DNA of 48,696 bases, from positions 186,001-234,696 of the forward strand of contig QPGO01000098.1 of the NCBI GenBank assembly GCA_008632985.1. Direction: 5' to 3'. Each line of letters starts with the position of its first letter. The first letter of the stretch is position 1. Both the position numbers and the translations under genes were made by a program. The notes beneath the pieces were generated by a model. It made no database searches. It saw nothing but the letters and a program-made list of their open reading frames with translations, and had not been told where the DNA came from. Positions 1-48,696 of the stretch are shown piece after piece. Source of the stretch: Psammoneis japonica. Its lineage: Eukaryota.

Positions 1-246
1 AAAATCCATGGATTGCAAAGTTACATTAGGTGCGGTAGATAACGTCACTTGCGGGGTCTTGGAACTCCTCGGGTTGAATGCCTTACCTCTCACGCACGCT
101 CATAAGTAGCTGGATCACATTGATAACTCTACTTCTGGTAGCTAGAGAGCGAGAGTGTGTGCGTGTGTCAAAAGGAAGCGGGCAGTACATATGTAGAAGC
201 AAAAGGGAGTAAATACACCTAGCTGCACTATCTCAAGGCCATTCAG

Positions 247-3200
247 TTAGTAGTACAAGCTTTGGTTCGCCTGCTGCCACGCATTCATGCGACGAGTCGT
301 GGCTGCCGTCGTCGCCGGCTTCTTTCTGTCATCTGCAACCGTATTTGCATTCAAGTACACCCAGCAGTTCCGACACAGCAGATCAAAAGCCAGAGCTAAA
401 ACACCCGCTGTCTTGCTTGCTGGATAGAGCAGAAACACGAGAAAATAAACATGAGTGCACTCGTGAGCAAGTGAGTCATTTCACGGTGACAGGAGAATGG
501 TAATACTTACATTCGACAATTTCAAGAAAAATTAATCGGCTTTCCGGGGAGTTCCACAGGCACTGTGATTGTTTCACTAACGACTCCAGTTCTATGTCAA
601 AACGAGCATTAAGGTCACTGAGCAACTCCTTGGCAGGTCGAGAAGACCCCTCTGTCGACCCTTCAACTGCAGAGAAAGCCCCAGTCAACTCGAAGAACGC
701 CCCTTCCAGAGTGATCAGCCCATTCCGGACGGTGGTGATATCAAAACAGAAGTCTTTCATTGTCGTAATCCACACGTTCCTTGCCCCGCTCTTGCCACCC
801 CAGTTGTTGTCGAAAGTTCGATTCTTGATGCGAGTGTATAGCTCTTGTTCCCGCTTTATCATCAGTCGAGCCAATGCCATTGGTGAATAAGACTGAGCTG
901 CATCCACTGCACGGCCACAGAACCGTCCTAGCGAGTTGCGGTATGCAAGAAAAGCTCCGTCGTCCTCCTTGTATCCCGCAAGTTCCCGTTTCCACTTCAT
1001 TGCGCGACATAAACTCTCAACCAGCTCTATCCCGTTTATAAGGAAGTCTTCCCCGCTGTCGTACAGCACGCGCCACATTGGCACTGGCTCGGAAGGAGTT
1101 TCAGGTCGGTCGGCTGGGGATTCTCGATCATCTTTCTCGTCATCATCCTCGATCTCTATGTGCATCTTCCACCCAACAACGGTTGCCATTATGTAGCTTG
1201 CCAACACTGGTACCTTGTTTGGGTCCAAAATCTCACGTACGCGCACCCTTTTCCCAATCGCGGAAGCAACTCCCTCCAGCAAACTGTGATCAACAACAGG
1301 GGACGGAGGTACAGCAGCTTTTGCAGCTTTTAAGACTTCCTCATCCCCGGTTGTGTGGAACTCCTCCGTGGCCTCGTCGTTGCCTTCTCCCTTCTCATTG
1401 CTTGCAGCTAGACCGCTGTCCTCAAGAGTAGTCTTCAAATTCGTTCGAAGCTCATTCTCTCGTATACCTCTTTTATCCAGGTGCTTCATCATTGCCCGAA
1501 ATGATGTCTCCGTGATATGACCACCCCAAAAACGTTTCGCCAATGCAAGAATCGAACCGGATGAGTGATACTCCTGGCAGTTGAAACGCACGAGCTTCTC
1601 AATTGAGTCGCTCCGCCGGTCTGCGTCACTTTCTATCAACTCATCAGTCTTATCCTCCTCGCATATGCGTATGGCTGTTACATCATGTCGCAGATTAACG
1701 TAATCCGGGCTTGTCAGTGTCCCCTCGGCTTGATCATCGCCATCCTTCAAAATGTAATCGGCTTCAGCCCACACGCGCCCAGTCAAATCACCGCTGAAGT
1801 GCCAAAAACGATTTCGAAAGCGATCTCTCCCCAGCGGTTCTGTGCGTATGAAGCACTTGTTACGCTTCGCCACAAGATCTTTCTGTGCGTCGATTACGCG
1901 TTTCCGGCTCTCTGCCGTTTTTAGCTCCAGCGCAGCATCACGTAGCAAGTCAAGCGCCCACAATCCATCAGTTTCGGGATTAGGACCCGTCAACTTGGCT
2001 TGCTTGGCGGTTCGTATGGCGGCCCGCAATACTTTTAGCGTGCCATCTTCGATTGCTTCTTTCAGGGTCTCAACAGCGTTCTCTCGCATTTCGGGTAAAG
2101 ACGAGGCCAGAGCTTTCGAGTTGTCGATCTCTTTCCGGAGACGATCAATGTGCCGAGATGTTTCTCTATCCATTGGCGGGCTTTCATCGATGTCACCAAA
2201 TGAAGCTAACTCATTTTTCATTGCCTCTAACTCCTGGATGTCGCGACTCTTGATTTCATCCAATGTGAGTACTAGCAGTGAATGAGTGTTGAAAGCAGAC
2301 TCCTCTTGCATCCTCGCGACCATTTTTGTTACCTGTGTCCTATTGAAGCTCTCGGGACCAGGAAGAGCATCATACTCAGACTTGATTTCCTCGTCGAACT
2401 CTGCAATTTCTTCGTCTGTTAAGGCTGCGAGAACTTCAGCAGTGTAGTCGTTCGTCTTGACGTTGGTATTCATGATTTCTTCTCGCTTTTGTTGAATGAA
2501 CTCCGCCTTCGCTTCCGCCGCAAGCTGAGCACGCGCGGCTGTTGCTTCAGCAGCGGCTTCTTCTCTGGCCTCTCGCTTTGCCCGACGCTCTTCCATTTCC
2601 AGCGATTTCAACGCATTAATTCGAGACGTGAAGTTCTCGTTGACGACTTCAAACACTCGATCAGTATCATAAGCAGCTTCGACGAGCAATCGAAAAAGGC
2701 AAAGTCTCTCCACAGAAGAAAGCGCCAGGTATGGCCCACCGGTACACAAATGATTGATGGCCTTCTCCAGAGGACTCGTTTCTCCAAGTTTGGCCACGCA
2801 CTCGGTAAGTATCCTCATGGGCGCTACAGCTTCGCGACGTCGCCTTTCGGCAACGGACATGGGTGGTAGCTCCCTGAATTCACGAATACTATCGTCGACT
2901 TCGTTTCGTCCGCGCTTGTAGCGGTGAAGAACTCGACACGCAGATGCGCCAGCAATGAAAGGCCATGTGAGTGGACTCACAATATCTGAAGACGGTTTTG
3001 GCTTGGATGGAGGCAACAATAAATCAACCACACTTGGCGGAGGGTTCACAGGAATGACCGATCTAACCGGCGTTTTAGAATCGTCTTGAGAATTTGAATC
3101 GGCTTTTGCGACGTTTTCATCGGCTTCATCCGGGTCGTCTTCGTCATCTGAGTCATCAGACTCTTCATCTGATTCTCCTTCGACGTCTTCGGCAGTCACA

Positions 3201-5271
3201 GCTTCAATAGAATCATGCAATTTCTCCATTGCAATCGCCGATTCATCTACTACCTTGGCTCGCTGCTGCAGAACAGTCTCCTTGCTGACGTTTCTTCCAA
3301 ACAAGTCTGGACGAGCATCTCGTACCCGATCCACCAGCCAGAGCACTGCACGCTTGGTAAATCCTGCATTAGTCCCTTTCCCTTTCCGCATCGCAATCTT
3401 GAGGTAGGCCTTGACCCATTTGTTGGAAACGACTGATTGAGCAGTCCTAACAGCGTCTCGTATTTGTTCACCCTCGCTTGACCGTATATTACGCACCGGC
3501 TCAAGAGCTTGCAGCCAACTTGACGTAATCAAAGGATCTTCCTCTGTAGAAAGCAACGCATCCATATCAACGTTGATGACTGGCATATCATTCCCACCCT
3601 TGGCGGGGGCGGCAGCAACATCCACAAAGTCGCCTTCTGTGGCGACGGCTTCGTCGGTCTCCAACGTACTCCACCACCAATCTTCGCTCGCCGGGTCGTT
3701 CAATACTAACCGCAATAGTCCAAGATGAGCTTCGGCCAACAGCACTGGTGGACATAGCTCAGCATCGTTCGAATCATTGCCAGTCCCAGGCATGTACGTC
3801 AACGCCGACACAAAATCGTCCAACGGCATTGGATTCAAACTGAGAGTCCTGCTATACGTACAGAGAAAGTCCCACACCATGAGAACATCGGGTATGCAAT
3901 ATGCTGGAATACCAGGGAATCCGTCAATGTCTGGTATTCTTGCAGCCGCACAGGTCGCTGGGGTAACAACCGCCTTGATGCCCTTTTCAGCCTCCTCTTC
4001 CATGAGAACCTCGTCATCGATGGGATATCGACTCTCTTTGCGTTCTGTCTGAAAGTCATCAAGTGCCTTGGTTGCTCTTACATGTGCCTTTTTGAGCCTT
4101 TCCAACTCTCGTCTTAGCTTCCGCTTTTCGTTTCCACTTCCCGTTTTGTCATTTGCTTGCTTGATTTCTTCTTTTTCTTTTTTCTTCTTGGCGGGTGCAG
4201 ACTTTTTGATTTCAGAAACGAGACCCAAGAAGCGAGCCACGTCCACCTTGTTGGGGAATCGCTTGCCTTCCGAGTTGAAAAATGTGTTATCGTATTTGCC
4301 ATTGGCCCGTTTCGTCGCCTTGCATCGGAAGCTTGAGACTTGATTGCGATCACCTGTGTTCGAACAAAGCAAGAATTAGAGTAGTTGAGCTAGACGACAA
4401 AACAAATGCAGAAAACAGGAATACATAGTCACCGCTAAGTTCTTACCACCATGTTCCTCAATATAATTACCTAGCGTTTCCAGTCCCCTTTCCTCTCGTT
4501 CACTGATGGTTAACGGCTTTTCGTTTTTTGGCTCGGTGAAACGCTTTTTTCGTGGACCCGCACCATTGCTCTGTTCCGCCGGTCGTTTCTTGCCATGATG
4601 ATGATGATGAGCCGATGGCGGTGAATAGTCGGACGCTATCTTTACCAGACCCGGATTGACCTTTTCTAACCATTGTAGTACTTGCTTCAACTGATCCTTT
4701 GCAATCTTGGCTCGCTTGCCCTTTCTGTAAGAGAGAAAAACGAGAAAAAAATGAGGAAAAGAAATGATTGGATTTGGACCCGTAAGAATTAGAACGACAT
4801 AAACCAATTAGATACTGCGCTCCTGCTATTCACCGCAGCGTCACTGAACAACAGGGATAAGGTAAAGGCTTTACGCAAACGACGGCATCACCAGTCTCAC
4901 TCTTCTCACAAAGTAAGGCGCCAATCGACGCGATTGATACCGCTTCCAAACCAGAGATCAAAACACACTCCAAGCATACTGTTCTAAATTCTCGACACAT
5001 ATCACATTTTTCACGTTACTTACTTGAGTATGTGACGATTATAAACTCCACCTATATCTCTTGAAAAGTGCTCCCACCCAGCTCGATCAAACGTGTACAC
5101 TCCCTCATCCAAGTGCTGCCCAATGCTTCGCAGATCATAAACAGCCTTGTTTGTGGACTCGTGATGCGACTCTTGAAAGAGCTCTCCCAACGCCCAAGCC
5201 TTGGAGAGTATTTTTGTCATTTTCTTTTGATGCTTGCGCTTACGCGCTTCCTTGTCGTTGTTGTCTGCCAT
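247..5271 (-). CDS. ISWI-associated BAZ/ACF1-like chromatin protein: bromodomain-like N-terminus, MBD-like, DDT, WHIM1, WHIM2/WSD, WHIM3. Predicted join complement(247..419,511..4353,4447..4724,5024..5271), ~1513 aa
   Basis: Motifs: FFNSEGKRFPNKVDVARFL (MBD-like), VLMVWDFLCTYSRTLSL (DDT), YLALSSVERLCLFRLLVE (WHIM1), IRTEPLGRDRFRNRFWHF (WSD), LDKRGIRENELR (WHIM3), DLRSIGQHLDEGVY..FSRDI (bromo-like). Three GT(AAG)..CAG introns give phase-consistent joins of ORFs 5020..5289, 4376..4807, 476..4372 and 247..438. Confidence 0.85.
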
Positions 5272-6287
5272 GGTGAATATGGTAGACACAACACAAGAGG
5301 TAGCGTTGGTGATGAAGTGGACGATGCAGCAGCATAAAAAATCGTAGAGACCAGTACAAATTCTACAGAGGATGACTGACGAAAATTTGAGGAAGTGCTA
5401 TGTACGGATTCTTACGCTACACTCTAACGGGATCTCAGCCCAAAGCAGCATGAAACAACGTCGCCAAAGACCTCATTGAGGCACCAAGAAACTCGACAGC
5501 TACGCTAGATCTGCTTCAGACCTCCTAAACGTTCATTTTCTCAAATGTGAGCAAGTCAACCTCATGTCATTTCAAAAGCCTACAGCGGAGATCGAGCTAT
5601 CCGCCGGTGGATTGTCATGTTCAATATACTGAATAGTAAGCATACACACGGCAACGGCTGTACGCGCCTTCTGAGGCCTCGAATCCAACCCGCGAAACAC
5701 CTGTATGGTATGTGTCGCCTTCCTGGAGGCAAATCTCATCGCACAACTCAACCGCGCTAGCAAAAACGCCTTGGAAGACCATAAAACATCCTCTCAAAGA
5801 GGCGGTACGGGAGGCCACTACGAGTGGCAGTATCAACTTCACAACATCCACTCAAATCAAAGGCGCAAAATGCCTCTGCAACGAGGCGCCAAAGAGTCAC
5901 ATGCAACAAACGGCAACCTCTCGACAACAAACACAACAACGACTTACGCGGTGTATGTACAAAGGCCGTAAAGAGGGAGAAACTCTTGGAGGACATCCAT
6001 TCCGTAGCACCACACCTCGCACAGAAACAATGAATAAAACTCAATCTTGAGGAACAACGACAGCAACTGCCTGGTTTGGCTGCCATTGCCTTCAAAGCTC
6101 GAAGAGACGAGATGAGAATCAGAAGAGCAATAGGAGCATGATGTGTTCCTTCGTTTCAGCCATACCTCGTTGTCTGGCGGTCACTGTTCACTCGAGATTC
6201 AGCTCGATTCTGGGGACAGTCGCCAAAAGCTCAAATGAGTGCCGATCAACAGCACCGTGCTATTGGAGGCGATTCCAAAAGAGGCCG

Positions 6288-6844
6288 TCAGGCAGATGAG
6301 CTCTTGTTAGGGAGGGTCTTAGGCGTTTCTTTGATAGAGGGAGTCCCCGAAAATAACTTAAGTCGCTCTAAAAGGAACCTGACGAGCAAAATTGCCCCGG
6401 TACGCACCGAGAACCAACCATCCTCTCCTTCATACCATGCTACCCGCAGAAAAGCAACAAAGAAGCGTGTAGCAGGAAGTTTTACCGCACATGCTCCCAG
6501 CAACACCGCTGAAAACGCATAAACAAACTCTTGATCGGCATCTAATAGGGGCGAGATGGATCCCTTCATCACGAGTCCCACTGTGAGGCCTGCCAAGGAT
6601 TCATAAAACTTCCATACGCCTCTTCCACACAAACTGCAACCGAAAACAACGAATCATTTCGAAACAAGTAGCCTCGGAAATACGTAGAAAGCTCCTTCCA
6701 CTCCCTTACAAACGGTATTTGTAGGGTCGTTATTCCATTGACGATCGCTCTGCGATATTCAGAGGTAACTATGGAGTGCGGGTGGCAAAAAAAAATAGAC
6801 AACTGCAAGGGCAAACGAGCCTTCTTCCGCTCAGTTCGAGCCAC
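6288..6844 (-). CDS. Possible small membrane protein, fragmented or frameshifted; structure uncertain
   Basis: Overlapping ORFs 6569..6844 and 6288..6632 read as protein-like with hydrophobic segments. No recognisable family. Confidence 0.2.
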
Positions 6845-7497
6845 AGAAGAACCCGGAAATCAAGCGCAACGTAGGAATCAGTACTGCACGGCACCACGAA
6901 CACACCACATCCTACACCGCTCCATTTGGCATTCGCTTCGCCTTTGCTTATGCCTAACGTCGACAACGTCATTAAGGCATGATGGTTGGGCATACGGATC
7001 AGCAGCGTGGCGGCAATGCGGGGAGCCGCAAGACCATGGCGTCGACAATAACGCGCGCACACGCACCGCATCGCAGAACTTTTTGGGCGGGCAATGCAAA
7101 TGCTGGAGCAGCCGCTACTATCGCAGCCATCCATTCCTGGTACAAATCTAAGTAGAAAGCTACATACGATATTTTTACAGAAGATAGTAGGGACTAGACG
7201 CGGGGTCGCGTTTTGTGGACAATCCCAACCGTGATCACGATTGAAACACGTGAGCACGATTGAAACGTCGTCCAAAATCAGGTCCGCGTGGCAAGTGCCA
7301 CGTCGGTCGTTCAGATCATCAGAAACACATCCCGACAATAGCATCATCGTTTCTCCCTCCTATCCTGGCTCCCCAGCCGTTCTCACTTTTTTCCAAATCT
7401 CTCCTCATATTTCTCTGTCTTACAACGACAGCAAGGAGCAAGAAAAACGACCAAGATCGCCACTTTCTTCCGTTGATTGCTAAACAGGATCAAGAAA

Positions 7498-7716
7498 ATG
7501 ACATTGGTTGCATCCGTTTCCAACAAGGCTCCTCATTTGTTCGTCGCCGGCACTGGACTTGCATACGCTGGGGTCGTGTACTTCACGTCCAACTCCGCCA
7601 AGAAACCGTCCGACAACAAGACGGCTCTCTTTGATAAGAAACGCACGGAACTCGTTGATAACATGAATCTGGCGAGACGTTACACCGTCCCAGTTAGGAG
7701 CACCGGTCCGCGTTAA
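7498..7716 (+). CDS. Small single-TM hypothetical protein (72 aa)
   Basis: ATG at 7498 follows a pyrimidine tract and ctaaacag acceptor-like site. One hydrophobic helix (LFVAGTGLAYAGVVYF) is followed by a basic tail. Confidence 0.45.
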   Translation: MTLVASVSNKAPHLFVAGTGLAYAGVVYFTSNSAKKPSDNKTALFDKKRTELVDNMNLARRYTVPVRSTGPR

Positions 7717-7957
7717 GATGGAGGGTTTTAATTTCGATCTGAAAGAACAAGGACAATTCATTGCGTGGAAGCGCCCCCAATCATCGACAGAGGCACAGCA
7801 GTATGGCAAGTCTCGCATTTTAAATCATTCACACAATTTTAGAAGTGGTCATCATAAACAGTCTTTTCCCTACACTATGATCAGGTCTTTGTATTTCACG
7901 TACAACCTTTGAATGCCAATTCGGAGGAGCGAGGGCTTGCAAATTCCATCAATCTTT

Positions 7958-9284
7958 CTACCACCTCCGCGGCCTGCAAGTTGTGACGGCCCCTGCAGTG
8001 AAACCGGACTTGGACGACAAGCCCAGGAAAATATCGCCAGTGGTTTCGTTGTAGGCAAACTTTGCTTGCACTCCAAATGTCACTTCGAGATCTGCAAAGG
8101 ATGACGCCGCGGCCCTTGAAAAGGCATCGGCGACCGCGCCTGAAGATGCTATTGCGTGTGAGTGTGCATCCTTGCAAAGGTCACGCGAATCCCAGGAGCA
8201 GAGCTTGGGATGATTCCTACTGCAATACCAATCGTGCCACTCCATGCAGCTGTTTAGCCAAGCTTTACCAATCGCAACGGTGGTCACATTGGCATAAGCA
8301 TCTTTAATACTAGTACTTCTGGGTCGAGTGAAGCTTGATGCCCCTTGAATCACCACGGCTTTGACGCTCTTGATACTCCTGCCCTTGGCTTCGACGCCTA
8401 AAGGAGGATACCTGCTCTCAAGTGCCCTGGAAAAGCTGGAAGCTGTGGTAACAGCGTCAGCAGTGCCGTATGCATCCACTTCTTCACCATCAGAACAAAT
8501 AACCTTGCGGTGCGGATGTCTGCGACTCATTCTCTTGCAAATCTTCTTTGGATCCGTCGAAGCACCAGCTTCCCCTTCTAAATAGGCGGCAGCTTTCGCG
8601 GAAGATCGGCTGTATGCTACAGACAGCTGACACTGTTGCAGACGCTCTCTGAAGTCAACGCGAGGGATTGGCCCGATCCGTCCTCTTTGTCTGATGGAAA
8701 GCTCGACTTCCGCATCAAGAAGGGCGCTCATTCTTGATGCGGCCCGAGCCGTAGACCAACAGGTGCTTCCAGCTGCAGCAAAAGCCATTGACGCATTTTC
8801 CGAATTGTTTTTATACAAATCCGCAATCTCGAAATTCTCAGAGAGGTACGCATTGCAAAACTCCATAGCATTGAAGCACATGTCTTGCTGCCGCAGCCAA
8901 TACCAGGTGCGAAATTTTAGCGTGTAGGCGATGATGCCTCGCGGGCCGGGTACGGCGGTGACTCCTGGTGGCAATGGCAGTCGCGCGTTTCTAGGCCTAG
9001 TACGACGTAAAGAGCGGTGGTTGTTATCTTCCTCCTCGAGAACGAAAACGCCACTTTGCTCTTCTTCGACTCCAGTTGGGTTGTCAAGCCGCACCTGACA
9101 GATAAGCAAGAAGAAATAGTGAAGTCATGAAATGCCGATGATGAACATGCATCAAGATCTAAGAATGGATTCTAATTCCACTCCACAAAAAAGCAGCACG
9201 TACCGAAGCGTTACTGTCTTCCGAGCCCGCTGTTACGATGATGTCGCAAATTGCCAAAAGGAAAGAAAGGGTTCTGACTCGCAT
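7958..9284 (-). CDS. Secreted Ala/Ser/Cys-rich protein of unknown function, paralog A; join complement(7958..9094,9204..9284)
   Basis: An 81-nt signal-peptide exon (MRVRTLSFLLAICDIIVTAGSEDSNAS), a GTACGT..CAG intron and a long exon. Clearly homologous to 24622..25907 with the same intron position. Confidence 0.8.
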
Positions 9285-9991
9285 GGTTCTCTCTTTTGAA
9301 GGAAAACGTTTTGGTTGCTTGTCTCGCTGCAGTAGTATGGTGGATAGAATTTGCTCTTCATTTTTTGAGGGAAACGAGAGCGAGGACAAAGCGCTATTGC
9401 GCCACAAGCAAGCATTCGCGGTTATTCTCCAGGTTTTCTTGTTATATGATCCAAAACACTTAAGGAAATTGATAATGTCCATGGTCATCTGCCTATTTTT
9501 CAAATAATGCATGTGTATTATATGTTGTATGTACGGTACAGTATTTCTGTATTGTTGCGGTGGAAATGACTTAAGCAGGGCCGTTCATCATAATCATCTT
9601 GTATCAAGGTCATCGTCATTTCTATCTTCGGGTCATTGTGAACCACACCAGCATGCACGCCGAGTGGCGGGATGGGATGATGACTGAAGCAGCTGTGCGT
9701 TCGCGCCGCAAAACACTGCACGATGACGAAAGCCTTAACGACAACGCCGACGGGGTTTACTCCCCCGTCAAGCAGCGCCTCGCTACACCTTCCGAAATGG
9801 GCTCCCAACCCTCCATTGCACAATGGCCCATTTTCTTTGCGATGCATCCTTTGCGTTGTTTTGGTTTTCACCATTTTCCTCATCATCCCCAACCTCAGCA
9901 CAGCTTCGTTGACCCTCTCTTCCTCATCCTCTCCACCTTTAAGTGCCAACCCTTTGCTTTCCTTCCTTTCTTCAACTGACTTTGAACAATG

Positions 9992-10125
9992 ACACAGCCC
10001 CACACCACCCCTTCCTGTCACCTCCAACAGCCCCGCCTCCCGAATTTCTCCGCCCCGCCATCAACACAGCCCCGCACCACCCCTTCCTGACACCTCCAAC
10101 AGCCCCGCCTCCCGAATTTCTCCAT
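9992..10125 (+). repeat. 72-bp tandem duplication
   Basis: acacagcccc(a/g)caccaccccttcctg..cacctccaacagccccgcctcccgaatttctcc occurs at ~9992 and ~10064. Confidence 0.8.
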
Positions 10126-12339
10126 CCCGTCTCCACCTCAACCATGCCAATGCCATCAGCAATTGCACTGGTTGCCAACTGTGTTGCTCTGCTGGATTGA
10201 AAGCCAGCAGTTTTCCCAAAACACACTCTTTGACCAGGCACCTGCTAGCTCTCTCTGCTGTTTGTTGCTTCGGCATGGACGAGTCATTCCTGGACCCGGG
10301 GTCATTTGATGACCTTTCTGATTGCTCCTCCAAACACAACCCTTCTGATGACTCCTGTGAGAGTGACCCTTCTGATGTTGATCAATCCAACGATCACAAC
10401 TGGACCACCACCCGCGTGGTTTCCTTCCTTCTTTCCCCTCGGTTTGTCCCACGAATGACAATGCCACCGCATGCTTCAATGCTCCAACAACCTTTGACTC
10501 CCAAAGTTGGTGTCAACAAGACTTCCCAAATCTCATCTCTCATCATCCCCTGCATTGGTCTTACTCCGATTTGGACTCACCAGACCTGACTTGGCATGAC
10601 ACCATTCTCCCACCGATCACCTTCCGCCCAAGTCCTCCACCTGCTCCCCATCTTCCTTCATTTGCAATCCTTCCTCTGCCACCCCATTTTGCCCATTTTC
10701 TCTTTGATCCTTTGGCTGCTCAATCCCCAAGCTTCCATCCTTTTGTTGCCCTCCTTGAGTCTGCCACTTTCTCCACCAACTTGGCATTGCCTCCAACCCA
10801 CCCTTTTTTCCTTTCCTTGCGATCGCCTGCGCCGTGGCCCCCGCATTTTCACACCATCACCAGACCCTGCCCTCCTCCTTCACAAGTGCTTCTGCGATGA
10901 GACAGCCTGTGGTGAACCTCCCCCCTCTTTCATCTGCCGAGTTCCCACATCCCTTCTTCACTTTGTTGGCAACTTTCTTCTCCACATCGACAACTGCCTT
11001 GACAACTCTTTGACTGGCATCCGCACTCTCGGTCAACCCTTTTTTTCTCCATCTCCGAGCGCACTCCACGCAACTCTCCCACCACCTGTTTCTCCAAACC
11101 AATCCCCTCCAACACCACAGACACCCCAATCACCAATGAAAACAGCACCTTGAGTCTGAAGCCCCCAAATGCAGGAAAGCCAATTTCAGGCAACAACTGA
11201 ACTCATCATTCCAGCTAAAGCAAACAAATGTCAAAACATCAATGTGGAGAGAACAAGATGACCTCCAGAAATTCCAGGGCAGCCCAGCAACAGTCAAGAA
11301 AATGCAAGCTCCAGCCACCCACCTGACAACCCCTGTGCACCAAATCTGTGGCTGTGGATGCAAAAAAGAGAAACAAGTGACAACTTTTAAGTCTGTGCAT
11401 CATGGGCAGACTTGGACATTGTGTTTTGGCATGAGTGTGCAGGCCCTCCACTTCTTCATGCTGTCGTGTGTTGTTGCGTGGCTGTGCAACAAGCCAGTTG
11501 TGGTGTCATGAGACAAAGGCAGCCCAGAAAACCCAGCAACCTGGCAAAAACATCTTGTGCAAAATTTGCACTGAAAGAGTCTGTCAATCAGAGCATGGCT
11601 TCAATCAGAGCATGACTTGGGGGTTGTGGCATCATTTTTTGGCACGGAAGTTGTGCCAGCAAAAACTGCAAACATGCTGACAGACAGACTCTTTGGCCAG
11701 CTTTGCAGATTGAAAAAACAACAATGAGACAAGCAACACAATGCAGAAAAGCACTCTGGGGAGTGAGTGTGGCTCATCATGGACAAGTGCCAAATGAGCA
11801 AGCAAAGCCTCCTCTGGTGGATGCTTTCAAGGGACAATGTTGTCAAAAAAGCTGGTCTGTGTGGTTGTTGTGTCAACACGACCAGCCAATGTTTCAGCCA
11901 CAAGCGCAGCAGCTCTCTCTGGAACAAGGAGAAAATGAAAGTTTTTCTGCAACCCCCCAGTCAAGGCTGCAATCCCAATGATGACCTCACCAAGCTTGCA
12001 GTGAAAGATGGGGAGGGCATTTGTTGCCAAAAAGTTGCCCATGTGTGCAGGCTTGGATGTGGAAAAAAGGGCTCATTTGACCCATCTGGAAAGGGTGGGA
12101 GTCATGTCACAGAGGAAGCAGCGCACCTTTTGCCAGTCAGTCATCACATGAGTTTGACAAAAACAAGCATCATCTTTGACATGTTGCCAACAGAATTGCT
12201 CCACAGTTTCTGCAATGACCAGCTTGCATCACTTTGATTTGGGGCTGCAGCACCCACATCAAGCACCTGCCATCAAATGTTGTGAGGACATTTGACTGAG
12301 TTTGTGGCAAGGATTGTTGGCATTTGCAAGCAATCTCAT

Positions 12340-13185
12340 GGATGTTTGCTTTGTTGTTGGACTCAAGCAGCACTCAGGCCCTGGCTGCATGTGTGAAAAC
12401 TGCTGTGGATGCCAGTCAAAGAGTCATCAATTGTTGGCAATGCACAGCACAGATCTGAGTGTGCTGTGGTGGCCACCAAGTGCTGCACACATTTGCTGTT
12501 GAGCCCAAGTGGCGCACCCTTTGAGAACACAAAACATGGGCAAAATCTCATCAGATGAGTTGGCTTGTGTTTGTTCAGTCTGCAATCCCATGGTGCATGC
12601 AACACAACATGTTTTGTGTGGTTTTGGCAACCACTCTGCAGGCACACCTGCACACTTGTCACCCACAAAACAAAGTGTGCATGCACCACTTTGAATCTCT
12701 GTGTGACAAATCTCCCATGACTGGCTTTCAGATGAAAATGTTTGTTGTGTTTTGCAAACCAACCATGCTGGCTTTGTTGCTGGACTCTCAAGCAGCACAC
12801 AGGCCATGGCTGCATGTGCTGACACTCCTGCTGTGAATGTCAGACAAAGAGCTGTTGATTGTCAACCATGCACTGCACAAATCTGAAGGCTGTGGCCACC
12901 AAGCACTGCTGCAACACAAGATCTTTTCCAGCACCAGGTGACATGCTCAACCACACATTTGATTTTGAGCCCAAAAGTGACACACTCTTTGACACAACAC
13001 AGAACATGGGCAAAAACTCATCAGATGAGTCAGTGTGCAATCACATGGTGCATGCAACATGACATGTTTTGTGTGGTGTTGGCAACAACTCTGCAGACAC
13101 ACCTGCACACTTGTCACTCACAAACAAAGTGTGCACGCATCACTTTGAATCCCTGTGTGACAAATCTTCCATGGCTGGCTTTAAG
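12340..13185 (+). repeat. Diverged ~430-470-bp tandem duplication
   Basis: Shared blocks such as aacatgggcaaaa.ctcatcagatgagt (~12533/~13003) and catgttttgtgtgg..ggcaac.actctgcag.cacacctgcacacttgtcac (~12608/~13063). Confidence 0.8.
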
Positions 13186-14899
13186 CTGCCTGAAATTGTC
13201 TGTTGTGTTGTGCCTTTTCCTCCTCTGTGCAATGGAAAATGAAGAAAAATCACATGTCAAATGATGCTGGTGACACATGGATGTGGTTTCATTGGTTTGT
13301 CAAAATCTTCACATTTAAACAAAAGCTTGTTTTGGCATGTGTTGAAAGAACATGTGACAGCAAGCAACAAAATGAGTTGACTGTGTTGTTGCAAGAAAGC
13401 TGACAAATGAACTGCTCAAGGCAGGGTTGGCGCCAAAAGACAAAGCTGGCTTTTGTGTGGTGGATGGGCTTTCAACCCACCGCACAATGAAGGAGGACCA
13501 AGGAGAAGCATGGCAAAAATGGTGAACACCTGGAAAGCTGCTTTTCAGACAATGGTGAAGCATTGTGGCTGACTGCAAAACCAGCCCAACTTGGGCAGCT
13601 GGTGCAACCACATCATTGCACCCAACCAACCCCAGCCAGCAAATTGTGCCACAAAGAAACAAGGAATGACTGGCTTTTGAGCACACAGTGCACTTCTGTG
13701 CCACCCAGCACAATTTGTCAATGATGTTGCATTTGATGCCAATCAACACACAAGCACCACACCATCAAGAAAGCACAGCTGACTTTCCAAATTTTGAAAG
13801 CAACATTTGGTTGGGGTTCCCTGGCCTGTGCAACAACCATGCCGCATGCTCTGGCACATGCTTTGAGCAAGGACAACAACCAAGGAACAAGCAGTGCACA
13901 AAAGGTGAGGGTCACCCACCCAAGTAAAAAGGCATCAACCTCTGTGTTGTTTTGCATGCTGGCATCCAAAGAATGGCAGTTGCTTTTGAGTGCTTTCACA
14001 AGCAAAGGTTTGTGGCTGTTGTCAGAGGAGTGACTCCATGCCCATGCCACAGATTTTTTTCTTTTCAAATCTGCCAATGACTTGCATGTCTCTCTGTGTG
14101 ACATGTTGCCAGCCAATTTGTGGTGCCCTGCATTCCCAAAGAGAAATCTGATCTTGAACTTCAACAAAGGCTTCAGCAAAAAGCAAAAATTTGACCTGGG
14201 TGCAGGTGAAGAGTTTGCAACTTGTTGCAACCACGCCCAAAAGCTGCAACACCAGATGCCTGCCTTCTGTCACAAATTTGCAAAATGAAAAAGGAGCTGC
14301 AGCTGTGGCAGAGAAGCAGCCAGTCAATCCAATGAAGAAGACAGATCACCATTTTTTGCCCAAATGGGGTCCAGCAGCACTGCCAACGAGAAGGGCTGGA
14401 GAGCTGGCAAAGATTTGAGTGCTGTGTCTGTGACAACCCATGCCATTGAAGCATGTGAACAAAAAGGTGTTGCAATGACCTCAATCTCTTCCAAGCTGAA
14501 AGCAGCTCTCTCCAGCTTTTAGCACCATTTGAGCCTGGTGTCTGTTTGTCCTTGAGGAGGCTGCCAGACTCAATCTCTGGCAGATGATGCTGACCCTGAC
14601 ATGTCAATGCTGTTCTGGCAGAGCACAAAAAAGGCAACTCACACAAACACACAATGCTGGTGACACACCTGGCCCTTCCTTTGTGGCAACCTTGGACAGA
14701 GGACCCCTCCTGTTGCAGTGAAATCAGTGCTTTGCTCAGAGGCAGAGCCAGGTGCACGCCTGTGGTCAGACTGTGCTTCAAGAATTTTTTTAGCCACCAT
14801 TGCCTGCTGGTGCTTTTTGTGATCTTGCTGCACTTTTTCCTTGAAGAGCAAATGATGAGACTGGGTGGGACCTTGGCAAGGGAGCATTGAGGTGCAATC

Positions 14900-15620
14900 C
14901 AATGAGAGCACAAATGTGTCAAAATGATCTGCAAAGACCAACCAAGCATCCTGTCAGCACAAAATCACAAGCAGTGTTTTAAAAAAAAAACAAGACATGC
15001 CAAAAGGTTGTGCCTGCTTCTTGTGAAGTGCCTCCACAGCAGCTCTGAACAAACCAGCTGCTTGTGTTCAGATTGCTCACAAGTGAAACAAAAATGGCAG
15101 GACAAGTCACATGCCAGCCAGTCAGAACCTGCTTGCCTCCAATGTCAATGCCCTGGCTGTGTCACTGCTTGTGTCATGCTGTTCTTGTTGACTCCATTGC
15201 AGAAAAGATGTGTCAGGAATGGACACGCTTGAGCAGTGGTGGTGGCAGAGAGCATTGAGACCAACACCCCCCTGAGACAATGATTGAAAACAGTGCTTGC
15301 GATGCAAAGCTGTTGGGATGGCACAGCACAAACATTTTGACAGCCACTCATCTTGCATCCCAGAGCACTCTGTCTTTCACACAACCAAGACTCTGTCTGA
15401 GAAACTGTGCGACACTCACATTGTCTGCAACCATCCAACAAACTGCCATTCCTCCATGTGCATCTCTTGCAAATGCTTTGCTGAAGCCAAGAAAAAGGCC
15501 AAGACTCAACTCTTCCTTGCTTGATCCACTGAAAGCACTGAAAGTCTGGCTCACATGCAGAGCAAGTGGACAAGCCCCCTGGGCTGGGCAGCAGGTTGAC
15601 ACTGGATTTTCACACAAATC
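14900..15620 (-). pseudogene. Possible relic of a non-LTR retrotransposon reverse transcriptase
   Basis: FLGFSKAF (~15490, cf. LDFSKAFD) is followed ~70 codons later by SQGGV(L) (~15270, cf. QGxxLS). No intact YADD. Confidence 0.3.
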
Positions 15621-18269
15621 TCAACAATGAGCATGGTGGAAGAATGTGATCCACAGGGAAAGGAGCTGTTTCAGCTGTTGCTGTGCCAATGCAGGTGTGA
15701 AACCATGTGTTTTGCAGAAATGGCTGTCGATTTTGGGGCCAATGCCATTGCACCACTGGGTCGCTCTCAAGAAGTTTCTTGATGTGCGCCAGTCTAAATG
15801 GAGACCAGACTCTGTGACAAAAGACACCTCTCTCTGTTTCAAAAACAAAGGATCCCATTGCAGAATTTTGACTTTGCACTGGTTGGCAAAAGATTGCCAA
15901 GATCATTGAGGAGATGAAGCTGCCAAATGCAATGGCAAAACTCTGGGCCACCCAACATTCAGTGGGTTTGAGGATGATCCAATGGTGAGAAGGGCCCTCA
16001 GCTCTCCCTTGCAGCTCTCCTTTTGGGACATGACATGTGTTCACACAAGGAGTTGGCAGATGCAGTCAAAAAAGCAGGGGGTTTGCTTGCAAGGAACTTG
16101 CAGAAGACTGGGAAAGAGCTGCACGCTGCACAAAGCTCTTCAAGAAGACTTTTTGGGTGTGGAAGGAGCAGCCTTCAATTCCAGCAATGTGGCGCCATGC
16201 CTGACAAAGGGCTTTTGCACAAAAAATGATTGATGATGGGTGCCAAAAGTGCTCAAGTGAGTCTTCCATTTCTCACTTTACCACATCAAAGATGAGAGTC
16301 ATTGCAGGAACCAGAAATTAATTGTGGCATGTGAAGGGTCCTCAGGACATGCTCAGGACATGACAGTTGCAATTTTCAGGGGGCAGAGCATGCACAGATG
16401 CATGCTGTGTGCAACAGCAAGCTGTTTCTGAATTGTTGTGTTGACAACAAGGAGGAGCTGTCCAATGGAGCAGAGCACAGGCTGCACACCTGAACTGCTT
16501 CAGAGGCACCACATTTGGTGCTGGTGAAAGCAGTGGAGGAAAAGGAGCCAGCAACCTTGATGAACAGGAAATGCACAACAACAACATTGCAATGAAAGAC
16601 AACCCAGCCTGTGCTGGGGGAGGGGTGAGGGGGGCATCACACCTTGAAGCATTGTTGCTCCACAAGGATGCCAAGGCTGGTTTGTTTCTTGATTTTAAGG
16701 ATGAAGTCAAAGGGTCAGCACATCCTCTGTTGCCAACACCCACACTTTCATGCTTCGAAGCCTCAGCTTGTTTGATTAAAAACTGTCAATGTGGGCAAGC
16801 TGGTGGAGCTCATTGCAGATGAAGACACACTGCTTGCTTTTTCCACAACTGTCATTGATGCTCTGACATCTCTGGCTAAACTCAAAATGCAAAAGTCAGG
16901 GGAGAAGCTTTGGCTGCACAAGCACACTCTTCCACAAAGTGCAATGGTCATGGCTGAAAAAGCCAGAGTTCTCACATGGATGATTGACTGTGTGTGCAAG
17001 AAAGGCACTCAACATGCAACCGACGCTGGCACTCCCAACATTTTGCTTGTTGGTGGAGCCATGACTCTTGCTGCTCACAAGGGCATGAAGAATGTAGTCT
17101 GATTTTAAGCAACAAAATTCTTGCTTTGATGAAATCAATGAAGCAGCGCTGGGGAGCCACAAAATTCACAAGGCTGCTGAGCTGGTTGCAACATCATGTC
17201 ACTGTCAGACTGGGTGTGTGGGTGAGAGTCTGCTTTGAATTTGGGAGATGACTGTTTTGCGTCTGTGTGTGCTGATTTGGTCATCATCCAGCCCAGAGAA
17301 GCCAGCTTCCATTTCAAATTGGTGGAACAATGTCATCTTTTGTCATTGCAAGCCTTCACAGCAGTTGCCTCAAAAAGAGAGAAGACACCAGCAGTCAAAC
17401 AAATGGTGTTGGAGACCAGCTGGTGCAGATGGAAGTTGTCCAGAGATGTGACAGAGGATTGTCAGTGGTGTCATGCAGAAACAATGCCAGATCTTGTGCA
17501 GGAAAACCAATGGGATCAGCAAACAGTTGGTGATCAAATGACACCAAAAAGGATGACTTGTGTTCTTGCTGGAAAGGGACACAGCAACAGAGGCAGCACT
17601 TGCACCCCAAAGAGTGAAGGACTTGATTGAACAGCAGAGAAAAGAAGCAGCATTCTTAAAGACCAACTGGCAAGGACAGAAGCAGTCCAGAGATGGGACA
17701 TGCAGATTGTCAGCAGTTTCTGCTGAACCACACAGAATTTGCACTGGAACCTGTGCAGAAAATTTTGAGATGACAGAAGATCACAAGAAATGACAACCAG
17801 CATGCAAACCATGCCGGCAAGGCTTCGACACCCATCATTTTCCAGCCACCAAAAAATGTTTTGCATCATGCTGAAACAAGGTTGCACCATTTGCAACTGT
17901 GGACGAAAGGGGCTTGTTGGAACTGACAAGACACCATCTGAGAAGGGCAACATTAGCACGAGAAGTTGCATGGAAATCCACTCACAATGTGCTGTGGGTG
18001 TGCAGAGCTGACATTGAAAAATGGGTGCTCCAGCGTCCAAAACATTTGTGAGCAATGTTGCTCAATTGATGAAGGCTTCAGGGCAGGTTCTGAGAACTTG
18101 ACAAAAAAATGAAAGCACCCCTGAATCTTGCCCCAAGTCCCCCTTTTGGCACTGTCATTCCTGGCATGCCCAAAGGGATGGCGCCGCCATGTCACACTCA
18201 ACAACAGCCTTGTCTTGGTGATCAAAACAACATCTGTGTCATTTGGCAAAGACTGTTTGAAGGGTCTGC

Positions 18270-18480
18270 ACTCAGAAAAGTGGACAGCAACAGTTGACAC
18301 TGTGGATGGATGCTCTAGTCAGAACAAGCTTGTGCACGCGCAATCTCCATGAGCAAATGACCCCACAGTGGGTTGCAGCTCCCCAAGTGCCAGTGGGTGC
18401 AACACATGGCAGATGCACCTAAAAATGCCATGTCGCAGCATCTGTCAAGGCAAGGACAGAAATGGACAGCAGCACCTTGC
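18270..18480 (+). pseudogene. Possible relic of a DDE DNA transposase (DGCxxQ(N/Y)K ... HGKxxxD type)
   Basis: VDGCSSQNK at ~18302-18328, then a frame-broken QGK..EMDS some 40 codons later. The spacing is compatible with this motif pair. Confidence 0.3.
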
Positions 18481-20451
18481 TTTTGTGCCAGAGCTGTCAT
18501 CAAAAGAGGAGCTTGGTTGCTGCTGATGGGTTTAGTTGGGCATCAGCAGAAGTGCTGCCAGCTCTTGTTTGTGTCAAGGGTGGGTGCTTGCTGTCATGAC
18601 CAATCTTTTGAGTTCTTCAGCCAAACACCTGCATTCTCTTGCAACTGTGCAACCCATTCCCAAAAAGAAACAGAGAAAGTGCAAACAAAGCCACTTCAAT
18701 GTTGCTCAAAGGGGATAAAAAAATGCTCCAGAATTTTTCACAAAACTCCAAACCAGCCATGTCTGAAGGAACTTTCATCCAGCTCAAGCAACCAACAACA
18801 AAAATTGCACCAAATCCAACTGTTCAAGCATCATGATTGCATGGGCCCAGGAAGCACACACAGTGCCAAAAGAGCCCAGGCACTGTGATGAAGAACACCC
18901 AGTGGAAACAAAAAAAGGAAATCCAAAGTCAACAAAGTGGTGGGGTAAAAAGCACATGCCTGTCAAAGGATTTGAAGCACCAAAACCAAATGTGTCTCAG
19001 AAAAGCTTTTGCTCACTTCCAGAAACTGATTCTGAAAGACCATCATGAAATGCTCTGCCACGATGCAGTCAATGCAAGTGTTTCAAAATCTGTCAAACAG
19101 CAGCCTGCGCAGCTTTTGTCATTGAACAGCATCTCTTGTTCATGCACAAATTCTCATTTGGCCATGCAATGGCATGCCAAAAGGGCTGAAAGAGGGAGCA
19201 CATGGTGCAGATTGTAAGATGTTGCAAAAGGTGTCAAAATGCTGGTTGAAGAAGGGGATGGGGTGCTGTTGTGAGCCACTGACTGGTGCCCGGTGCTGCG
19301 CGCGTCATGTGATGAGAGGATGCAAAGTTCCAGAAGAAGTGGCCGCTGACCAGCAATGTGCAACACATCTGGCACACACATGGGAGACCTGAACACTGGG
19401 GATGTGAATCAATCACTGCACAGTGTGTGTTGTGACCTTTGCTGGACCAAAGCTGGAGTTGCAGCACAGCTCTGCTCTGCAGCTGGATGTTTTTGGCCTT
19501 CATCTCATCACTGGCCATTTTGGCATTGACCAGCAGACTCAATTTACAAAGATGCTTGAGCCACAAAATTGTTTTGCTGAGAGTGACACACCTTTGCTGG
19601 AGGAGAGGGCACATCTGTGAAGCACATTTTGAGCACATTTGACAGAGGACATGCTGCTGCCGCTGTTTTGGAAGCAAAAAGCATGAGCAGGAGAGCAGCT
19701 GTGTCGCCAACCTGACAGAGGAGTTGACAAGCTTTCAGGGGTCAAAGTGCATCATTCAGCATGTTGTGTTGCTGCAACAAGATCAGGCAATGAGTGGGCT
19801 GTGAAGAAACAGCGCGCAAGCTGCCCTGGTCGGTTTCTCCGTCACGGCACACGAGAAACCAGCAGCGGAGCGTTGACTCAGCTGCCAACATCTGGGAGGC
19901 ACGGACTTTCCGAGTGAACTTCATGTGTGATGCATTTCAGCAAAGGCTTGCAGTGTGTCATGTCAAAATGGCACACAGATCTGTGCCACAGTTGAGTGGC
20001 TTATGTGCCATTGACAAACAATGTTTGAGTGGTTGCCTGCGCAGTGGCTGCAATGGGATGGTTAGCAAGCGATGTAAAAATCTCTGCAGAAATGAGAATT
20101 TGCATCGCCGGCCGGGTGCAAAAATTTTTCTGAAGACAGTTTGTTATTGTAAGCTAAAATAATCGCATTTCATCGGTCTTTTGCAAAAAATTCGGCCTCA
20201 GCTTCAACCAGAAATTTCAGCAGCGCATCGATGCAAAAAAAAATTTGGAGTCGCATCGATCCTATCTCCCTGCGCCGCAGTCGTTGACTGCTGATAACAA
20301 AGCTCCAGAACCTCATCATATGGCTCATACATCAAACTCCACTTCCACTTCTGTTGCTTCTGAAGTTATGCCCAATTCATTGAATACCTGGGAGAATTTG
20401 GCGCAAGATCCAGCCGACGACTGGATGCATCGACGCTGATTCAGACATGCT

Positions 20452-22150
20452 CAAGGTGTGAAAACAAAAGTTACCTCCTTAGAATGCTCTCATTCTGTAG
20501 ATGTTGTTATTGCCATTGATTGTGTCATAATTCCGAGTCATTGTAAAGCAACGGCTACTTGAGCAAACGCACCATGATTTTGGTGCGGAAACCAGCTGGC
20601 TAGAGAGTAGTTGCGAGGAGCCGCAGTTCTAGATCTACTCAATGTATGAAACAAAACTAACATCATTAGAAACCTCTCGTTCTGTAGATGATTTTATTGC
20701 TATTGATTGTGTCATAATTCCAAGTAGTTCTAAAGCAATGCACACTAGAGCAAAACGCACTGGGATTTGGGCGCGCAAATGCGGGGTTGGCATGATGTCT
20801 GGATGACAACACGGATCTGCTAGATGTATGGAAATAAAAGTATCATCATTAGAAAGCTTTCATTCTGTAGATGATGTTATTGCCATTGATTGTGTCATAA
20901 ATCCGAGTTATTCTAAAGCAACGCCCACCTGAGCAAAACGCACTACGATTTTGGCGCGGAAACCAGCTAGCCACAGCAGTTGCGGGTAGCCGCAGATCTG
21001 GATCTACTCAAGGTATGAAAACAAAACTAACACCATTAGAAAGCTCTCAATCTGTAGATGATGTTATTGCCATTGATTGTGTCATAAATCCGAGTTATAC
21101 TAAAGCAACGCCTGCCTGAGCAAAATGCACTCATGTGATTTGGGCGCGGAAACCAGCTAGCTAGCAGTTGCGGGTAGCCACAGATCTGGATCTACTCAAG
21201 GTATGAAAACAAAAATAACACCATTAGAAAGCTTTCGTTCTGTAGATGATGTTATTGCTATTGATTGTGTCATAAATCCGAGTCACACTAAAGCAACGCC
21301 TACTTGAGCAAAACGCATTGGGATTTTGGCGCGCAAGGGCATGTGCGGGGTTACGGGTAGCCGCAGATCTGGATCTACTCAAGGTATGAAAACAAAACTA
21401 ACACCATTAGAAAGCTCTCAATCTGTAGATGATGTTATTGCTATTGATTGTGTCATAAATCCGAGTTATACTAAAGCAACGCCTGCCTGAGCAAAATGCA
21501 CTCATGTGATTTGGGCGCGGAAACCAGCTAGCTAGCAGTTGCGGGTAGCCACAGATCTGGATCTACTCAAGGTATGAAAACAAAAACAACACCATTAGAA
21601 AGCTTTCGTTCTGTAGATGATGTTATTGCCGTTGATTGTGTCATAATTCTGAGTTGTTCTAAAGCAACGCCTACTTGAGCAAAACGCATTGTGGGATTTG
21701 GGCGTGCAAGGGCATGTGCGGGGTTACGGGCAGCCGCAGATCTGGATCTATTCAAGGCATGAAAACAAAACTAACACCATTAAAAAGCTCTTGTTCTGTA
21801 GATGATGTTATTGCCATTGATTGTGTCATAATTCCAAGTTGTTCTAAAGCAACGCCTGTTTGAGCAAAACCCATTGGGATTTGGGCGCACAGTCGCAAGT
21901 GGGGGTTACGGGCATCCTCAGATCTGGATCTACTCAAGGCATGAAAACAAAACTAACACCATTAGAAAGCTCTTGATCTCTAGAGGATGTTATTGCCATT
22001 GATTGTGTCATAATTCCAAGTTGTTCTAAAGCAACGCCTGTTTGAGCAAAACCCATTGGGATTTGGGCGCAAGGTCGCAAGTGGGGGTTGCAGGTAGCCG
22101 CGGATCTGGATCTACTCAAGGTATGAAAACAAAAGTAATGTCACTAGAAA
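20452..22150 (+). repeat. Tandem satellite, ~181-189-bp unit, ~9 copies
   Basis: The unit ggtatgaaaacaaaa..ccattagaaagct..tgtagatgatgttattgccattgattgtgtcataa..ggatctactcaa restarts at ~20455, 20644, 20825, 21012, 21200, 21383, 21571, 21757, 21938 and 22120. Confidence 0.95.
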
Positions 22151-22886
22151 GCCCTAATTCCGCTTAATGAATCTACACTGCAAATATCACCAACAAACGC
22201 AAAAACGAATTCATTCGGCATCACGCTATTTGCTGCAAAATAACACCCAAGCAAAAGGGATGAGAATGACAAGAACATGGCAGGACACAACAACACTTTC
22301 ACAGCATTCAATCAAGCATACAAGAATACATCATATTGCAGGTTTGTACCTTATGCAATGGAGTATATCCAAAACTGTATTGGCACGACACGTGCAGCAA
22401 CACGTCCGTGTTGTTTGTTGTGCTTCATGCCGCATCCCGCATCGAAGGTCGGAGGAGCGATCTAGGGCCCTACACGATTTTTGTACGTGGTCGTCGTACT
22501 GGAGATTTGTCTTTTTCAGCTGGAAAATTGCAGCGGCGTTGACGCTGCCACGCTTGCTAACACGTGGCTGCAACATAAATTTTCGCATCATCGCGCGCCG
22601 GCCGGCTGCGGAAAATTTCAACAAAAGGAATTTCTGCAGAGCGCTGCTAACCATCTCTAATGTCGCAGGGTGCGATTGCGGTAACGCGCAGTGTGACCTC
22701 CACTTCCTTCTACAGGTACACACACGAGGATCACTTAACACTTGCGTAGCGCATGCAAGGTCACTCTATTATCTAGAGACCTGGACCACCGCGGCCATCA
22801 TATCGGTACTTTGAATGTGTTGCCGCATGCGCCGGTACCTTGATCATTCAGCTGTTGTTGATTAGCAGAATACAACCCCTATCGAG

Positions 22887-24230
22887 ATGGCGAATGACGG
22901 AATAGTAGTAGGAGTGATTGCAGGCCCGACTTGGGGAGAGCAAAGGATGCAGAACCATGACAGTGATTCGGGTGGGAGCAGACAACAATGGGTTGCATGC
23001 CCTTCCATGATCTTGTTCGTTGTTGGTTTCTTCCTTGCTTATTTAAGCTTCATCGTTGGGGCTCTCTTTCTTGCTTTGGGAATCTTTTACGGAATAGAGC
23101 TTTTGTTTTATAATGCGCAATGGCAAGAACACCTTTCGGAATACGCTGACAAATTGGAGACGGCGCAAGGGAAAATTGTCGCCCGCAGCAGTACCAAGGA
23201 CCCACGCACCGACGCTATGAGCTATAGCGTCATTATTGAATATTGCTACGACGCATCCAAGGGCCAACAGGAAGATGCCGTTTCAGTAATTCACAAAACG
23301 TTTGACGTCTTGTCTGTCGCTGCAGCCGACCTTTATGCCTGCTCGTCGCCAGAGATTGAGATAAAGGTTTCTCCGAACTTACCAGAATCTGGTATTCCAC
23401 CGATTCTGCTACATCGCAAGCTAGGCGATTTGAAACGCCGGGATATTTACCTTTTAAAAGCATTTGCGCTTGCCGGAATCCCAATATATCTATTTTTGGC
23501 ATACGTTTATGGAAGGCTGATTGGCGCTGTTGTCATCATTGTGGATCTCGCAGCGTTGGCTGCGTTCCTCATGTTGCCGTATGCACTTATCTTATGCAAA
23601 AGCAATCAGCAACAGCGTCTGGAGCTCTTGCAAGTGGACATGTGCAAAGTTGTGACGCGAATGGATCGCTTTCGGAGCATGTGGGAAAAGCTCGGCCCCA
23701 CCCCCGGCCGCAAATTCAGCATGGCCCTCTTTCCCGTAGGGGCATTCTTTGTCATGGTGCAAGGTGCAATCTTTGGTGGCTTTATGGGTCTCTTGGGGCT
23801 GCCCATGCTGATTTTTTCAATTGCTGCCTTTGTTGTATTGTGGCGTTACCCCCTATCAAGAGAAGAGCGCAACAAACTGAGTTATCAGGCCTCGGTGTCA
23901 TTTTTGATCGGATCCGTACTTGTCGGCATTTACTTTGTGTTTGGCTATCTATTGTACACAGACGGAGAAAAGGGTGCCGGTTCCGTATCTACTGTTTTCT
24001 TATCGGCCATAGTTTTACCAATACCGGCTCCACAATTCTACGTCTGGGTGGAACGACTACTCCGAGAGTACAAGTCAGTGTTGGTTGCAGATTCTGAAGA
24101 AGAACTACACGTGGGAGCTTGGACTGAAGACTCGCTCGGAACAACGCCAAGAAGTAGCTCGACAAACGCTCATATTGAGAATTTAAAATCCAAAGAGAGC
24201 ATTGAACTACAATCCATCTCTCGAGAATGA
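22887..24230 (+). CDS. Multi-pass membrane protein of unknown function (447 aa)
   Basis: Long intact ORF with ~8-9 hydrophobic segments and a luminal loop. Confidence 0.7.
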   Translation: MANDGIVVGVIAGPTWGEQRMQNHDSDSGGSRQQWVACPSMILFVVGFFLAYLSFIVGALFLALGIFYGIELLFYNAQWQEHLSEYADKLETAQGKIVARSSTKDPRTDAMSYSVIIEYCYDASKGQQEDAVSVIHKTFDVLSVAAADLYACSSPEIEIKVSPNLPESGIPPILLHRKLGDLKRRDIYLLKAFALAGIPIYLFLAYVYGRLIGAVVIIVDLAALAAFLMLPYALILCKSNQQQRLELLQVDMCKVVTRMDRFRSMWEKLGPTPGRKFSMALFPVGAFFVMVQGAIFGGFMGLLGLPMLIFSIAAFVVLWRYPLSREERNKLSYQASVSFLIGSVLVGIYFVFGYLLYTDGEKGAGSVSTVFLSAIVLPIPAPQFYVWVERLLREYKSVLVADSEEELHVGAWTEDSLGTTPRSSSTNAHIENLKSKESIELQSISRE

Positions 24231-24621
24231 TTTGCGAGTCAAGCTAACCCGTACCGGTACTATACCAGAGAGAGAGAGATTCAAAAAGATATTCTGCCCT
24301 CTGCTCATTGTCGCGCTTCAACAATTGACAAAGTCGGTTGCAGATAGTCATAATCTGCTTGCAATAGCACGCTGCATTGAAACGGTAAGTCCATAATACA
24401 ACGGAAGGCAATTGCTAAATGCTCACTTATTTGTTTTTTTCCTTCCCGTTTTATGTATTAGTATTGCAAATGACAGTCGATATACGTTTTGTCCAAGCCG
24501 ACTTCGTATGTTAACTTGCACTGCTAACGACTTACCTGTTTCAGTAACTTCCCCGTCACTACAATCGATGAAGATCCAATTCTGACGAAGCTCATCGCAT
24601 CCTAAAGTTCCATGATTCTTT

Positions 24622-25907
24622 CTACCACCTCCTGGGCTTACAAGTAGTGACGGCTCCTGCAGAGAAACCAGACTTGGTCGACAAGCCCAGGACAATCCTG
24701 CCAGAGATTGGGTCGCGGGCAAATCTTGCTTGCACTCCAAATGTCACTTCGAGGTCTGCCCATGAAGACGCCGCAGCCCTTGAAATGGCCATGGCGACCT
24801 CGCCGGAAGATGCTTTTGCGTGTGAGTGTGCATCCTTGCAAAGGTCACCCGAATTCCAGGAGCAAAACTTGGGATGATTCCTACGGCAATACCAACTGTG
24901 CCACTCCATGCAGCTACTAACCCAATCTTTATCAATCGCGATGGTGGTCACATTGGCGTAAGCATCGGCAATAGTTTCGGCTCGACTGAAGTTTGACGCC
25001 CCTTCAAGCACTACAGCTTTGACGCTGTCGACGCTCAAGCCCCTGGACTCGACATCTAAATAACGATACCATGTGCTATTAAGTGCCCTGGTAAAACTTG
25101 AAGCGTTGGAAGCAGCGTATGCAGTGCCGTATGCATCCACTTCACCGTCGGCACAGATAACCCTGTGAAGCGGATGTCTGGGACTGAATGTTCTGCACAT
25201 CTCCTTTGGATCCGTCGAAGCACCAGCTGTCCCTTTTATATAGGGAGGAAAAAAATCGACGAAAGATCGGCTGTATGCCACAGACAGCTGACACTGTCGT
25301 AGACGCCCTCTGAACTGGACTTGTTGGCTTCGTCCGATCTGTCGTTGTTTGACGGAAAGCTTGACTTCCGCATCAAGTAGGGCGTTCACTCTTGAAGCGG
25401 CCCGGGCCATAGACCAACAGGTGCCCCGAGCTGCGGCAAAAGACATGGCCGCATTTCCCGAATTGTTTTTATACAAATCCGCAATCTCAAGATTCTCGGA
25501 GAGGTAGGTATCGCAAAGCTCCATAACGTCCGCAACATTGAAGCACATATCTGGTGGGCGCAGCCAATACCAGATGCGAAGTTTTAGCGTGAAGGTGGTG
25601 ATACCTCGACTGTTGGTCACGGCGGTGACACCTGGTGGCAACGGCGGTCGCTTGGTAGGCCGACGACGTAACGAGCGATGGCTGTTTTCGTCCTCCTCGA
25701 TAATGAGAACGCCACTTTGTTCTTCGTCAAGCTGCACCTGAGTGAAATCATGAAACACCGATGATGAATACGCAACGATATTAAACAGGGGATTCTAATT
25801 CTAATCCACAAAAAAGCAACACGTACCGAGGTGTTGCTGTCTTCCGAGCCCGCTGTGACGATGTTGCCGCAAATTGCCAAAAGGAAAGCAAGGGTTACGG
25901 CACGCAT
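24622..25907 (-). CDS. Secreted Ala/Ser/Cys-rich protein of unknown function, paralog B; join complement(24622..25737,25827..25907)
   Basis: Signal-peptide exon MRAVTLAFLLAICGNIVTAGSEDSNTS, same intron position as paralog A, colinear protein ending in KPRRW. Confidence 0.8.
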
Positions 25908-26427
25908 GATTCTCTCTTTTGAAGGACAACGTTTTGGTTGCTTGTCTCGCTAAAATACAGTATGGTGAGTAGAATTTGCTCTTCATTTTTTGTGAGGGAT
26001 AATGAGGGAAACAGAGAGGACGAAGCTCTCTCCACGACGGAAGCACTTTCGCGGTTATTGTCAGCTCTCAGTTTTTGGTTTTTTTGGTTATGTGATCCAT
26101 ACACTTAAGGAATTGGTCATCCTCGTATATAATTACTTCCGTATTATTTTTAAGGCGCTAATGACTTATATATAGAGGGCAATAACCATATTATTTTGGT
26201 CATTATTCATTTTTATCATGCATACAGTATGTGACTAGTTTTTGTCATGGTCATTTCTAGTAGAGTCATTTGTCGCAGTCGTGTGACACGGCTGAAGCAG
26301 ACCCGGAAATCCACAGAAAAGCTATTTTGAGTTTTGGACCTGTTGCGCAGAGAGTTCAGTGGGATGTCTGCTTTTGTGAAATCAGTTTATTGATTTGGAT
26401 CTGGGATAAGTACGTACACATGTTAGA

Positions 26428-27945
26428 ATGCTAGTAGTCATGAGTATTTTCATTAGACAGGGCTATCTCATTGCTGGCAAACGGTCCTTTACGTCATCAA
26501 CTAGTACTGGCCTTCGATCAATAACACAACAGGCGAATATCGCCGTGATTGGCGCAGGATGGTGGTCTCAGGGATGGCACTTACCGCATCTCAGTCGTAA
26601 TAAACACGTCAAGGTCGCTGCGATTGTCGACACATCGACTCATCCAACATCCAATTTGAATCCCAATCTCGAGCCACTCTCGGATCTGGCTAAGCGATAT
26701 GACGCACCCATGTATTCGTCCGTGGAGGAATTGTTGACACGACAAGGAGAAACTCTGGATGGTGCCCTTGTGGCAACGCCACACGCGACTCATTTTGAAG
26801 TGGGAAAGCAATTGCTAGAGGAAGGAATGAAACGAAAACAGCAGAGTGGCAATGATTACCGACCCTTGAATATTTTAATGGAAAAGCCCATGACTACAAA
26901 CGTCCATGAAGCCAAACAATTTCAGGATGTAAGTCAAGAAAAGAAAAGGCTTTTTTTGTGCTCATTGTGCTCGCTTTTATCGTTGAAACATATGACGTGC
27001 TTTTGCTATTGGAATACCTAACTCTTCTTTTAATTTTGCTACCGTTTCTCCCTACAAAATGTAATAGCTTGTGACAGACTATCAGAGTATGGGTGGCCGT
27101 GCCTGTTTCCTAATAAACCACTCTGCAACTATAGAGTCCAAGCTCGTCAAGCACGACATCTTGTCCAAGACGGCACGATTGGTTCCATTCGTCACATTTC
27201 CGCCTTTATGGCCTCTCCCCTGTCTTGGATTTTTGACGATGCAAGCAACACGGGTTGGAACGAACCGTCGGCCGACATGGTCGGCAATGGATTTTGTTGG
27301 GGACAGTGCTCCACTTGTTGGGATGGATCTATCACGTTTGTCCCGATTTGTCACCAAGCCATGTGTATTGTACCATGAACCATTCGGGCAAAACGGGTGC
27401 CGATGTGTCGCACGCGGCAACCATTACATGCCATGACCAGGACAATGACGACATTGTCTTGGGCATGTCGGGAACCTCTCTTTTGCCTGGCTATGAACAT
27501 TCGGATCCACCCATTGGAAAGCAGGTTCGAATCAAGATTTATGGAACCAAGGGAGCGCTCATCTATGCCGGTATTGATCGAGATCACTTGTCGGGACAGC
27601 TGGAGCTTCGGCGTGTAGATAACGATGGGCAAGTTGAGTTGCCTTGTGGGGAGGAGGAGGGATTTAAATTTGAAGATTTGGATCAAGAAGGGACAGGTGA
27701 GTCTCTTGATATGAGTGAAACCCAATGATACTTGTGTGACGGTTCTAAAAACGTTACTGCCACACTACTGTGCAGGTCCCGAATCTCTGCAAAACTTTAT
27801 TGACGCCTGTCTTGGTCGGAGCGACTACTATGTTGGTGCAGACGTTAATGTAGGTTTCAGAACCGTCCAGACATTGGAAGCCATGTATCGCAGTGATTCA
27901 ACGCGAAACGCAGAGGACGTATTGTATCGCGACTTACATAGTTAA
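26428..27945 (+). CDS. Gfo/Idh/MocA-family NAD(P)-dependent oxidoreductase; introns 26929..27067 and 27697..27775; two apparent 1-nt deletions (~27127, ~27311)
   Basis: [11 protein letters not shown]ossmann motif, VATPHATH and ILMEKPM. Canonical GT..AG introns. The frame is restored by adding one base to short A and C runs. Confidence 0.85.
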
Positions 27946-28658
27946 GTTGTAAAGAACAGTTTCAACAACCCCTTCAAATACAGTACAATCTCTTGTGTTC
28001 CCAGTTTACTCTCTCCATAGATTCGATCCACAAAGGTAATTGGCACTTCCTCAATCGTCATGTTTGCCTTTTTCGCACGCACCATGATTTCCATTTGAAA
28101 GGCATAACCCTTGCTCGACACGAGCGGCAAAATGTGTGCAATCGCCTGACGTTCGTAAAGACGAAAGGATCCCGTCAAATCGGAAACACCGGGATTGAGG
28201 AGAAAATCGGCTAAAAAATTGGCACCACGAGACGTGAGCTTTCGAAAGGTATCCCATCCCGCCACACCACCACCGGGACGGTATCGAGTTCCCGTGACGA
28301 TATCTACATTTTTCGATGAGTTGTCCATCTTGTCAATCATTTGTGGAATAAACTTTGGGTGATGACTGAGATCGGCATCCATGAGGATGATACGATCGCC
28401 TTGCGATTTTTCCAATCCAGCACAATACGCACTGCCCAATCCTAATTTACCCTTGCGAGAGACAATCGTGAGGTGCTTGGCTCCAAAGCTACTTTGCAAC
28501 TGCTTGGCTACCTCGAGTGTACCATCGGGGCTCGAGTCGTCCACCACAACCACTTCGTAATTCAGTTTGGCTTTGGTAAAGGTTTGATGCAGCAGATAAA
28601 AAATAATTGGAAGATTCTCCCTCTCATTGTAAGTTGGGAGAATGACAGAGTACAACAT
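27942..28658 (-). CDS. DPM1: Dolichol-phosphate mannosyltransferase catalytic subunit (GT2)
   Basis: [72 protein letters not shown]. Intact 238-aa ORF. Confidence 0.97.
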
Positions 28659-28768
28659 GGCTGTGAATAGTATTGATTCAGAGGACGACGAACGACAATG
28701 ATCGATGCAAGTATCAGGCCAACAAAAGCGTTCTCGAGTTTGAAGTGGGGTGTTGGTACAGGGTTGCG

Positions 28769-28851
28769 CAGAAAACGTATCCGCGGTATGGTAAGTGCGG
28801 TCATAACGGCGGTATGGAAATCTGATTGGACAAACGACGTCAGCTAAGAAC
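28769..28851 (+). repeat. Left terminal inverted repeat of the MULE
   Basis: cagaaaacgtatccgcggtatgg...cgtcagctaagaac is the exact reverse complement of 32967..33049. Confidence 0.97.
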
Positions 28852-28989
28852 CGTGTGATAATCGATAAGTAACGATGACATCATCCTTACCTCACCATAC
28901 GTGTACATTTTCATCGGTGGATATATTATTATGAATGTTCCCAACTTACTCACAGCAAACTGCAGCGCTGCAGCGCACAATGACACCGG

Positions 28990-29937
28990 TCGACGGTGTC
29001 CCACTTTACGGCGAGATATCTCAATGATACTTACACCGATTTCCCCGTTTCTTTTTTCAGTATTGGGATAAATTGTACAATTCATCCTACTAGGTTGGTG
29101 CCATTGTACATTATTGAGAATTATGGATTTCCGTTTTGTTTGAAACCTCGCAGCAATTTCAAATTTTGGAAAAGCGCGCACGACGGTGTCCCACTTTACG
29201 GCGTGATATCTCAACGATACTTACACCGATTTCCCTGTTTCTTTTTTCAGTATTGGGATACATCGTACAATGCATCCTACTAGGTTGGTACCATTGCGCA
29301 TTATTGAGAATTATGGATTTCTGTTTTGTTTGAAACCTCGCAGCAATTTCAAATTCGGAAAAGCGCGCACGACGGTGTCCCACTTTACGGCGTGATATCT
29401 CAACGATACTTACACCGATTTCCCCGTTTCTTTTTCAGTATTGGGATACATTGTACAATTCATCCTACTAGGTTGGTCCCATTGTGAATTATTGAGAATT
29501 ATGGATTTCTGTTTTGTTTGAAACCTCGCAGCAATTTCAAATTTGGAAAAGCGCGCACGACGGTGTTCCACTTTACGGCGTGATATCTCAACGATACTTA
29601 CACCGATTTCCCCGTTTCTTTTTTCAGTATTGGGATTCATTGTACAATTCATCCTACTAGGTTGGTGCCATTGTACATTATTGAGAATTATGGATTTCTG
29701 TTTTGTGTGCAACCTCGCAGCAATTTCAAATTTGGAAAAGCGCGCACGACGGTGTTCCACTTTACGGCGTGATATCTCAACGATACTTACACCGACTTCC
29801 CCGTTTCTTTTTCAGTATTGGGATTCATTGTACAATTCATCCTACTAGGTTGGTCCCATTGTGAATTATTGAGAATTATGGATTTCTGTTTTGTGTGCAA
29901 CCTCGCAGCAATTTCAAATTTGGAAAAGCGCGCACGA
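28990..29937 (+). repeat. Subterminal tandem array inside the MULE, ~189-bp unit x5
   Basis: cgacggtgt(c/t)ccactttacggcg.gatatctcaa restarts at ~28990, 29181, 29370, 29558 and 29747. The copies are nearly identical. Confidence 0.95.
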
Positions 29938-30029
29938 AGGATGCAGGTAAGTACCATTCGATTCTCCGTGGTGCTACACCAATATTCTTACTTCTTTGCA
30001 CCATTTTAACAAGAAGTTGACAACGTCCC

Positions 30030-32612
30030 TTAATGATTAATGCTGTCATGACTTATGATGAGACGTGTCCACACCTTTCCAGTGTTGGAGCTGGCATATT
30101 TAGATATCCAGTTTCTCACCGACACGCTTTTTGCGATTCGACGCTCGAATTGAATGTTGCCAATTGCAAGCGGTACCCCGGCACCTCCATAGCAAGATAC
30201 TTCCACACCAATGTTGTCTTCATTCCCATTGTTGTAGCCAATGGTCGTATGTTGTACAAGGCATGAAAAACCACCCACTTTGTACCCAACGGTAGTGTCT
30301 CCAACACTGGCTTTTCGGTGGAGACGAGCGTTGCCAATTTCACCTGGTCTGTAATAGCTCTTGAAAAATGCATTGAATCTGTCATGAACTTGTTGATATC
30401 TTGTTGCCTAACCCTGTGTCCAATCTTTCTTAATTCCCTGCAGGTGACAATCGTTCGGCAATTCTTGTCTCCACAAAAGCTGCAGGTAGATTTGGACTTT
30501 TCGTTTTTCTTTGCAGCTACGGTGCCACCATTTCGAGCCATCACTTGTGAAGCGATTCTCTTCTTGCGAGGTGCCCCAGCTCTGTTGGCCTCTGGACCAC
30601 GTTTTGTTGGGGGGTTGCTCAAAGATGAAGCTGGTCTTTTCCTGGCAGCTTGCGCAACAACACCAACAACATCAGCGGCGTCATCTGGGCTACCCCCCTT
30701 TTTGGCAATGTCCAGCAGCTCGAGTATGGAGCCGTACAATGCCCCTCCCAGTGCTGTGCTAGAACTCACTGCATATTCTGTCAGCTTTGTGCAAGCCTTT
30801 AGCATCTGGTTTCTATTAACTTTTTTTGGCTTTCGGGAGTTTGTTTCTTTTGATGCCGTTTCTGACAGCGCCGACACCGTCGACACTGTTTCATTCGGCG
30901 CGGCTTCGGCAGACTCAAATTCCATTGATGCCATTTCCGATTCTGATGCTTCGGTTGCTGTTGATTCGGTTTGTGGAGCGAGTTGAGACAATGCAACATC
31001 GTCGTCGCTGGAATCACTGGCTCGGCCGTCTCCATCGTCACGGCAACTGTCATCCACGTCAGCTATCGGTTCCATCTTGTGAGGCTGATGCAACCGTTCT
31101 GGAACAATGCCTTGTCAAACACACGGCCGTTTCTGCAGCACTCATGGGGACACATGCTGAGCGCCTCCAATCGGCGAGTGCAGTCACATCTCCCATGCTT
31201 GGGACGAGTCTTACGCTGTCGACGCTTGTGCCTTCTCTATGCACACGGTCAAAGTTGTCGCCTTTATCTTCCAACAACTTACAGTTGAAACTTTCATTGT
31301 ACACTTCTGTCCAGTAAGTCTCGTGTGCCCACTTGGACAGAGTTCGCAACGCCTCCGCCTCTGACGCATTTTCTGATTGTACTTCTTCGGCTTTCCTTGC
31401 AGATATAAGCCGGTACTTTGCATCCTCTGTTTTGTTTTGTTGGTCACGGGTAGTCTGCCGTTCGAGTAGCCCACTGATTTGCTCCACCATGTCTTCAGTA
31501 GACCCACTCCCGAGATGAGCCTGTTTGAGTCATCCACACAATGGCGCAGGGTTCTCCGTTTGCGTCTTTCTTGACACGATAGTCTAAGCCTCGACTGCTC
31601 TGCTTTATTTTCATAAGATACAACTCAGCCTTCCATGCCTCACCACGATCTTGCATCACTTGCCGCAACAACTCCCTCACCTTGGTGCGACATAAATCAG
31701 TGTCGGGTAATTGGATAGCCTCATTTTCTGCAAGAGGCTTGAACCTCATGAGGTTCTCAGCAGCTTTAGCATCCATGGGCTTGTCTTCTAGATAGTGTTT
31801 CTTTGCCCGCATCCTCACGTTTCGAACGTCATCAGCTGTAATTACCTGCCCATCTGGAACGTATTTTCGAAGGAGCCCACGAATGCCACGGGGGTTTGTG
31901 ACGACTCCAGTCGCGATAGTTTCTGCAATGCGATCCATGTCTGCGAGATTGATGTTTCCCAACACAGCGCCAGCCGCTTTCTTTGCTAGGCGGGACGCCT
32001 CCACACCCGGGTTACAATTGTGCTCAAAGCAGTGGCCAGTGATACGCACCATTCTTCGGTGCCTTTCATCTTTGGGATTTCGTTGGTCTACAGTGGCCTT
32101 TATGACAAACGGGCAGTTTCCCTTGATGCTCTGCCGGTTTCTCTGCCTTGAAGGCGACACCACCGACTCTTGTGCTTTCTTGTTTGCTTTCTTAAAAAAG
32201 CACTTCAAATGATAGTTGTTCACTGTCGTAAGGTGAAATCCCCAAGCATCACCAAATCGAATCGCCGCTTGTTTGAGCTGATAGAAATTCACGAAAGATC
32301 TCTTCTTCAGGATGCTTCCAAACAGCTCTTGAGCTGCCGACTCCAACTTCTCCAGTTTTACCATGCCCTCCTTGTCAACATCCGTATCCAGATTTGGTCC
32401 ATGTTGGTCCACCACGTCTTTCAGGGACTTGGGCAACCAATCGATGCTGTCGGCCACTTTAATTTTGCGTTGCTCAGAGCTCTCTTAGTCGGCTTGTCAT
32501 CTGGCCCAGTGTCAGTCACCGCGACGTTGTCGACTCGCTCGAATGGATCTCCGTCCCCTTCATTCCATTCAGGCTGTTCCGGTGGGTGGTTTTCAAAGAA
32601 CTTGTAAGACAT
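30030..32612 (-). pseudogene. MULE transposase remnant: FAR1/WRKY-GCM1-like zinc finger and SWIM finger, DDE core missing, several frameshifts
   Basis: LKCFF..NCPFVIKA..HCFEHNC, then AIVWMT (start of the MULE domain) joined at ~31525 to AHLGSG. SWIM CDC-x9-CPH at ~31145-31190 in an alternative frame, and CSFCGDKNC further downstream. Confidence 0.8.
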
Positions 32613-32966
32613 GGTTTGCACACTGCGGTTGTCAATGTTGGCGCCAAGGGCCGATGGTGTTGGTGGTTTTTCAGGCGGTGTTGATTTAGAGGCGGTGTGG
32701 ATGGAGCCAGAGTTGACAACGGTGTGGTTGTCGCAACGATGCTGGTGGTTGGTGCGGCACACCAAATTCGAAGTATTTGATCGAGTGCTGCCGAGTAAGT
32801 GCAACTACCTACGTGGAGAAGTGTGTTTGTTATCGGTGTGTTGCGGCACCGGTAGCACATCTGATTGCTGGTAGACACCGGTAATAAAGTGCGCGCGATG
32901 TTGCGTTTTTTGGCAGGTGCTGGGGGGGCAATGATGATGTCAACATCACTTATTGTGAACAAATAA

Positions 32967-33049
32967 GTTCTTAGCTGACGTCGTTTGTCCAATCAGATTT
33001 CCATACCGCCGTTATGACCGCACTTACCATACCGCGGATACGTTTTCTG
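32967..33049 (-). repeat. Right terminal inverted repeat of the MULE
   Basis: gttcttagctgacg...ggatacgttttctg, followed directly by the TSD. Confidence 0.97.
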
Positions 33050-33740
33050 AGGGTTGCGGGTTGTGTTTTGTGTTGGTGTTATGGGTGTTGGTGGCAACTC
33101 CTCCGGGTTCTTCGCAGTAATGATTTCTGTACATTTCTACGTCAGGGTGATTTCTGAATAATTTCGAATAATTTTTGTGAAAAACAACTCACAACGTGAT
33201 GGGACGATGGAGATCCTGATGAAAGCAAAAAATGTCCGGAGAGTTATTATTACAGACATCACTGCGAGTTTTGTAATGATTCGGTATGACTAGTGTGTAC
33301 ATCTTTCAATGGATTTCTCTACCAGTATGCATGCAGATGGAGCTCGTCGGACGATGGTGCGGTGTTTGATGTCTCGGAGCTAGACTGCTTCGCGATGATG
33401 ACATAGTTTCTTATTAGCGATCCCCAAACACACATTGACGTTTGAGAAAAAGATTATTGTCAAGGATAACTGTCAGCAACACACATGCTTCGTCAATTAT
33501 AAGAGCTGAAGGTTCAAGAAAATGTCAATATACATGTGCAATGCATGCATACGTTGCGAACCGTTGGTATCATGCAAAATCTGAATCGCAGACGAACCGC
33601 CACAATTTGGGCTCTCTAGGAGCTCACACAAAAAAGGCGGCAAGAGCTGCAGTCAAACTCTACAATAGTCTTGGTGATACGAAACCGTGACTTCTCCCGC
33701 CGTATTGCCTTCGCCGCAGAATCGGCAAGCCTTGGGAGCC

Positions 33741-35570
33741 ATGCATCTGAATACTGTGAGCAGGACCTTGTTTGATGGCAACAAGAACCGTAGCTTGCTT
33801 GGTGAGAAGCAGAAGCGTTCCCCTCATACATCTACTCCGCGTCCAAACAAGCGTGTTTGCTTCCAGCTTGATCCACGGGTGTGCTCGAGTAAAAGTACCA
33901 CGCCGATGGACATTTCTGCTGTTGCGACCGCCTTTTCTCGAATCGTGAAACAGTCCGACGTGCCCAGCTTGCTTGGTGAGAAGCAGAAATTTTCCACTCA
34001 TACATCTACTCCACGTCCAAACAAGCTTGTCCACTTCCAGCGTGATCCACGGGTGAGCTCAACTTTGAGTAAAAGTACCACGCCAATGGACATTCCTGCT
34101 GCGACCGCCTTTTCTCGAATCACGAAACTGTCCGACGAACCCAGCTTGCTTGGTGAGAAGCAGAAACGTCCTACTCATACATCTACTCCACGTCCAAACA
34201 AGCTTGTCAACTTCCAGCTTGATCCATGGGTGAGCTCAACTTCGAGTAAAAGTACCACGCCGATGGAGATTTCTTCTGTTGCGACCGCCTTTTCTCGAAT
34301 CGTGAAACAGTCCGACGTGACCAGCTTGTTTGGTGAGAAGCAGAAATGTTCCACTCATACATCTACTCCACGTCCAAACAAGCTTGTTAACTTTCAGCTT
34401 GATCCACGGGTGAGCTCAACTTCGAGTAAAAGTACCACGCCAATGGACATTCCTGCTGCGACCGCCTTTTCTCGAATCACGAAACTGTCCGACGTGCCCA
34501 GCTTGCTTGGTGAGAAGCAGAAACGCCCTACTCATACATCTACTCCACGTCCAAACAAGCTTGTCAACTTCCAGCTTGATCCACGGGATAGCTCAACTTC
34601 GAGTAAAAGTACCACGCCGATGGAGATTTCTTCTGTTGCGACCGCAGCTCATCGGAGCGTTGAACCTATCGCCGTTCCTTCGTCTCGATCTGTGAATCAG
34701 TCCGATGAACCAGGGCCCATGGAGATGGAACCCACGACGCCTTCTAGTGACATGTCCGTCACTCCCACCAGCACTGCGAGCAGAGATCTCGCATGCTACA
34801 ATGCCGTTGAAAATCAACGCGAGGTTGCAATCTTTCACAACAACCTTGGCCATGTCTACTACAGCCAAGGCAAATGGGACAAGGCGCTTGAGGCCTTTAC
34901 CAGCGCTCTCGTCATTCAGCAAGCACTTGCGGGGGATCATAATGTCGAGAATACGTCCAGTTACATGCACATTGCATCCGTTCTCTGCAAGCAAAACAAG
35001 CACCACCAAGCCTTGAAGAAATGTCGCGAGGCTCTTGCAATCCGGCGAGTCCACTTTGGTGATGGCCACGCCAAGACGGCTTCGGCGCATCACCTCTTGG
35101 GTATGTTTCTGAGTCATGAGGGTCGCAACTACGAGGAGGCCTTGGTAAGGCTCGAAACGGCTCTGGACATTCGTCAAGCCGTCTTGTGTCGCAATCATCC
35201 CAAAACGGCCTCGACCCATCACGAGATTGCAGTGGTGCATCGTTGGCAAGGCGACCATGAGCAAGCCTTGGAGCACTTTCGAATGGCATGTGCCATTCGA
35301 CAAGCCACTTTAGGAGAAAATCATGTTAAAGTGGCAGTCTTGCACTACGAAATTGGCTTGGTCCTTCGAGAGCAGCGCAATCACAAGGCAGCTTTGGAGC
35401 AGTTTTGCAAGGCGCTGGCCATTCGTAAAGCAATGTGGGGCACGGACCATCTCAAGATTGCTACCCTTTACAATCTTATTGGCGAGGCCCACCGTGAGCT
35501 GGGAAACTGCAACCAGGCCATGGAGGCATATGGCATGGCGCTAGCGATTAGCCGAGGCAGCAGTGCCTAG
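33741..35570 (+). CDS. Protein with ~5 N-terminal 58-60-aa Ser/Thr/Pro repeats and C-terminal TPR repeats (kinesin-light-chain/TPR_12-like)
   Basis: ORF 33687..35570, first ATG at 33741. TPR motifs such as HNNLGHVYYSQGKWDKALEAF and HPKTASTHHEIAVVH recur at ~42-aa spacing. Confidence 0.85.
   Translation: MHLNTVSRTLFDGNKNRSLLGEKQKRSPHTSTPRPNKRVCFQLDPRVCSSKSTTPMDISAVATAFSRIVKQSDVPSLLGEKQKFSTHTSTPRPNKLVHFQRDPRVSSTLSKSTTPMDIPAATAFSRITKLSDEPSLLGEKQKRPTHTSTPRPNKLVNFQLDPWVSSTSSKSTTPMEISSVATAFSRIVKQSDVTSLFGEKQKCSTHTSTPRPNKLVNFQLDPRVSSTSSKSTTPMDIPAATAFSRITKLSDVPSLLGEKQKRPTHTSTPRPNKLVNFQLDPRDSSTSSKSTTPMEISSVATAAHRSVEPIAVPSSRSVNQSDEPGPMEMEPTTPSSDMSVTPTSTASRDLACYNAVENQREVAIFHNNLGHVYYSQGKWDKALEAFTSALVIQQALAGDHNVENTSSYMHIASVLCKQNKHHQALKKCREALAIRRVHFGDGHAKTASAHHLLGMFLSHEGRNYEEALVRLETALDIRQAVLCRNHPKTASTHHEIAVVHRWQGDHEQALEHFRMACAIRQATLGENHVKVAVLHYEIGLVLREQRNHKAALEQFCKALAIRKAMWGTDHLKIATLYNLIGEAHRELGNCNQAMEAYGMALAISRGSSA
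33790..34650 (+). repeat. Coding tandem repeat, 174-180-bp units, alternating A/B types
   Basis: agcttg(c/t)ttggtgagaagcag restarts at ~33792, 33966, 34143, 34323 and 34500. Confidence 0.9.
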
Positions 35571-37124
35571 CCATGCAACAGCGCAAGTCGTCGTACCGGA
35601 TAACTGGTTATTCTTATCTAATCCACATTTCTTATATGCAAGTTTGGGCTAGTAGTGTCACTTTTTCTCTTGAGTGATGTGCGACCAATCTTGGACCTTT
35701 CTGGATCGACCGATCGTGAAGACGGGTGCGATTGATTCTTCGACAAATGCTACAAACGCGTTCATCGTGTTGTTCAATCAAGCAGCAGTGAGAGAAGATG
35801 CCGCTTATGCGCGTAACATTGTATTGCCGCGACCCGTGTCGCGTGAAAAGTAAAAATGGACAAGTAACTACCAATTTATTAAGACACGCCTCATCTTTGA
35901 ACTACGTCTTCTCTATAGTAGCATCATGTTTGTTGATGATACACTCTACGCAAAACGCACTGGTACGAAGTCCCAATTCCGCGACATGCGCCAAGTCGAC
36001 TAACCATTGCTTCCCAAGCAACGGACAGTTTGGGCAGGTCCAAGTCCTGGGTGAGGAGTCCCCCCTTGTCGATGCGCCCCAAAGACAACATCCATCATTT
36101 CAGGGTGCGGACTAAAGAATCGGTCCTTTTGGGTGAGACTTCCTCCTTGCTGCCAAGCACCAGCATCTCCCAGGTCGTTCCTGGAACAAGTGTGTTGCAT
36201 TTCTTCAAGCAAAACAGAGAAATGACTGCAAGTGTGAACCAAGGCTGTGCTGAGAAAACGATGAAAACAATCCCTGCACTGGGTCAAACAATGCTCTTCT
36301 GTGTCCAATGAAGCTGTCTTGCCCCCCTCGACTCAAGAGTGCTGCAACCACTGATCCAGCATTGATTCTCACAAATGAGGACCGCCTCCTCATGTTTCTG
36401 CATGCTGCACCAGACACAGCCACGTGGGGCATCCAGGGGAGGGAAGCCAACCAAAATCTCCTGCAACAACATTCCCACCAAGCATGCCACGCAACAACAA
36501 GCCCATCTGGTTGCCATCTTCAAACTCTTCAGGAAGCAAACTGCACTCCATGCACACATGTGAACCAAACAACCAGATTTGACACCAGAGCTGTGCTGTG
36601 ATGACCCCTCTGCATGGCAACAATGCACTCATGTGTGCAGAACAGGATCACCCTTGCTGACACCTGTGACCCAAGCCCAGCTTGAGCAACTCATGTGTCA
36701 GCAACAGCCAGTCTTCTGCAGCCCAAAAAAACTTGATCAAGCACCTGTGAATGCACGCTCTCAGGGTCAGGGTTGTTGGGGTCGGGGTTGGGATTTCGGG
36801 CATTGTTTGGTGAGAGTGTGTGTGTGTAAGAAGTTGTGTGGGTCACTCGCAAATGAGAAAGAGAGCTGTGCAGTGGCACAAGGTTCACAGTGGCGCACTT
36901 GTTTGGAAAGAGAGATTGTGTGATGACACATGATGGAGGTCAGGAATGCTGAGCTTGTCTTTGGAGTCAAAGAATGGCGCAACAATGAAAAGACAAACAA
37001 GCTCCATTGTGTCAACAAACTGCAAATTCATGAGGTTGTGGTCAGCTTTGAAGATTGTGCATCTGCGAAACTGTCCGAAACAACTGCTCGAATGTGAAAG
37101 TGTGCATGTTGTTTGTCCTCTGTT

Positions 37125-37262
37125 TTGAGCACATTTGCCACAAATGTGCTGAGCCAACTGGGTGCCCCTGGGCACAATGGTGACATGCTTGGCATGGATT
37201 GTGCAAAGGTTGGCATTTTCAAATGAGCCAACAAGACATGCTGCTCCAGAAGCTCCTTGTGC
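37125..37262 (-). pseudogene. Histone H3 C-terminal relic
   Basis: [38 protein letters not shown] aligns with H3 [37 protein letters not shown]. Confidence 0.85.
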
Positions 37263-37617
37263 AGGGGCTCTGACCGCTTTTCCCACAATGTGTGGCAGGC
37301 ATGGTGCAACACAATGGGTGCATCATTCTTTCCCATGAGCAATCAGCCAAAACACTTGATGCTGATCCGCTGTGCACCGACACTTTGCGCACACTTTTTT
37401 CTTGTCATTTTCTTGTGCTGGCACTTTGTGCAAACTTCTTTTTTCTCAGTTTCGTCTTGAACAAATGCAAAAGTTTTGACACCGCCATGTCCCCTGTCAA
37501 ACAACCTTGGTGCAAGAAGTCAGTCCTCTGTTTGACTCCAAACAACAATGCATCTTTTTGTTGATTTCACCATCTTGTTAAAGAGCTTGCCAAAGGAGTC
37601 TTTCAAAAGAGGGTGTT

Positions 37618-37680
37618 GAACCTGCACTGTCAAACATTCCAAGGTGCCGCCAACGCAACCTGCGGCAGTCTTGTCTTGGC
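37618..37680 (-). pseudogene. Possible histone H2A/H2A.Z-like relic
   Basis: TAAGCVGGTLECLTVQV versus H2A.Z TAAVYSAAILEYLTAEV. The match is short. Confidence 0.35.
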
Positions 37681-38250
37681 CCAGCAGCTAACCAGCCATG
37701 TGTGAAGACGAAAAAAATTTGAATGCTTGTAATGTGGGTCGTGGGCTTCATTTTTACTTAGAGGCGATGGTCTCTCTTTTCCGTTGCCAACGCGCCAGCC
37801 CAGATCAAATTTTCTAAAGACGAAAACAATGAGTTGTGCGCGAGAGGTGAGGCTGAGACAACGAAATCACGAAGCCATTTCGCGTTCGTCACAACAACTT
37901 TGCTCTGGTGCATCGGCCATCTGTCTGTCGAGGAGGCAAATTTGCATTAAAACAACAAGACAATGAAAGAAGAGACAGGGCAAGGAATCATGTCAATGAA
38001 GGACGTGCGCATTGCTGAGGCAAAGTAGTGCGGCATTAACACAGAACTCTCGCTGGCTTTGGGTTTCATTCGCAAGGTCTGTCAATTCCCTGAAACACGA
38101 TGCGGATGGCGAGACGCACCCAGAGAACTCCTTTCCAGTGACGCTTTTAGCGGCGCAGTCCTGCCGCATGTCCAAATGGATGAGAAAATGGATCGCCTCA
38201 GTCCAGCGGCATGGTGTGGAGCATGGAGGCATTCATCATCTGTGTGTGGT

Positions 38251-41200
38251 CTACACAGTGCGTTTTATGTATTGTCGTGAGATAGGATCGACGCGGAAGG
38301 GCGTCCTGAGTTTCGAACACTCTCCCCATGGAGTCGCTTCGATTTCAAACTTGAAGGTCACGGCAGGGCCTTCACCGGCATCCGAAAAGACTTCCCCATG
38401 CCACATTTGCTTCTCGTGATCACTGTTTGCATCTGATTTGGCCTCAAGGCCTACAACGATCTTTACATTCCTCTCTTTTGCAAGGATAAATCGCTCTGTA
38501 CGAAGGTGACCCCATAAAACTCGGAAGGCGCCATCTGCGGTGCCACCAGCAGCGCGTTTAACGCCGTGGGAGATGGCCTCTATGATGCATCGAACCAAAT
38601 GTGAGACTGGAAAAGCAGGCACGTCGTCAAAATGACCTGCGCACATCTCCTCTGGAACAGACTCCAGCATCAGAACTGTTTTGGAAGCATTGAAGCTCTT
38701 TCTTCCACCGAGAGGCTCGTTGCATTCACAGTCAGACCCGACGAGCATTGCTGGAGGCAACGTCACGAGAGCAGGCTGCTCAGAGTTCGGAACAGCAACT
38801 CCGCATCTCGTCATTCCCATGACAGAATGAAAATGGCCGGCCGGAATCACATTGTGCTCGGTGCGCAGCGAAGCAATCAGCTCTCCCGTTGCTGTGTTGA
38901 ATGCTTCCGAGACTGCCACCCCGCGATTTTTCGGCAAGTCAAGAGACTCTTTCCGGCCAACTGGGCGGCATGAGGTCACCGGAACGCCCTCCAACACCGG
39001 AGAAAGAAGTGTTGACTCCAAAACGGGGTAGCAAGATTGCTTGTCCTGGAGATTTTTGTCCAGACTCAATGCATGCGAGCCGACAATCGCCATGTGGCGA
39101 GCAAGCTCAGCAAGAGGAGCACAGCTTGTCGTACTCTCTGCTCCATCGATCGTTTCGGGATACGCAGTAGCCTCGACGGAGTCCTCGTCTATTTGAACTG
39201 CATCTTTAAGATTGTTGTAAGGCTCACGAACAAGGACGCGATCTTGGAATGGAAGGATGTTGTTGTCGCCGTGGCCGACGGCTTCCTTGGGCGGGCTCTG
39301 CAATGTTTTGAAGTCTTCCGAAGAACCATTCTCAAGCATTTCCTCTAGAAGTTGTGAAGCCAGAGAACGAATGCTTGGAGCAGAAATTGGGGTCATTGCA
39401 CTGAGTCTTTGTCCCGTGAGATCCTCAATTTTCGTCGAAAGTTGCACGGCTACCATAGAATCAACGCCAAGGTCGCGAAGCGATTTTTGATCATCCATTT
39501 TGGAAGAATCCATTCGAAGAACGAAGGCAGCGGCCTCTGTGATCATCGAGCTCACCCGTCGGACAGCATTCTTAGGGTCAGCCAACAATTCCTCTCGAAA
39601 CTTCTCGGTTTTACTCTTTGCTGACGCCTTGGCGCTAGAATGCCGTGCCTCAGCCTCCTGAATCAGGCCCCGCATGTGAGGGAATTCAGCACCCTTCCAG
39701 CTGGAATCCCATTTCAAAAAGTCTGCCTTTGCAACTAGACACAAGGGCTTGTGTTCATCACGCTCCTTGACAGAAGAAACTCAAGTGCTTGTCGGACCAT
39801 TTTCATCGACGTCGGTGGGATTCCCAAAGAGGAAAGATGCTGCTTCACTGCTTCATTCCGTGCCACGTGCCCAATGTCAAGTGATCCCAGTGCCATGGCC
39901 AAAGCCGGAAGTCCTTCATTGCTGCGCCTGGAAGCAAGGCCTTCCAAGAATGCATTGGCAGCAGCGCACATGGTTTGACGACCATTGCCAAACATGCTCG
40001 AAACAGAAGAAACTAAGACAAAGTGATCAAGTGTGGGAATGTTGCGAGAAGCTGCGTCAAGGCACATTGCGCCTGTGGTCTTTGCTTCCAGGCTCTCTTC
40101 GATGTCATGAGCTGTCAACATTGTGACACCCAAATCATTGTGCGAGACTGCGGCATGGAAAACACCAGCCACAGGTGGGATCGTCTCAGTTCCGTCAATT
40201 TCTTGGAAAAGGCGCTCTACAGCACGCATGTCCGACACATTTACAGCATGAACCGATGCAATCCCTTCGTTGGTTGGCATGTGAAGTCGCTTTTGATCAG
40301 CCTCGTTCTTGCATGTCCCAGACCGGCTCACTAGCACAAGATGTCCGGCTCCTAGAGAAGCAAGAACCTGTGCCAGCTGAAGTCCGAAACCACTGAGTCC
40401 GCCCGTAATGACATGGGATCGATCCTGACGAATGTTGGCTGGAGAGGCAGTGACATCCATGGGAAAGTGCCCGCTTCTCCAATCAATGACAGCTTTGCCA
40501 ACACATTTGCTGGAAGAAAGACACTGGAAAGCTTCCTGTGCCTCTTGAGGTTGGAAGACGCGCGTCGGAAGTGGCGCGAGTTTTCCTTCCTCCAAGAGTT
40601 GCATCACGGCAGAAAAGTGTTTTTGTACGACGGAGTGGTCATCGTTCTTCGACTGTTCTTCGATTAATACATCCAGGTCAATGGCGTGGTGTGACATAGA
40701 TCGGCAGAATGGAGTCATCGAGATGCGATTACCTGAAGCCATGTCGCCTTTTCCGATGTCAAGGTAGCGCCCGCCTGCAGCCATTGCTCGAAGCCCGACA
40801 TCGAGACTCTCTCCTGCTTGCGCAGACAACAAAGCCTGGACACCCCTTCCGTTTGTCACACGAAGCACTTCCTCGCCCCAATTCAATGAGCGCGAGTCAA
40901 AAACATGTTCTACGCCCAGTTGTTCGCGGAGGTAATCTCTTTTTTCTTGGGTGCCAGCGGTGGCGATAATCTCAGCACCAAGCAACCTTGCTACCTGTAT
41001 GGCAGACAGACCAACACCCCCAGCTGCAGAATGAATCAGAACTGTCTCCCCCGATTGTACGTTGCCGGCAACCACAAGAGCATAATATGCTGTCAAATAC
41101 ACGAGCCCGCAGCTAGCAACAGGAGAAGAAACATTGTTCGGTACCTTGATACACATCCCCTCTTCCTCCACTATTAGAGACCCCAGCTGCGATCTAGTGG

Positions 41201-44200
41201 CTGGAACAGCAACCCTGTCGCCAACGCGGATGGATTGCACATTCGGCCCAACCGCAGACACGATTCCAGCGCAGTCCAACCCAAATGATTCTTGTGAGTA
41301 GCTCCCAGAGAGAGCTCTGGGGTTGATACTACCCAGAACCTTGAGACAGTCTTTGAAATTAATGGATGAACAGTCGACTTCAACTGCCACTTGTTGACCC
41401 ATTAGTTGCGAAGCACTCCTTTGGATCGGCTCAAATTCGATTGACGACAAGTCTCCGGGCCTAGAGACAACAAGCCTTGCTCCAGAATTTCTGACTTGCT
41501 CTTCCACCATGAACGAACTGCCACTGCCACATGAGATGCCGTCCGGGAGGTTCGCGTGTCCGGCTTCGTCAAGCCAGTGATGACTCAAACGAGGTACGTA
41601 GGCTTCCGTCATTCCGGACCGCAGCGCAACATATTGCTGACCTTCGGCCCGCGCAGCATCGACGACATCTGATATTCTGTCAACATTAATCGCTCGATCC
41701 AAGTCTACGATGCTAGCCGAAAGCTTTGGGTGTTCCACATTCGCACTTCGAACGAAACCCCACAAGGCAGCCTGTACAGGATCGACCGATTCACCTTCGT
41801 TAACTGCCACGGCTTCAAGCGACACAACTAATAGTTTTTGGCCTATAGACAAGGCACCCTGAGTAGCAAGAACAAGATTGCCAATCATTTCAGAAGCGGT
41901 CATGCCAGCCTCGTAGTCCATACAAGCGAAGAAAATTGCAAGTTCAGCGTCGGTCCGAAGTTCACCCATTTCCAGCCCCGACGCTGTTGTAATGAGCAGT
42001 TCTTCTGGCTTCACGCTAGATGAAATCTCGACCCTGTGACCTCCTACCGAACGCTCCCATTCTAACGAGTACAGATGATCAGATAGAGGGGCTTCTTCTG
42101 TACTCGATTTTGGGATGGGAGCACAGCAGAGATCGTTCACAGTCAACTGCAGCTCTCCTTTACCTCCAAAGATCTTAATATCGCCCACAGCCTCGAGAGA
42201 ACTCAGCTTTTTAAGCTCGACGATCGCTGTCACGCCAGTTTCCACCTTGTTGTATGCAATGACGGAGCCGACTTGAACAGGCAACCAACCGGTGGGCCCT
42301 CCGTTGCGAGTCTTCTGGATCATCTTGACAAGAACTTGAAAGGCTGAATCTAGCAAACCCGCATCGACTATGCTGTTGCCAACGGAATTCGGCTGAATAA
42401 TCGAGATTTGGGCCTTGTCGCTCGCCAACGTAATCGATGAGACGCATCGAAAGCGTGGACCATAGGATAGGCCGACGTCAGCAAGATCGTTGTAAAAGTG
42501 CTCAATGTCGACTTTGATCGGGACCGGGGAAGAAGGCAGCGAAGGAAAGGTTTCCGTATTGCCCAGCGAAGCAAAGGAAGAAATGCTAGAATCCACAATT
42601 CTTCCGCTGCAGTGGTAAGACCAAGGCTGTGAATCCCCTCCCGAGCGGCTGGTGATATCAAACCTGCATCGGTCATTTGTGTTGACTTGTATCTGCAACT
42701 GTGTCGCATTCCGCATTCCATTTGATTGCTTCTTGGCCAAGGGGAGTGGAGCCTGGAACTTCATATCTTGAATCGCAATGGGCTTGGCGATGCTCGATTT
42801 GCTCACTGATGTAGCAGTAGGATCACCCTGGAGACAAGCGACTTCAAGGGCGGATTCTATGTACGCAGCCGCTGGAAGAATCGCTTGGTTGTCGATGACA
42901 TGATCTTCCAGCCATTTATGGCGAGAGGAGTCAAGGCGGGTGTTCCACTGAGGAACCCCCGCTCCGACAGAAAACTTATCGAGGAGTGCCCCCGGTGGGA
43001 TATCAGGTGCTAATGATCGATCCCAGAAGGTCTCCTTCTGCCAAGAGTATGTCGGAAGACTTGTCAGGCGCAAGAAAGGGACATCTGTATCTGTAGTCCT
43101 TGGCCACGCAATTTTCGTTCCGGTGACGAAAGCTTGCGCTAGAGCAGCATCGAGAACGTTTGCTTCTTGCGTTTTTCGCTTCATAAGAAACGCGGTCGTC
43201 ATATCTGTAATTCCCTCTTCGGCGCCAACTGTATGGATGGACGCTGCGAGTACAGGATGAGGGCCTATCTCTATGAAGTTCCTGCGGCCATCGTGAAGAG
43301 CAGCGCGCATGGCGCCAGAAAAGTCAACAGGGTCACGCATGTTGCGCCACCAATAATCTGGAGAGTGAATACTTCCCTGGATTTTGCCGCCTACCGATGT
43401 CGAGTAGAGAGGCACTTCTGGAGGACACACAGATTTCAGACCGTGTTCGCCTCCTAGCATCGACATCATGTCACGTTCGATATTTTCTGCTTCCATGTGA
43501 TGACTGTGATAGGCGACTTCGACTTTCATCTTTGCGTAGAAGGTACCTTCTGGGATTGCATCGCGCAAGTCCGCCAAGGCATCATTGTCTCCCGCCACTG
43601 TCACCATATCAGCTGAATTATAAGCCGCAATATCGATTCGGCCACAACAGAAGCCTCATGTATGTATTCTGTCATCTTCTGAGCCGATACACCAATTGCG
43701 ACCATACCACCACGCCCAGCCACTCTCTGCTGGACAGTTGCTCTGGCATGAACGACTCTGGCGGCGTCCTTGATGGAAAGGCAGCCAGCAGCAACAGCAG
43801 CTGTCACCTCGCCAACGGAGTGACCAATGATCGCGGAAGGACGAACAAGACGATCCTGCAACAACCGAAGCAGCCCAATCTGTAATATGAAGTTTGCCGG
43901 TTGGGCCACGTCGTTTCTGGCCATCTCGGACTCGTCGGGAGAAGGCTTGAACATTTTCGGAACAATTGGATCACCCCCTGCTGAAACGTATGCCGCATTG
44001 GCTTCGTCGACGCCACAACGGAAAATCGGATCGCTAGCGTAGAGCTGGGATCCCATAGCCCACCACTGCGGACCCATTCCAGTGAAAACGAAAACACACT
44101 CGTCATCTGAACCACGATGCGTTTGTCCGACGAATACGTCTCGAATTCCCGGCTGTCACAGCTTGTTTCCGCCAATACCGACAGTCCATGAACAAAGTCG

Positions 44201-45774
44201 TCAAGACAAGCCGCTCTAAGGACGGCCCTGCATTCGAAGTGAGATCGATGAACAGCAAGAGTGTAGTAGAGTCGATGCAGGAACAGCGACTCTTCTTCTT
44301 CAGTATGGACGCGCTCTTGCTGAATATAAGCCAGGAGGTCTTTGGCATAACTCTGGAGCGCCTCTTGCGATCTTGCAGAAACCGGGATGAGGTATGAATA
44401 GACATTAGTGGTGCTGAAGCTAGGGGCTGTAGCGGGAATAGGGTGTTCAATCGCAGGAGCAGCAGACAGCAAGGCGTGGCAGTTTGTACCACCATAACCA
44501 AAACTGTTCACAGCAACGACTGCATTCTCGGAATCAATAGGCCGAGTCTCATTGGGGACCTCGATGCCGTAGCTTGGACCAATTTCAAGCTCCGTCCTCA
44601 GACTTCCTTTGAGAATAGAGTGCTTCGGAATCAGCCCCTTTTGCACGGCCATCGCAGCCCTAATTATTCCGGCAACACCGGCAGCTCCCTCACAGTGACC
44701 AATGTTGCTCTTCACACTTGCCACCGCAATGGGGCTGCCTGCGACGTGATGCTTTCCATAGCTTTCAGCTATAGCACCAATCTCACACTTGTCGCCTGCT
44801 TTAGTGCCAGTGCCGTGAGCCTCAATGAACACAACGTCATCGGGAGCAATGGAAGCACGACGGAGGGTTTTAGTCATCAGGCGGTGCTGAGCATCACGGG
44901 AGGGCGACGCAATTCCTACGGTGCGTCCATCCTGGTTGATACCAGTGCCGCGAATGACAGCAACAATGTTGTCGCCATTCATGATGGCATCCTCGAGGCG
45001 ACGGAGAACGACGACGCCACACCCTTCTGCACGGGCATATCCATCGGCGAGATCGGTGAAGGTCTTACAGTGTCCATCAGGAGCAAGGAACCCTCCCTTG
45101 CTCATCCACACCATCATCTCCTTGCTGTGGATAGCATTGACGCCACCAGCGAGAGCCATGTCACACTCCTCATCGAGAAGAGCCTTCACAGCTAAATGAA
45201 TTGCCACGAGCGAGGACGAACAGGCCGTGTCGACTGTAAGACACGGGCCTTGGAGGTCGAAAGCGTGAGCTAGACGAGCCGAAACCATCGTCTGCGTCAT
45301 GGAGAATGCCGTGGTGGTACCAGCGCTTTCGATGTCCTTGCCCTGGACTAACATGTTGTCCATGGTGAAGCTTCCCACGAAGACAGCCGTATCGGATCCT
45401 TGAAGAACTTCTCGAGTAATACCGGCATTTTCAACAGCCTCCCATGTCACAGTCAAGAGAAGGCGCTGCTGAGGATCAAGTTTCTCGGCTTCGACAGGAG
45501 AGACATCGAAGAAAGATGTGTCAAAGTCACACATGTCTTTCTTGGCAAGGAATCCTGCACGATCCACGTGGGATATGCCAGGCACGTTCTTGTCAGCATC
45601 ACTTTCAAGCTCGCGGCACCAGCGTTCGCGAGGGATGGGAACGATACCATCGCCATCGGCTTGAGTAAAGTTCCAGAGGTCTTCAGCGTTCTTAACGCCT
45701 CCAGGGAAACGGCAGCCAGTGCCAACAATGGCGATGGCATCCTTGGGGAAGAGGTTTGCCGCGTTGAGCTTCAT
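38251..45774 (-). CDS. Intronless single-module highly reducing type I polyketide synthase, KS-AT-DH-psiKR-ER-KR-ACP-(hotdog-like C-terminal domain). Frameshifts at ~44120, ~43630 and ~39740; possibly a pseudogene
   Basis: KS DTACSSS/EAHGTGT/GHCEGAAG/NSFGYGGTN. AT VFVFTGMGPQW, GHSVG, AYHSH. DH WLEDHVIDNQAILP, LLDSAFQ. ER LIHSAAGGVG. KR ITGGLSGFG. ACP LGVDSM. ORFs 43804..45996, 43601..44077, 39735..43607 and 38251..39744 are consecutive. Probable ATG at 45774. Confidence 0.92.
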
Positions 45775-46230
45775 GGCTTGGAAAGGACAAGAGCTTGTTT
45801 GGAATATGTACTTTGTCAATCTTTTGACAAGAATTTTGTGAGTTCGGTCAGACAGATGCGCTTGTGCTGGACGTCCGAACGAGTCGTCATCGCGAAGTCT
45901 GGAAAACTGCTTGCAGTTTTTATAACATGACTGACGGTGTGCGGCAATGCGGCATGTTTTACGTAGCTCCTCACGAGATAGATACCGGTAGGTCAACTCT
46001 TAGTAAGCAACAAGTCAAAGACATGCCGGTAATAATGTACACGGTGGGTTCATAGCTCCTCGCGCGTAATCAATCATACTCGGTACTGCGTAGATCCTAC
46101 AGCACGCAGGCCCTTCATACAATGCGCGTCACTTCCGCGGTGGCCAGTCGCGCCGTGACTCGATTGCGTGGAACTCTCTGATCTGACCACGGCACTTCCA
46201 GTGGGAGGAGGAGTGGTTTACACCACCCGT

Positions 46231-46679
46231 CTGCAGCATGCATGCAGACAAAAGGTCATTTTTGTCACGCCCTTTGTGACATTTAAAGGCTGTGACACGT
46301 CGCCGTGATGCATTGACTCTTGTCAGCAGCTGCACGTTGCACTCCTCCCCATGCATCGTGCGTCCACGCGGCTCTTAAATGACGTGCACTGACACTGCAC
46401 GGTTTTGGCGGAACAGTGTGGGTACGTGCGAAGGAACATGCAGAACTGCACAGAGTTTTGCGCGTTCGACAGTGATCAACGTTGCTGCAGACAACTCCCA
46501 CTCAGGGTTTCGAACCCCTGGCCTCCTGCCTGATGGTCACGATGAACCACTCCGCTGTGAATTCACAATGCAGCATGCATGCAGACAAAAGGTTGTTTTT
46601 GTCACACCCTTTGTGACATTTAAAGGCTGCAACATGTCGCCGTGACACGTTGACTCTCATCAGCAGCTGCGTGTTGCAC
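46231..46679 (+). repeat. ~110-bp direct repeat (46231..46341 and 46569..46679)
   Basis: gcagcatgcatgcagacaaaagg..ttgtcac.ccctttgtgacatttaaaggctg...cagcagctgc...ttgcac occurs twice. Confidence 0.9.
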
Positions 46680-46767
46680 GTCTCGTCAGTTCTCCCACAG
46701 CTCTCTAGTTGCAACAACTGGAGCAGCCGGGATTTCCAACGTGGTGGACTGGGATGGCTTTGCCAGT

Positions 46768-46862
46768 GGATGCACAAGCCTCATCCCAAAAACCCAAGCT
46801 GGAGCGGGATGGCTTCACTGGCGGATGCACGAGCCTCATCCCAAAAAACCAAGCTGGAGCGG
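46768..46862 (+). repeat. ~55-bp tandem duplication
   Basis: ggatgcac(a/g)agcctcatcccaaaaa.ccaagctggagcgg occurs twice. Confidence 0.8.
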
Positions 46863-47319
46863 CAGGGCCAGAGGGCGAGAGAGGTGGGAGCGTTAAAAAC
46901 TGTCTGAGACGGCCTGTTGCTCTTGGTTTGCTCTTTGGAAGAATGTGAGAAGAGCAAGTGTTTTTCCAAGAGAAAACGGCAGTTGCTCTTTTTGCCTGCA
47001 CGTGCACGCTCAAATTTAAAAACTGCGGCCACAAATGACCCAACGGCCAAAGTGGGGTCATTGCCTCATTGAGCTGCACGAGGTTGGCAGCTCAGCTGTC
47101 AATTTCTTCTGGAGGGCAAGTGGGCTGTGTTCTCCAACCCGCCAACACCCAAAACACCTGTGCTAGAGTCAACTTGCATGGGCATGCACACGGCACTCTG
47201 TGTTTCAGATTTTGCCTCACTTTCTTGAGCTTCTGCACCAAATGAGCCACTTGTTCCCACACAGAAAGCTCGCAACAGCACACAGCTGGCTCTGTCCATC
47301 AGACAAAAGAACAAGCCTG

Positions 47320-47740
47320 GTGGGTTGGTGACAACCTTGTGGCAAGAATGTCCACGACTCAATGTTTTGCAAATTTCCTTTTTTGGACCCAACAAAGCCA
47401 CAGCTGTGCCCATCAAACAGGGCAACAAGACAGCTCACCCTGTTGCAGATGCACTCTGAGCTGGGCTTGCTGGCTTTGTCCAGCTTGCCATTGTTTGATG
47501 GAAAGCTCAACTTCCACATTGAGATGGGCACTCGTTCTTAAAGTTGTCCAACTGCAGAGACCAACAGAAGTGCGCTGCCCCTCCTCCCAGCAGAGCAGCT
47601 CCAGCAGCAAAAGCAACAGCCCCACATTTTGCAAGCTCTTTTTTTTCTGTGCAAATCTGCCATCTCAAAATTCTCAGAGATGCGGGTGTCACAAAACCTG
47701 ATGGTTTTGAAGCACATGTCTTGTTGCTGCAGCCAGAGAT
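47320..47740 (-). pseudogene. Degenerate third copy of the secreted-protein family (paralogs A/B)
   Basis: Colinear similarity to ~8500-8900 and ~25150-25570, e.g. tgatggaaagctcaacttccacat vs tgatggaaagctcgacttccgcat, and ttgaagcacatgtcttg. The translation shows WLQQQDMCF..ENFEMADLH. Confidence 0.85.
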
Positions 47741-47952
47741 GAGTGTGCAACAAGATGAGATGGTGGGTTCCGGCTCTGTTCCACAAAAAAGCAAAGCACA
47801 CCAAAGCTTTTCAACCTTGGTCTGCATGAATCCAATTGGTCAACTTGCACTGCACACACCAGTGTTGGCCAGGATTGGGCTGGTGGTGGTGGGGATGGAT
47901 GAAAGTGCAAAATGTGCACATGTGCATGGAAACCCCCCTGTGCAGACAGAGC

Positions 47953-48040
47953 NNNNNNNNNNNNNNNNNNNNNNNNNNNNNNNNNNNNNNNNNNNNNNNN
48001 NNNNNNNNNNNNNNNNNNNNNNNNNNNNNNNNNNNNNNNN
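47953..48040. other. Assembly gap (N run)
   Basis: Run of N characters. Confidence 1.
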
Positions 48041-48696
48041 ACACAGCAAGGGAGGAGCAACTGAAGCCATCTGCTGTTGTCTCCATTGCTCCGTCAAGAA
48101 GTGAGAGCACTGGTGTTGTTGTTGCAAACAGTTGCTCTCAGCTCAATCAGAGAGGTCATGGATGAGTCACATTGGCAGAAGGAGGGTGTTGAGCCCTTTG
48201 CTTGCCACATTTTCACATGAAGCTCCATGGCTGCAGGGTCCAGTGCACCTGTGTCATGTGCAGTGAGAACAGCAGCTGTTGGTCACCGCTTTTCTCACAT
48301 GTCCTTCACAGGGCACTCCTGGGGCATCATCAACAGCTGGGACTGGCAGGCATTTGCCAGTGCAGCTGGCCTCCTCTCCTGTCCAAGCTGGATGACAGTG
48401 GCTGTCCAGTGCTGCCCATCAGTCATGGACAGGGCCACAAAATTTTGGATGGGTTGGAAAGTGTCATTTGGAGGGCTGTGGCCAGGCGGCATCCTGTGGG
48501 TTTGCAGGACATTGGCATTTGGGTGAAAGATGAAAGCACCGTCTTGGAGTGTGACATGAGCAAAATTGCACATGACAGGCGCAGCTTGAGACAAACGAGG
48601 TTGACATCAACCCTGGCACAGAGGAGTGCCATGCCATGACACCCGGTGCCTGAACGCAGTGGGCTGAGATGTCACTGGGGTCAAAGCCAAGGTGGT

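What the first reader, a model, noticed from the sequence alone, without database searches (positions are those of the whole stretch)
9950..20060. Region-targeted double dinucleotide erasure (CpG AND TpA -> TpG/CpA): candidate RIP-like genome-defence system
Seen: ~10 kb here, plus blocks at ~36.05-38.23 kb and ~46.13-48.70 kb, are almost devoid of both CG and TA and saturated in TG/CA, while neighbouring genes have normal composition. Established: CG->TG/CA is the footprint of 5mC deamination, and fungal RIP (C->T at CpA) CREATES TpA rather than removing it. Inference: removal of TpA needs a second process, A->G in a 5'-TA context on either strand (adenine deamination/editing, or a modified A/T mispairing), confined to silenced repeat DNA. 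I am not aware of a described eukaryotic pathway with this signature, but a literature check is needed.
Basis: partly seen in the sequence, partly recalled or inferred. Interest (0 to 1): 0.92.

Follow-up and report, generated by a model that had tools for sequence, protein, structure and literature searches.

The report
Diatom DNA blocks stripped of CG/TA
Three stretches of what is most likely a diatom chromosome have had almost every CG and TA step mutated to TG or CA. This looks like the end state of a locally targeted DNA-editing process that has so far been measured directly in only one alga outside the diatoms.

Summary
In the block cores TA is 31 against about 458 expected, and CG is 102 against about 679. 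TG plus CA rises to the level predicted if every CG and TA had been converted.

It is a mutational footprint. A histone H3 pseudogene, a decayed third copy of a local gene family and local duplicates all show CG and TA turned into TG/CA.

TA loss has sharp edges and always reaches at least as far as CG loss: 41 windows lack both, 15 lack TA only and none lack CG only. TA loss runs into the 3' part of a polyketide synthase gene, where the ketoreductase catalytic Tyr is now Cys.

The organism is most likely a diatom.

TpA-only, region-targeted A:T>G:C hypermutation was measured in Bigelowiella natans in a 2026 preprint, so the "second process" is not wholly undescribed. The new points are the diatom host, saturation, nesting with CpG loss and sparing of TTAA.

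Dependence on repeats (true RIP) is not supported. Read-level validation was not possible.

The parts
9941..20062 (.). Block 1. It is TA-free from just after the TA at 9,940 to the TAs at 20,002/20,063, with 27 TA in about 10.06 kb.
9941..11070 (.). Left margin of block 1. TA is erased (o/e 0.03-0.16) but CG is still about half normal (o/e 0.42-0.57). The stretch is C-rich and contains a 72-bp tandem duplication at 9,992-10,135.
11070..19800 (.). Core of block 1. Both CG and TA are erased. There is no recognisable protein domain in any of six read-through frames, and no second copy in the window.
12342..13195 (+). Local tandem duplication inside block 1 (12,342-12,740 and 12,765-13,195). The two copies differ by paired CA<->TG double differences at 5 sites.
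36002..37640 (.). Core of block 2, with both CG and TA erased. From 37,640 to 38,250 CG returns while TA stays low.
37122..37260 (-). Histone H3 pseudogene fragment (C-terminal part). It carries R>H/C/Q, Y>C and stop>Q changes.
   Evidence: Pfam Histone, E 3.8e-4; PDB H3, E 4.4e-10; codons.
38251..45996 (-). Type I polyketide synthase (KS-AT-DH-ER-KR-ACP) in three reading-frame pieces. Two 1-nt-type frame breaks (about 43.65-43.70 kb, inside AT, and about 39.74 kb) have no room for an intron. It is probably a decaying gene.
38500..40900 (-). 3' part of the PKS where TA is partly erased but CG is kept. At 39,735-40,610 TA o/e is 0.14 and CG o/e is 0.71. There is 1 Tyr in 541 residues (39,295-40,907), against 0-8 (mostly 2-5) per 150 residues in the rest of the gene.
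39966..39968 (-). TGC (Cys) codon at the position of the catalytic Tyr of the ketoreductase. The motif reads MCAAAN. It aligns to the Y of EryKR1 and of human fatty acid synthase.
46119..46990 (.). Margin of block 3, upstream of the PKS. TA is erased (o/e 0.11-0.18) and CG is largely kept (o/e 0.43-0.84).
46232..46684 (+). Local duplicate pair (46,232-46,347 and 46,569-46,684). They are 87% identical in four letters and 99% in purine/pyrimidine code. 14 of 15 differences are transitions, and 4 sites are CA<->TG doubles.
47000..48696 (.). Core of block 3, with both dinucleotides erased. It runs off the window end and holds an 88-N gap at 47,953-48,040.
47351..47813 (-). Copy C, a decayed third member of the local orphan gene family. 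It is 66-76% identical to A/B in four letters and 86-94% in purine/pyrimidine code.
7941..9467 (-). Copy A of the family (ORF 7,958-9,109). Its composition is normal, and it serves as the reference for polarity.
24605..26112 (-). Copy B of the family (ORF 24,622-25,758). Its composition is normal, and it is 78% identical to A.
20419..22160 (+). 187-bp tandem satellite abutting block 1, used as an internal control. It is highly repeated (units up to 98% alike) yet keeps normal TA (47-61 per kb) and has CG at 31-40 per kb (o/e 0.68-0.85).

Best explanation
The blocks are tracts of non-functional nuclear DNA in what is most likely a diatom. They include pseudogenes of host-type genes. Two context-specific transition processes, confined to discrete chromosomal domains, have driven them to saturation.

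Process 1 is TpA>TpG/CpA, an A:T>G:C change at the A of TpA on either strand. It has sharp domain edges, acts first or spreads furthest, and spares TTAA. It carries the same signature as the locus-restricted hypermutation measured de novo in Bigelowiella natans. I infer a DNA-level base-modifying activity recruited to a chromatin domain. The leading candidate is an adenine deaminase of the ADAT2/3 type. The alternative is oxidised thymine at TpA mispairing with G.

Process 2 is CpG>TpG/CpA. I infer that it is deamination of 5-methylcytosine in the same, presumably methylated, domains. It is slower, so it is nested inside the TA-free zone.

The domains creep. One has entered the 3' part of a polyketide synthase gene and converted its ketoreductase catalytic Tyr to Cys.

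Shown: the composition, the direction and context of the changes, the nesting and the sharp edges. Inferred: the enzymes, the methylation, the targeting signal and any defence role.
For: 1. Size of the effect. TA is 31 against 458 expected and CG is 102 against 679 expected. Converting every CG and TA of the window's normal DNA in silico gives TG+CA of 244 per kb and GC of 46.7%. The observed values are 232 per kb and 48.3%.

2. Direction, from copy C against sites where copies A and B agree. Of 16 CG sites, 9 are CA, 5 are TG and none are kept. Of 9 TA sites, 3 are CA, 2 are TG, 2 are CG and none are kept. Other dinucleotides are kept at 25-79%.

3. Context, per base. A>G is 8/14 at TpA, against 7/36, 4/36 and 6/35 after A, C and G. 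C>T is 12/28 at CpG, against 3/39, 1/32 and 3/21 at CpA, CpT and CpC.

4. H3 pseudogene (my codon reading). From the conserved Tyr to the stop codon, 16 positions are replaced. Seven fit CpG>TpG/CpA (five are R>H/C/Q), five fit TpA>TpG/CpA (Y>C, stop TAA>CAA, TTA>TCA and two codon-junction sites), three are other A:T>G:C changes and one is another G:C>A:T change.

5. Independent resolution in local duplicates. CA<->TG double differences occur at 4, 1 and 5 sites in three pairs. For the first pair, adjacent double differences number 6 against 1.8 expected by permutation (P 0.003).

6. Regionality. Edges are sharp to within about 100-300 bp. The abutting satellite and neighbouring genes are normal.

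7. Nesting. Of 190 windows, 41 are low in both, 15 are low in TA only (all at block margins or in the PKS 3' part), none are low in CG only and 134 are normal.

8. Extended specificity. 12 of the 31 surviving TA are TTAA, against 51 of 1,256 in normal DNA (P 1e-9). Survivors are 0 of 78 ATAT, 0 of 201 ATAC, 0 of 126 ATAG and 0 of 96 GTAC.

9. Collateral damage. The KR catalytic Tyr is Cys (TGC).

10. Precedent (Results and Discussion read in full). In B. natans, 230 of 231 single-nucleotide mutations in two regions were A>G or T>C, and all the A>G/T>C changes fell on TpA. The rate was about 6e-7 per site per generation, the larger (NCLDV) region was confirmed to be single copy, and the genome holds 124 TpA-depleted, CpA+TpG-enriched clusters.

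11. Diatoms methylate CpG in silent or transposon DNA through DNMT5a (abstract).
Against:
- No whole genome is held. Genome-wide extent, copy number of the blocks and the presence of deaminase, DNMT or TET/JBP genes are therefore unknown.
- Polarity rests on small samples (16 CG and 9 TA sites; about 16 H3 codons) and has no outgroup. It is inferred from composition and from the near-invariance of H3.
- A>G also occurs outside TpA (17 of 107; three H3 codons). The process may be broader than TpA, or ordinary decay may be superimposed.
- Methylation is not shown, and no de novo mutation is shown here.
- Unlike B. natans, no viral or foreign origin of the blocks could be shown. Six-frame Pfam found only the H3 fragment. 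A 263-aa ORF of the block had a single marginal hit among 1.84 billion representatives.
- Only 2 of 1,564 windows in 80 other DPM1-bearing contigs come near the signature. It is therefore not a general feature of diatom DNA in that sample.
- The PKS frame breaks could be assembly errors.
Confidence: 0.6

Rival explanations
1. A true RIP-like, homology-dependent system. Duplicated DNA is recognised by pairing and mutated, perhaps by the diatom DNMT4 enzymes that are related to fungal RID.
For: - Two of the three blocks contain decayed copies of multi-copy sequences: copy C of a three-member family and a histone H3 fragment.
- Diatoms carry RID-related DNMT4 enzymes of unknown function (passages of PMC9998398).
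Against: - The 10-kb block has no partner in the window in four-letter or purine/pyrimidine comparison.
- Copies A and B, 78% identical overall and 80-86% over 70-300-nt stretches, are untouched.
- A satellite with units up to 98% identical abuts block 1 and keeps 47-61 TA per kb.
- TA loss enters a PKS gene with no second copy in the window.
- In B. natans the larger mutating region was confirmed to be single copy.
- A cytosine methyltransferase or deaminase does not explain A>G.
- Partners elsewhere in the genome cannot be excluded, because no genome is held.
Confidence: 0.1
2. There is no dedicated system. These are old, neutral, heterochromatic tracts that have drifted to the equilibrium of a chromatin-dependent mutation or repair bias, for example poor repair of particular lesions in compacted, methylated DNA. 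There is no targeting or defence function.
For: - The composition is at or near saturation, as expected at equilibrium.
- The blocks carry pseudogenes and no recognisable genes.
- CpG decay in methylated DNA needs no special system.
Against: - No known passive process removes TpA to an o/e of 0.04. That implies a TpA rate tens of times the background rate.
- Edges are sharp.
- Sparing of TTAA looks like enzyme specificity.
- In B. natans the same signature is episodic and about 1000 times the background rate.
Confidence: 0.15
3. A sequencing, base-calling or polishing artefact. The true sequence has modified C at CpG and a modified base at TpA, and these are miscalled as transitions.
For: - Reads could not be checked.
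- A scaffold gap lies in block 3.
- CA<->TG discordance between duplicates would also arise from random miscalls.
Against: - Strand-specific miscalls at palindromic CG or TA should leave a mixture that includes correct CG/TA and swapped TA/CG calls, not near-total absence of both (inference).
- The blocks also carry indels, a deletion of about 220 bp in copy C, frame breaks and non-context substitutions, as real old pseudogenes do.
- Flanking long ORFs of up to 1,298 aa are intact, so the assembly is not generally error-prone.
- The same signature was called in B. natans from Illumina reads of mutation-accumulation lines.
Confidence: 0.07
4. Foreign DNA, such as an integrated virus or a transferred segment, that already lacked CG and TA, or DNA kept free of CG and TA by selection (avoidance of a nuclease or of an RNA sensor).
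For: - Edges are sharp and the block has no homologues.
- CpG and UpA suppression is known in viruses (search listing only: PMC3829696).
Against: - The H3 fragment and copy C descend from ordinary CG- and TA-containing host-type sequences.
- Duplicates resolved independently after duplication.
- TA loss grades into a resident PKS gene and destroys its active site, which selection would not do.
- No viral domain was found, and the gene family found no relative in the viral contig collection.
Confidence: 0.05

Closest known systems
Region-restricted TpA hypermutation in Bigelowiella natans (Mettrop et al., bioRxiv 10.64898/2026.01.13.699255). I read the abstract, the full Results and the full Discussion; I did not see the supplements.
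   Same: - Only TpA>TpG/CpA transitions, on both strands.
- The process is confined to discrete genomic tracts whose neighbours are normal.
- The long-term footprint is TpA depletion with CpA+TpG enrichment in clusters of windows.
- Affected DNA is often unannotatable.
- No dependence on repeats.
   Different: - The host here is most likely a diatom (Stramenopila), not a chlorarachniophyte (Rhizaria).
- The tracts here are saturated (TA o/e 0.04, against Rho 0.45 for the B. natans NCLDV region).
- CpG is erased as well; the preprint does not mention CpG.
- No viral origin is shown here.
- No de novo mutations were measured here.
- TTAA sparing and spread into a resident gene do not appear in the preprint's main text (the terms TTAA, flanking, trinucleotide and context each occur 0 times).
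Fungal repeat-induced point mutation (RIP). Its features are recalled from general knowledge; I saw only listings and abstracts of PMC2621366 and PMC7296669.
   Same: - Irreversible, regional, transition-only hypermutation that inactivates unwanted DNA and can leak into neighbouring genes.
- Diatoms have RID-related DNMT4.
   Different: - RIP is C>T, mostly at CpA. It creates TpA and lowers GC.
- Here TpA is destroyed by A>G and GC stays near 48%.
- RIP needs duplicated DNA. Here near-identical tandem repeats and two gene copies 78% identical are spared.
CpG decay by deamination of 5-methylcytosine in methylated transposons and silent DNA. This is recalled for vertebrates and many fungi. Diatom transposon methylation by DNMT5a comes from the abstract of PMC9998398.
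   Same: CG>TG/CA restricted to presumably methylated tracts, with products symmetric on both strands.
   Different: - CG o/e is as low as 0.04-0.1 over kilobases.
- The loss always lies inside a TA-free domain.
- Methylation is not shown here.
A-to-I editing enzymes with a 5'-U preference: ADAR and ADAT2/3, and DNA editing by amphioxus BjADAT2, as cited in the preprint's Discussion. The U33-A34 rule of tRNA substrates is recalled.
   Same: A>G with a T (U) immediately 5' of the edited A.
   Different: - These act on RNA, or on DNA only in special cases.
- No such enzyme could be looked for here.
- TTAA sparing and the full susceptibility of ATAT/ATAC/ATAG are not a known ADAR or ADAT preference.

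Membership tests
B. natans-type TpA-targeted local hypermutation | Substitutions are A>G/T>C at TpA (TpA>TpG/CpA). | tested here: met
   - none of 9 ancestral TA are kept; 5 became TG/CA and 2 became CG.
- A>G is 8/14 at TpA, against 17/107 elsewhere.
- Y>C, TAA>CAA and TTA>TCA in the H3 pseudogene.
- Some A>G changes also occur outside TpA.
B. natans-type TpA-targeted local hypermutation | Confined to discrete regions, with normal DNA next to them. | tested here: met
   TA boundaries lie at 9,941, about 20,002-20,063, 36,001 and 46,118. 134 of 190 windows are normal.
B. natans-type TpA-targeted local hypermutation | Elevated de novo rate measured in real time. | not testable with these tools
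   This needs mutation-accumulation or population resequencing.
B. natans-type TpA-targeted local hypermutation | Target DNA is of viral or foreign origin. | tested here: inconclusive
   - no viral or transposon domain in 18 read-through frames.
- one marginal hit.
- no viral-contig relative of the gene family.
- The blocks contain host-type pseudogenes.
- Saturation may have erased any recognisable signal.
Fungal RIP | C>T at CpA (or another CpN), creating TpA and AT-richness. | tested here: not met
   TA o/e is 0.04 and GC is 48.3% in the blocks, against 48.7% in normal DNA. C>T at CpA is 3/39.
Fungal RIP | Acts on duplicated sequence, recognised by homology. | tested here: not met
   - the 10-kb block has no partner in the window.
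- the satellite (units up to 98% alike) and the A/B copies are spared.
- Caveat: the rest of the genome was not available.
Fungal RIP | Depends on a RID/DNMT4-type enzyme and on the sexual cycle. | not testable with these tools
   No genome is held. Diatom DNMT4 exists in some species.
5mC-deamination CpG decay | CG>TG/CA with symmetric products. | tested here: met
   - 14 of 16 ancestral CG are now CA or TG.
- 12/28 at CpG, against 7/92 elsewhere.
- five R>H/C/Q changes.
5mC-deamination CpG decay | The tract is cytosine-methylated. | not testable with these tools
   No methylation data. Diatom transposon/CpG methylation is known only from the literature.
ADAR/ADAT-type adenine deamination | A deaminase of this family is present and acts on this DNA. 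| not testable with these tools
   There is no genome to search and no biochemistry. Only the 5'-T preference is consistent.

The most novel reading that the evidence does not exclude
Diatoms possess a chromatin-domain-targeted DNA editing system. It converts the A of TpA to G on both strands, with its own extended specificity: TTAA is spared and ATA/TAT are fully susceptible. It works together with CpG methylation to destroy silenced DNA irreversibly, and it creeps outward into neighbouring genes. Together with Bigelowiella, this would make TpA editing an old genome-immunity mechanism across the SAR supergroup, and a natural double-stranded-DNA adenine editor.
Probability: 0.35. Interest if true: 0.9.

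Novelty: new variant of a known kind. Interest (0 to 1): 0.72.

Why it matters
Locally targeted A:T>G:C hypermutation of nuclear DNA has been reported once, in a 2026 preprint on a rhizarian alga. Its enzyme is unknown.

A second, saturated example in a diatom would show that the process is not a curiosity of one species. It would supply end-state tracts from which the sequence specificity can be read, such as TTAA sparing. It would show that the process combines with CpG loss and can spread into a resident gene and kill it. It would also point to a genetically tractable group in which to find the enzyme, since diatoms have CRISPR tools and mutation-accumulation lines.

A natural TpA-specific DNA adenine editor would interest work on genome defence, mutation-rate evolution and base-editing technology.

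It also matters for annotation. Such tracts give long, Cys/His/Gln/Trp-rich false ORFs, because TAA and TAG stop codons are absent.

Tried and rejected
- **Whole genome.** None is held, so there was no genome-wide scan, no copy number and no deaminase search.
- **Origin of the erased DNA.** Six-frame read-through (stop codons as X) against Pfam gave 0 families in 17 of 18 frames; the only hit was the H3 fragment. A 263-aa ORF of block 1 searched against 1.84 billion representatives gave one marginal hit (E 6e-4).
- **Self-comparison.** Four-letter and purine/pyrimidine comparisons found no second copy of the 10-kb block and no long terminal repeats.
- **Orphan family A/B.** It had no Pfam hit, no PHROGs hit, no usable Atlas hit, no hit among 8,000 scored candidates of the 5.8-billion-protein set, and no relatives in metagenome contigs or viral contigs.
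- **Strand tracts.** The runs test of TG against CA order gave z = -0.83 in block 1 and -1.2 to +1.0 in the other blocks. These match normal DNA, so there is no sign of processive single-strand action.
- **Generality.** In 80 DPM1-bearing metagenome loci (420 kb), only 2 of 1,564 windows were marginal and none resembled the blocks.
- **KS search for taxonomy.** This was uninformative: the best named hits were actinobacteria and apicomplexans at 31-48% identity. The DPM1 search placed the window among diatoms.
- **Earlier scan notes.** There were none for this genome, and the word hits were phage CA/TG-free islands, the opposite signature and irrelevant here.
- **Literature.** Searches found no paper describing joint CpG and TpA erasure, and none describing TpA hypermutation in diatoms. 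One diatom transposon preprint (10.1101/2025.10.24.684338) had 0 occurrences of RIP, dinucleotide, CpG, deamination or methylat.
- **Rejected ideas.** An ADAR-edited retro-copy origin does not fit: the evidence points to in-situ action, the footprint grades into a resident gene, and ADAR is metazoan (recalled). Simple TG/CA microsatellites do not fit: the sequence is complex and the conversion model matches it.

Full report
**1. The observation**

- From about 9,941 to about 20,002, the window holds 27 TA where flanking DNA has about 37 per kb.
- CG falls to 0-8 per kb in the centre.
- TG and CA each rise to 100-133 per kb.
- The same holds at 36.0-37.6 kb and from 47.0 kb to the window end.

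In the pooled cores (12,121 nt), TA is 31 against 458 expected at the flank's observed/expected ratio. CG is 102 against 679 expected (Poisson P 4e-151 and 2e-168).

With one fixed criterion (TA o/e <0.2 and TG+CA o/e >1.4 in 500 bp), 54 of 190 windows qualify here. Only 2 of 1,564 qualify in 80 unrelated DPM1-bearing metagenome contigs, and only marginally.

I converted every CG and TA of the window's ordinary DNA to TG or CA in silico. This gave TG+CA of 244 per kb and GC of 46.7%, against 232 per kb and 48.3% observed. The two conversions therefore account for the bulk of the composition. A residual excess of GC steps and a deficit of AT steps is not explained by this model.

**2. The organism and the neighbourhood**

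The window carries these genes:
- a DDT/WSD chromatin protein;
- a TPR_12/TPR_10 protein;
- a GT2 dolichol-phosphate mannosyltransferase;
- a type I polyketide synthase, KS-AT-DH-ER-KR-ACP.

The mannosyltransferase is 74-84% identical to many proteins. All the named ones listed are from diatoms (Amphora, Nitzschia, Thalassiosira, Craspedostauros). The window is therefore most likely diatom nuclear DNA. The KS search was uninformative for taxonomy.

**3. It is a mutational footprint, and the direction can be read**

*Copy C.* A local orphan gene family has two normal copies: A at 7,941-9,467 and B at 24,605-26,112, 78% identical. A third, decayed copy C lies inside block 3.
- C is 66-76% identical to A/B in four letters but 86-94% in purine/pyrimidine code, so the differences are mostly transitions.
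- Where A and B agree, none of 16 CG survive in C (9 CA, 5 TG, 2 other). None of 9 TA survive (3 CA, 2 TG, 2 CG, 2 other). Other dinucleotides are kept at 25-79%.
- Per base and strand, A>G is 8/14 at TpA, against 7/36, 4/36 and 6/35 after A, C and G. C>T is 12/28 at CpG, against 3/39, 1/32 and 3/21 elsewhere.

*Histone H3 pseudogene.* Block 2 contains the C-terminal part of a histone H3 gene (Pfam E 3.8e-4; PDB H3 E 4.4e-10).
- I read its codons against the nearly invariant H3 sequence shown. From the conserved Tyr to the stop codon, 16 positions are replaced.
- Seven fit CpG>TpG/CpA, including five Arg>His/Cys/Gln.
- Five fit TpA>TpG/CpA: Tyr TAT>TGT, stop TAA>CAA, Leu TTA>TCA and two codon-junction sites.
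- Three are other A:T>G:C changes and one is another G:C>A:T change.
- The ancestral codons are inferred by parsimony.

*Local duplicates.* Duplicates inside the blocks differ by paired CA<->TG double differences at the same dinucleotide position: 4, 1 and 5 sites in three pairs.
- In the best pair, 14 of 15 differences are transitions.
- Adjacent double differences number 6 against 1.8 expected by permutation (P 0.003).
- This is what is expected if an ancestral CG or TA was resolved independently, one way or the other, in each copy. It places the process after the duplication.

**4. Anatomy: two nested footprints with sharp TA edges**

TA disappears abruptly, after the TA sites at 9,940, 36,001 and 46,118, and it returns at 20,002/20,063. 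CG declines gradually inside these limits.

Of the 190 windows, 41 are low in both, 15 are low in TA only, none are low in CG only and 134 are normal. All 15 TA-only windows lie at block margins (9.75-11.0, 19.5-20.0, 37.25-37.75, 46.25-47.0 kb) or in the 3' part of the PKS gene (38.5 and 39.5-40.0 kb). TA loss therefore either precedes CG loss or reaches further.

TG and CA products are interleaved with no strand tracts (runs-test z = -0.83 in block 1). At this resolution both strands are hit equally.

**5. Extended specificity**

The 31 TA that survive in the cores are not a random sample.
- 12 are TTAA, against 51 of 1,256 in normal DNA (P 1e-9).
- 28 contain TTA/TAA (P 9e-9).
- None of the expected ATAT, ATAC, ATAG or GTAC survive. 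Normal DNA, about 2.8 times as long, holds 78, 201, 126 and 96 of these.
- Surviving CG are enriched for GCGC (20 of 102 against 121 of 1,919, P 5e-6).

The numbers are small, but the TTAA sparing looks like enzyme specificity rather than passive decay.

**6. Spread into a gene**

The PKS (38,251-45,996, minus strand) lies between blocks 2 and 3.
- Its 5' two-thirds have ordinary TA (o/e 0.43-0.58). The stretch 39,735-40,610 has TA o/e 0.14 with CG o/e 0.71.
- From 39,295 to 40,907 there is 1 Tyr in 541 residues. The rest of the gene has 0-8 (mostly 2-5) per 150 residues.
- The ketoreductase active-site motif reads MCAAAN. The Cys (TGC, 39,966-39,968) aligns with the catalytic Tyr of EryKR1 and human fatty acid synthase.
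- The gene also has two frame breaks with no room for an intron: one inside the AT domain near 43.65-43.70 kb and one near 39.74 kb.

I read this as a gene that is decaying, with TA erasure advancing from its 3' end. The frame breaks could instead be assembly errors.

**7. What the process is not**

*Not repeat-induced, as far as the window shows.*
- The 10-kb block has no partner here.
- Copies A and B are spared.
- A 187-bp satellite with units up to 98% identical begins within 400 bp of block 1 and has 47-61 TA per kb.

*Not classical RIP chemistry.* RIP creates TpA; this feature is recalled from general knowledge.

*Not likely an artefact.*
- Strand-specific miscalls at palindromic sites should leave mixtures, including correct calls (inference).
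- The blocks show the indels, deletions and non-context changes of real old pseudogenes.
- Flanking ORFs of up to 1,298 aa are intact.
- I could not check reads, so I leave the artefact at about 7%.

*Not native viral composition or selection.* Host-type pseudogenes carry the changes, and an active site has been destroyed.

**8. Comparison with what is known**

Eight literature searches found one directly relevant paper: Mettrop et al., bioRxiv 10.64898/2026.01.13.699255. I read its abstract, full Results and full Discussion. Its supplements were not available to me.

In mutation-accumulation lines of Bigelowiella natans:
- Two integrated viral regions (186 kb and 25 kb) mutate at about 6e-7 per site per generation.
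- 230 of 231 changes are A>G or T>C, and all the A>G/T>C changes fall on TpA.
- The larger (NCLDV) region was confirmed to be single copy.
- Only some lines show the activity.
- The authors propose an ADAT2-like DNA adenine deaminase and an antiviral role.

The preprint does not mention CpG or diatoms. Its main text contains none of the terms TTAA, flanking, trinucleotide or context.

For the CpG half, diatoms are known to methylate silent and transposon DNA through DNMT5a. Many also carry RID-related DNMT4 enzymes of unknown function (PMC9998398, passages seen).

**9. Best explanation and its status**

The TA footprint here is the saturated end state of the kind of process seen live in Bigelowiella. 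It is combined with ordinary 5mC-driven CpG decay in the same domains.

Shown here:
- the composition;
- the direction and context of the changes;
- regionality;
- nesting of the two footprints;
- TTAA sparing;
- damage to the PKS.

Inferred:
- that the tracts are methylated or silenced;
- that an adenine deaminase, or alternatively oxidised thymine at TpA mispairing with G (an idea recalled from 5hmU/5fU chemistry, not tested), is responsible;
- how the domains are chosen;
- whether the process serves defence.

A viral or foreign origin of the targets, central to the Bigelowiella story, could not be shown here.

**10. Verdict**

The RIP analogy fails on homology dependence, and the claim of no precedent is overtaken by a 2026 preprint.
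- I rate this a new variant of a known kind. The differences are the lineage, saturation, coupling with CpG loss, sequence-context detail and spread into a gene.
- Interest is 0.72.
- The decisive missing pieces are read-level confirmation and a genome-wide scan.

Noticed in passing
window 28769-33049: Inverted repeats (83 nt, 100% complementary; about 129 nt at 88%) enclose a 4.1-kb stretch. It holds a 189-bp tandem array (about 28,970-29,940) and three ORFs of 158-325 aa with no Pfam or PHROGs hit. This may be a TIR-type mobile element. Its CG and TA content is normal, so it is not erased.
   Followed up: partly
window 20419-22160: A tandem satellite of about 183-188-bp units (9 or more copies, some 98% alike) starts within about 400 bp of the right edge of block 1. 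It is not erased.
   Followed up: partly
window 7958-9109 and 24622-25758 (both minus strand): A pair of orphan genes (383 and 378 aa, 69% identical) has no relative in Pfam, PHROGs, the Atlas, the 5.8-billion-protein set, metagenome contigs or viral contigs. The duplicated segment also includes about 360 bp upstream of the ORF.
   Followed up: yes
window 33687-35570 (+): A TPR_12/TPR_10 protein gene contains five 174-180-nt in-frame tandem repeats (about 33,790-34,720), some 96% identical. It is a repeat-rich gene that is not erased.
   Followed up: no
window 43650-43700 and 39735-39745 (minus strand): There are two reading-frame breaks in the polyketide synthase, with no space for an intron. 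The first lies inside the acyltransferase domain. They are either pseudogenisation or assembly indels.
   Followed up: partly
window 9950-20060: Because TAA and TAG are absent, the erased DNA gives many ORFs of 110-263 aa on both strands, rich in Cys, His, Gln and Trp. Gene callers could report these as proteins, although the 263-aa one has no real homologue.
   Followed up: partly
window 9992-10135: A C-rich 72-bp tandem duplication sits at the left edge of block 1, inside a strongly C-skewed stretch (GC skew about -0.45 from 9.9 to 11.4 kb). Its role, if any, in setting the domain edge is unknown.
   Followed up: no
window cores 11100-20000, 36030-37640, 47000-48696: Beyond the loss of CG and TA, GC steps are enriched (o/e 1.30 against 1.13) and AT steps are depleted (0.76 against 0.97). 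The simple conversion model does not reproduce this.
   Followed up: partly

Follow-up and report, generated by a model that had tools for sequence, protein, structure and literature searches.

5-Methylcytosine deaminates to T, and this reaction underlies CpG decay. In diatoms, transposable elements rank among the main targets of CG methylation (PMC9998398, excerpts). In Neurospora and other ascomycetes, repeat-induced point mutation (RIP; PMC2621366 and PMC7882544, excerpts) changes CpA to TpA, with an A+T-rich outcome. Hypermutation from A:T to G:C that is specific to TpA has a single prior description, in a 2026 preprint on an unrelated alga. According to its accessible sections, 230 of the 231 mutations that arose de novo in two integrated viral regions of Bigelowiella natans mutation-accumulation lines were A>G or T>C, all of them on TpA (Mettrop et al., bioRxiv 10.64898/2026.01.13.699255), and the authors propose a DNA adenine deaminase. 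No description of TA erasure in diatoms was found in the literature searched, where the footprint was described only in the B. natans preprint.

We analysed a window of 48,696 nucleotides from the diatom Psammoneis japonica (contig QPGO01000098.1, positions 186,001 to 234,696), which contains a relic of a histone H3 gene. The genes in the window are long and intron-poor, and include a DDT/WSD protein gene (476-4375, minus strand), a GT2 enzyme gene (27942-28880, minus strand), a TPR protein gene (33678-35570, plus strand) and a gene for a highly reducing polyketide synthase (PKS; 38251-45999, minus strand). Within the TPR protein gene, the N-terminal half includes a coding tandem repeat of 177 bp (33792-34645, plus strand; 4.8 copies, 88% matches). 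Among the best 120 homologues of the DPM1 encoded in the window, those named to an organism all come from diatoms (Amphora, Nitzschia, Thalassiosira and Craspedostauros), with 74-78% identity.

Three zones of the window are nearly free of TA and poor in CG. The relic is located in the zone at 36002..37578, a non-genic tract of 1.6 kb with sharp edges that is flanked by the 3' ends of a convergent gene pair and contains 2 TA (1.3/kb) and 26 CG (16.5/kb). The largest zone, at 9941..20001, contains 27 TA (2.7/kb) and 89 CG (8.8/kb) in 10,061 bp, and the third, which extends from 46424 to the window end at 48696 and includes a gap of 88 N, contains 6 TA (2.6/kb) and 46 CG (20.2/kb) in 2,273 bp. 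Outside the zones there are 36.6 TA and 57.0 CG per kb. The observed/expected ratios of TG and CA are 1.92 and 1.71 in the zones, compared to 1.18 and 1.24 outside. The two depletions do not have the same limits. At the zone edges 9941-10625, 19661-20001 and 46424-46684, the TA-free state continues for several hundred bases beyond the CG-poor state, and the segment 9941-10625 retains 20 CG but only 2 TA. Since the edges of the two depletions differ, the process that removed TA is separable from CpG decay.

A Pfam search of 118 open reading frames from the zones gave one meaningful match, the relic of a host-type H3, which is also the only Pfam-recognisable content of 36002..37578. Another relic is a decayed member of a host gene family, and the remainder is too decayed to classify. 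No viral or transposon domains were found by Pfam among the 118 frames, and those from the largest zone gave no convincing match. Six weak matches, with E-values of 0.004-0.044, were taken as chance. A search for terminal or inverted repeats flanking 36002-37578 identified only short matches at chance level.

The earlier note had read positions 37125..37262 as an H3 relic, which is supported by phmmer, tblastn and a shuffle-tested nucleotide alignment. The block that we scored covers 37125..37241 and, translated on the minus strand (37241-37125), aligns without gaps to 38 residues and the stop of H3, corresponding to codons 99-136 (Met = 1) and a former stop codon that is now CAA. With the relic as query, phmmer against PDB retrieved 172 H3-type sequences at E<=1, of which the top one was H3mm18 (E 1.9e-11), while H3.3 was matched at 3.9e-09. 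An intact H3 matched the relic by tblastn with an E-value of 3.7e-10 and 60.5% identity over 38 residues. The local alignment score of the relic at the nucleotide level was 139, while 100 shuffled sequences scored 24.9 on average and 35.5 at most. The translation gave 1366 matches at E<=0.001 against 1.84 billion representative proteins, and the 13 matched sequences that were inspected were all H3 or H3-like models. A separate homologue search among longer proteins gave 0 of 39 candidates at E<=0.001, and the relic and H3 have no 5-residue word in common.

The relic probably continues upstream at 37242..37277 (minus strand), corresponding to about codons 86-98 of H3. Alignments to three H3 loci (L059, L045 and L017) extend to 37272-37277 but are broken into 3-6 blocks, with gaps or frameshifts, and this part was left unscored. 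Safe scoring was thus limited to the 39 ungapped codons, and the 21 bases at 37242-37262 can be aligned only with gaps. In total, the part of H3 that can be detected spans about codons 86-136. A search upstream of the relic did not recover the N-terminal two thirds, as the best score there was 32.5, while the null had a mean of 33.7 and reached 45.5 at most. This score belongs to an ATG-led stretch at 37408-37368 (minus strand), 284 bases from the former stop, which resembles the first 48 bases of the H3 coding sequence and is collinear with the relic, but the score is below the shuffle mean. If the resemblance were real, the relic would represent a whole H3 gene minus about 127 deleted bases. 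When 505 open reading frames from 80 H3 loci were searched by tblastn for a neighbouring relic of H4 or another histone, 197 of 201 matches fell on the H3 relic (36900-37499), and none elsewhere was meaningful.

The scored block contains 16 codon changes, all of which are single transitions: five at TA, seven at CG and four at neither. The TA-type changes are Y100C (TAT>TGT), L104S (TTA>TCA), T108A (T|ACC>T|GCC), M121V (T|ATG>T|GTG) and the stop codon (TAA>CAA), where the bar separates the final base of the preceding codon. The CG-type changes are A112T, R117H, R129Q, R130H, R132C, E134K and R135C. The others are D107N, K123R, D124G and I125T, three of which are A:T>G:C. Both strands were affected, with three TA>TG, two TA>CA, two CG>TG and five CG>CA changes. 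The changes were assigned by a blind classifier, which took the nearest codon of the H3 residue for each changed codon and read the context from that codon and the neighbouring base of the relic. The scoring covers amino-acid changes and the stop codon, and the ancestral codons were inferred from the protein.

The references came from 80 metagenomic H3 loci, which gave 72 full-length intronless coding sequences, 71 of them with 136 codons and a stop. All 71 have the canonical residue at 15 of the 16 changed positions, and 67 have it at the sixteenth, confirming the assumption of the earlier note that H3 is invariant enough for its ancestral state to be inferred. The direction of change follows from this invariance. 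Tyrosine and stop codons necessarily contain TA, and both were lost in the relic, so TA is ancestral. All five arginines were changed to histidine, glutamine or cysteine, which is possible only from CGN codons, so CG is ancestral as well, and TG and CA are the products. Some of the inferred ancestral contexts are uncommon. The L104S change requires a TTA ancestor, a rare codon present in only 1 of the 71 H3 genes and accounting for 6% of the leucine codons in the genes of the window. The T108A and M121V changes depend on a preceding codon that ends in T, as it does in the relic but in only 16 and 10 of the 71 genes, respectively.

As a null model, context-free random transitions were placed on the 71 real H3 blocks up to a total of 16 altered residues, and the same classifier was applied in 3000 simulations. 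The number of changes explained by TA or CG was 3.45 on average and at most 9, while 12 of 16 were explained in the relic. The probability of five or more TA-type changes was 0.004 and that of seven or more CG-type changes was 0.002. Among the nine relic changes that are not at CG, five are at TA, while the mean number of TA-type changes in the null was 1.36. The claim that TA and CG erasure explains most of the amino-acid changes is thus upheld, as is the TA to TG/CA polarity that the earlier note had drawn from H3. The classifier also arrived at the same seven CG-type changes and the same four unexplained ones, and at the TA-type changes of Y, L, M and the stop codon, but the earlier list had overlooked T108A. 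The four changes that are at neither TA nor CG may reflect either a leaky context rule or a contribution of ordinary decay.

The dinucleotide counts of the block agree with this direction. It contains 0 TA, 0 CG, 15 TG and 18 CA, and the erasure is thus complete at every inferable TA and CG site in the 117 scored bases. A one-for-one conversion predicts that TG+CA is raised while TA+CG+TG+CA is unchanged. Consistently, TG+CA is 33 in the relic, outside the range of 13-23 in the 71 intact H3 blocks, and TA+CG+TG+CA is also 33, within their range of 25-34. The metagenomic coding sequences were rejected as nucleotide ancestors because noise at silent sites swamps the signal; the closest has 33 differences in 117 bases, including 16 other transitions and 8 transversions. 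New here is the proof of polarity that comes from protein invariance alone. H3 serves as an internal standard that works without an outgroup or a repeat consensus and without assumptions about the history of transposons, and TA and CG are seen directly as the starting states.

A second comparison was possible within the window. A decayed copy of a gene family is located at about 47250..47800 (minus strand) in the third erased zone, and two intact paralogues without a Pfam family lie outside the zones: F1 at 7958..9124 (minus strand, 388 open codons) and F2 at 24622..25794 (minus strand, 390 open codons). F1 and F2 have 66% protein identity and 78% nucleotide identity. In a three-way alignment, the zone copy was scored at columns where F1 and F2 agree. 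It kept none of the eight TA that the two have in common (three became CA and three TG) and none of the 13 CG (six became TG and four CA), while other dinucleotides were kept in proportions from 3/8 to 14/17. On the zone copy, 19 of the 79 differences are changes of the TA and CG types, compared to 3 of 57 on the two intact lineages. Since the zone copy could be an outgroup to F1 and F2, this test does not by itself fix the direction, but it agrees with the H3 result.

Taken together, it is highly probable that a C-terminal fragment of a canonical H3 gene, dead in a silent intergenic tract of a diatom genome, was afterwards rewritten along with the tract by transitions specific to TA and to CG. 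In the proposed sequence of events, the fragment would have ceased to be a gene, and two context-specific transition processes would then have acted on the 1.6 kb tract. One, CG to TG/CA, would be the deamination of 5-methylcytosine in CG-methylated silent DNA. The other, TA to TG/CA, would be an A:T to G:C change restricted to TpA. The TA process may be enzymatic, with adenine deamination in TpA on either strand as its most likely form, which we regard as plausible although somewhat short of an even chance.

The best surviving alternative, which we nevertheless consider improbable, is that the thymine of TpA is enzymatically modified, for example to 5-hydroxymethyluracil (5hmU) by an oxidase of the TET/JBP type, and that misreading or faulty repair then turns it into C, so that T>C arises on either strand. 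An A>G change on one strand is indistinguishable from T>C on the other, and the three TA>TG and two TA>CA changes of the relic fit both chemistries. In dinoflagellates, 5hmU occurs preferentially in TpA. However, 5hmU pairs mainly with A, which counts against such misreading. Furthermore, the only study of the footprint proposes adenine deamination, without proof in its accessible sections (bioRxiv 10.64898/2026.01.13.699255).

Editing at the RNA level is very unlikely. An H3 transcript could have been hyperedited from A to I and the edited copy then retroposed, and the relic, which retains just the 3' part of the gene, would resemble a 5'-truncated retrocopy. Enzymes of the ADAR type also prefer a U before the edited A, according to the accessible part of the B. 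natans preprint (bioRxiv 10.64898/2026.01.13.699255). However, both strands are affected inside the relic, and the unrelated DNA that flanks it is erased as well, over a sharply bounded 1.6 kb, as are two other zones, which excludes RNA editing before retroposition. TG and CA are also balanced over the tract; along the zones, the strand bias between TG and CA ranges from -0.29 to +0.12 per 500 bp, without any notable trend. A plain reading of the bases just past the former stop did not reveal a poly(A) run.

Nor is the pattern at all likely to be an artefact of assembly or base calling at modified bases. Modified motifs do cause systematic errors in long reads. However, from a public run (X1) we built contigs that span 36593-37136 and 37115-37976 and show, over 36593-37976, 0 other letters and 2 gaps at a word depth of about 35. 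Two further runs, X2 and X3, yielded nothing over this stretch. This reproduction of the tract argues against an artefact, although X1 is probably the source sample of the assembly and is not independent of it. The changes are, moreover, codon-consistent single transitions within a recognisable gene.

We give equally little credit to neutral decay combined with CpG decay, in which the loss of TA would be a by-product of biased gene conversion or another general pressure towards A:T>G:C. Three of the four unexplained relic changes are A:T>G:C, as such a pressure would predict. However, G+C is 0.486 in the zones and 0.488 outside. In the paralogue test, the other A:T>G:C changes (16) are about as many as the other G:C>A:T changes (17), while all eight TA were lost. 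Among the dinucleotides composed only of A and T, the observed/expected ratio in the zones is 0.04 for TA, compared to 1.27 for AA, 1.24 for TT and 0.76 for AT.

Hardly more credible is a live, divergent H3 variant shaped by selection. Its frame is uninterrupted over 145 codons (36885-37322), but this is to be expected in DNA in which TAA and TAG are impossible. In addition, the five arginines and the tyrosine of the block are all replaced at positions that are invariant in 71 of 71 H3 genes, and the relic is outside the functional H3 family, as it has lost its start codon, its stop codon and the N-terminal two thirds of the histone fold, and its Pfam Histone (PF00125) scores of 25.2 and 25.8 bits narrowly miss the gathering score of 26.4.

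Returning to the reading of a dead H3 fragment rewritten in silent DNA, the X1 contigs also bear on its timing. A second X1 contig of similar depth, which may represent a paralogue or recent duplicate rather than the other haplotype, differs from the window at 79 listed positions, of which 59 are transitions. Among 40 of these 79 differences, at least four dinucleotides are CA in the window and TG in the second contig (36277/8, 36470/1, 36504/5 and 36583/4), at least two are CA in the window and TA in the second contig (35861 and 36210), and at least three, just left of the tract edge, are TA in the window and TG in the second contig (35870, 35948 and 35965). This is exactly the pattern that would arise if a single ancestral TA or CG had been resolved independently in two lineages. 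These differences suggest that the erasure continued after the two copies had separated.

The TA that survive in the zones, 35 in 13,911 bp, are not randomly distributed. As many as 13 of the 35 are in the context TTAA, compared to 57 of 1277 TA outside the zones (Fisher P 5e-9). Only one of the 35 is in the context ATAN/NTAT, which accounts for 46.5% of the TA outside and for 42.7% as expected from TG/CA reversions (P 1e-7). These contexts suggest a preference for a T following the target A, and poor action on TAA.

Depletion of TA also extends beyond the non-genic tract. At 37579..40634, TA is partially depleted while CG is normal, and this segment reaches into the 3' part of the PKS gene; the 3000 bp at 37501-40500 contain 41 TA and 163 CG. 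The 3' part of the gene (38251-40634, minus strand) encodes 0.8 and 0.0 tyrosines per 100 codons, compared to 2.0-2.3 in the remaining gene. In the ketoreductase motif ...TMCAAAN... there is a cysteine codon, TGC, at 39966..39968 (minus strand), at a position where solved ketoreductases have a tyrosine (human-type FAS, ...SNYGFAN...; EryAI KR1, ...GGYAPGN...). This tyrosine is presumably catalytic. TA erasure thus seems to be spreading into the PKS gene.

These observations would be accommodated by a chromatin-directed editor in diatoms that deaminates adenine in TpA on both strands, a reading that is possible but, in its full form, rather doubtful. Such an editor would have an extended sequence preference, in which TA followed by T appears to be nearly always erased and TTAA appears to be the most refractory context. 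It would act together with CG methylation but over a wider range, and may spread from silent DNA into neighbouring live genes, here a PKS with a cysteine in place of the ketoreductase tyrosine. Given that the only other case is in a rhizarian alga, it could also be ancient in the SAR supergroup. If the process is enzymatic, genetically tractable diatoms would offer a practical system in which to find a natural DNA adenine editor.

The CG>TG/CA changes, which make up 7 of 16 changes in the relic and 10 of 13 CG losses in the paralogue test, are those of CpG decay by deamination of 5-methylcytosine. However, CpG decay cannot explain the loss of TA, the CG-poor core takes up less sequence than the TA-free tract, and the 3' region of the PKS gene has lost TA but not CG. 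RIP is also regional and sharp-edged, dinucleotide-specific and confined to transitions, and it kills gene copies and mobile DNA. Its chemistry and outcome are nevertheless the opposite of those observed here, where TpA is removed and G+C is unchanged. Nor does its duplication trigger appear to operate in the window, as tandem arrays keep their TA and F1 and F2 are untouched despite their nucleotide identity. Two arrays of a 188-bp repeat, at 20450-22152 (9.2 copies, 82% matches) and 28991-29937 (5.0 copies, 95% matches), have 59.8 and 58.9 TA per kb, respectively. At about 59 TA per kb, these arrays show that repeated DNA on its own is not a sufficient trigger of the erasure. The TA process may target silent chromatin rather than repeated sequence as such. 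The H3 relic and the other data from the window set the TA process apart from CpG decay and argue against a duplication sensor like that of RIP.

The greatest likeness is to Bigelowiella natans. The region-confined process in that alga has led to long-term depletion of TpA and enrichment of CpA and TpG in clustered windows, according to the accessible sections of the preprint (bioRxiv 10.64898/2026.01.13.699255). The diatom locus has in common with it the TpA-specific A:T>G:C change that gives TpG and CpA, and the regional restriction next to genes with normal TA. There are also differences, as far as those sections of the same preprint allow a comparison. The TA observed/expected ratio of 0.04 in the diatom zones indicates near-complete erasure, while the B. 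natans NCLDV region has a Rho of 0.45. CG is strongly depleted in the diatom zones, while the term CpG has 0 occurrences in the main text of the preprint. De novo events were recorded in B. natans, while the diatom process is seen through its footprint in the sequence, with the CA-versus-TG differences between contigs as an indirect hint of activity. The targets in B. natans are integrated viral regions, while those recognised in the diatom are host-gene relics in non-genic DNA. The H3 relic shows that the erasure is not confined to viral or mobile DNA. Finally, B. natans is a chlorarachniophyte, whereas the host of the H3 relic is a diatom and belongs to the Stramenopiles.

Follow-up and report, generated by a model that had tools for sequence, protein, structure and literature searches.

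A reducing type I PKS gene between two decayed blocks

How did a gene for a reducing type I polyketide synthase (PKS), bacterial in layout, come to lie between two blocks of decayed DNA in a diatom-like genome, and does it still yield a product? The gene lies in a 48,696-nucleotide stretch of DNA (the window), and a first-pass annotation, made from the letters alone, had described it as a complete, intronless module without a C-methyltransferase, acquired horizontally or carried as cargo of a large mobile element. The gene and its domains are as follows.

38251..45774, minus strand: type I PKS gene remnant, whole, with an ATG at 45774 and a stop codon at 38251-38253 (translation, homolog alignment)
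44620..45741, minus strand: ketosynthase (KS); Pfam PF00109 and PF02801 (E 2e-76 and 2e-36); motifs DTACSSS, EAHGTGT, and NIGHCEG
43116..44095, minus strand: acyltransferase (AT), split by frameshift 2 (see below); Pfam PF00698 in two pieces; motif GHSVGE
42105..42959, minus strand: dehydratase (DH), a PKS double hot-dog; Pfam PF21089 and PF14765 (E 6e-14 and 7e-14)
41613..41840, minus strand: psiKR, or structural Rossmann, region with QAALWGFVRSANVEHP; weak match to PF22953 (E 0.0047), translation
40485..41396, minus strand: enoylreductase (ER), E 1e-18; Pfam PF08240, PF00107, and PF13602
39879..40415, minus strand: ketoreductase (KR); Pfam PF08659 (E 5.5e-40)
39319..39558, minus strand: acyl carrier protein (ACP), E 6e-9, motif LGVDSM; Pfam PF00550 and PF23297

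The predicted order KS-AT-DH-ER-KR-ACP was thus recovered on one polypeptide, with all Pfam matches exceeding curated cut-offs, and no methyltransferase family is among the Pfam matches in the gene. Both of the strings that the annotation had quoted, VFVFTGMGPQWW and QAALWGFVRSANVEHP, including the psiKR linker, are present in the translations. The two AT pieces cover PF00698 profile positions 1-139 and 146-317 (E 3e-30 and 1e-17). The motifs of the KS, AT, DH, and ACP domains, which we take to be the catalytic ones, are visible in the translation; in the KR, the Tyr is replaced by Cys, leaving the catalytic set (KS Cys/His/His, AT Ser, DH His, KR Tyr, and ACP Ser) incomplete at that one residue.

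Three frameshifts and a lost tyrosine in the assembled copy

The gene could not be read as a single open frame, and the description of it as complete had to be given up. Its approximately 2505 codons are spread over four stop-to-stop frames (45999-43804, 44155-43601, 43655-39735, and 39780-38251) with no in-frame stop inside the pieces, and the frame breaks in three places, near 44151, 43647, and 39738. The frames run 2>1>3>2 as collinear one-base shifts, with zero residues missing at the junctions. We read these changes as frameshifts because four homologs align collinearly across the junctions and leave no room for introns, which bears out the claim that the gene has none; the same alignments also led us to reject very small introns at the junctions. 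In view of the three frame changes, the gene was filed as a pseudogene of a single-module type I PKS.

Comparison was made with assembled contigs of two runs, X1 and X2, from one sample; these are not raw reads: minor variants are lost from such contigs, haplotypes can be mixed in them, and the window assembly may itself have been built from these data. A third run, X3, gave no cover of the region. The lesions, with the evidence from these contigs and from P0246, the closest relative (46% identity over 1422 residues), are listed here.

44151..44152, minus strand: frameshift 1, a one-base loss in the KS-AT linker; extra base in an X1 contig, window form in an X2 contig
43647..43648, minus strand: frameshift 2, a one-base loss inside the AT; X1 has both forms, the extra base at 40.1/120.2 depth
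39738..39739, minus strand: frameshift 3, a one-base loss between KR and ACP; extra base in an X1 contig, and P0246 aligns straight across
39966..39968, minus strand: KR catalytic Tyr codon; TGC (Cys) in the window, TAC in an X1 contig

The KR catalytic residue is Tyr in all 19 of the homologs compared, as it is in P0246, and Cys in the window copy. Read as it stands, the assembled copy cannot make a product. The gene nevertheless retains 231 of the 259 columns that are conserved in at least 18 of 19 homologs; judged from these columns and from the lack of in-frame stops, the death of the gene is recent.

A second version of the gene in the same sample

The X1 contigs carry what appears to be a second version of the gene, with a Tyr in the KR and an additional base precisely at each of 44151, 43647, and 39738. 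At all three frameshifts the window is one base short of these 50x contigs, which is the direction typical of long-read consensus errors, and the true locus might be one intact gene that was misassembled. We hold this to be improbable. A 4203-base X2 contig keeps the window form at 44151 and 43647, and X1 has both forms at 43647, from which we conclude that the frameshifts are real variants and not assembly slips; X2 cover ends at about 40764, and the comparison at frameshift 3 is with the X1 contig only. Furthermore, none of the three frameshift sites lies in a homopolymer run, and the window differs from the X1 contigs by about 0.3 to 0.8% substitutions, which consensus errors do not explain.

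Real variants raise a different possibility, that the other haplotype is intact and functional and that the strain is heterozygous for a null allele, with the product still being made. The extra base at all three frameshift sites and the TAC codon at the KR active site speak for this, as do the residues read with the extra base, which match P0246 across frameshift 3, and the approximately half depth per version where both are seen (nearly equal at 45519-45597, 29.7/62.3). Against it stands one further difference.

43953..43954, minus strand: window in frame; one extra base in an X1 contig, at a run of four (contig comparison)

The X1 contig that repairs 44151 (43734-45303, with two gaps) is the one that also carries this base, which would break the frame of the AT of the second version in its active-site region. 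Its place in a four-base run leaves room for a contig error, and the second haplotype could then be both intact and functional. No excess of synonymous change, such as would favor a functional allele, separates the versions: of the 38 in-gene differences listed, 25 are nonsynonymous, where random placement would give 27.8 (p 0.36), a test of a neutral ratio that has little power at 38 sites and takes in neither 148 further differences nor 5 further indels that lie outside the listing. On these counts, the two versions differ as neutral DNA would. Taking both sides together, we regard a functional second allele as unlikely and prefer the reading in which both versions are disabled.

TpA hypermutation in the flanks and in the gene

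The decayed DNA that had been noticed on both sides of the gene is strongly depleted of the dinucleotide TpA, and part of the gene shares this depletion.

36201..37700, no strand assigned: hypermutated block downstream of the gene; 3 TA against 99 expected, CG observed/expected 0.26
46100..48696, no strand assigned: hypermutated block upstream of the gene, to the window end; N run at 47953-48040
38254..41000, minus strand: TpA-eroded 3' part of the gene, partial; CpG not depleted

The TA observed/expected ratio falls to 0.03 in 36201-37700 and to 0.08 in 46401-47952, compared with 0.47 to 0.67 in six neighboring open reading frames (ORFs), and in the flanking blocks TG+CA stands at 1.7 to 1.8, with CpG depleted too. 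Within the gene, the ratio is 0.26 in 38254-41000 versus 0.53 in 41001-45774 (Fisher p 4e-8), and the 5' two thirds have an ordinary TpA content. The high-copy repeat upstream gave no match in Rfam and tRNA scans. One X1 contig hints at a diverged copy of 38047-38176 lying about 2.5 kb past 47900.

The direction of change can be read from the less mutated version. In 13 of the listed differences the reads have TA where the window has TG or CA, versus 2 in reverse, and between 38998 and 40857 this direction accounts for 8 of 10 differences, the KR Tyr codon included. Compared with P0246, Tyr has become His or Cys at nine sites, all at or below 40691, with one reverse case; at four sites, Tyr is found in both P0246 and a second relative, P0252, and His or Cys in the window. 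As a pattern, then, TpA depletion relative to neighboring genes and a consistent direction relative to the less mutated copy show TpA-to-TpG/CpA hypermutation. Since the 3' 2.7 kb has half the TpA content of the 5' part and conserved Tyr codons in it have turned into His or Cys, the hypermutation of the flanks appears to have leaked into that part of the gene. The 3' depletion could partly be lineage-specific composition, as the relatives used to score Tyr loss are just 45 to 52% identical.

A C-terminal double hot-dog domain

Beyond the ACP serine, the polypeptide continues for about 400 residues that contain a conserved domain absent from the earlier annotation.

38326..39261, minus strand: C-terminal double hot-dog domain, ~310 residues; motifs PY, AExxRH, and CxGHFxxxPAxPV invariant

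This tail belongs with a homologous post-ACP domain of about 300 residues found in a family of bacterial PKSs. By BLASTP it matches 10 distinct family members with E values of 2e-18 to 1e-5, and P0246 with 4e-77, and an alignment of 12 sequences has 17 invariant columns. None of the 12 members matches a Pfam or NCBIfam model. An AF2 model (pLDDT 76, pTM 0.78) predicts a double hot-dog fold that resembles TesB/ACOT (VIA Z 17-18, rmsd 3.1-3.5 A, ~224 residues) and FatA (VIA Z 15.5-15.9), with a sequence identity to the structural matches of 4 to 11%. The protein atlas offers FabA/ApeI-like leads (scores 0.83-0.86). Sub-threshold FabZ matches were obtained for 4 of 20 stand-alone bacterial homologs (E 6e-7 to 3.5e-4, cut-offs 113-155 bits), and these, together with the GHF...P..PV motif, point to a FabZ-like ancestry of the second half of the tail. 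Besides the PKS fusions, the domain occurs in stand-alone proteins of about 300 residues across many bacterial phyla. In a search of longer proteins with the C-terminal domain, P0246 was the sole match.

Relatives and the question of origin

The relatives of the gene that carry organism names are all bacterial, mostly Myxococcota, at about 33% identity overall; among 120 matches listed, the 15 organism-named rows are bacteria without exception. The organism-named members of the family that shares the C-terminal domain are eight fused loci in Myxococcota, Bradymonadales, and Alphaproteobacteria, in bacterial genomes or metagenome-assembled genomes (L001-L005, L008, L012, and L065; proteins P0002, P0003, P0006-P0009, P0014, P0031, P0032, and P0049), and their identity to the window in the KS is 45 to 49%. 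All six of the fused loci that were inspected have bacterial-type neighbors. No conserved partner gene is shared around these six, and the bacterial neighborhoods therefore give no hint of the product.

A KS tree joins the window and the tail-PKS family in an 18-row clade (UFboot 100, SH-aLRT 99). A separate long-stemmed branch unites the window, P0246, and P0252; the AU test (p 0.38) gives the window no firm place within the bacterial clade. P0246 and P0252 are the closest relatives, with 45 to 52% identity to the window. Of the 981 matches in the representative search, a single one lay below E 1e-30, namely P0252, a 273-amino-acid fragment. P0249, a member of the P0246 cluster, carries a PpsC-type name from its source. 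The KS search of longer proteins was swamped by multi-KS proteins and gives no nearest-neighbor value. Metagenome contig scans with P0247 and alignment A3 returned no match, and viral contig scans with alignments A3 and A2 returned no relatives. Among PDB entries, the best sequence matches of the KS are bacterial PKS KS domains, those of CurL (1e-105) and mycocerosic acid synthase (MAS). The label of a bacterial-style PKS is upheld by the tail family and the KS clade; as for the suggested likeness to Mas-like enzymes, the KS is by its E values no nearer to MAS than to CurL or DEBS.

It had also been proposed that the gene was acquired horizontally or rode on a mobile element, and a recent transfer, or carriage in a large mobile or viral element with the hypermutation aimed at the gene as foreign DNA, would fit the bacterial names of its relatives, the hypermutated DNA on both flanks, and the TpA mutation pattern reported on non-eukaryote-derived sequence of Bigelowiella natans in the accessible text of a preprint (bioRxiv 10.64898/2026.01.13.699255). 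Such a history is nonetheless highly improbable. The best bacterial identity is about 33%, and the GC3 of the gene is 0.511 versus 0.509 for host genes, with a codon usage (RSCU) that matches host genes. No transposon or virus family was matched by the 18 ORFs of the two flanking blocks or by 9 ORFs of the 10-20 kb block, the sole match in the flank ORF scan being a sub-threshold one to a histone. A search of 35500-48696 for terminal repeats on both sides of the gene, direct or inverted, found none, and no tandem arrays were seen. With the viral scans empty as well, the cargo proposal is not borne out. The ordinary TpA content of the 5' two thirds further argues that the gene as a whole was not a target of hypermutation. 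What stands of the acquisition claim is its older form: ancient bacterial ancestry is plausible, on the strength of which relatives carry organism names, and recent transfer is not supported, given the low identity, the host codon usage, the separate long-stemmed lineage, and the AU result. A bacterial contaminant join was also considered, and is ruled out by the host-like codon usage, the host-type hypermutation in the gene, and the two versions at equal depth.

Proposed history and significance

We think it probable that the locus is a resident nuclear gene of bacterial descent for a single-module, fully reducing, FAS-like type I PKS with a double hot-dog tail, dead and TpA-eroded on the assembled haplotype; both haplotypes most likely carry a recent pseudogene. 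Because the identifiable members of the family are bacterial, an ancient passage of the lineage from bacteria into a eukaryotic ancestor is probable, with host codon usage acquired since then. When intact, the enzyme would have worked iteratively, its own ACP carrying an acyl chain that ends up fully or almost fully saturated, and the C-terminal domain may have served in release or further processing of that chain. The copy on the assembled haplotype is dead, having the three one-base deletions and the Tyr-to-Cys change in the KR active site, and its 3' 2.7 kb shows, as a pattern, erosion by the same TpA-to-TpG/CpA hypermutation as the adjoining nongenic block. The second version is without these lesions but seemingly has a frameshift of its own, which makes a recent pseudogene on both haplotypes the most likely reading.

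A bolder account can be offered only tentatively, and we doubt it as a whole: a TpA-erasing mutator would be at work destroying one haplotype, having advanced some 2.7 kb into the gene from the neighboring repeat block and converted the KR Tyr codon that remains Tyr in the other version, and the window, P0246, and P0252 would represent an undescribed eukaryotic (diatom) lineage of FAS-like PKSs with an unmodelled tail.

On the probable reading given first, the gene probably yields no product in this strain. The genomic copy documents both the presence of the family in a diatom-like genome and the possibility of its loss. In addition, the locus provides a dated comparison, within one sample, between two versions of one gene, one hypermutated and the other less so, which shows the direction of the TpA process, its reach of about 2.7 kb into the gene, and its progress without CpG loss.

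Comparison with known systems

That type I PKSs are uncommon in diatoms, as the annotation had stated, agrees with the literature in the portions available. None of the five diatoms tabulated by Shelest et al. (2015, PMC4661987) has one, and they are reported absent from the diatom transcriptomes of a large survey (PMC5029157). The one case reported since is a PpsC-like type I PKS transcript from Thalassiosira rotula, published in 2019 and confirmed by PCR on axenic DNA (PMC6616357); beyond that report, our literature search found no genomic type I PKS locus described from a diatom. Compared by description, the T. rotula enzyme is likewise a type I PKS in a diatom, and P0249 bears the same PpsC-type name; the T. 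rotula transcript is expressed, whereas the window copy is frameshifted (PMC6616357). The PKSs of Nannochloropsis and other photosynthetic heterokonts are, by their description in the text available, similar as single-module, iterative enzymes with an integrated AT in a stramenopile alga (PMC4661987).

The bacterial tail-PKS family is the nearest in architecture, having the same KS-AT-DH-ER-KR-ACP order followed by a double hot-dog tail of about 300 residues in proteins of 2312 to 2423 amino acids. Its members are only 28 to 36% identical overall to the window and are intact in bacterial neighborhoods, whereas the window copy is broken and lies in a eukaryotic genome. MAS and MAS-like mycobacterial PKSs share the fully reducing single-module layout (KS versus 5bp1, E 3e-102; versus 9d2y, E 9e-101), but the MAS KS is no closer to the window KS than are those of CurL (1e-105) or the DEBS modules, and to our knowledge MAS is without a C-terminal hot-dog domain. 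The TesB, ACOT7/12, and plant FatA thioesterases have a fold like that predicted for the tail, although no tail member matches a Pfam or NCBIfam model.

For the hypermutation, the closest parallel is the TpA-restricted process that acts on integrated foreign DNA of B. natans, in which, in the accessible part of the account, TpA likewise goes to TpG/CpA and its loss is coupled with a gain of CpA+TpG in blocks (bioRxiv 10.64898/2026.01.13.699255). The diatom-like case differs in its host lineage and in CpG, which is depleted in the full blocks but not in the eroded part of the gene. It differs also in that the process here reaches into a gene of which two versions differ at TpA sites.

Domain organization of the polyketide synthase

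The type I polyketide synthase (PKS) lies on the minus strand, and its translation runs from an ATG at 45774 to a stop codon at 38251-38253. Pfam matches follow one another along that strand as ketosynthase (KS), KS-AT linker, acyltransferase (AT), dehydratase (DH), enoylreductase (ER), ketoreductase (KR) and acyl carrier protein (ACP), with no methyltransferase among them. This is the order described in the first-pass annotation, which likewise reported no methyltransferase, and both sequence strings that it cited were found in the translation.

Pfam matches to the PKS
ketosynthase, minus strand, E 2e-76 and 2e-36, followed by KS-AT linker families
acyltransferase, minus strand, E 3e-30 and 1e-17
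PKS dehydratase, minus strand, E 6e-14 and 7e-14
enoylreductase, minus strand, E 1e-18
ketoreductase, minus strand, E 5.5e-40
ACP, minus strand, E 6e-9

A tail of about 400 residues beyond the ACP serine had gone unmentioned. Other open reading frames (ORFs) of the window encode proteins of eukaryotic type: a DDT/WSD chromatin protein, a TPR protein, a GT2 glycosyltransferase and a GFO/IDH/MocA oxidoreductase.

The view that type I PKSs are uncommon in diatoms agrees with the literature, as far as the available texts go. That of Shelest et al. (2015; PMC4661987) lists none in five diatom genomes, and that of Kohli et al. (2016; PMC5029157) gives bacillariophytes as lacking expressed type I PKSs. 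A PpsC-type transcript from Thalassiosira rotula, confirmed on axenic DNA, is the one precedent (Di Dato et al., 2019; PMC6616357). Taken together, these texts indicate that such enzymes are rare in diatoms and not unprecedented. In our literature search, no paper described such a PKS at a genomic locus in a diatom.

Frameshifts and loss of an active-site residue

The coding sequence is split over four stop-to-stop frames, at 45999-43804, 44155-43601, 43655-39735 and 39780-38251. Four full-length homologs are collinear through all four pieces (frames 2, 1, 3, 2) with few residues between them, which leaves no room for introns, so that each junction acts as a one-base loss. P0246, the closest relative, aligns without interruption over the third junction. 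The gene is thus intronless as had been claimed, and the PKS observed at first pass is real; it is not the complete, intact gene then described, since the frame changes three times. No in-frame stop codon occurs inside the four pieces, and the translation retains 231 of the 259 columns on which at least 18 of 19 homologs agree, which argues that the damage is recent. The 28 columns that changed include the catalytic tyrosine of the KR, a cysteine in the window (TGC, 39966-39968) and a tyrosine in P0246 and 19/19 homologs. In the assembled haplotype, the PKS is a fresh pseudogene.

A second version of the locus

Three sequencing runs of one sample, possibly the assembly's own data, were compared as contigs with positions 36000-47900. 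Contigs of run X1 covered 30/30 bins and those of X2 16/30, and none from X3 aligned to this interval. Contigs drop minor variants, and the differences listed are a subset, with another 148 differences and 5 indels beyond them. Four listed indels fall within the gene, each an extra base in the contig, behind 44151, 43953, 43647 and 39738; the first, third and fourth coincide exactly with the three frameshift sites. A 4,203-base X2 contig (41808-46008) agrees with the window at 44151, 43953 and 43647. Both forms occur in X1 at 43647 (40.1 of 120.2), and two X1 versions of roughly equal depth span 45519-45597 (29.7 of 62.3). Assembly error is an unlikely source of the frameshifts, since X1 and X2 contigs between them show both forms at 44151 and 43647 and none of the three sites is a homopolymer. 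We take both versions of the locus to be genuinely present in the sample, in the simplest case as two haplotypes.

One X1 contig carries the extra bases at both 44151 and 43953. Homology places the window in frame at the latter site, a stretch of four identical bases, and the additional base would consequently put the AT domain of the second version out of frame. The PKS of the other haplotype is probably a pseudogene too.

Relatives and origin

Among 5.8 billion proteins, the best full-length matches were 28 to 36% identical to the window PKS, and among the 120 matches listed, the 15 that carry an organism name are all bacterial. A scan with the tail alignment, using one genome per prokaryotic species, gave 81 relatives at 76 loci, all bacterial. 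At eight of these loci a PKS carries the tail as a fusion, and at the rest the tail forms stand-alone proteins of about 300 residues. Matches span at least 2,251 of the 2,508 window PKS residues at seven fused loci, all in metagenome-assembled genomes: Bradymonadales, Myxococcales (identical to the relative P0007), Kofleriaceae, Polyangiaceae, two "delta-proteobacteria" and one alphaproteobacterium. The eighth is partial and from Myxococcota. Neighbors at the six fused loci examined are plainly bacterial (TetR, AcrB/HlyD, response regulators, OmpA, GGDEF).

In a KS tree of 53 rows, built like the DH-to-end tree without labeled eukaryotic PKSs, the window sequence belongs to a family clade of 18 rows (UFboot 100, SH-aLRT 99), where its branch is long (0.92 versus a median of 0.29); a clade of the other 17 rows excluding it was not rejected (AU p 0.38). 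In the DH-to-end tree, the window sequence and P0246 are sisters (SH-aLRT 100, stem 1.19) and stand beside, not within, a 15-row bacterial clade (97). The ACP and tail, searched against 1.84 billion representatives, gave one match below 1e-30, the 273-residue fragment P0252, with 56% identity over the matched stretch in the search and 52% of 266 residues in a separate alignment. Codon usage is host-like: GC3 is 0.511 in the gene versus 0.509 in nine host ORFs, and relative synonymous codon usage correlates with theirs at r 0.53, versus 0.38 to 0.60 among host ORFs themselves. The relatives, trees and codon usage support a PKS family that would be of bacterial ancestry and long resident in a eukaryotic lineage. 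The proposed bacterial affinity is supported, as identifiable family members are all bacterial; low identity, a separate lineage and host-like codons lend no support to recent transfer. The gene adds one more member to an enzyme class that is already known.

The C-terminal tail

About 300 residues of the tail are common to 12 sequences (the window PKS, P0247 from the P0246 cluster and ten others), with 17 invariant columns that include the motifs PY, AExxRH and CxGHFxxxPAxPV. No Pfam or NCBIfam model matches any of the 12 tails. An AlphaFold2 model built on this alignment is a double hot-dog (pLDDT 76, pTM 0.78), whose best Foldseek matches in the PDB are acyl-ACP thioesterases (E ~2e-11). A second aligner gave Z scores of 17 to 18 with TesB-type and ACOT thioesterases (rmsd 3.1 to 3.5 Å, about 224 residues) and ~15.5 to 15.9 with FatA and LnmK. 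Since it follows the ACP in a fully reducing module, the tail is somewhat more likely than not to be a thioesterase that frees the finished chain. Otherwise, it would be a FabA-like second dehydratase or isomerase. The second half of 4 of 20 stand-alone bacterial homologs gave sub-threshold FabZ matches, and a protein atlas gave FabA/ApeI-like leads below trust level.

The stand-alone homologs, of ~290 to 460 residues at 68 loci (among L006-L076), include proteins from Promicromonospora, Archangium/Myxococcus, Trueperaceae/Deinococcota, Bacteroidota and Microcoleus. No Pfam or NCBIfam model matched any of the 20 scanned at its curated cut-off, and the homologs look like an unmodelled double hot-dog protein family.

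Flanking DNA and repeats

The gene had also been proposed as cargo of a mobile element. No transposon or virus family was found in 18 ORFs of the two flanking blocks, which gave one sub-threshold histone-fold match; the gene is not enclosed by repeats within the window, and scans for PKS relatives in viral contigs were empty. We see no evidence for cargo in any of these. Directly upstream of the PKS start, summed X1 contig depth at 45925-46718 is 33,000 to 68,000 versus about 50 elsewhere, indicating a very abundant short repeat, which Rfam and tRNA scans did not match.

Repeats upstream of the PKS
46232-46347 and 46569-46684, copies of a 116-base repeat, 87% identical
46745-46854, 55-base tandem pair

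A 5,550-base X1 contig runs through 47490-47900, then 2,494 other bases, and on into a second form of 38047-38176, the stretch that immediately follows the PKS stop, from which it departs at 22 of 130 letters. A diverged duplicate of that 3' flank therefore lies beyond the right-hand edge of the window, where no second PKS copy was seen.

Erosion of TpA

The decayed DNA reported on both sides of the gene is there, with TpA nearly gone from 36201-37700 and 46401-47952.

Hypermutated blocks (observed/expected)
10001-20000, TA 0.04, CG 0.15
36201-37700, TA 0.03, CG 0.26
46401-47952, TA 0.08, CG 0.38

TG+CA is 1.7 to 1.8 times expected in all three, and the third, within which 88 N at 47953-48040 mark an assembly gap, extends up to the window end. 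The 10001-20000 block holds 27 TA versus 666 expected (TG+CA 1.82), and nine ORFs from it gave no Pfam family. The downstream block, compared with X1 contigs over 36072-37941, shows both small insertions and small deletions, five in 2 kb, and is denser in indels than the gene. A minus-strand ORF at 36885-37322 in that hypermutated block resembles the C-terminal end of a core histone fold (PF00125, E 1.3e-5; sub-threshold at 25.8 bits versus a cut-off of 26.4) and may be a dead histone gene copy.

The TA ratio is 0.47 to 0.67 in six neighboring ORFs and 0.53 in the 5' part of the gene (41001-45774). The 3' part (38254-41000), next to the 36-38 kb block, differs from the 5' part (Fisher p 4e-8), with a ratio of 0.26 and normal CpG (0.88). 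Window and P0246 share 658 of 1,422 aligned residues; P0246 tyrosines became histidine at six sites and cysteine at three, every one at or below 40691, with one reverse case. Four C-terminal-domain sites are tyrosine in both P0246 and P0252 and histidine or cysteine in the window; at one of them, 39075, an X1 contig retains TAT.

Of 38 substitutions listed inside the gene, 25 are nonsynonymous versus 27.8 expected when the same base changes are placed randomly on the coding sequence (p 0.36). The two versions diverge like neutral DNA, plus a directional bias: TA in the contig is TG or CA in the window in 13 of the 38 and the opposite in 2 (two-sided binomial ~0.007). Eight of ten listed substitutions in 38998-40857 are of the former kind, among them that in the KR tyrosine codon, where the contig reads TAC and the window TGC. 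What is new here is that TpA erosion enters the gene by ~2.7 kb and that the sample's two versions still differ at TpA sites. This ongoing erosion, with the loss of the KR catalytic tyrosine included, is the most instructive feature of the locus. In its available text, a report on Bigelowiella natans describes TpA-restricted hypermutation (bioRxiv 10.64898/2026.01.13.699255), and the pattern in the window matches it.

Follow-up and report, generated by a model that had tools for sequence, protein, structure and literature searches.

The window analysed here is a stretch of 48,696 nucleotides of Psammoneis japonica DNA, and it contains an intronless type I polyketide synthase (PKS) gene on the reverse strand at 38251..45774, with its ATG at 45774-45772 and its TAG at 38253-38251. 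The span is based on tblastn alignments to two homologs, P0003 and P0004, which are colinear across four reading frames, together with the Pfam domains and the start and stop codons. Domain order is KS-AT-DH-ER-KR-ACP plus an unnamed C-terminal domain, all on the reverse strand: KS (ketoacyl-synt N and C) at 44620..45741 (PF00109, 2e-76; PF02801, 2e-36), AT at 43116..44095 (PF00698 over two open reading frames, and tblastn), broken by a frame break near 43645, DH at 42105..42959 (PF21089, PF14765), ER at 40485..41396 (PF08240, PF00107, PF13602), KR at 39879..40415 (PF08659, 5.5e-40, and column counts in 126 homologs) and ACP at 39319..39558 (PF00550, 6e-9). The assignment to the type I PKSs rests on KS, AT and ACP together with DH, ER and KR, all of which score above the Pfam cut-offs. 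The C-terminal domain (38254..39213) is shared with P0003 at 43% identity by tblastn and has no Pfam match even at E up to 1; its FabA/ApeI-like resemblance is a lead only.

The gene is colinear with P0004 (2229 aa) by tblastn. Its closest homolog is P0003, and the next-nearest relatives are bacterial, at ~43% identity; among KR relatives of similar length, the best of 6 matches is only 37% identical. An exact 35-nt string beside the codon at 39966-39968 gave 0 matches in metagenome contigs, and a search of such contigs for DNA of the P0003 cluster gave 596 pattern matches, of which 0 were confirmed. An earlier note on this DNA had called the gene single-copy-looking, which holds within the window, where a second copy is absent.

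Three 1-nt gaps divide the gene into four reading frames in the window; they lie between KR and ACP (39738), within AT (43645..43647) and between KS and AT (44150..44151). To compare the window with the sample that it came from, we used contigs assembled from the sample's own reads (runs X1 and X2). Every read contig that crosses a frame break supplies the missing base: the contig at 39738 is one A longer, at a homopolymer, two X1 contigs and the X2 contig carry one extra base at 43645..43647, and X1 and X2 contigs do so at 44150..44151. Because of these extra bases, the frameshifts look like homopolymer assembly errors, and with at least three such errors in one gene the window consensus is not error-free. 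One X1 contig also has an extra T at 43953, which would break the AT frame in that version.

The dinucleotide TA is nearly absent from part of this gene, as the earlier note had reported for ~39740 to 40215. In the window sequence, 39740-40215 holds 1 TA, against 28.2 expected from base composition and 14.2 from the gene's upstream rate of 29.8 per kb (Poisson P = 1e-5), and the sole TA between 39736 and 40218 is at position 40014. CG is still frequent there, again in agreement with the note (21 versus 31.3 expected), and CA+TG reach 93 versus 59.5 expected. Two tracts stand out, a TA-free one at 38582..39028 (0 TA in 447 nt; 13.3 expected, P = 1.6e-6) and a TA-poor one at 39737..40625 (6 TA in 889 nt, from TA positions and a Poisson test). 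An island with 7 TA at 39029-39218 interrupts them, so the loss is indeed patchy. The KS/AT/DH region has the normal TA content ascribed to it, with 151 TA and 317 CG in 40761-45825 (a stretch that includes ER), which is ordinary for the window. The proposal that TpA loss runs independently of CpG loss is likewise upheld in the last 2.5 kb of the gene: 38254-40760 contains 35 TA versus 74.7 at the upstream rate, and 147 CG versus ~157. Methyl-CpG decay does not describe this patch, in which CG is retained; CG loss is confined to the blocks that flank the gene.

In a codon-aware simulation, the present protein was held fixed and codons were drawn from the gene's upstream part. For 38701-40800 this gave 70 TA, versus 26 observed, and for the upstream part 194, versus 149 observed. 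The depletion outlasts a control for protein and codon usage, which counts against an explanation by codon usage.

The consequences for the protein are concentrated on tyrosine. As the earlier note had seen, a long run lacks Tyr: past the last Tyr (40766), the KR frame continues for 339 residues, and the run extends for 173 further residues in the next frame, up to 39219. The KR catalytic Tyr codon (39966..39968, reverse strand) reads TGC, Cys, in the window sequence, as the note had it, in the YAAAN column where 126 of 126 homologs have Y. The note listed five sites at which Tyr was to be expected, and this stands for two of them, YAAAN and RSHVITGG, where Tyr is strongly conserved (the latter with Y 110, H 8, W 6 and F 2 in 126 homologs). 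At the other three, Tyr occurs only sometimes: SMSHH (F 83 and Y 34 in 125 homologs, with Y in the closest homolog), IGHVAR (Y in 39 of 124) and AFQCL (F 37, L 26, Y 20 and H 14 in 126). The remaining KR catalytic columns are kept in the window, namely K (40082), conserved in 126 of 126 homologs, S (40007) in 126, N (39956) in 125 and the TGG motif in 126. A KR that keeps its Rossmann fold, Lys, Ser and Asn but has no catalytic Tyr is expected to be inactive.

P0003 retains Tyr throughout and offers a further comparison. Of its 15 Tyr positions downstream of 40766, in the last 2.5 kb, the window has His or Cys at 9 and Tyr at 2; of its 15 upstream, the window keeps Tyr at 10 and has His or Cys at 0 (Fisher P = 0.0007). 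His or Cys also occupies 4 of the 6 P0003-Tyr positions in the C-terminal domain.

The read contigs bear directly on the catalytic codon. The earlier note took Cys to be the gene's actual state and named TAC in the reads as its counter-evidence, and TAC is what the X1 contig at 38998-40128 has: a T at 39967, at a depth of 51.7 of 51.7. The KR Tyr column is accordingly Cys in the window and Tyr in this contig, with the remaining motifs of an active SDR present. Position 39967 is covered by this single X1 contig, X2 having no cover there, and the window's TGC is in none of the read contigs, an absence that is unproven since contigs drop alleles. At most, then, the KR Cys is one allele, a subclone or an assembly error.

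The same contig differs from the window in a directional way. The comparison lists 40 of 168 differences between the window and the read contigs, and difference counts hold among those listed. Nine letters differ between the window and the X1 contig at 38998-40128; 7 of them are TA in the contig and CA or TG in the window, and 1 is the reverse. Among the listed differences, 8 of 9 in the patch thus involve TA, versus 7 of 29 in the rest of the gene (Fisher P = 0.0009), and over all TA-type differences listed the window is the mutated version at 13 and the reads at 2 (binomial P = 0.007). By outgroup, the derived states at 39075 (His) and 39967 (Cys) are those of the window; position 40004 has the opposite polarity, the window's Val being that of P0003 and P0004 and the reads having Ile. 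The listed differences comprise 24 non-synonymous and 13 synonymous changes and are not strongly constrained. None of the 13 TA-type differences lies in the central 3.1 kb (P = 0.008, for an interval picked post hoc), and TA-type differences are not significantly nearer to the flanking blocks than others are (Mann-Whitney P = 0.32). A rule by which the mutated A precedes a pyrimidine was unsupported at this scale, at 4 versus 3 among 7 informative polymorphic sites.

Part of the erosion is common to the window and the reads. A contig over 40416-40911 disagrees with the window only at 40857, so the reads share both the His at 40691 and the lack of TA over 40416-40625, and in 38254-38997 the reads agree with the window (none among the differences listed; 0.83 word share). 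Where window CA alleles can be checked in read contigs, they are confirmed at 5 of 5 sites: 43963, 44599 and 45435 by the X2 contig, and 45546 and 45597 by a second X1 contig (alternative depth 29.7 of 62.3). At these testable sites, the differences between TA and CA/TG are real polymorphisms. Across roughly 41808-45500 the window and the X2 contig differ by 1 substitution, with none of TA type. The 7 patch-specific differences are matched only against the other version, there being no same-haplotype contig at that place; we infer that the window-only changes are real alleles.

The PKS gene lies between two blocks of DNA from which TA has been erased, and a third block is the largest in the window. 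All three have TA near 0 and CA+TG at ~2x expectation in a per-500-nt profile. The block beyond the PKS stop, ~0.7 kb away (36002..37578), has 2 TA in 1577 nt, with CG at 0.2-0.33 of expectation; the block upstream of the gene (46430..48696) has 6 TA, and CG there drops from 0.54 to 0.1 of expectation. The largest TA- and CG-erased block (10001..20000) has 27 TA in 10 kb and CA+TG at ~2x expectation, and none of its 63 ORFs matches a Pfam family. A Pfam search of 91 ORFs from the three blocks gave 1 match, a dead C-terminal fragment of histone H3 at 37128..37259 on the reverse strand (Pfam Histone 1.3e-5; phmmer against H3 chains 2e-10). This fragment carries Tyr to Cys and Arg to His changes and many further changes that are of neither TA nor CG type. 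Erosion between the blocks and the gene is discontinuous: the 3' UTR holds 10 TA in 670 nt, and the promoter region at 46001-46118 is TA-rich.

The TAs that survive in the blocks have a characteristic context, YTAR in 26 of 35 and RTAY in 0 of 35 (18% and 30% in normal DNA), and those in the patch are shifted in the same direction, with RTAY at 4 of 28 versus 54 of 158 upstream (P = 0.045). A high-copy element at 46367/46368 has TG or CA in most read copies and CG in the window, so its decay is present in the reads too. Stretch 37500-37800 is covered by one X1 contig only, at a depth of ~35, and neighboring places sum to ~64; this is a hint only that the block-side DNA might be haplotype-specific, because neither contig depth nor missing cover counts as evidence.

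The patch is a TpA-specific mutational footprint (TpA to CpA or TpG), not chance. We favor, with a probability of about 0.6, the reading that the window holds one version of a single-copy PKS gene, that TpA-specific erosion reached the gene from its dead-DNA surroundings, and that the Cys is unfixed. The version in the window would most likely be one haplotype, in an assembly that undercalls homopolymers. On both sides, the gene would be flanked by dead DNA where nearly every TA and CG has turned into CA or TG, and the TpA-specific half of this process (A:T to G:C at TpA, on either strand), probably acting in cis from the flanking blocks, would have entered the gene without CpG loss, strongly over the last 2.5 kb and mildly at the 5' end. 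Conserved Tyr codons (TAY) would have turned into His (CAY) or Cys (TGY), and synonymous and between-codon TAs would have been removed as well. Part of this erosion is common to the read contigs and part confined to the window, including the step from TAC to TGC at the KR catalytic Tyr; as that step is found only in the window's version, the Cys would not be fixed but belong to one allele or a subclone, and the organism probably retains a version whose frame is open and whose catalytic Tyr is present. Tentatively, and at somewhat less than even odds, we also consider that a TpA eraser currently operates in cis, on a single chromosome copy, and is spreading patchily from silenced blocks of dead DNA into a working gene. 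The directional TA to CA/TG differences between the assembly and the reads of this one sample (13 versus 2), among them the loss of an enzyme's catalytic tyrosine, would then be its outcome.

The most substantial rival is that the window-only CA/TG sites in 38998-40128, including TGC, are long-read-type consensus errors, the shared TA erosion being real and the read contig true. Modification-linked substitution errors are known in nanopore consensus sequences, and miscalls of this sort could arise here from a base modification at TpA in the chromatin of this region. The 1-nt homopolymer undercalls at 39738, 43645 and 44150 are found in no read contig, the X2 contig disagrees at 44150 even though it otherwise follows the window haplotype, and the window letters at 9 patch sites are absent from all contigs. 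However, the same-haplotype comparison with X2 reveals no TA-type substitution, all five checkable CA alleles recur in read contigs, which themselves hold TA-free stretches and the His at 40691, and the decay of the high-copy element is seen in reads; the non-TA, non-CG changes of the H3 fragment fit real old decay. We regard this explanation as unlikely. Far less probable is that the TA-poverty reflects codon usage, selection against TA or a foreign-derived 3' half instead of mutation pressure, the least plausible of the explanations considered: TA is under-represented window-wide (observed/expected 0.41) and the next-nearest PKS relatives are bacterial, but the depletion remains with the protein and the gene's own codon usage fixed, conserved and catalytic Tyr are lost although P0003 keeps them, and TA/CA sites are polymorphic within the sample.

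The earlier note saw a PKS caught mid-inactivation and a TpA process that can kill a gene, and the read contigs leave both claims unsupported, for they keep TAC and do not have the three frameshifts of the window. That the single-copy PKS is being inactivated in the organism and truly has the KR-dead Cys would agree with the TGC codon and three frame breaks of the window, with the weak constraint on the listed differences and with the extra T at 43953; it is very improbable given the TAC, the missing base present in every read contig over the breaks, and the intact domains and other KR catalytic columns. With the catalytic Tyr still in the sample's reads, gene death is not demonstrated. Modular PKSs do include naturally inactive KR domains without the catalytic Tyr, in which the absence is a fixed, functional design feature; in P. 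japonica, by contrast, the read contig still has the Tyr, and the Cys is a variant either unfixed or unverified. A further conceivable source of the TA-free tracts is a hypermutated paralogous pseudogene at another place in the genome, from which gene conversion or recombination would have copied them into the gene; such copying would explain sharp-edged patches with an unmutated island between them. It is about as improbable as inactivation, as the window has no second PKS copy, no read contig fits two places in it, and the listed patch differences are of TA type in 8 of 9 cases, without the other divergence expected of a paralog. For this assembly, we caution that frameshifts and single catalytic-site changes should be verified in reads before a gene is declared dead.

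Within the literature covered, there is so far a single report of TpA-specific DNA hypermutation, from a chlorarachniophyte and directed at integrated viruses. Its signature is now seen in a diatom, where it reaches a working host gene, turns Tyr into His or Cys and varies between versions of the locus in one sample. If confirmed with raw reads, the process would be shown to extend more widely in the SAR group and to burden host genes in a way comparable to the leakage of RIP in fungi, and its rate, its sequence preference and the distance it reaches from silenced blocks would become measurable at such loci. Should an active cis-acting eraser prove true, the locus would be a natural reporter of a eukaryotic DNA adenine-editing defense and of its collateral damage to host genes.

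Among the literature matches listed, only the preprint on Bigelowiella natans is relevant to TpA hypermutation, and those on diatom dinucleotides and transposable elements contain no report of it in diatoms. In mutation-accumulation lines of B. natans, Mettrop et al. measured TpA-only A:T to G:C hypermutation, targeting integrated giant-virus and virophage DNA, and proposed adenosine deaminases acting on polynucleotides (ADAT2/3, ADAR) as its source (bioRxiv 10.64898/2026.01.13.699255). The two systems have in common that the changes are almost exclusively transitions at TpA, A to G or T to C, which yield TpG or CpA, and that the effect is regional, with TpA down, CpA+TpG up and polymorphism within the strain or sample. 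The A:T to G:C transitions of B. natans have their counterpart in the 9 of 15 Tyr positions turned to His or Cys and in the TA type of 8 of the 9 listed patch differences, and its restriction to TpA with CpG spared has one in 38254-40760. The systems differ in host (a diatom here, a chlorarachniophyte there), in CpG loss, which occurs in the older flanking blocks of P. japonica and is not described for B. natans, and in target, as integrated giant-virus and virophage DNA is hit in B. natans and a host PKS without a second copy in the window is hit here; the blocks adjoining the PKS hold the dead H3 fragment and unrecognisable DNA. The B. natans rate was measured across generations, whereas at the PKS locus the one indirect sign of a raised rate is TA/CA polymorphism within a single sample, with its 13:2 asymmetry. 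Adenine deamination may be the chemistry at the PKS locus as well: ADAT2/3 and ADAR convert A to I, which reads as A to G, and prefer a 5' U or T, which fits TpA to TpG on either strand; for the PKS locus, a deaminase of this kind is a proposed chemistry only. RIP offers a second comparison, fungal where the PKS locus is diatom, and opposite in its chemistry, since RIP changes C to T at CpA and creates TA while the PKS locus loses TA and gains CA+TG. The likeness lies in the reach of the two processes: in RIP, and probably at the PKS locus too, hypermutation aimed at repeated or dead DNA spills into adjoining single-copy genes and alters their proteins.

The TA-poor stretch at 39740-40760, singled out from sequence alone, lies within a large type I polyketide synthase (PKS) gene on the (-) strand that runs from a start ATG at 45774 to a stop TAG at 38253-38251 and encodes KS, AT, DH, ER, KR and ACP domains, all above the Pfam cut-offs. 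Its two closest homologs, P0003 and P0004, are colinear with 45825-38338 by tblastn, with no introns and with four reading frames used. They are 56% and 50% identical to it over ER-KR, respectively, and the remaining homologs are bacterial PKSs at ~43% identity or less. A C-terminal domain of ~320 residues (38254-39213, (-) strand), common to P0003 by tblastn, matched no family in a Pfam search; in a language-model look-up, bacterial hypothetical proteins and FabA/ApeI-like dehydratases came nearest to it, a lead only to what might be a dehydratase of that kind. The source organism is a diatom: for a dolichol-phosphate mannosyltransferase gene elsewhere in the window (27945-28880), the best named relatives are 74-78% identical and, among the 120 matches listed, come from diatom genera only.

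The TA-poor 3' end of the PKS gene is a mutational footprint. Between 39736 and 40218, the sole TA is at 40014; for 39740-40215, 14.2 would be expected from the TA rate of the upstream part of this gene (P = 1e-5). The earlier note's impression of a lone TA with CG retained is borne out by the 21 CG counted there, and CA+TG is in excess (93 vs 59.5 expected). TA is wholly absent from another tract, 38582-39028 (13.3 expected), and CG is not depleted over 38254-40760 (147 vs ~157 at the upstream rate). In a codon simulation that kept the present protein fixed and drew codons from the usage of the gene's upstream part, 26 TA were observed and 70 simulated for 38701-40800, compared with 149 and 194 upstream. 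As the deficit remains with the protein fixed, synonymous and between-codon TAs have been lost too.

Loss of TA to CA or TG predicts TAY codons becoming CAY or TGY, which matches the pattern of Tyr replacement by His or Cys. Among 15 positions downstream of 40766 at which P0003 has Tyr, nine are His or Cys (6 His, 3 Cys) and two are Tyr; among 15 such positions upstream, none is His or Cys and ten are Tyr (Fisher P = 0.0007). The ~340 residues said to lack Tyr do lack it: there is no Tyr codon from 40766 to 39219, a run of 339 + 173 residues. TGC at 39966-39968 occupies, as proposed, the catalytic Tyr column of the KR domain (Y in 126/126 homologs), and the window keeps the KR columns for Lys, Ser, Asn and the glycine motif. 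At the four other sites where Tyr had been expected, Tyr predominates for RSH (Y in 110/126) and is in the minority for SMSH (34/125), IGH (39/124) and AFQC (20/126).

The PKS was found in X1 and X2, two sequencing runs of one sample (word shares 0.83 and 0.60). These reads are kept as contigs and can therefore show that a variant is present, not that it is absent. We compared the contigs with 37500-46500, taking difference counts from the 40 of 168 differences that are listed; for 38254-38997, what the reads have is deduced from the word share and from there being no differences in that interval among those 40. An X1 contig covering 38998-40128 has T at 39967, giving TAC (Tyr) rather than the window's TGC, and at 39075 Tyr is restored, as in P0003. 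Among the differences listed, this contig departs from the window by nine letters and one gap; seven of the nine have TA in the contig and CA or TG in the window, and of the other two, one goes the opposite way and one is unrelated, compared with 7 of 29 listed differences involving TA elsewhere in the gene (P = 0.0009). Over 39737-40217 the read contig has five TA and the window one. A contig covering 40416-40911 differs from the window only at 40857; given this near identity, the reads too have His at 40691 and lack TA over 40416-40625. Among the 40 of 168 differences listed, the mutated state is on the window's side at 13 sites and on the reads' side at 2 (P = 0.007). The 3' end of the gene has truly undergone TpA-specific erosion, part of which is also in the reads; the core of the TA-poor patch belongs for the most part to the window's version alone.

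We read the window-only changes as a real haplotype or subclone, with a probability of roughly 0.6, because the window's substitutions are reliable on the same haplotype (1 difference over ~3.7 kb vs X2) and because all five checkable CA alleles are real: reads carry the window's CA allele at 5/5 TA/CA sites with a second contig (43963, 44599 and 45435 in X2; 45546 and 45597 in a second X1 contig). That these changes are instead assembly errors seems unlikely, even with the window's C at 39967 present in no read contig and an assembly that does err in the PKS region. The three PKS frame breaks (39738, 43645 and 44150) are all at homopolymers, and every read contig crossing one has one more base there. 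This holds for the X2 contig as well, which elsewhere goes with the window's version. Undercalling by the assembly is the best explanation of the breaks, and in the reads' version the PKS frame continues, like that of P0003. Single-base homopolymer disagreements between window and reads occur at 37555, 37941, 39738, 43645 and 44150 (two extra, three missing in the window, over 9 kb). Given such errors, ORF breaks in this assembly need checking against reads.

Whether the changes reflect a haplotype or an error, the organism has a PKS version whose frame is open and whose catalytic Tyr is present; the earlier note's picture of a gene caught mid-inactivation is therefore not supported. The versions differ by 24 non-synonymous to 13 synonymous changes among the differences listed. 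At 43953, a T-run is one T longer in the X1 contig than in the window and the X2 contig. This would break the AT frame of the X1 version, and the other haplotype may thus have a frameshift of its own. The ratio and the extra T give a thin hint of relaxed constraint.

Three blocks in the window (10001-20000, 36002-37578 and 46430-48696) are nearly devoid of TA, with CG strongly down and CA+TG at ~2x. Two of them flank the PKS, the 3' one beginning ~0.7 kb past its stop codon. At the block edges, TA loss is abrupt and complete up to every edge and CG loss builds up gradually over 1-2 kb toward the core, which suggests that the TA process is faster or farther-reaching than the CG process. One of 91 block ORFs has a Pfam family, the C-terminal end of histone H3; in this dead fragment (37128-37259, (-) strand), Tyr has changed to Cys, Arg has changed to His or Cys, and there are other substitutions. 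A repeat copy within a block shows TA to TG and CG to CA/TG changes relative to its copy in normal DNA. The 35 surviving block TAs are YTAR in 26 cases and RTAY in none, compared with 18% and 30% in normal DNA (P = 2e-12 and 1e-5), and TA context in the PKS patch is weakly shifted the same way (RTAY 4/28 vs 54/158, P = 0.045).

Just upstream of the PKS, a ~110-nt element is present in two copies 88% identical (46232-46342 and 46569-46679), with several CA versus TG differences, as if independently mutated from TA or CG. Summed X1 contig depth is ~118,000 in the bin 46229-46500 versus ~50-70 over the PKS gene, and there are many loose ends at 46232/46233 and 46342, which marks the element as very high-copy. 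At 46367/46368 the window has CG and most read copies have TG or CA. Two 1.5-kb copies, 78% identical (7941-9467 and 24605-26112), each hold an ORF of ~390 aa, in which no Pfam family was found; they keep normal TA and CG content, so duplication at such divergence is insufficient to draw erasure. Tandem arrays (unit ~180-190 nt) occur at 20450-22155, 28991-29940 and 33792-34645, where DNA composition is normal; the last is inside a TPR-repeat protein gene.

The earlier note's proposal of a TpA process independent of CpG loss agrees with the PKS patch, where TA is lost and CG retained. The change, A:T to G:C at TpA, affects both strands, given that His as well as Cys outcomes are seen; it is regional and independent of CpG loss. 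It may have spilled over from the silenced blocks on either side, by analogy with leakage by RIP (repeat-induced point mutation), as described in PMC2973834. This weak suggestion draws on TA-type differences (TA on one side, CA/TG on the other) whose clustering at both gene ends is seen in a post hoc test alone (P = 0.008); a test of their distance from block edges gave no significant result (P = 0.32). Among the papers listed in our literature search, none reported TpA hypermutation in diatoms. What is new here is a TA-only stage within a single-copy biosynthetic gene, evidence from the reads of TA and CA/TG states side by side in a single sample, with a direction of 13:2 among the differences listed, and the correction that reads do not support frame breaks or a fixed loss of the catalytic Tyr. 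The PKS signature runs opposite to that of RIP and agrees with the hypermutation, confined to TpA, that was measured in Bigelowiella natans mutation-accumulation lines by Mettrop et al. (bioRxiv 10.64898/2026.01.13.699255), where adenine deamination is suggested, a chemistry that by analogy might also operate here.
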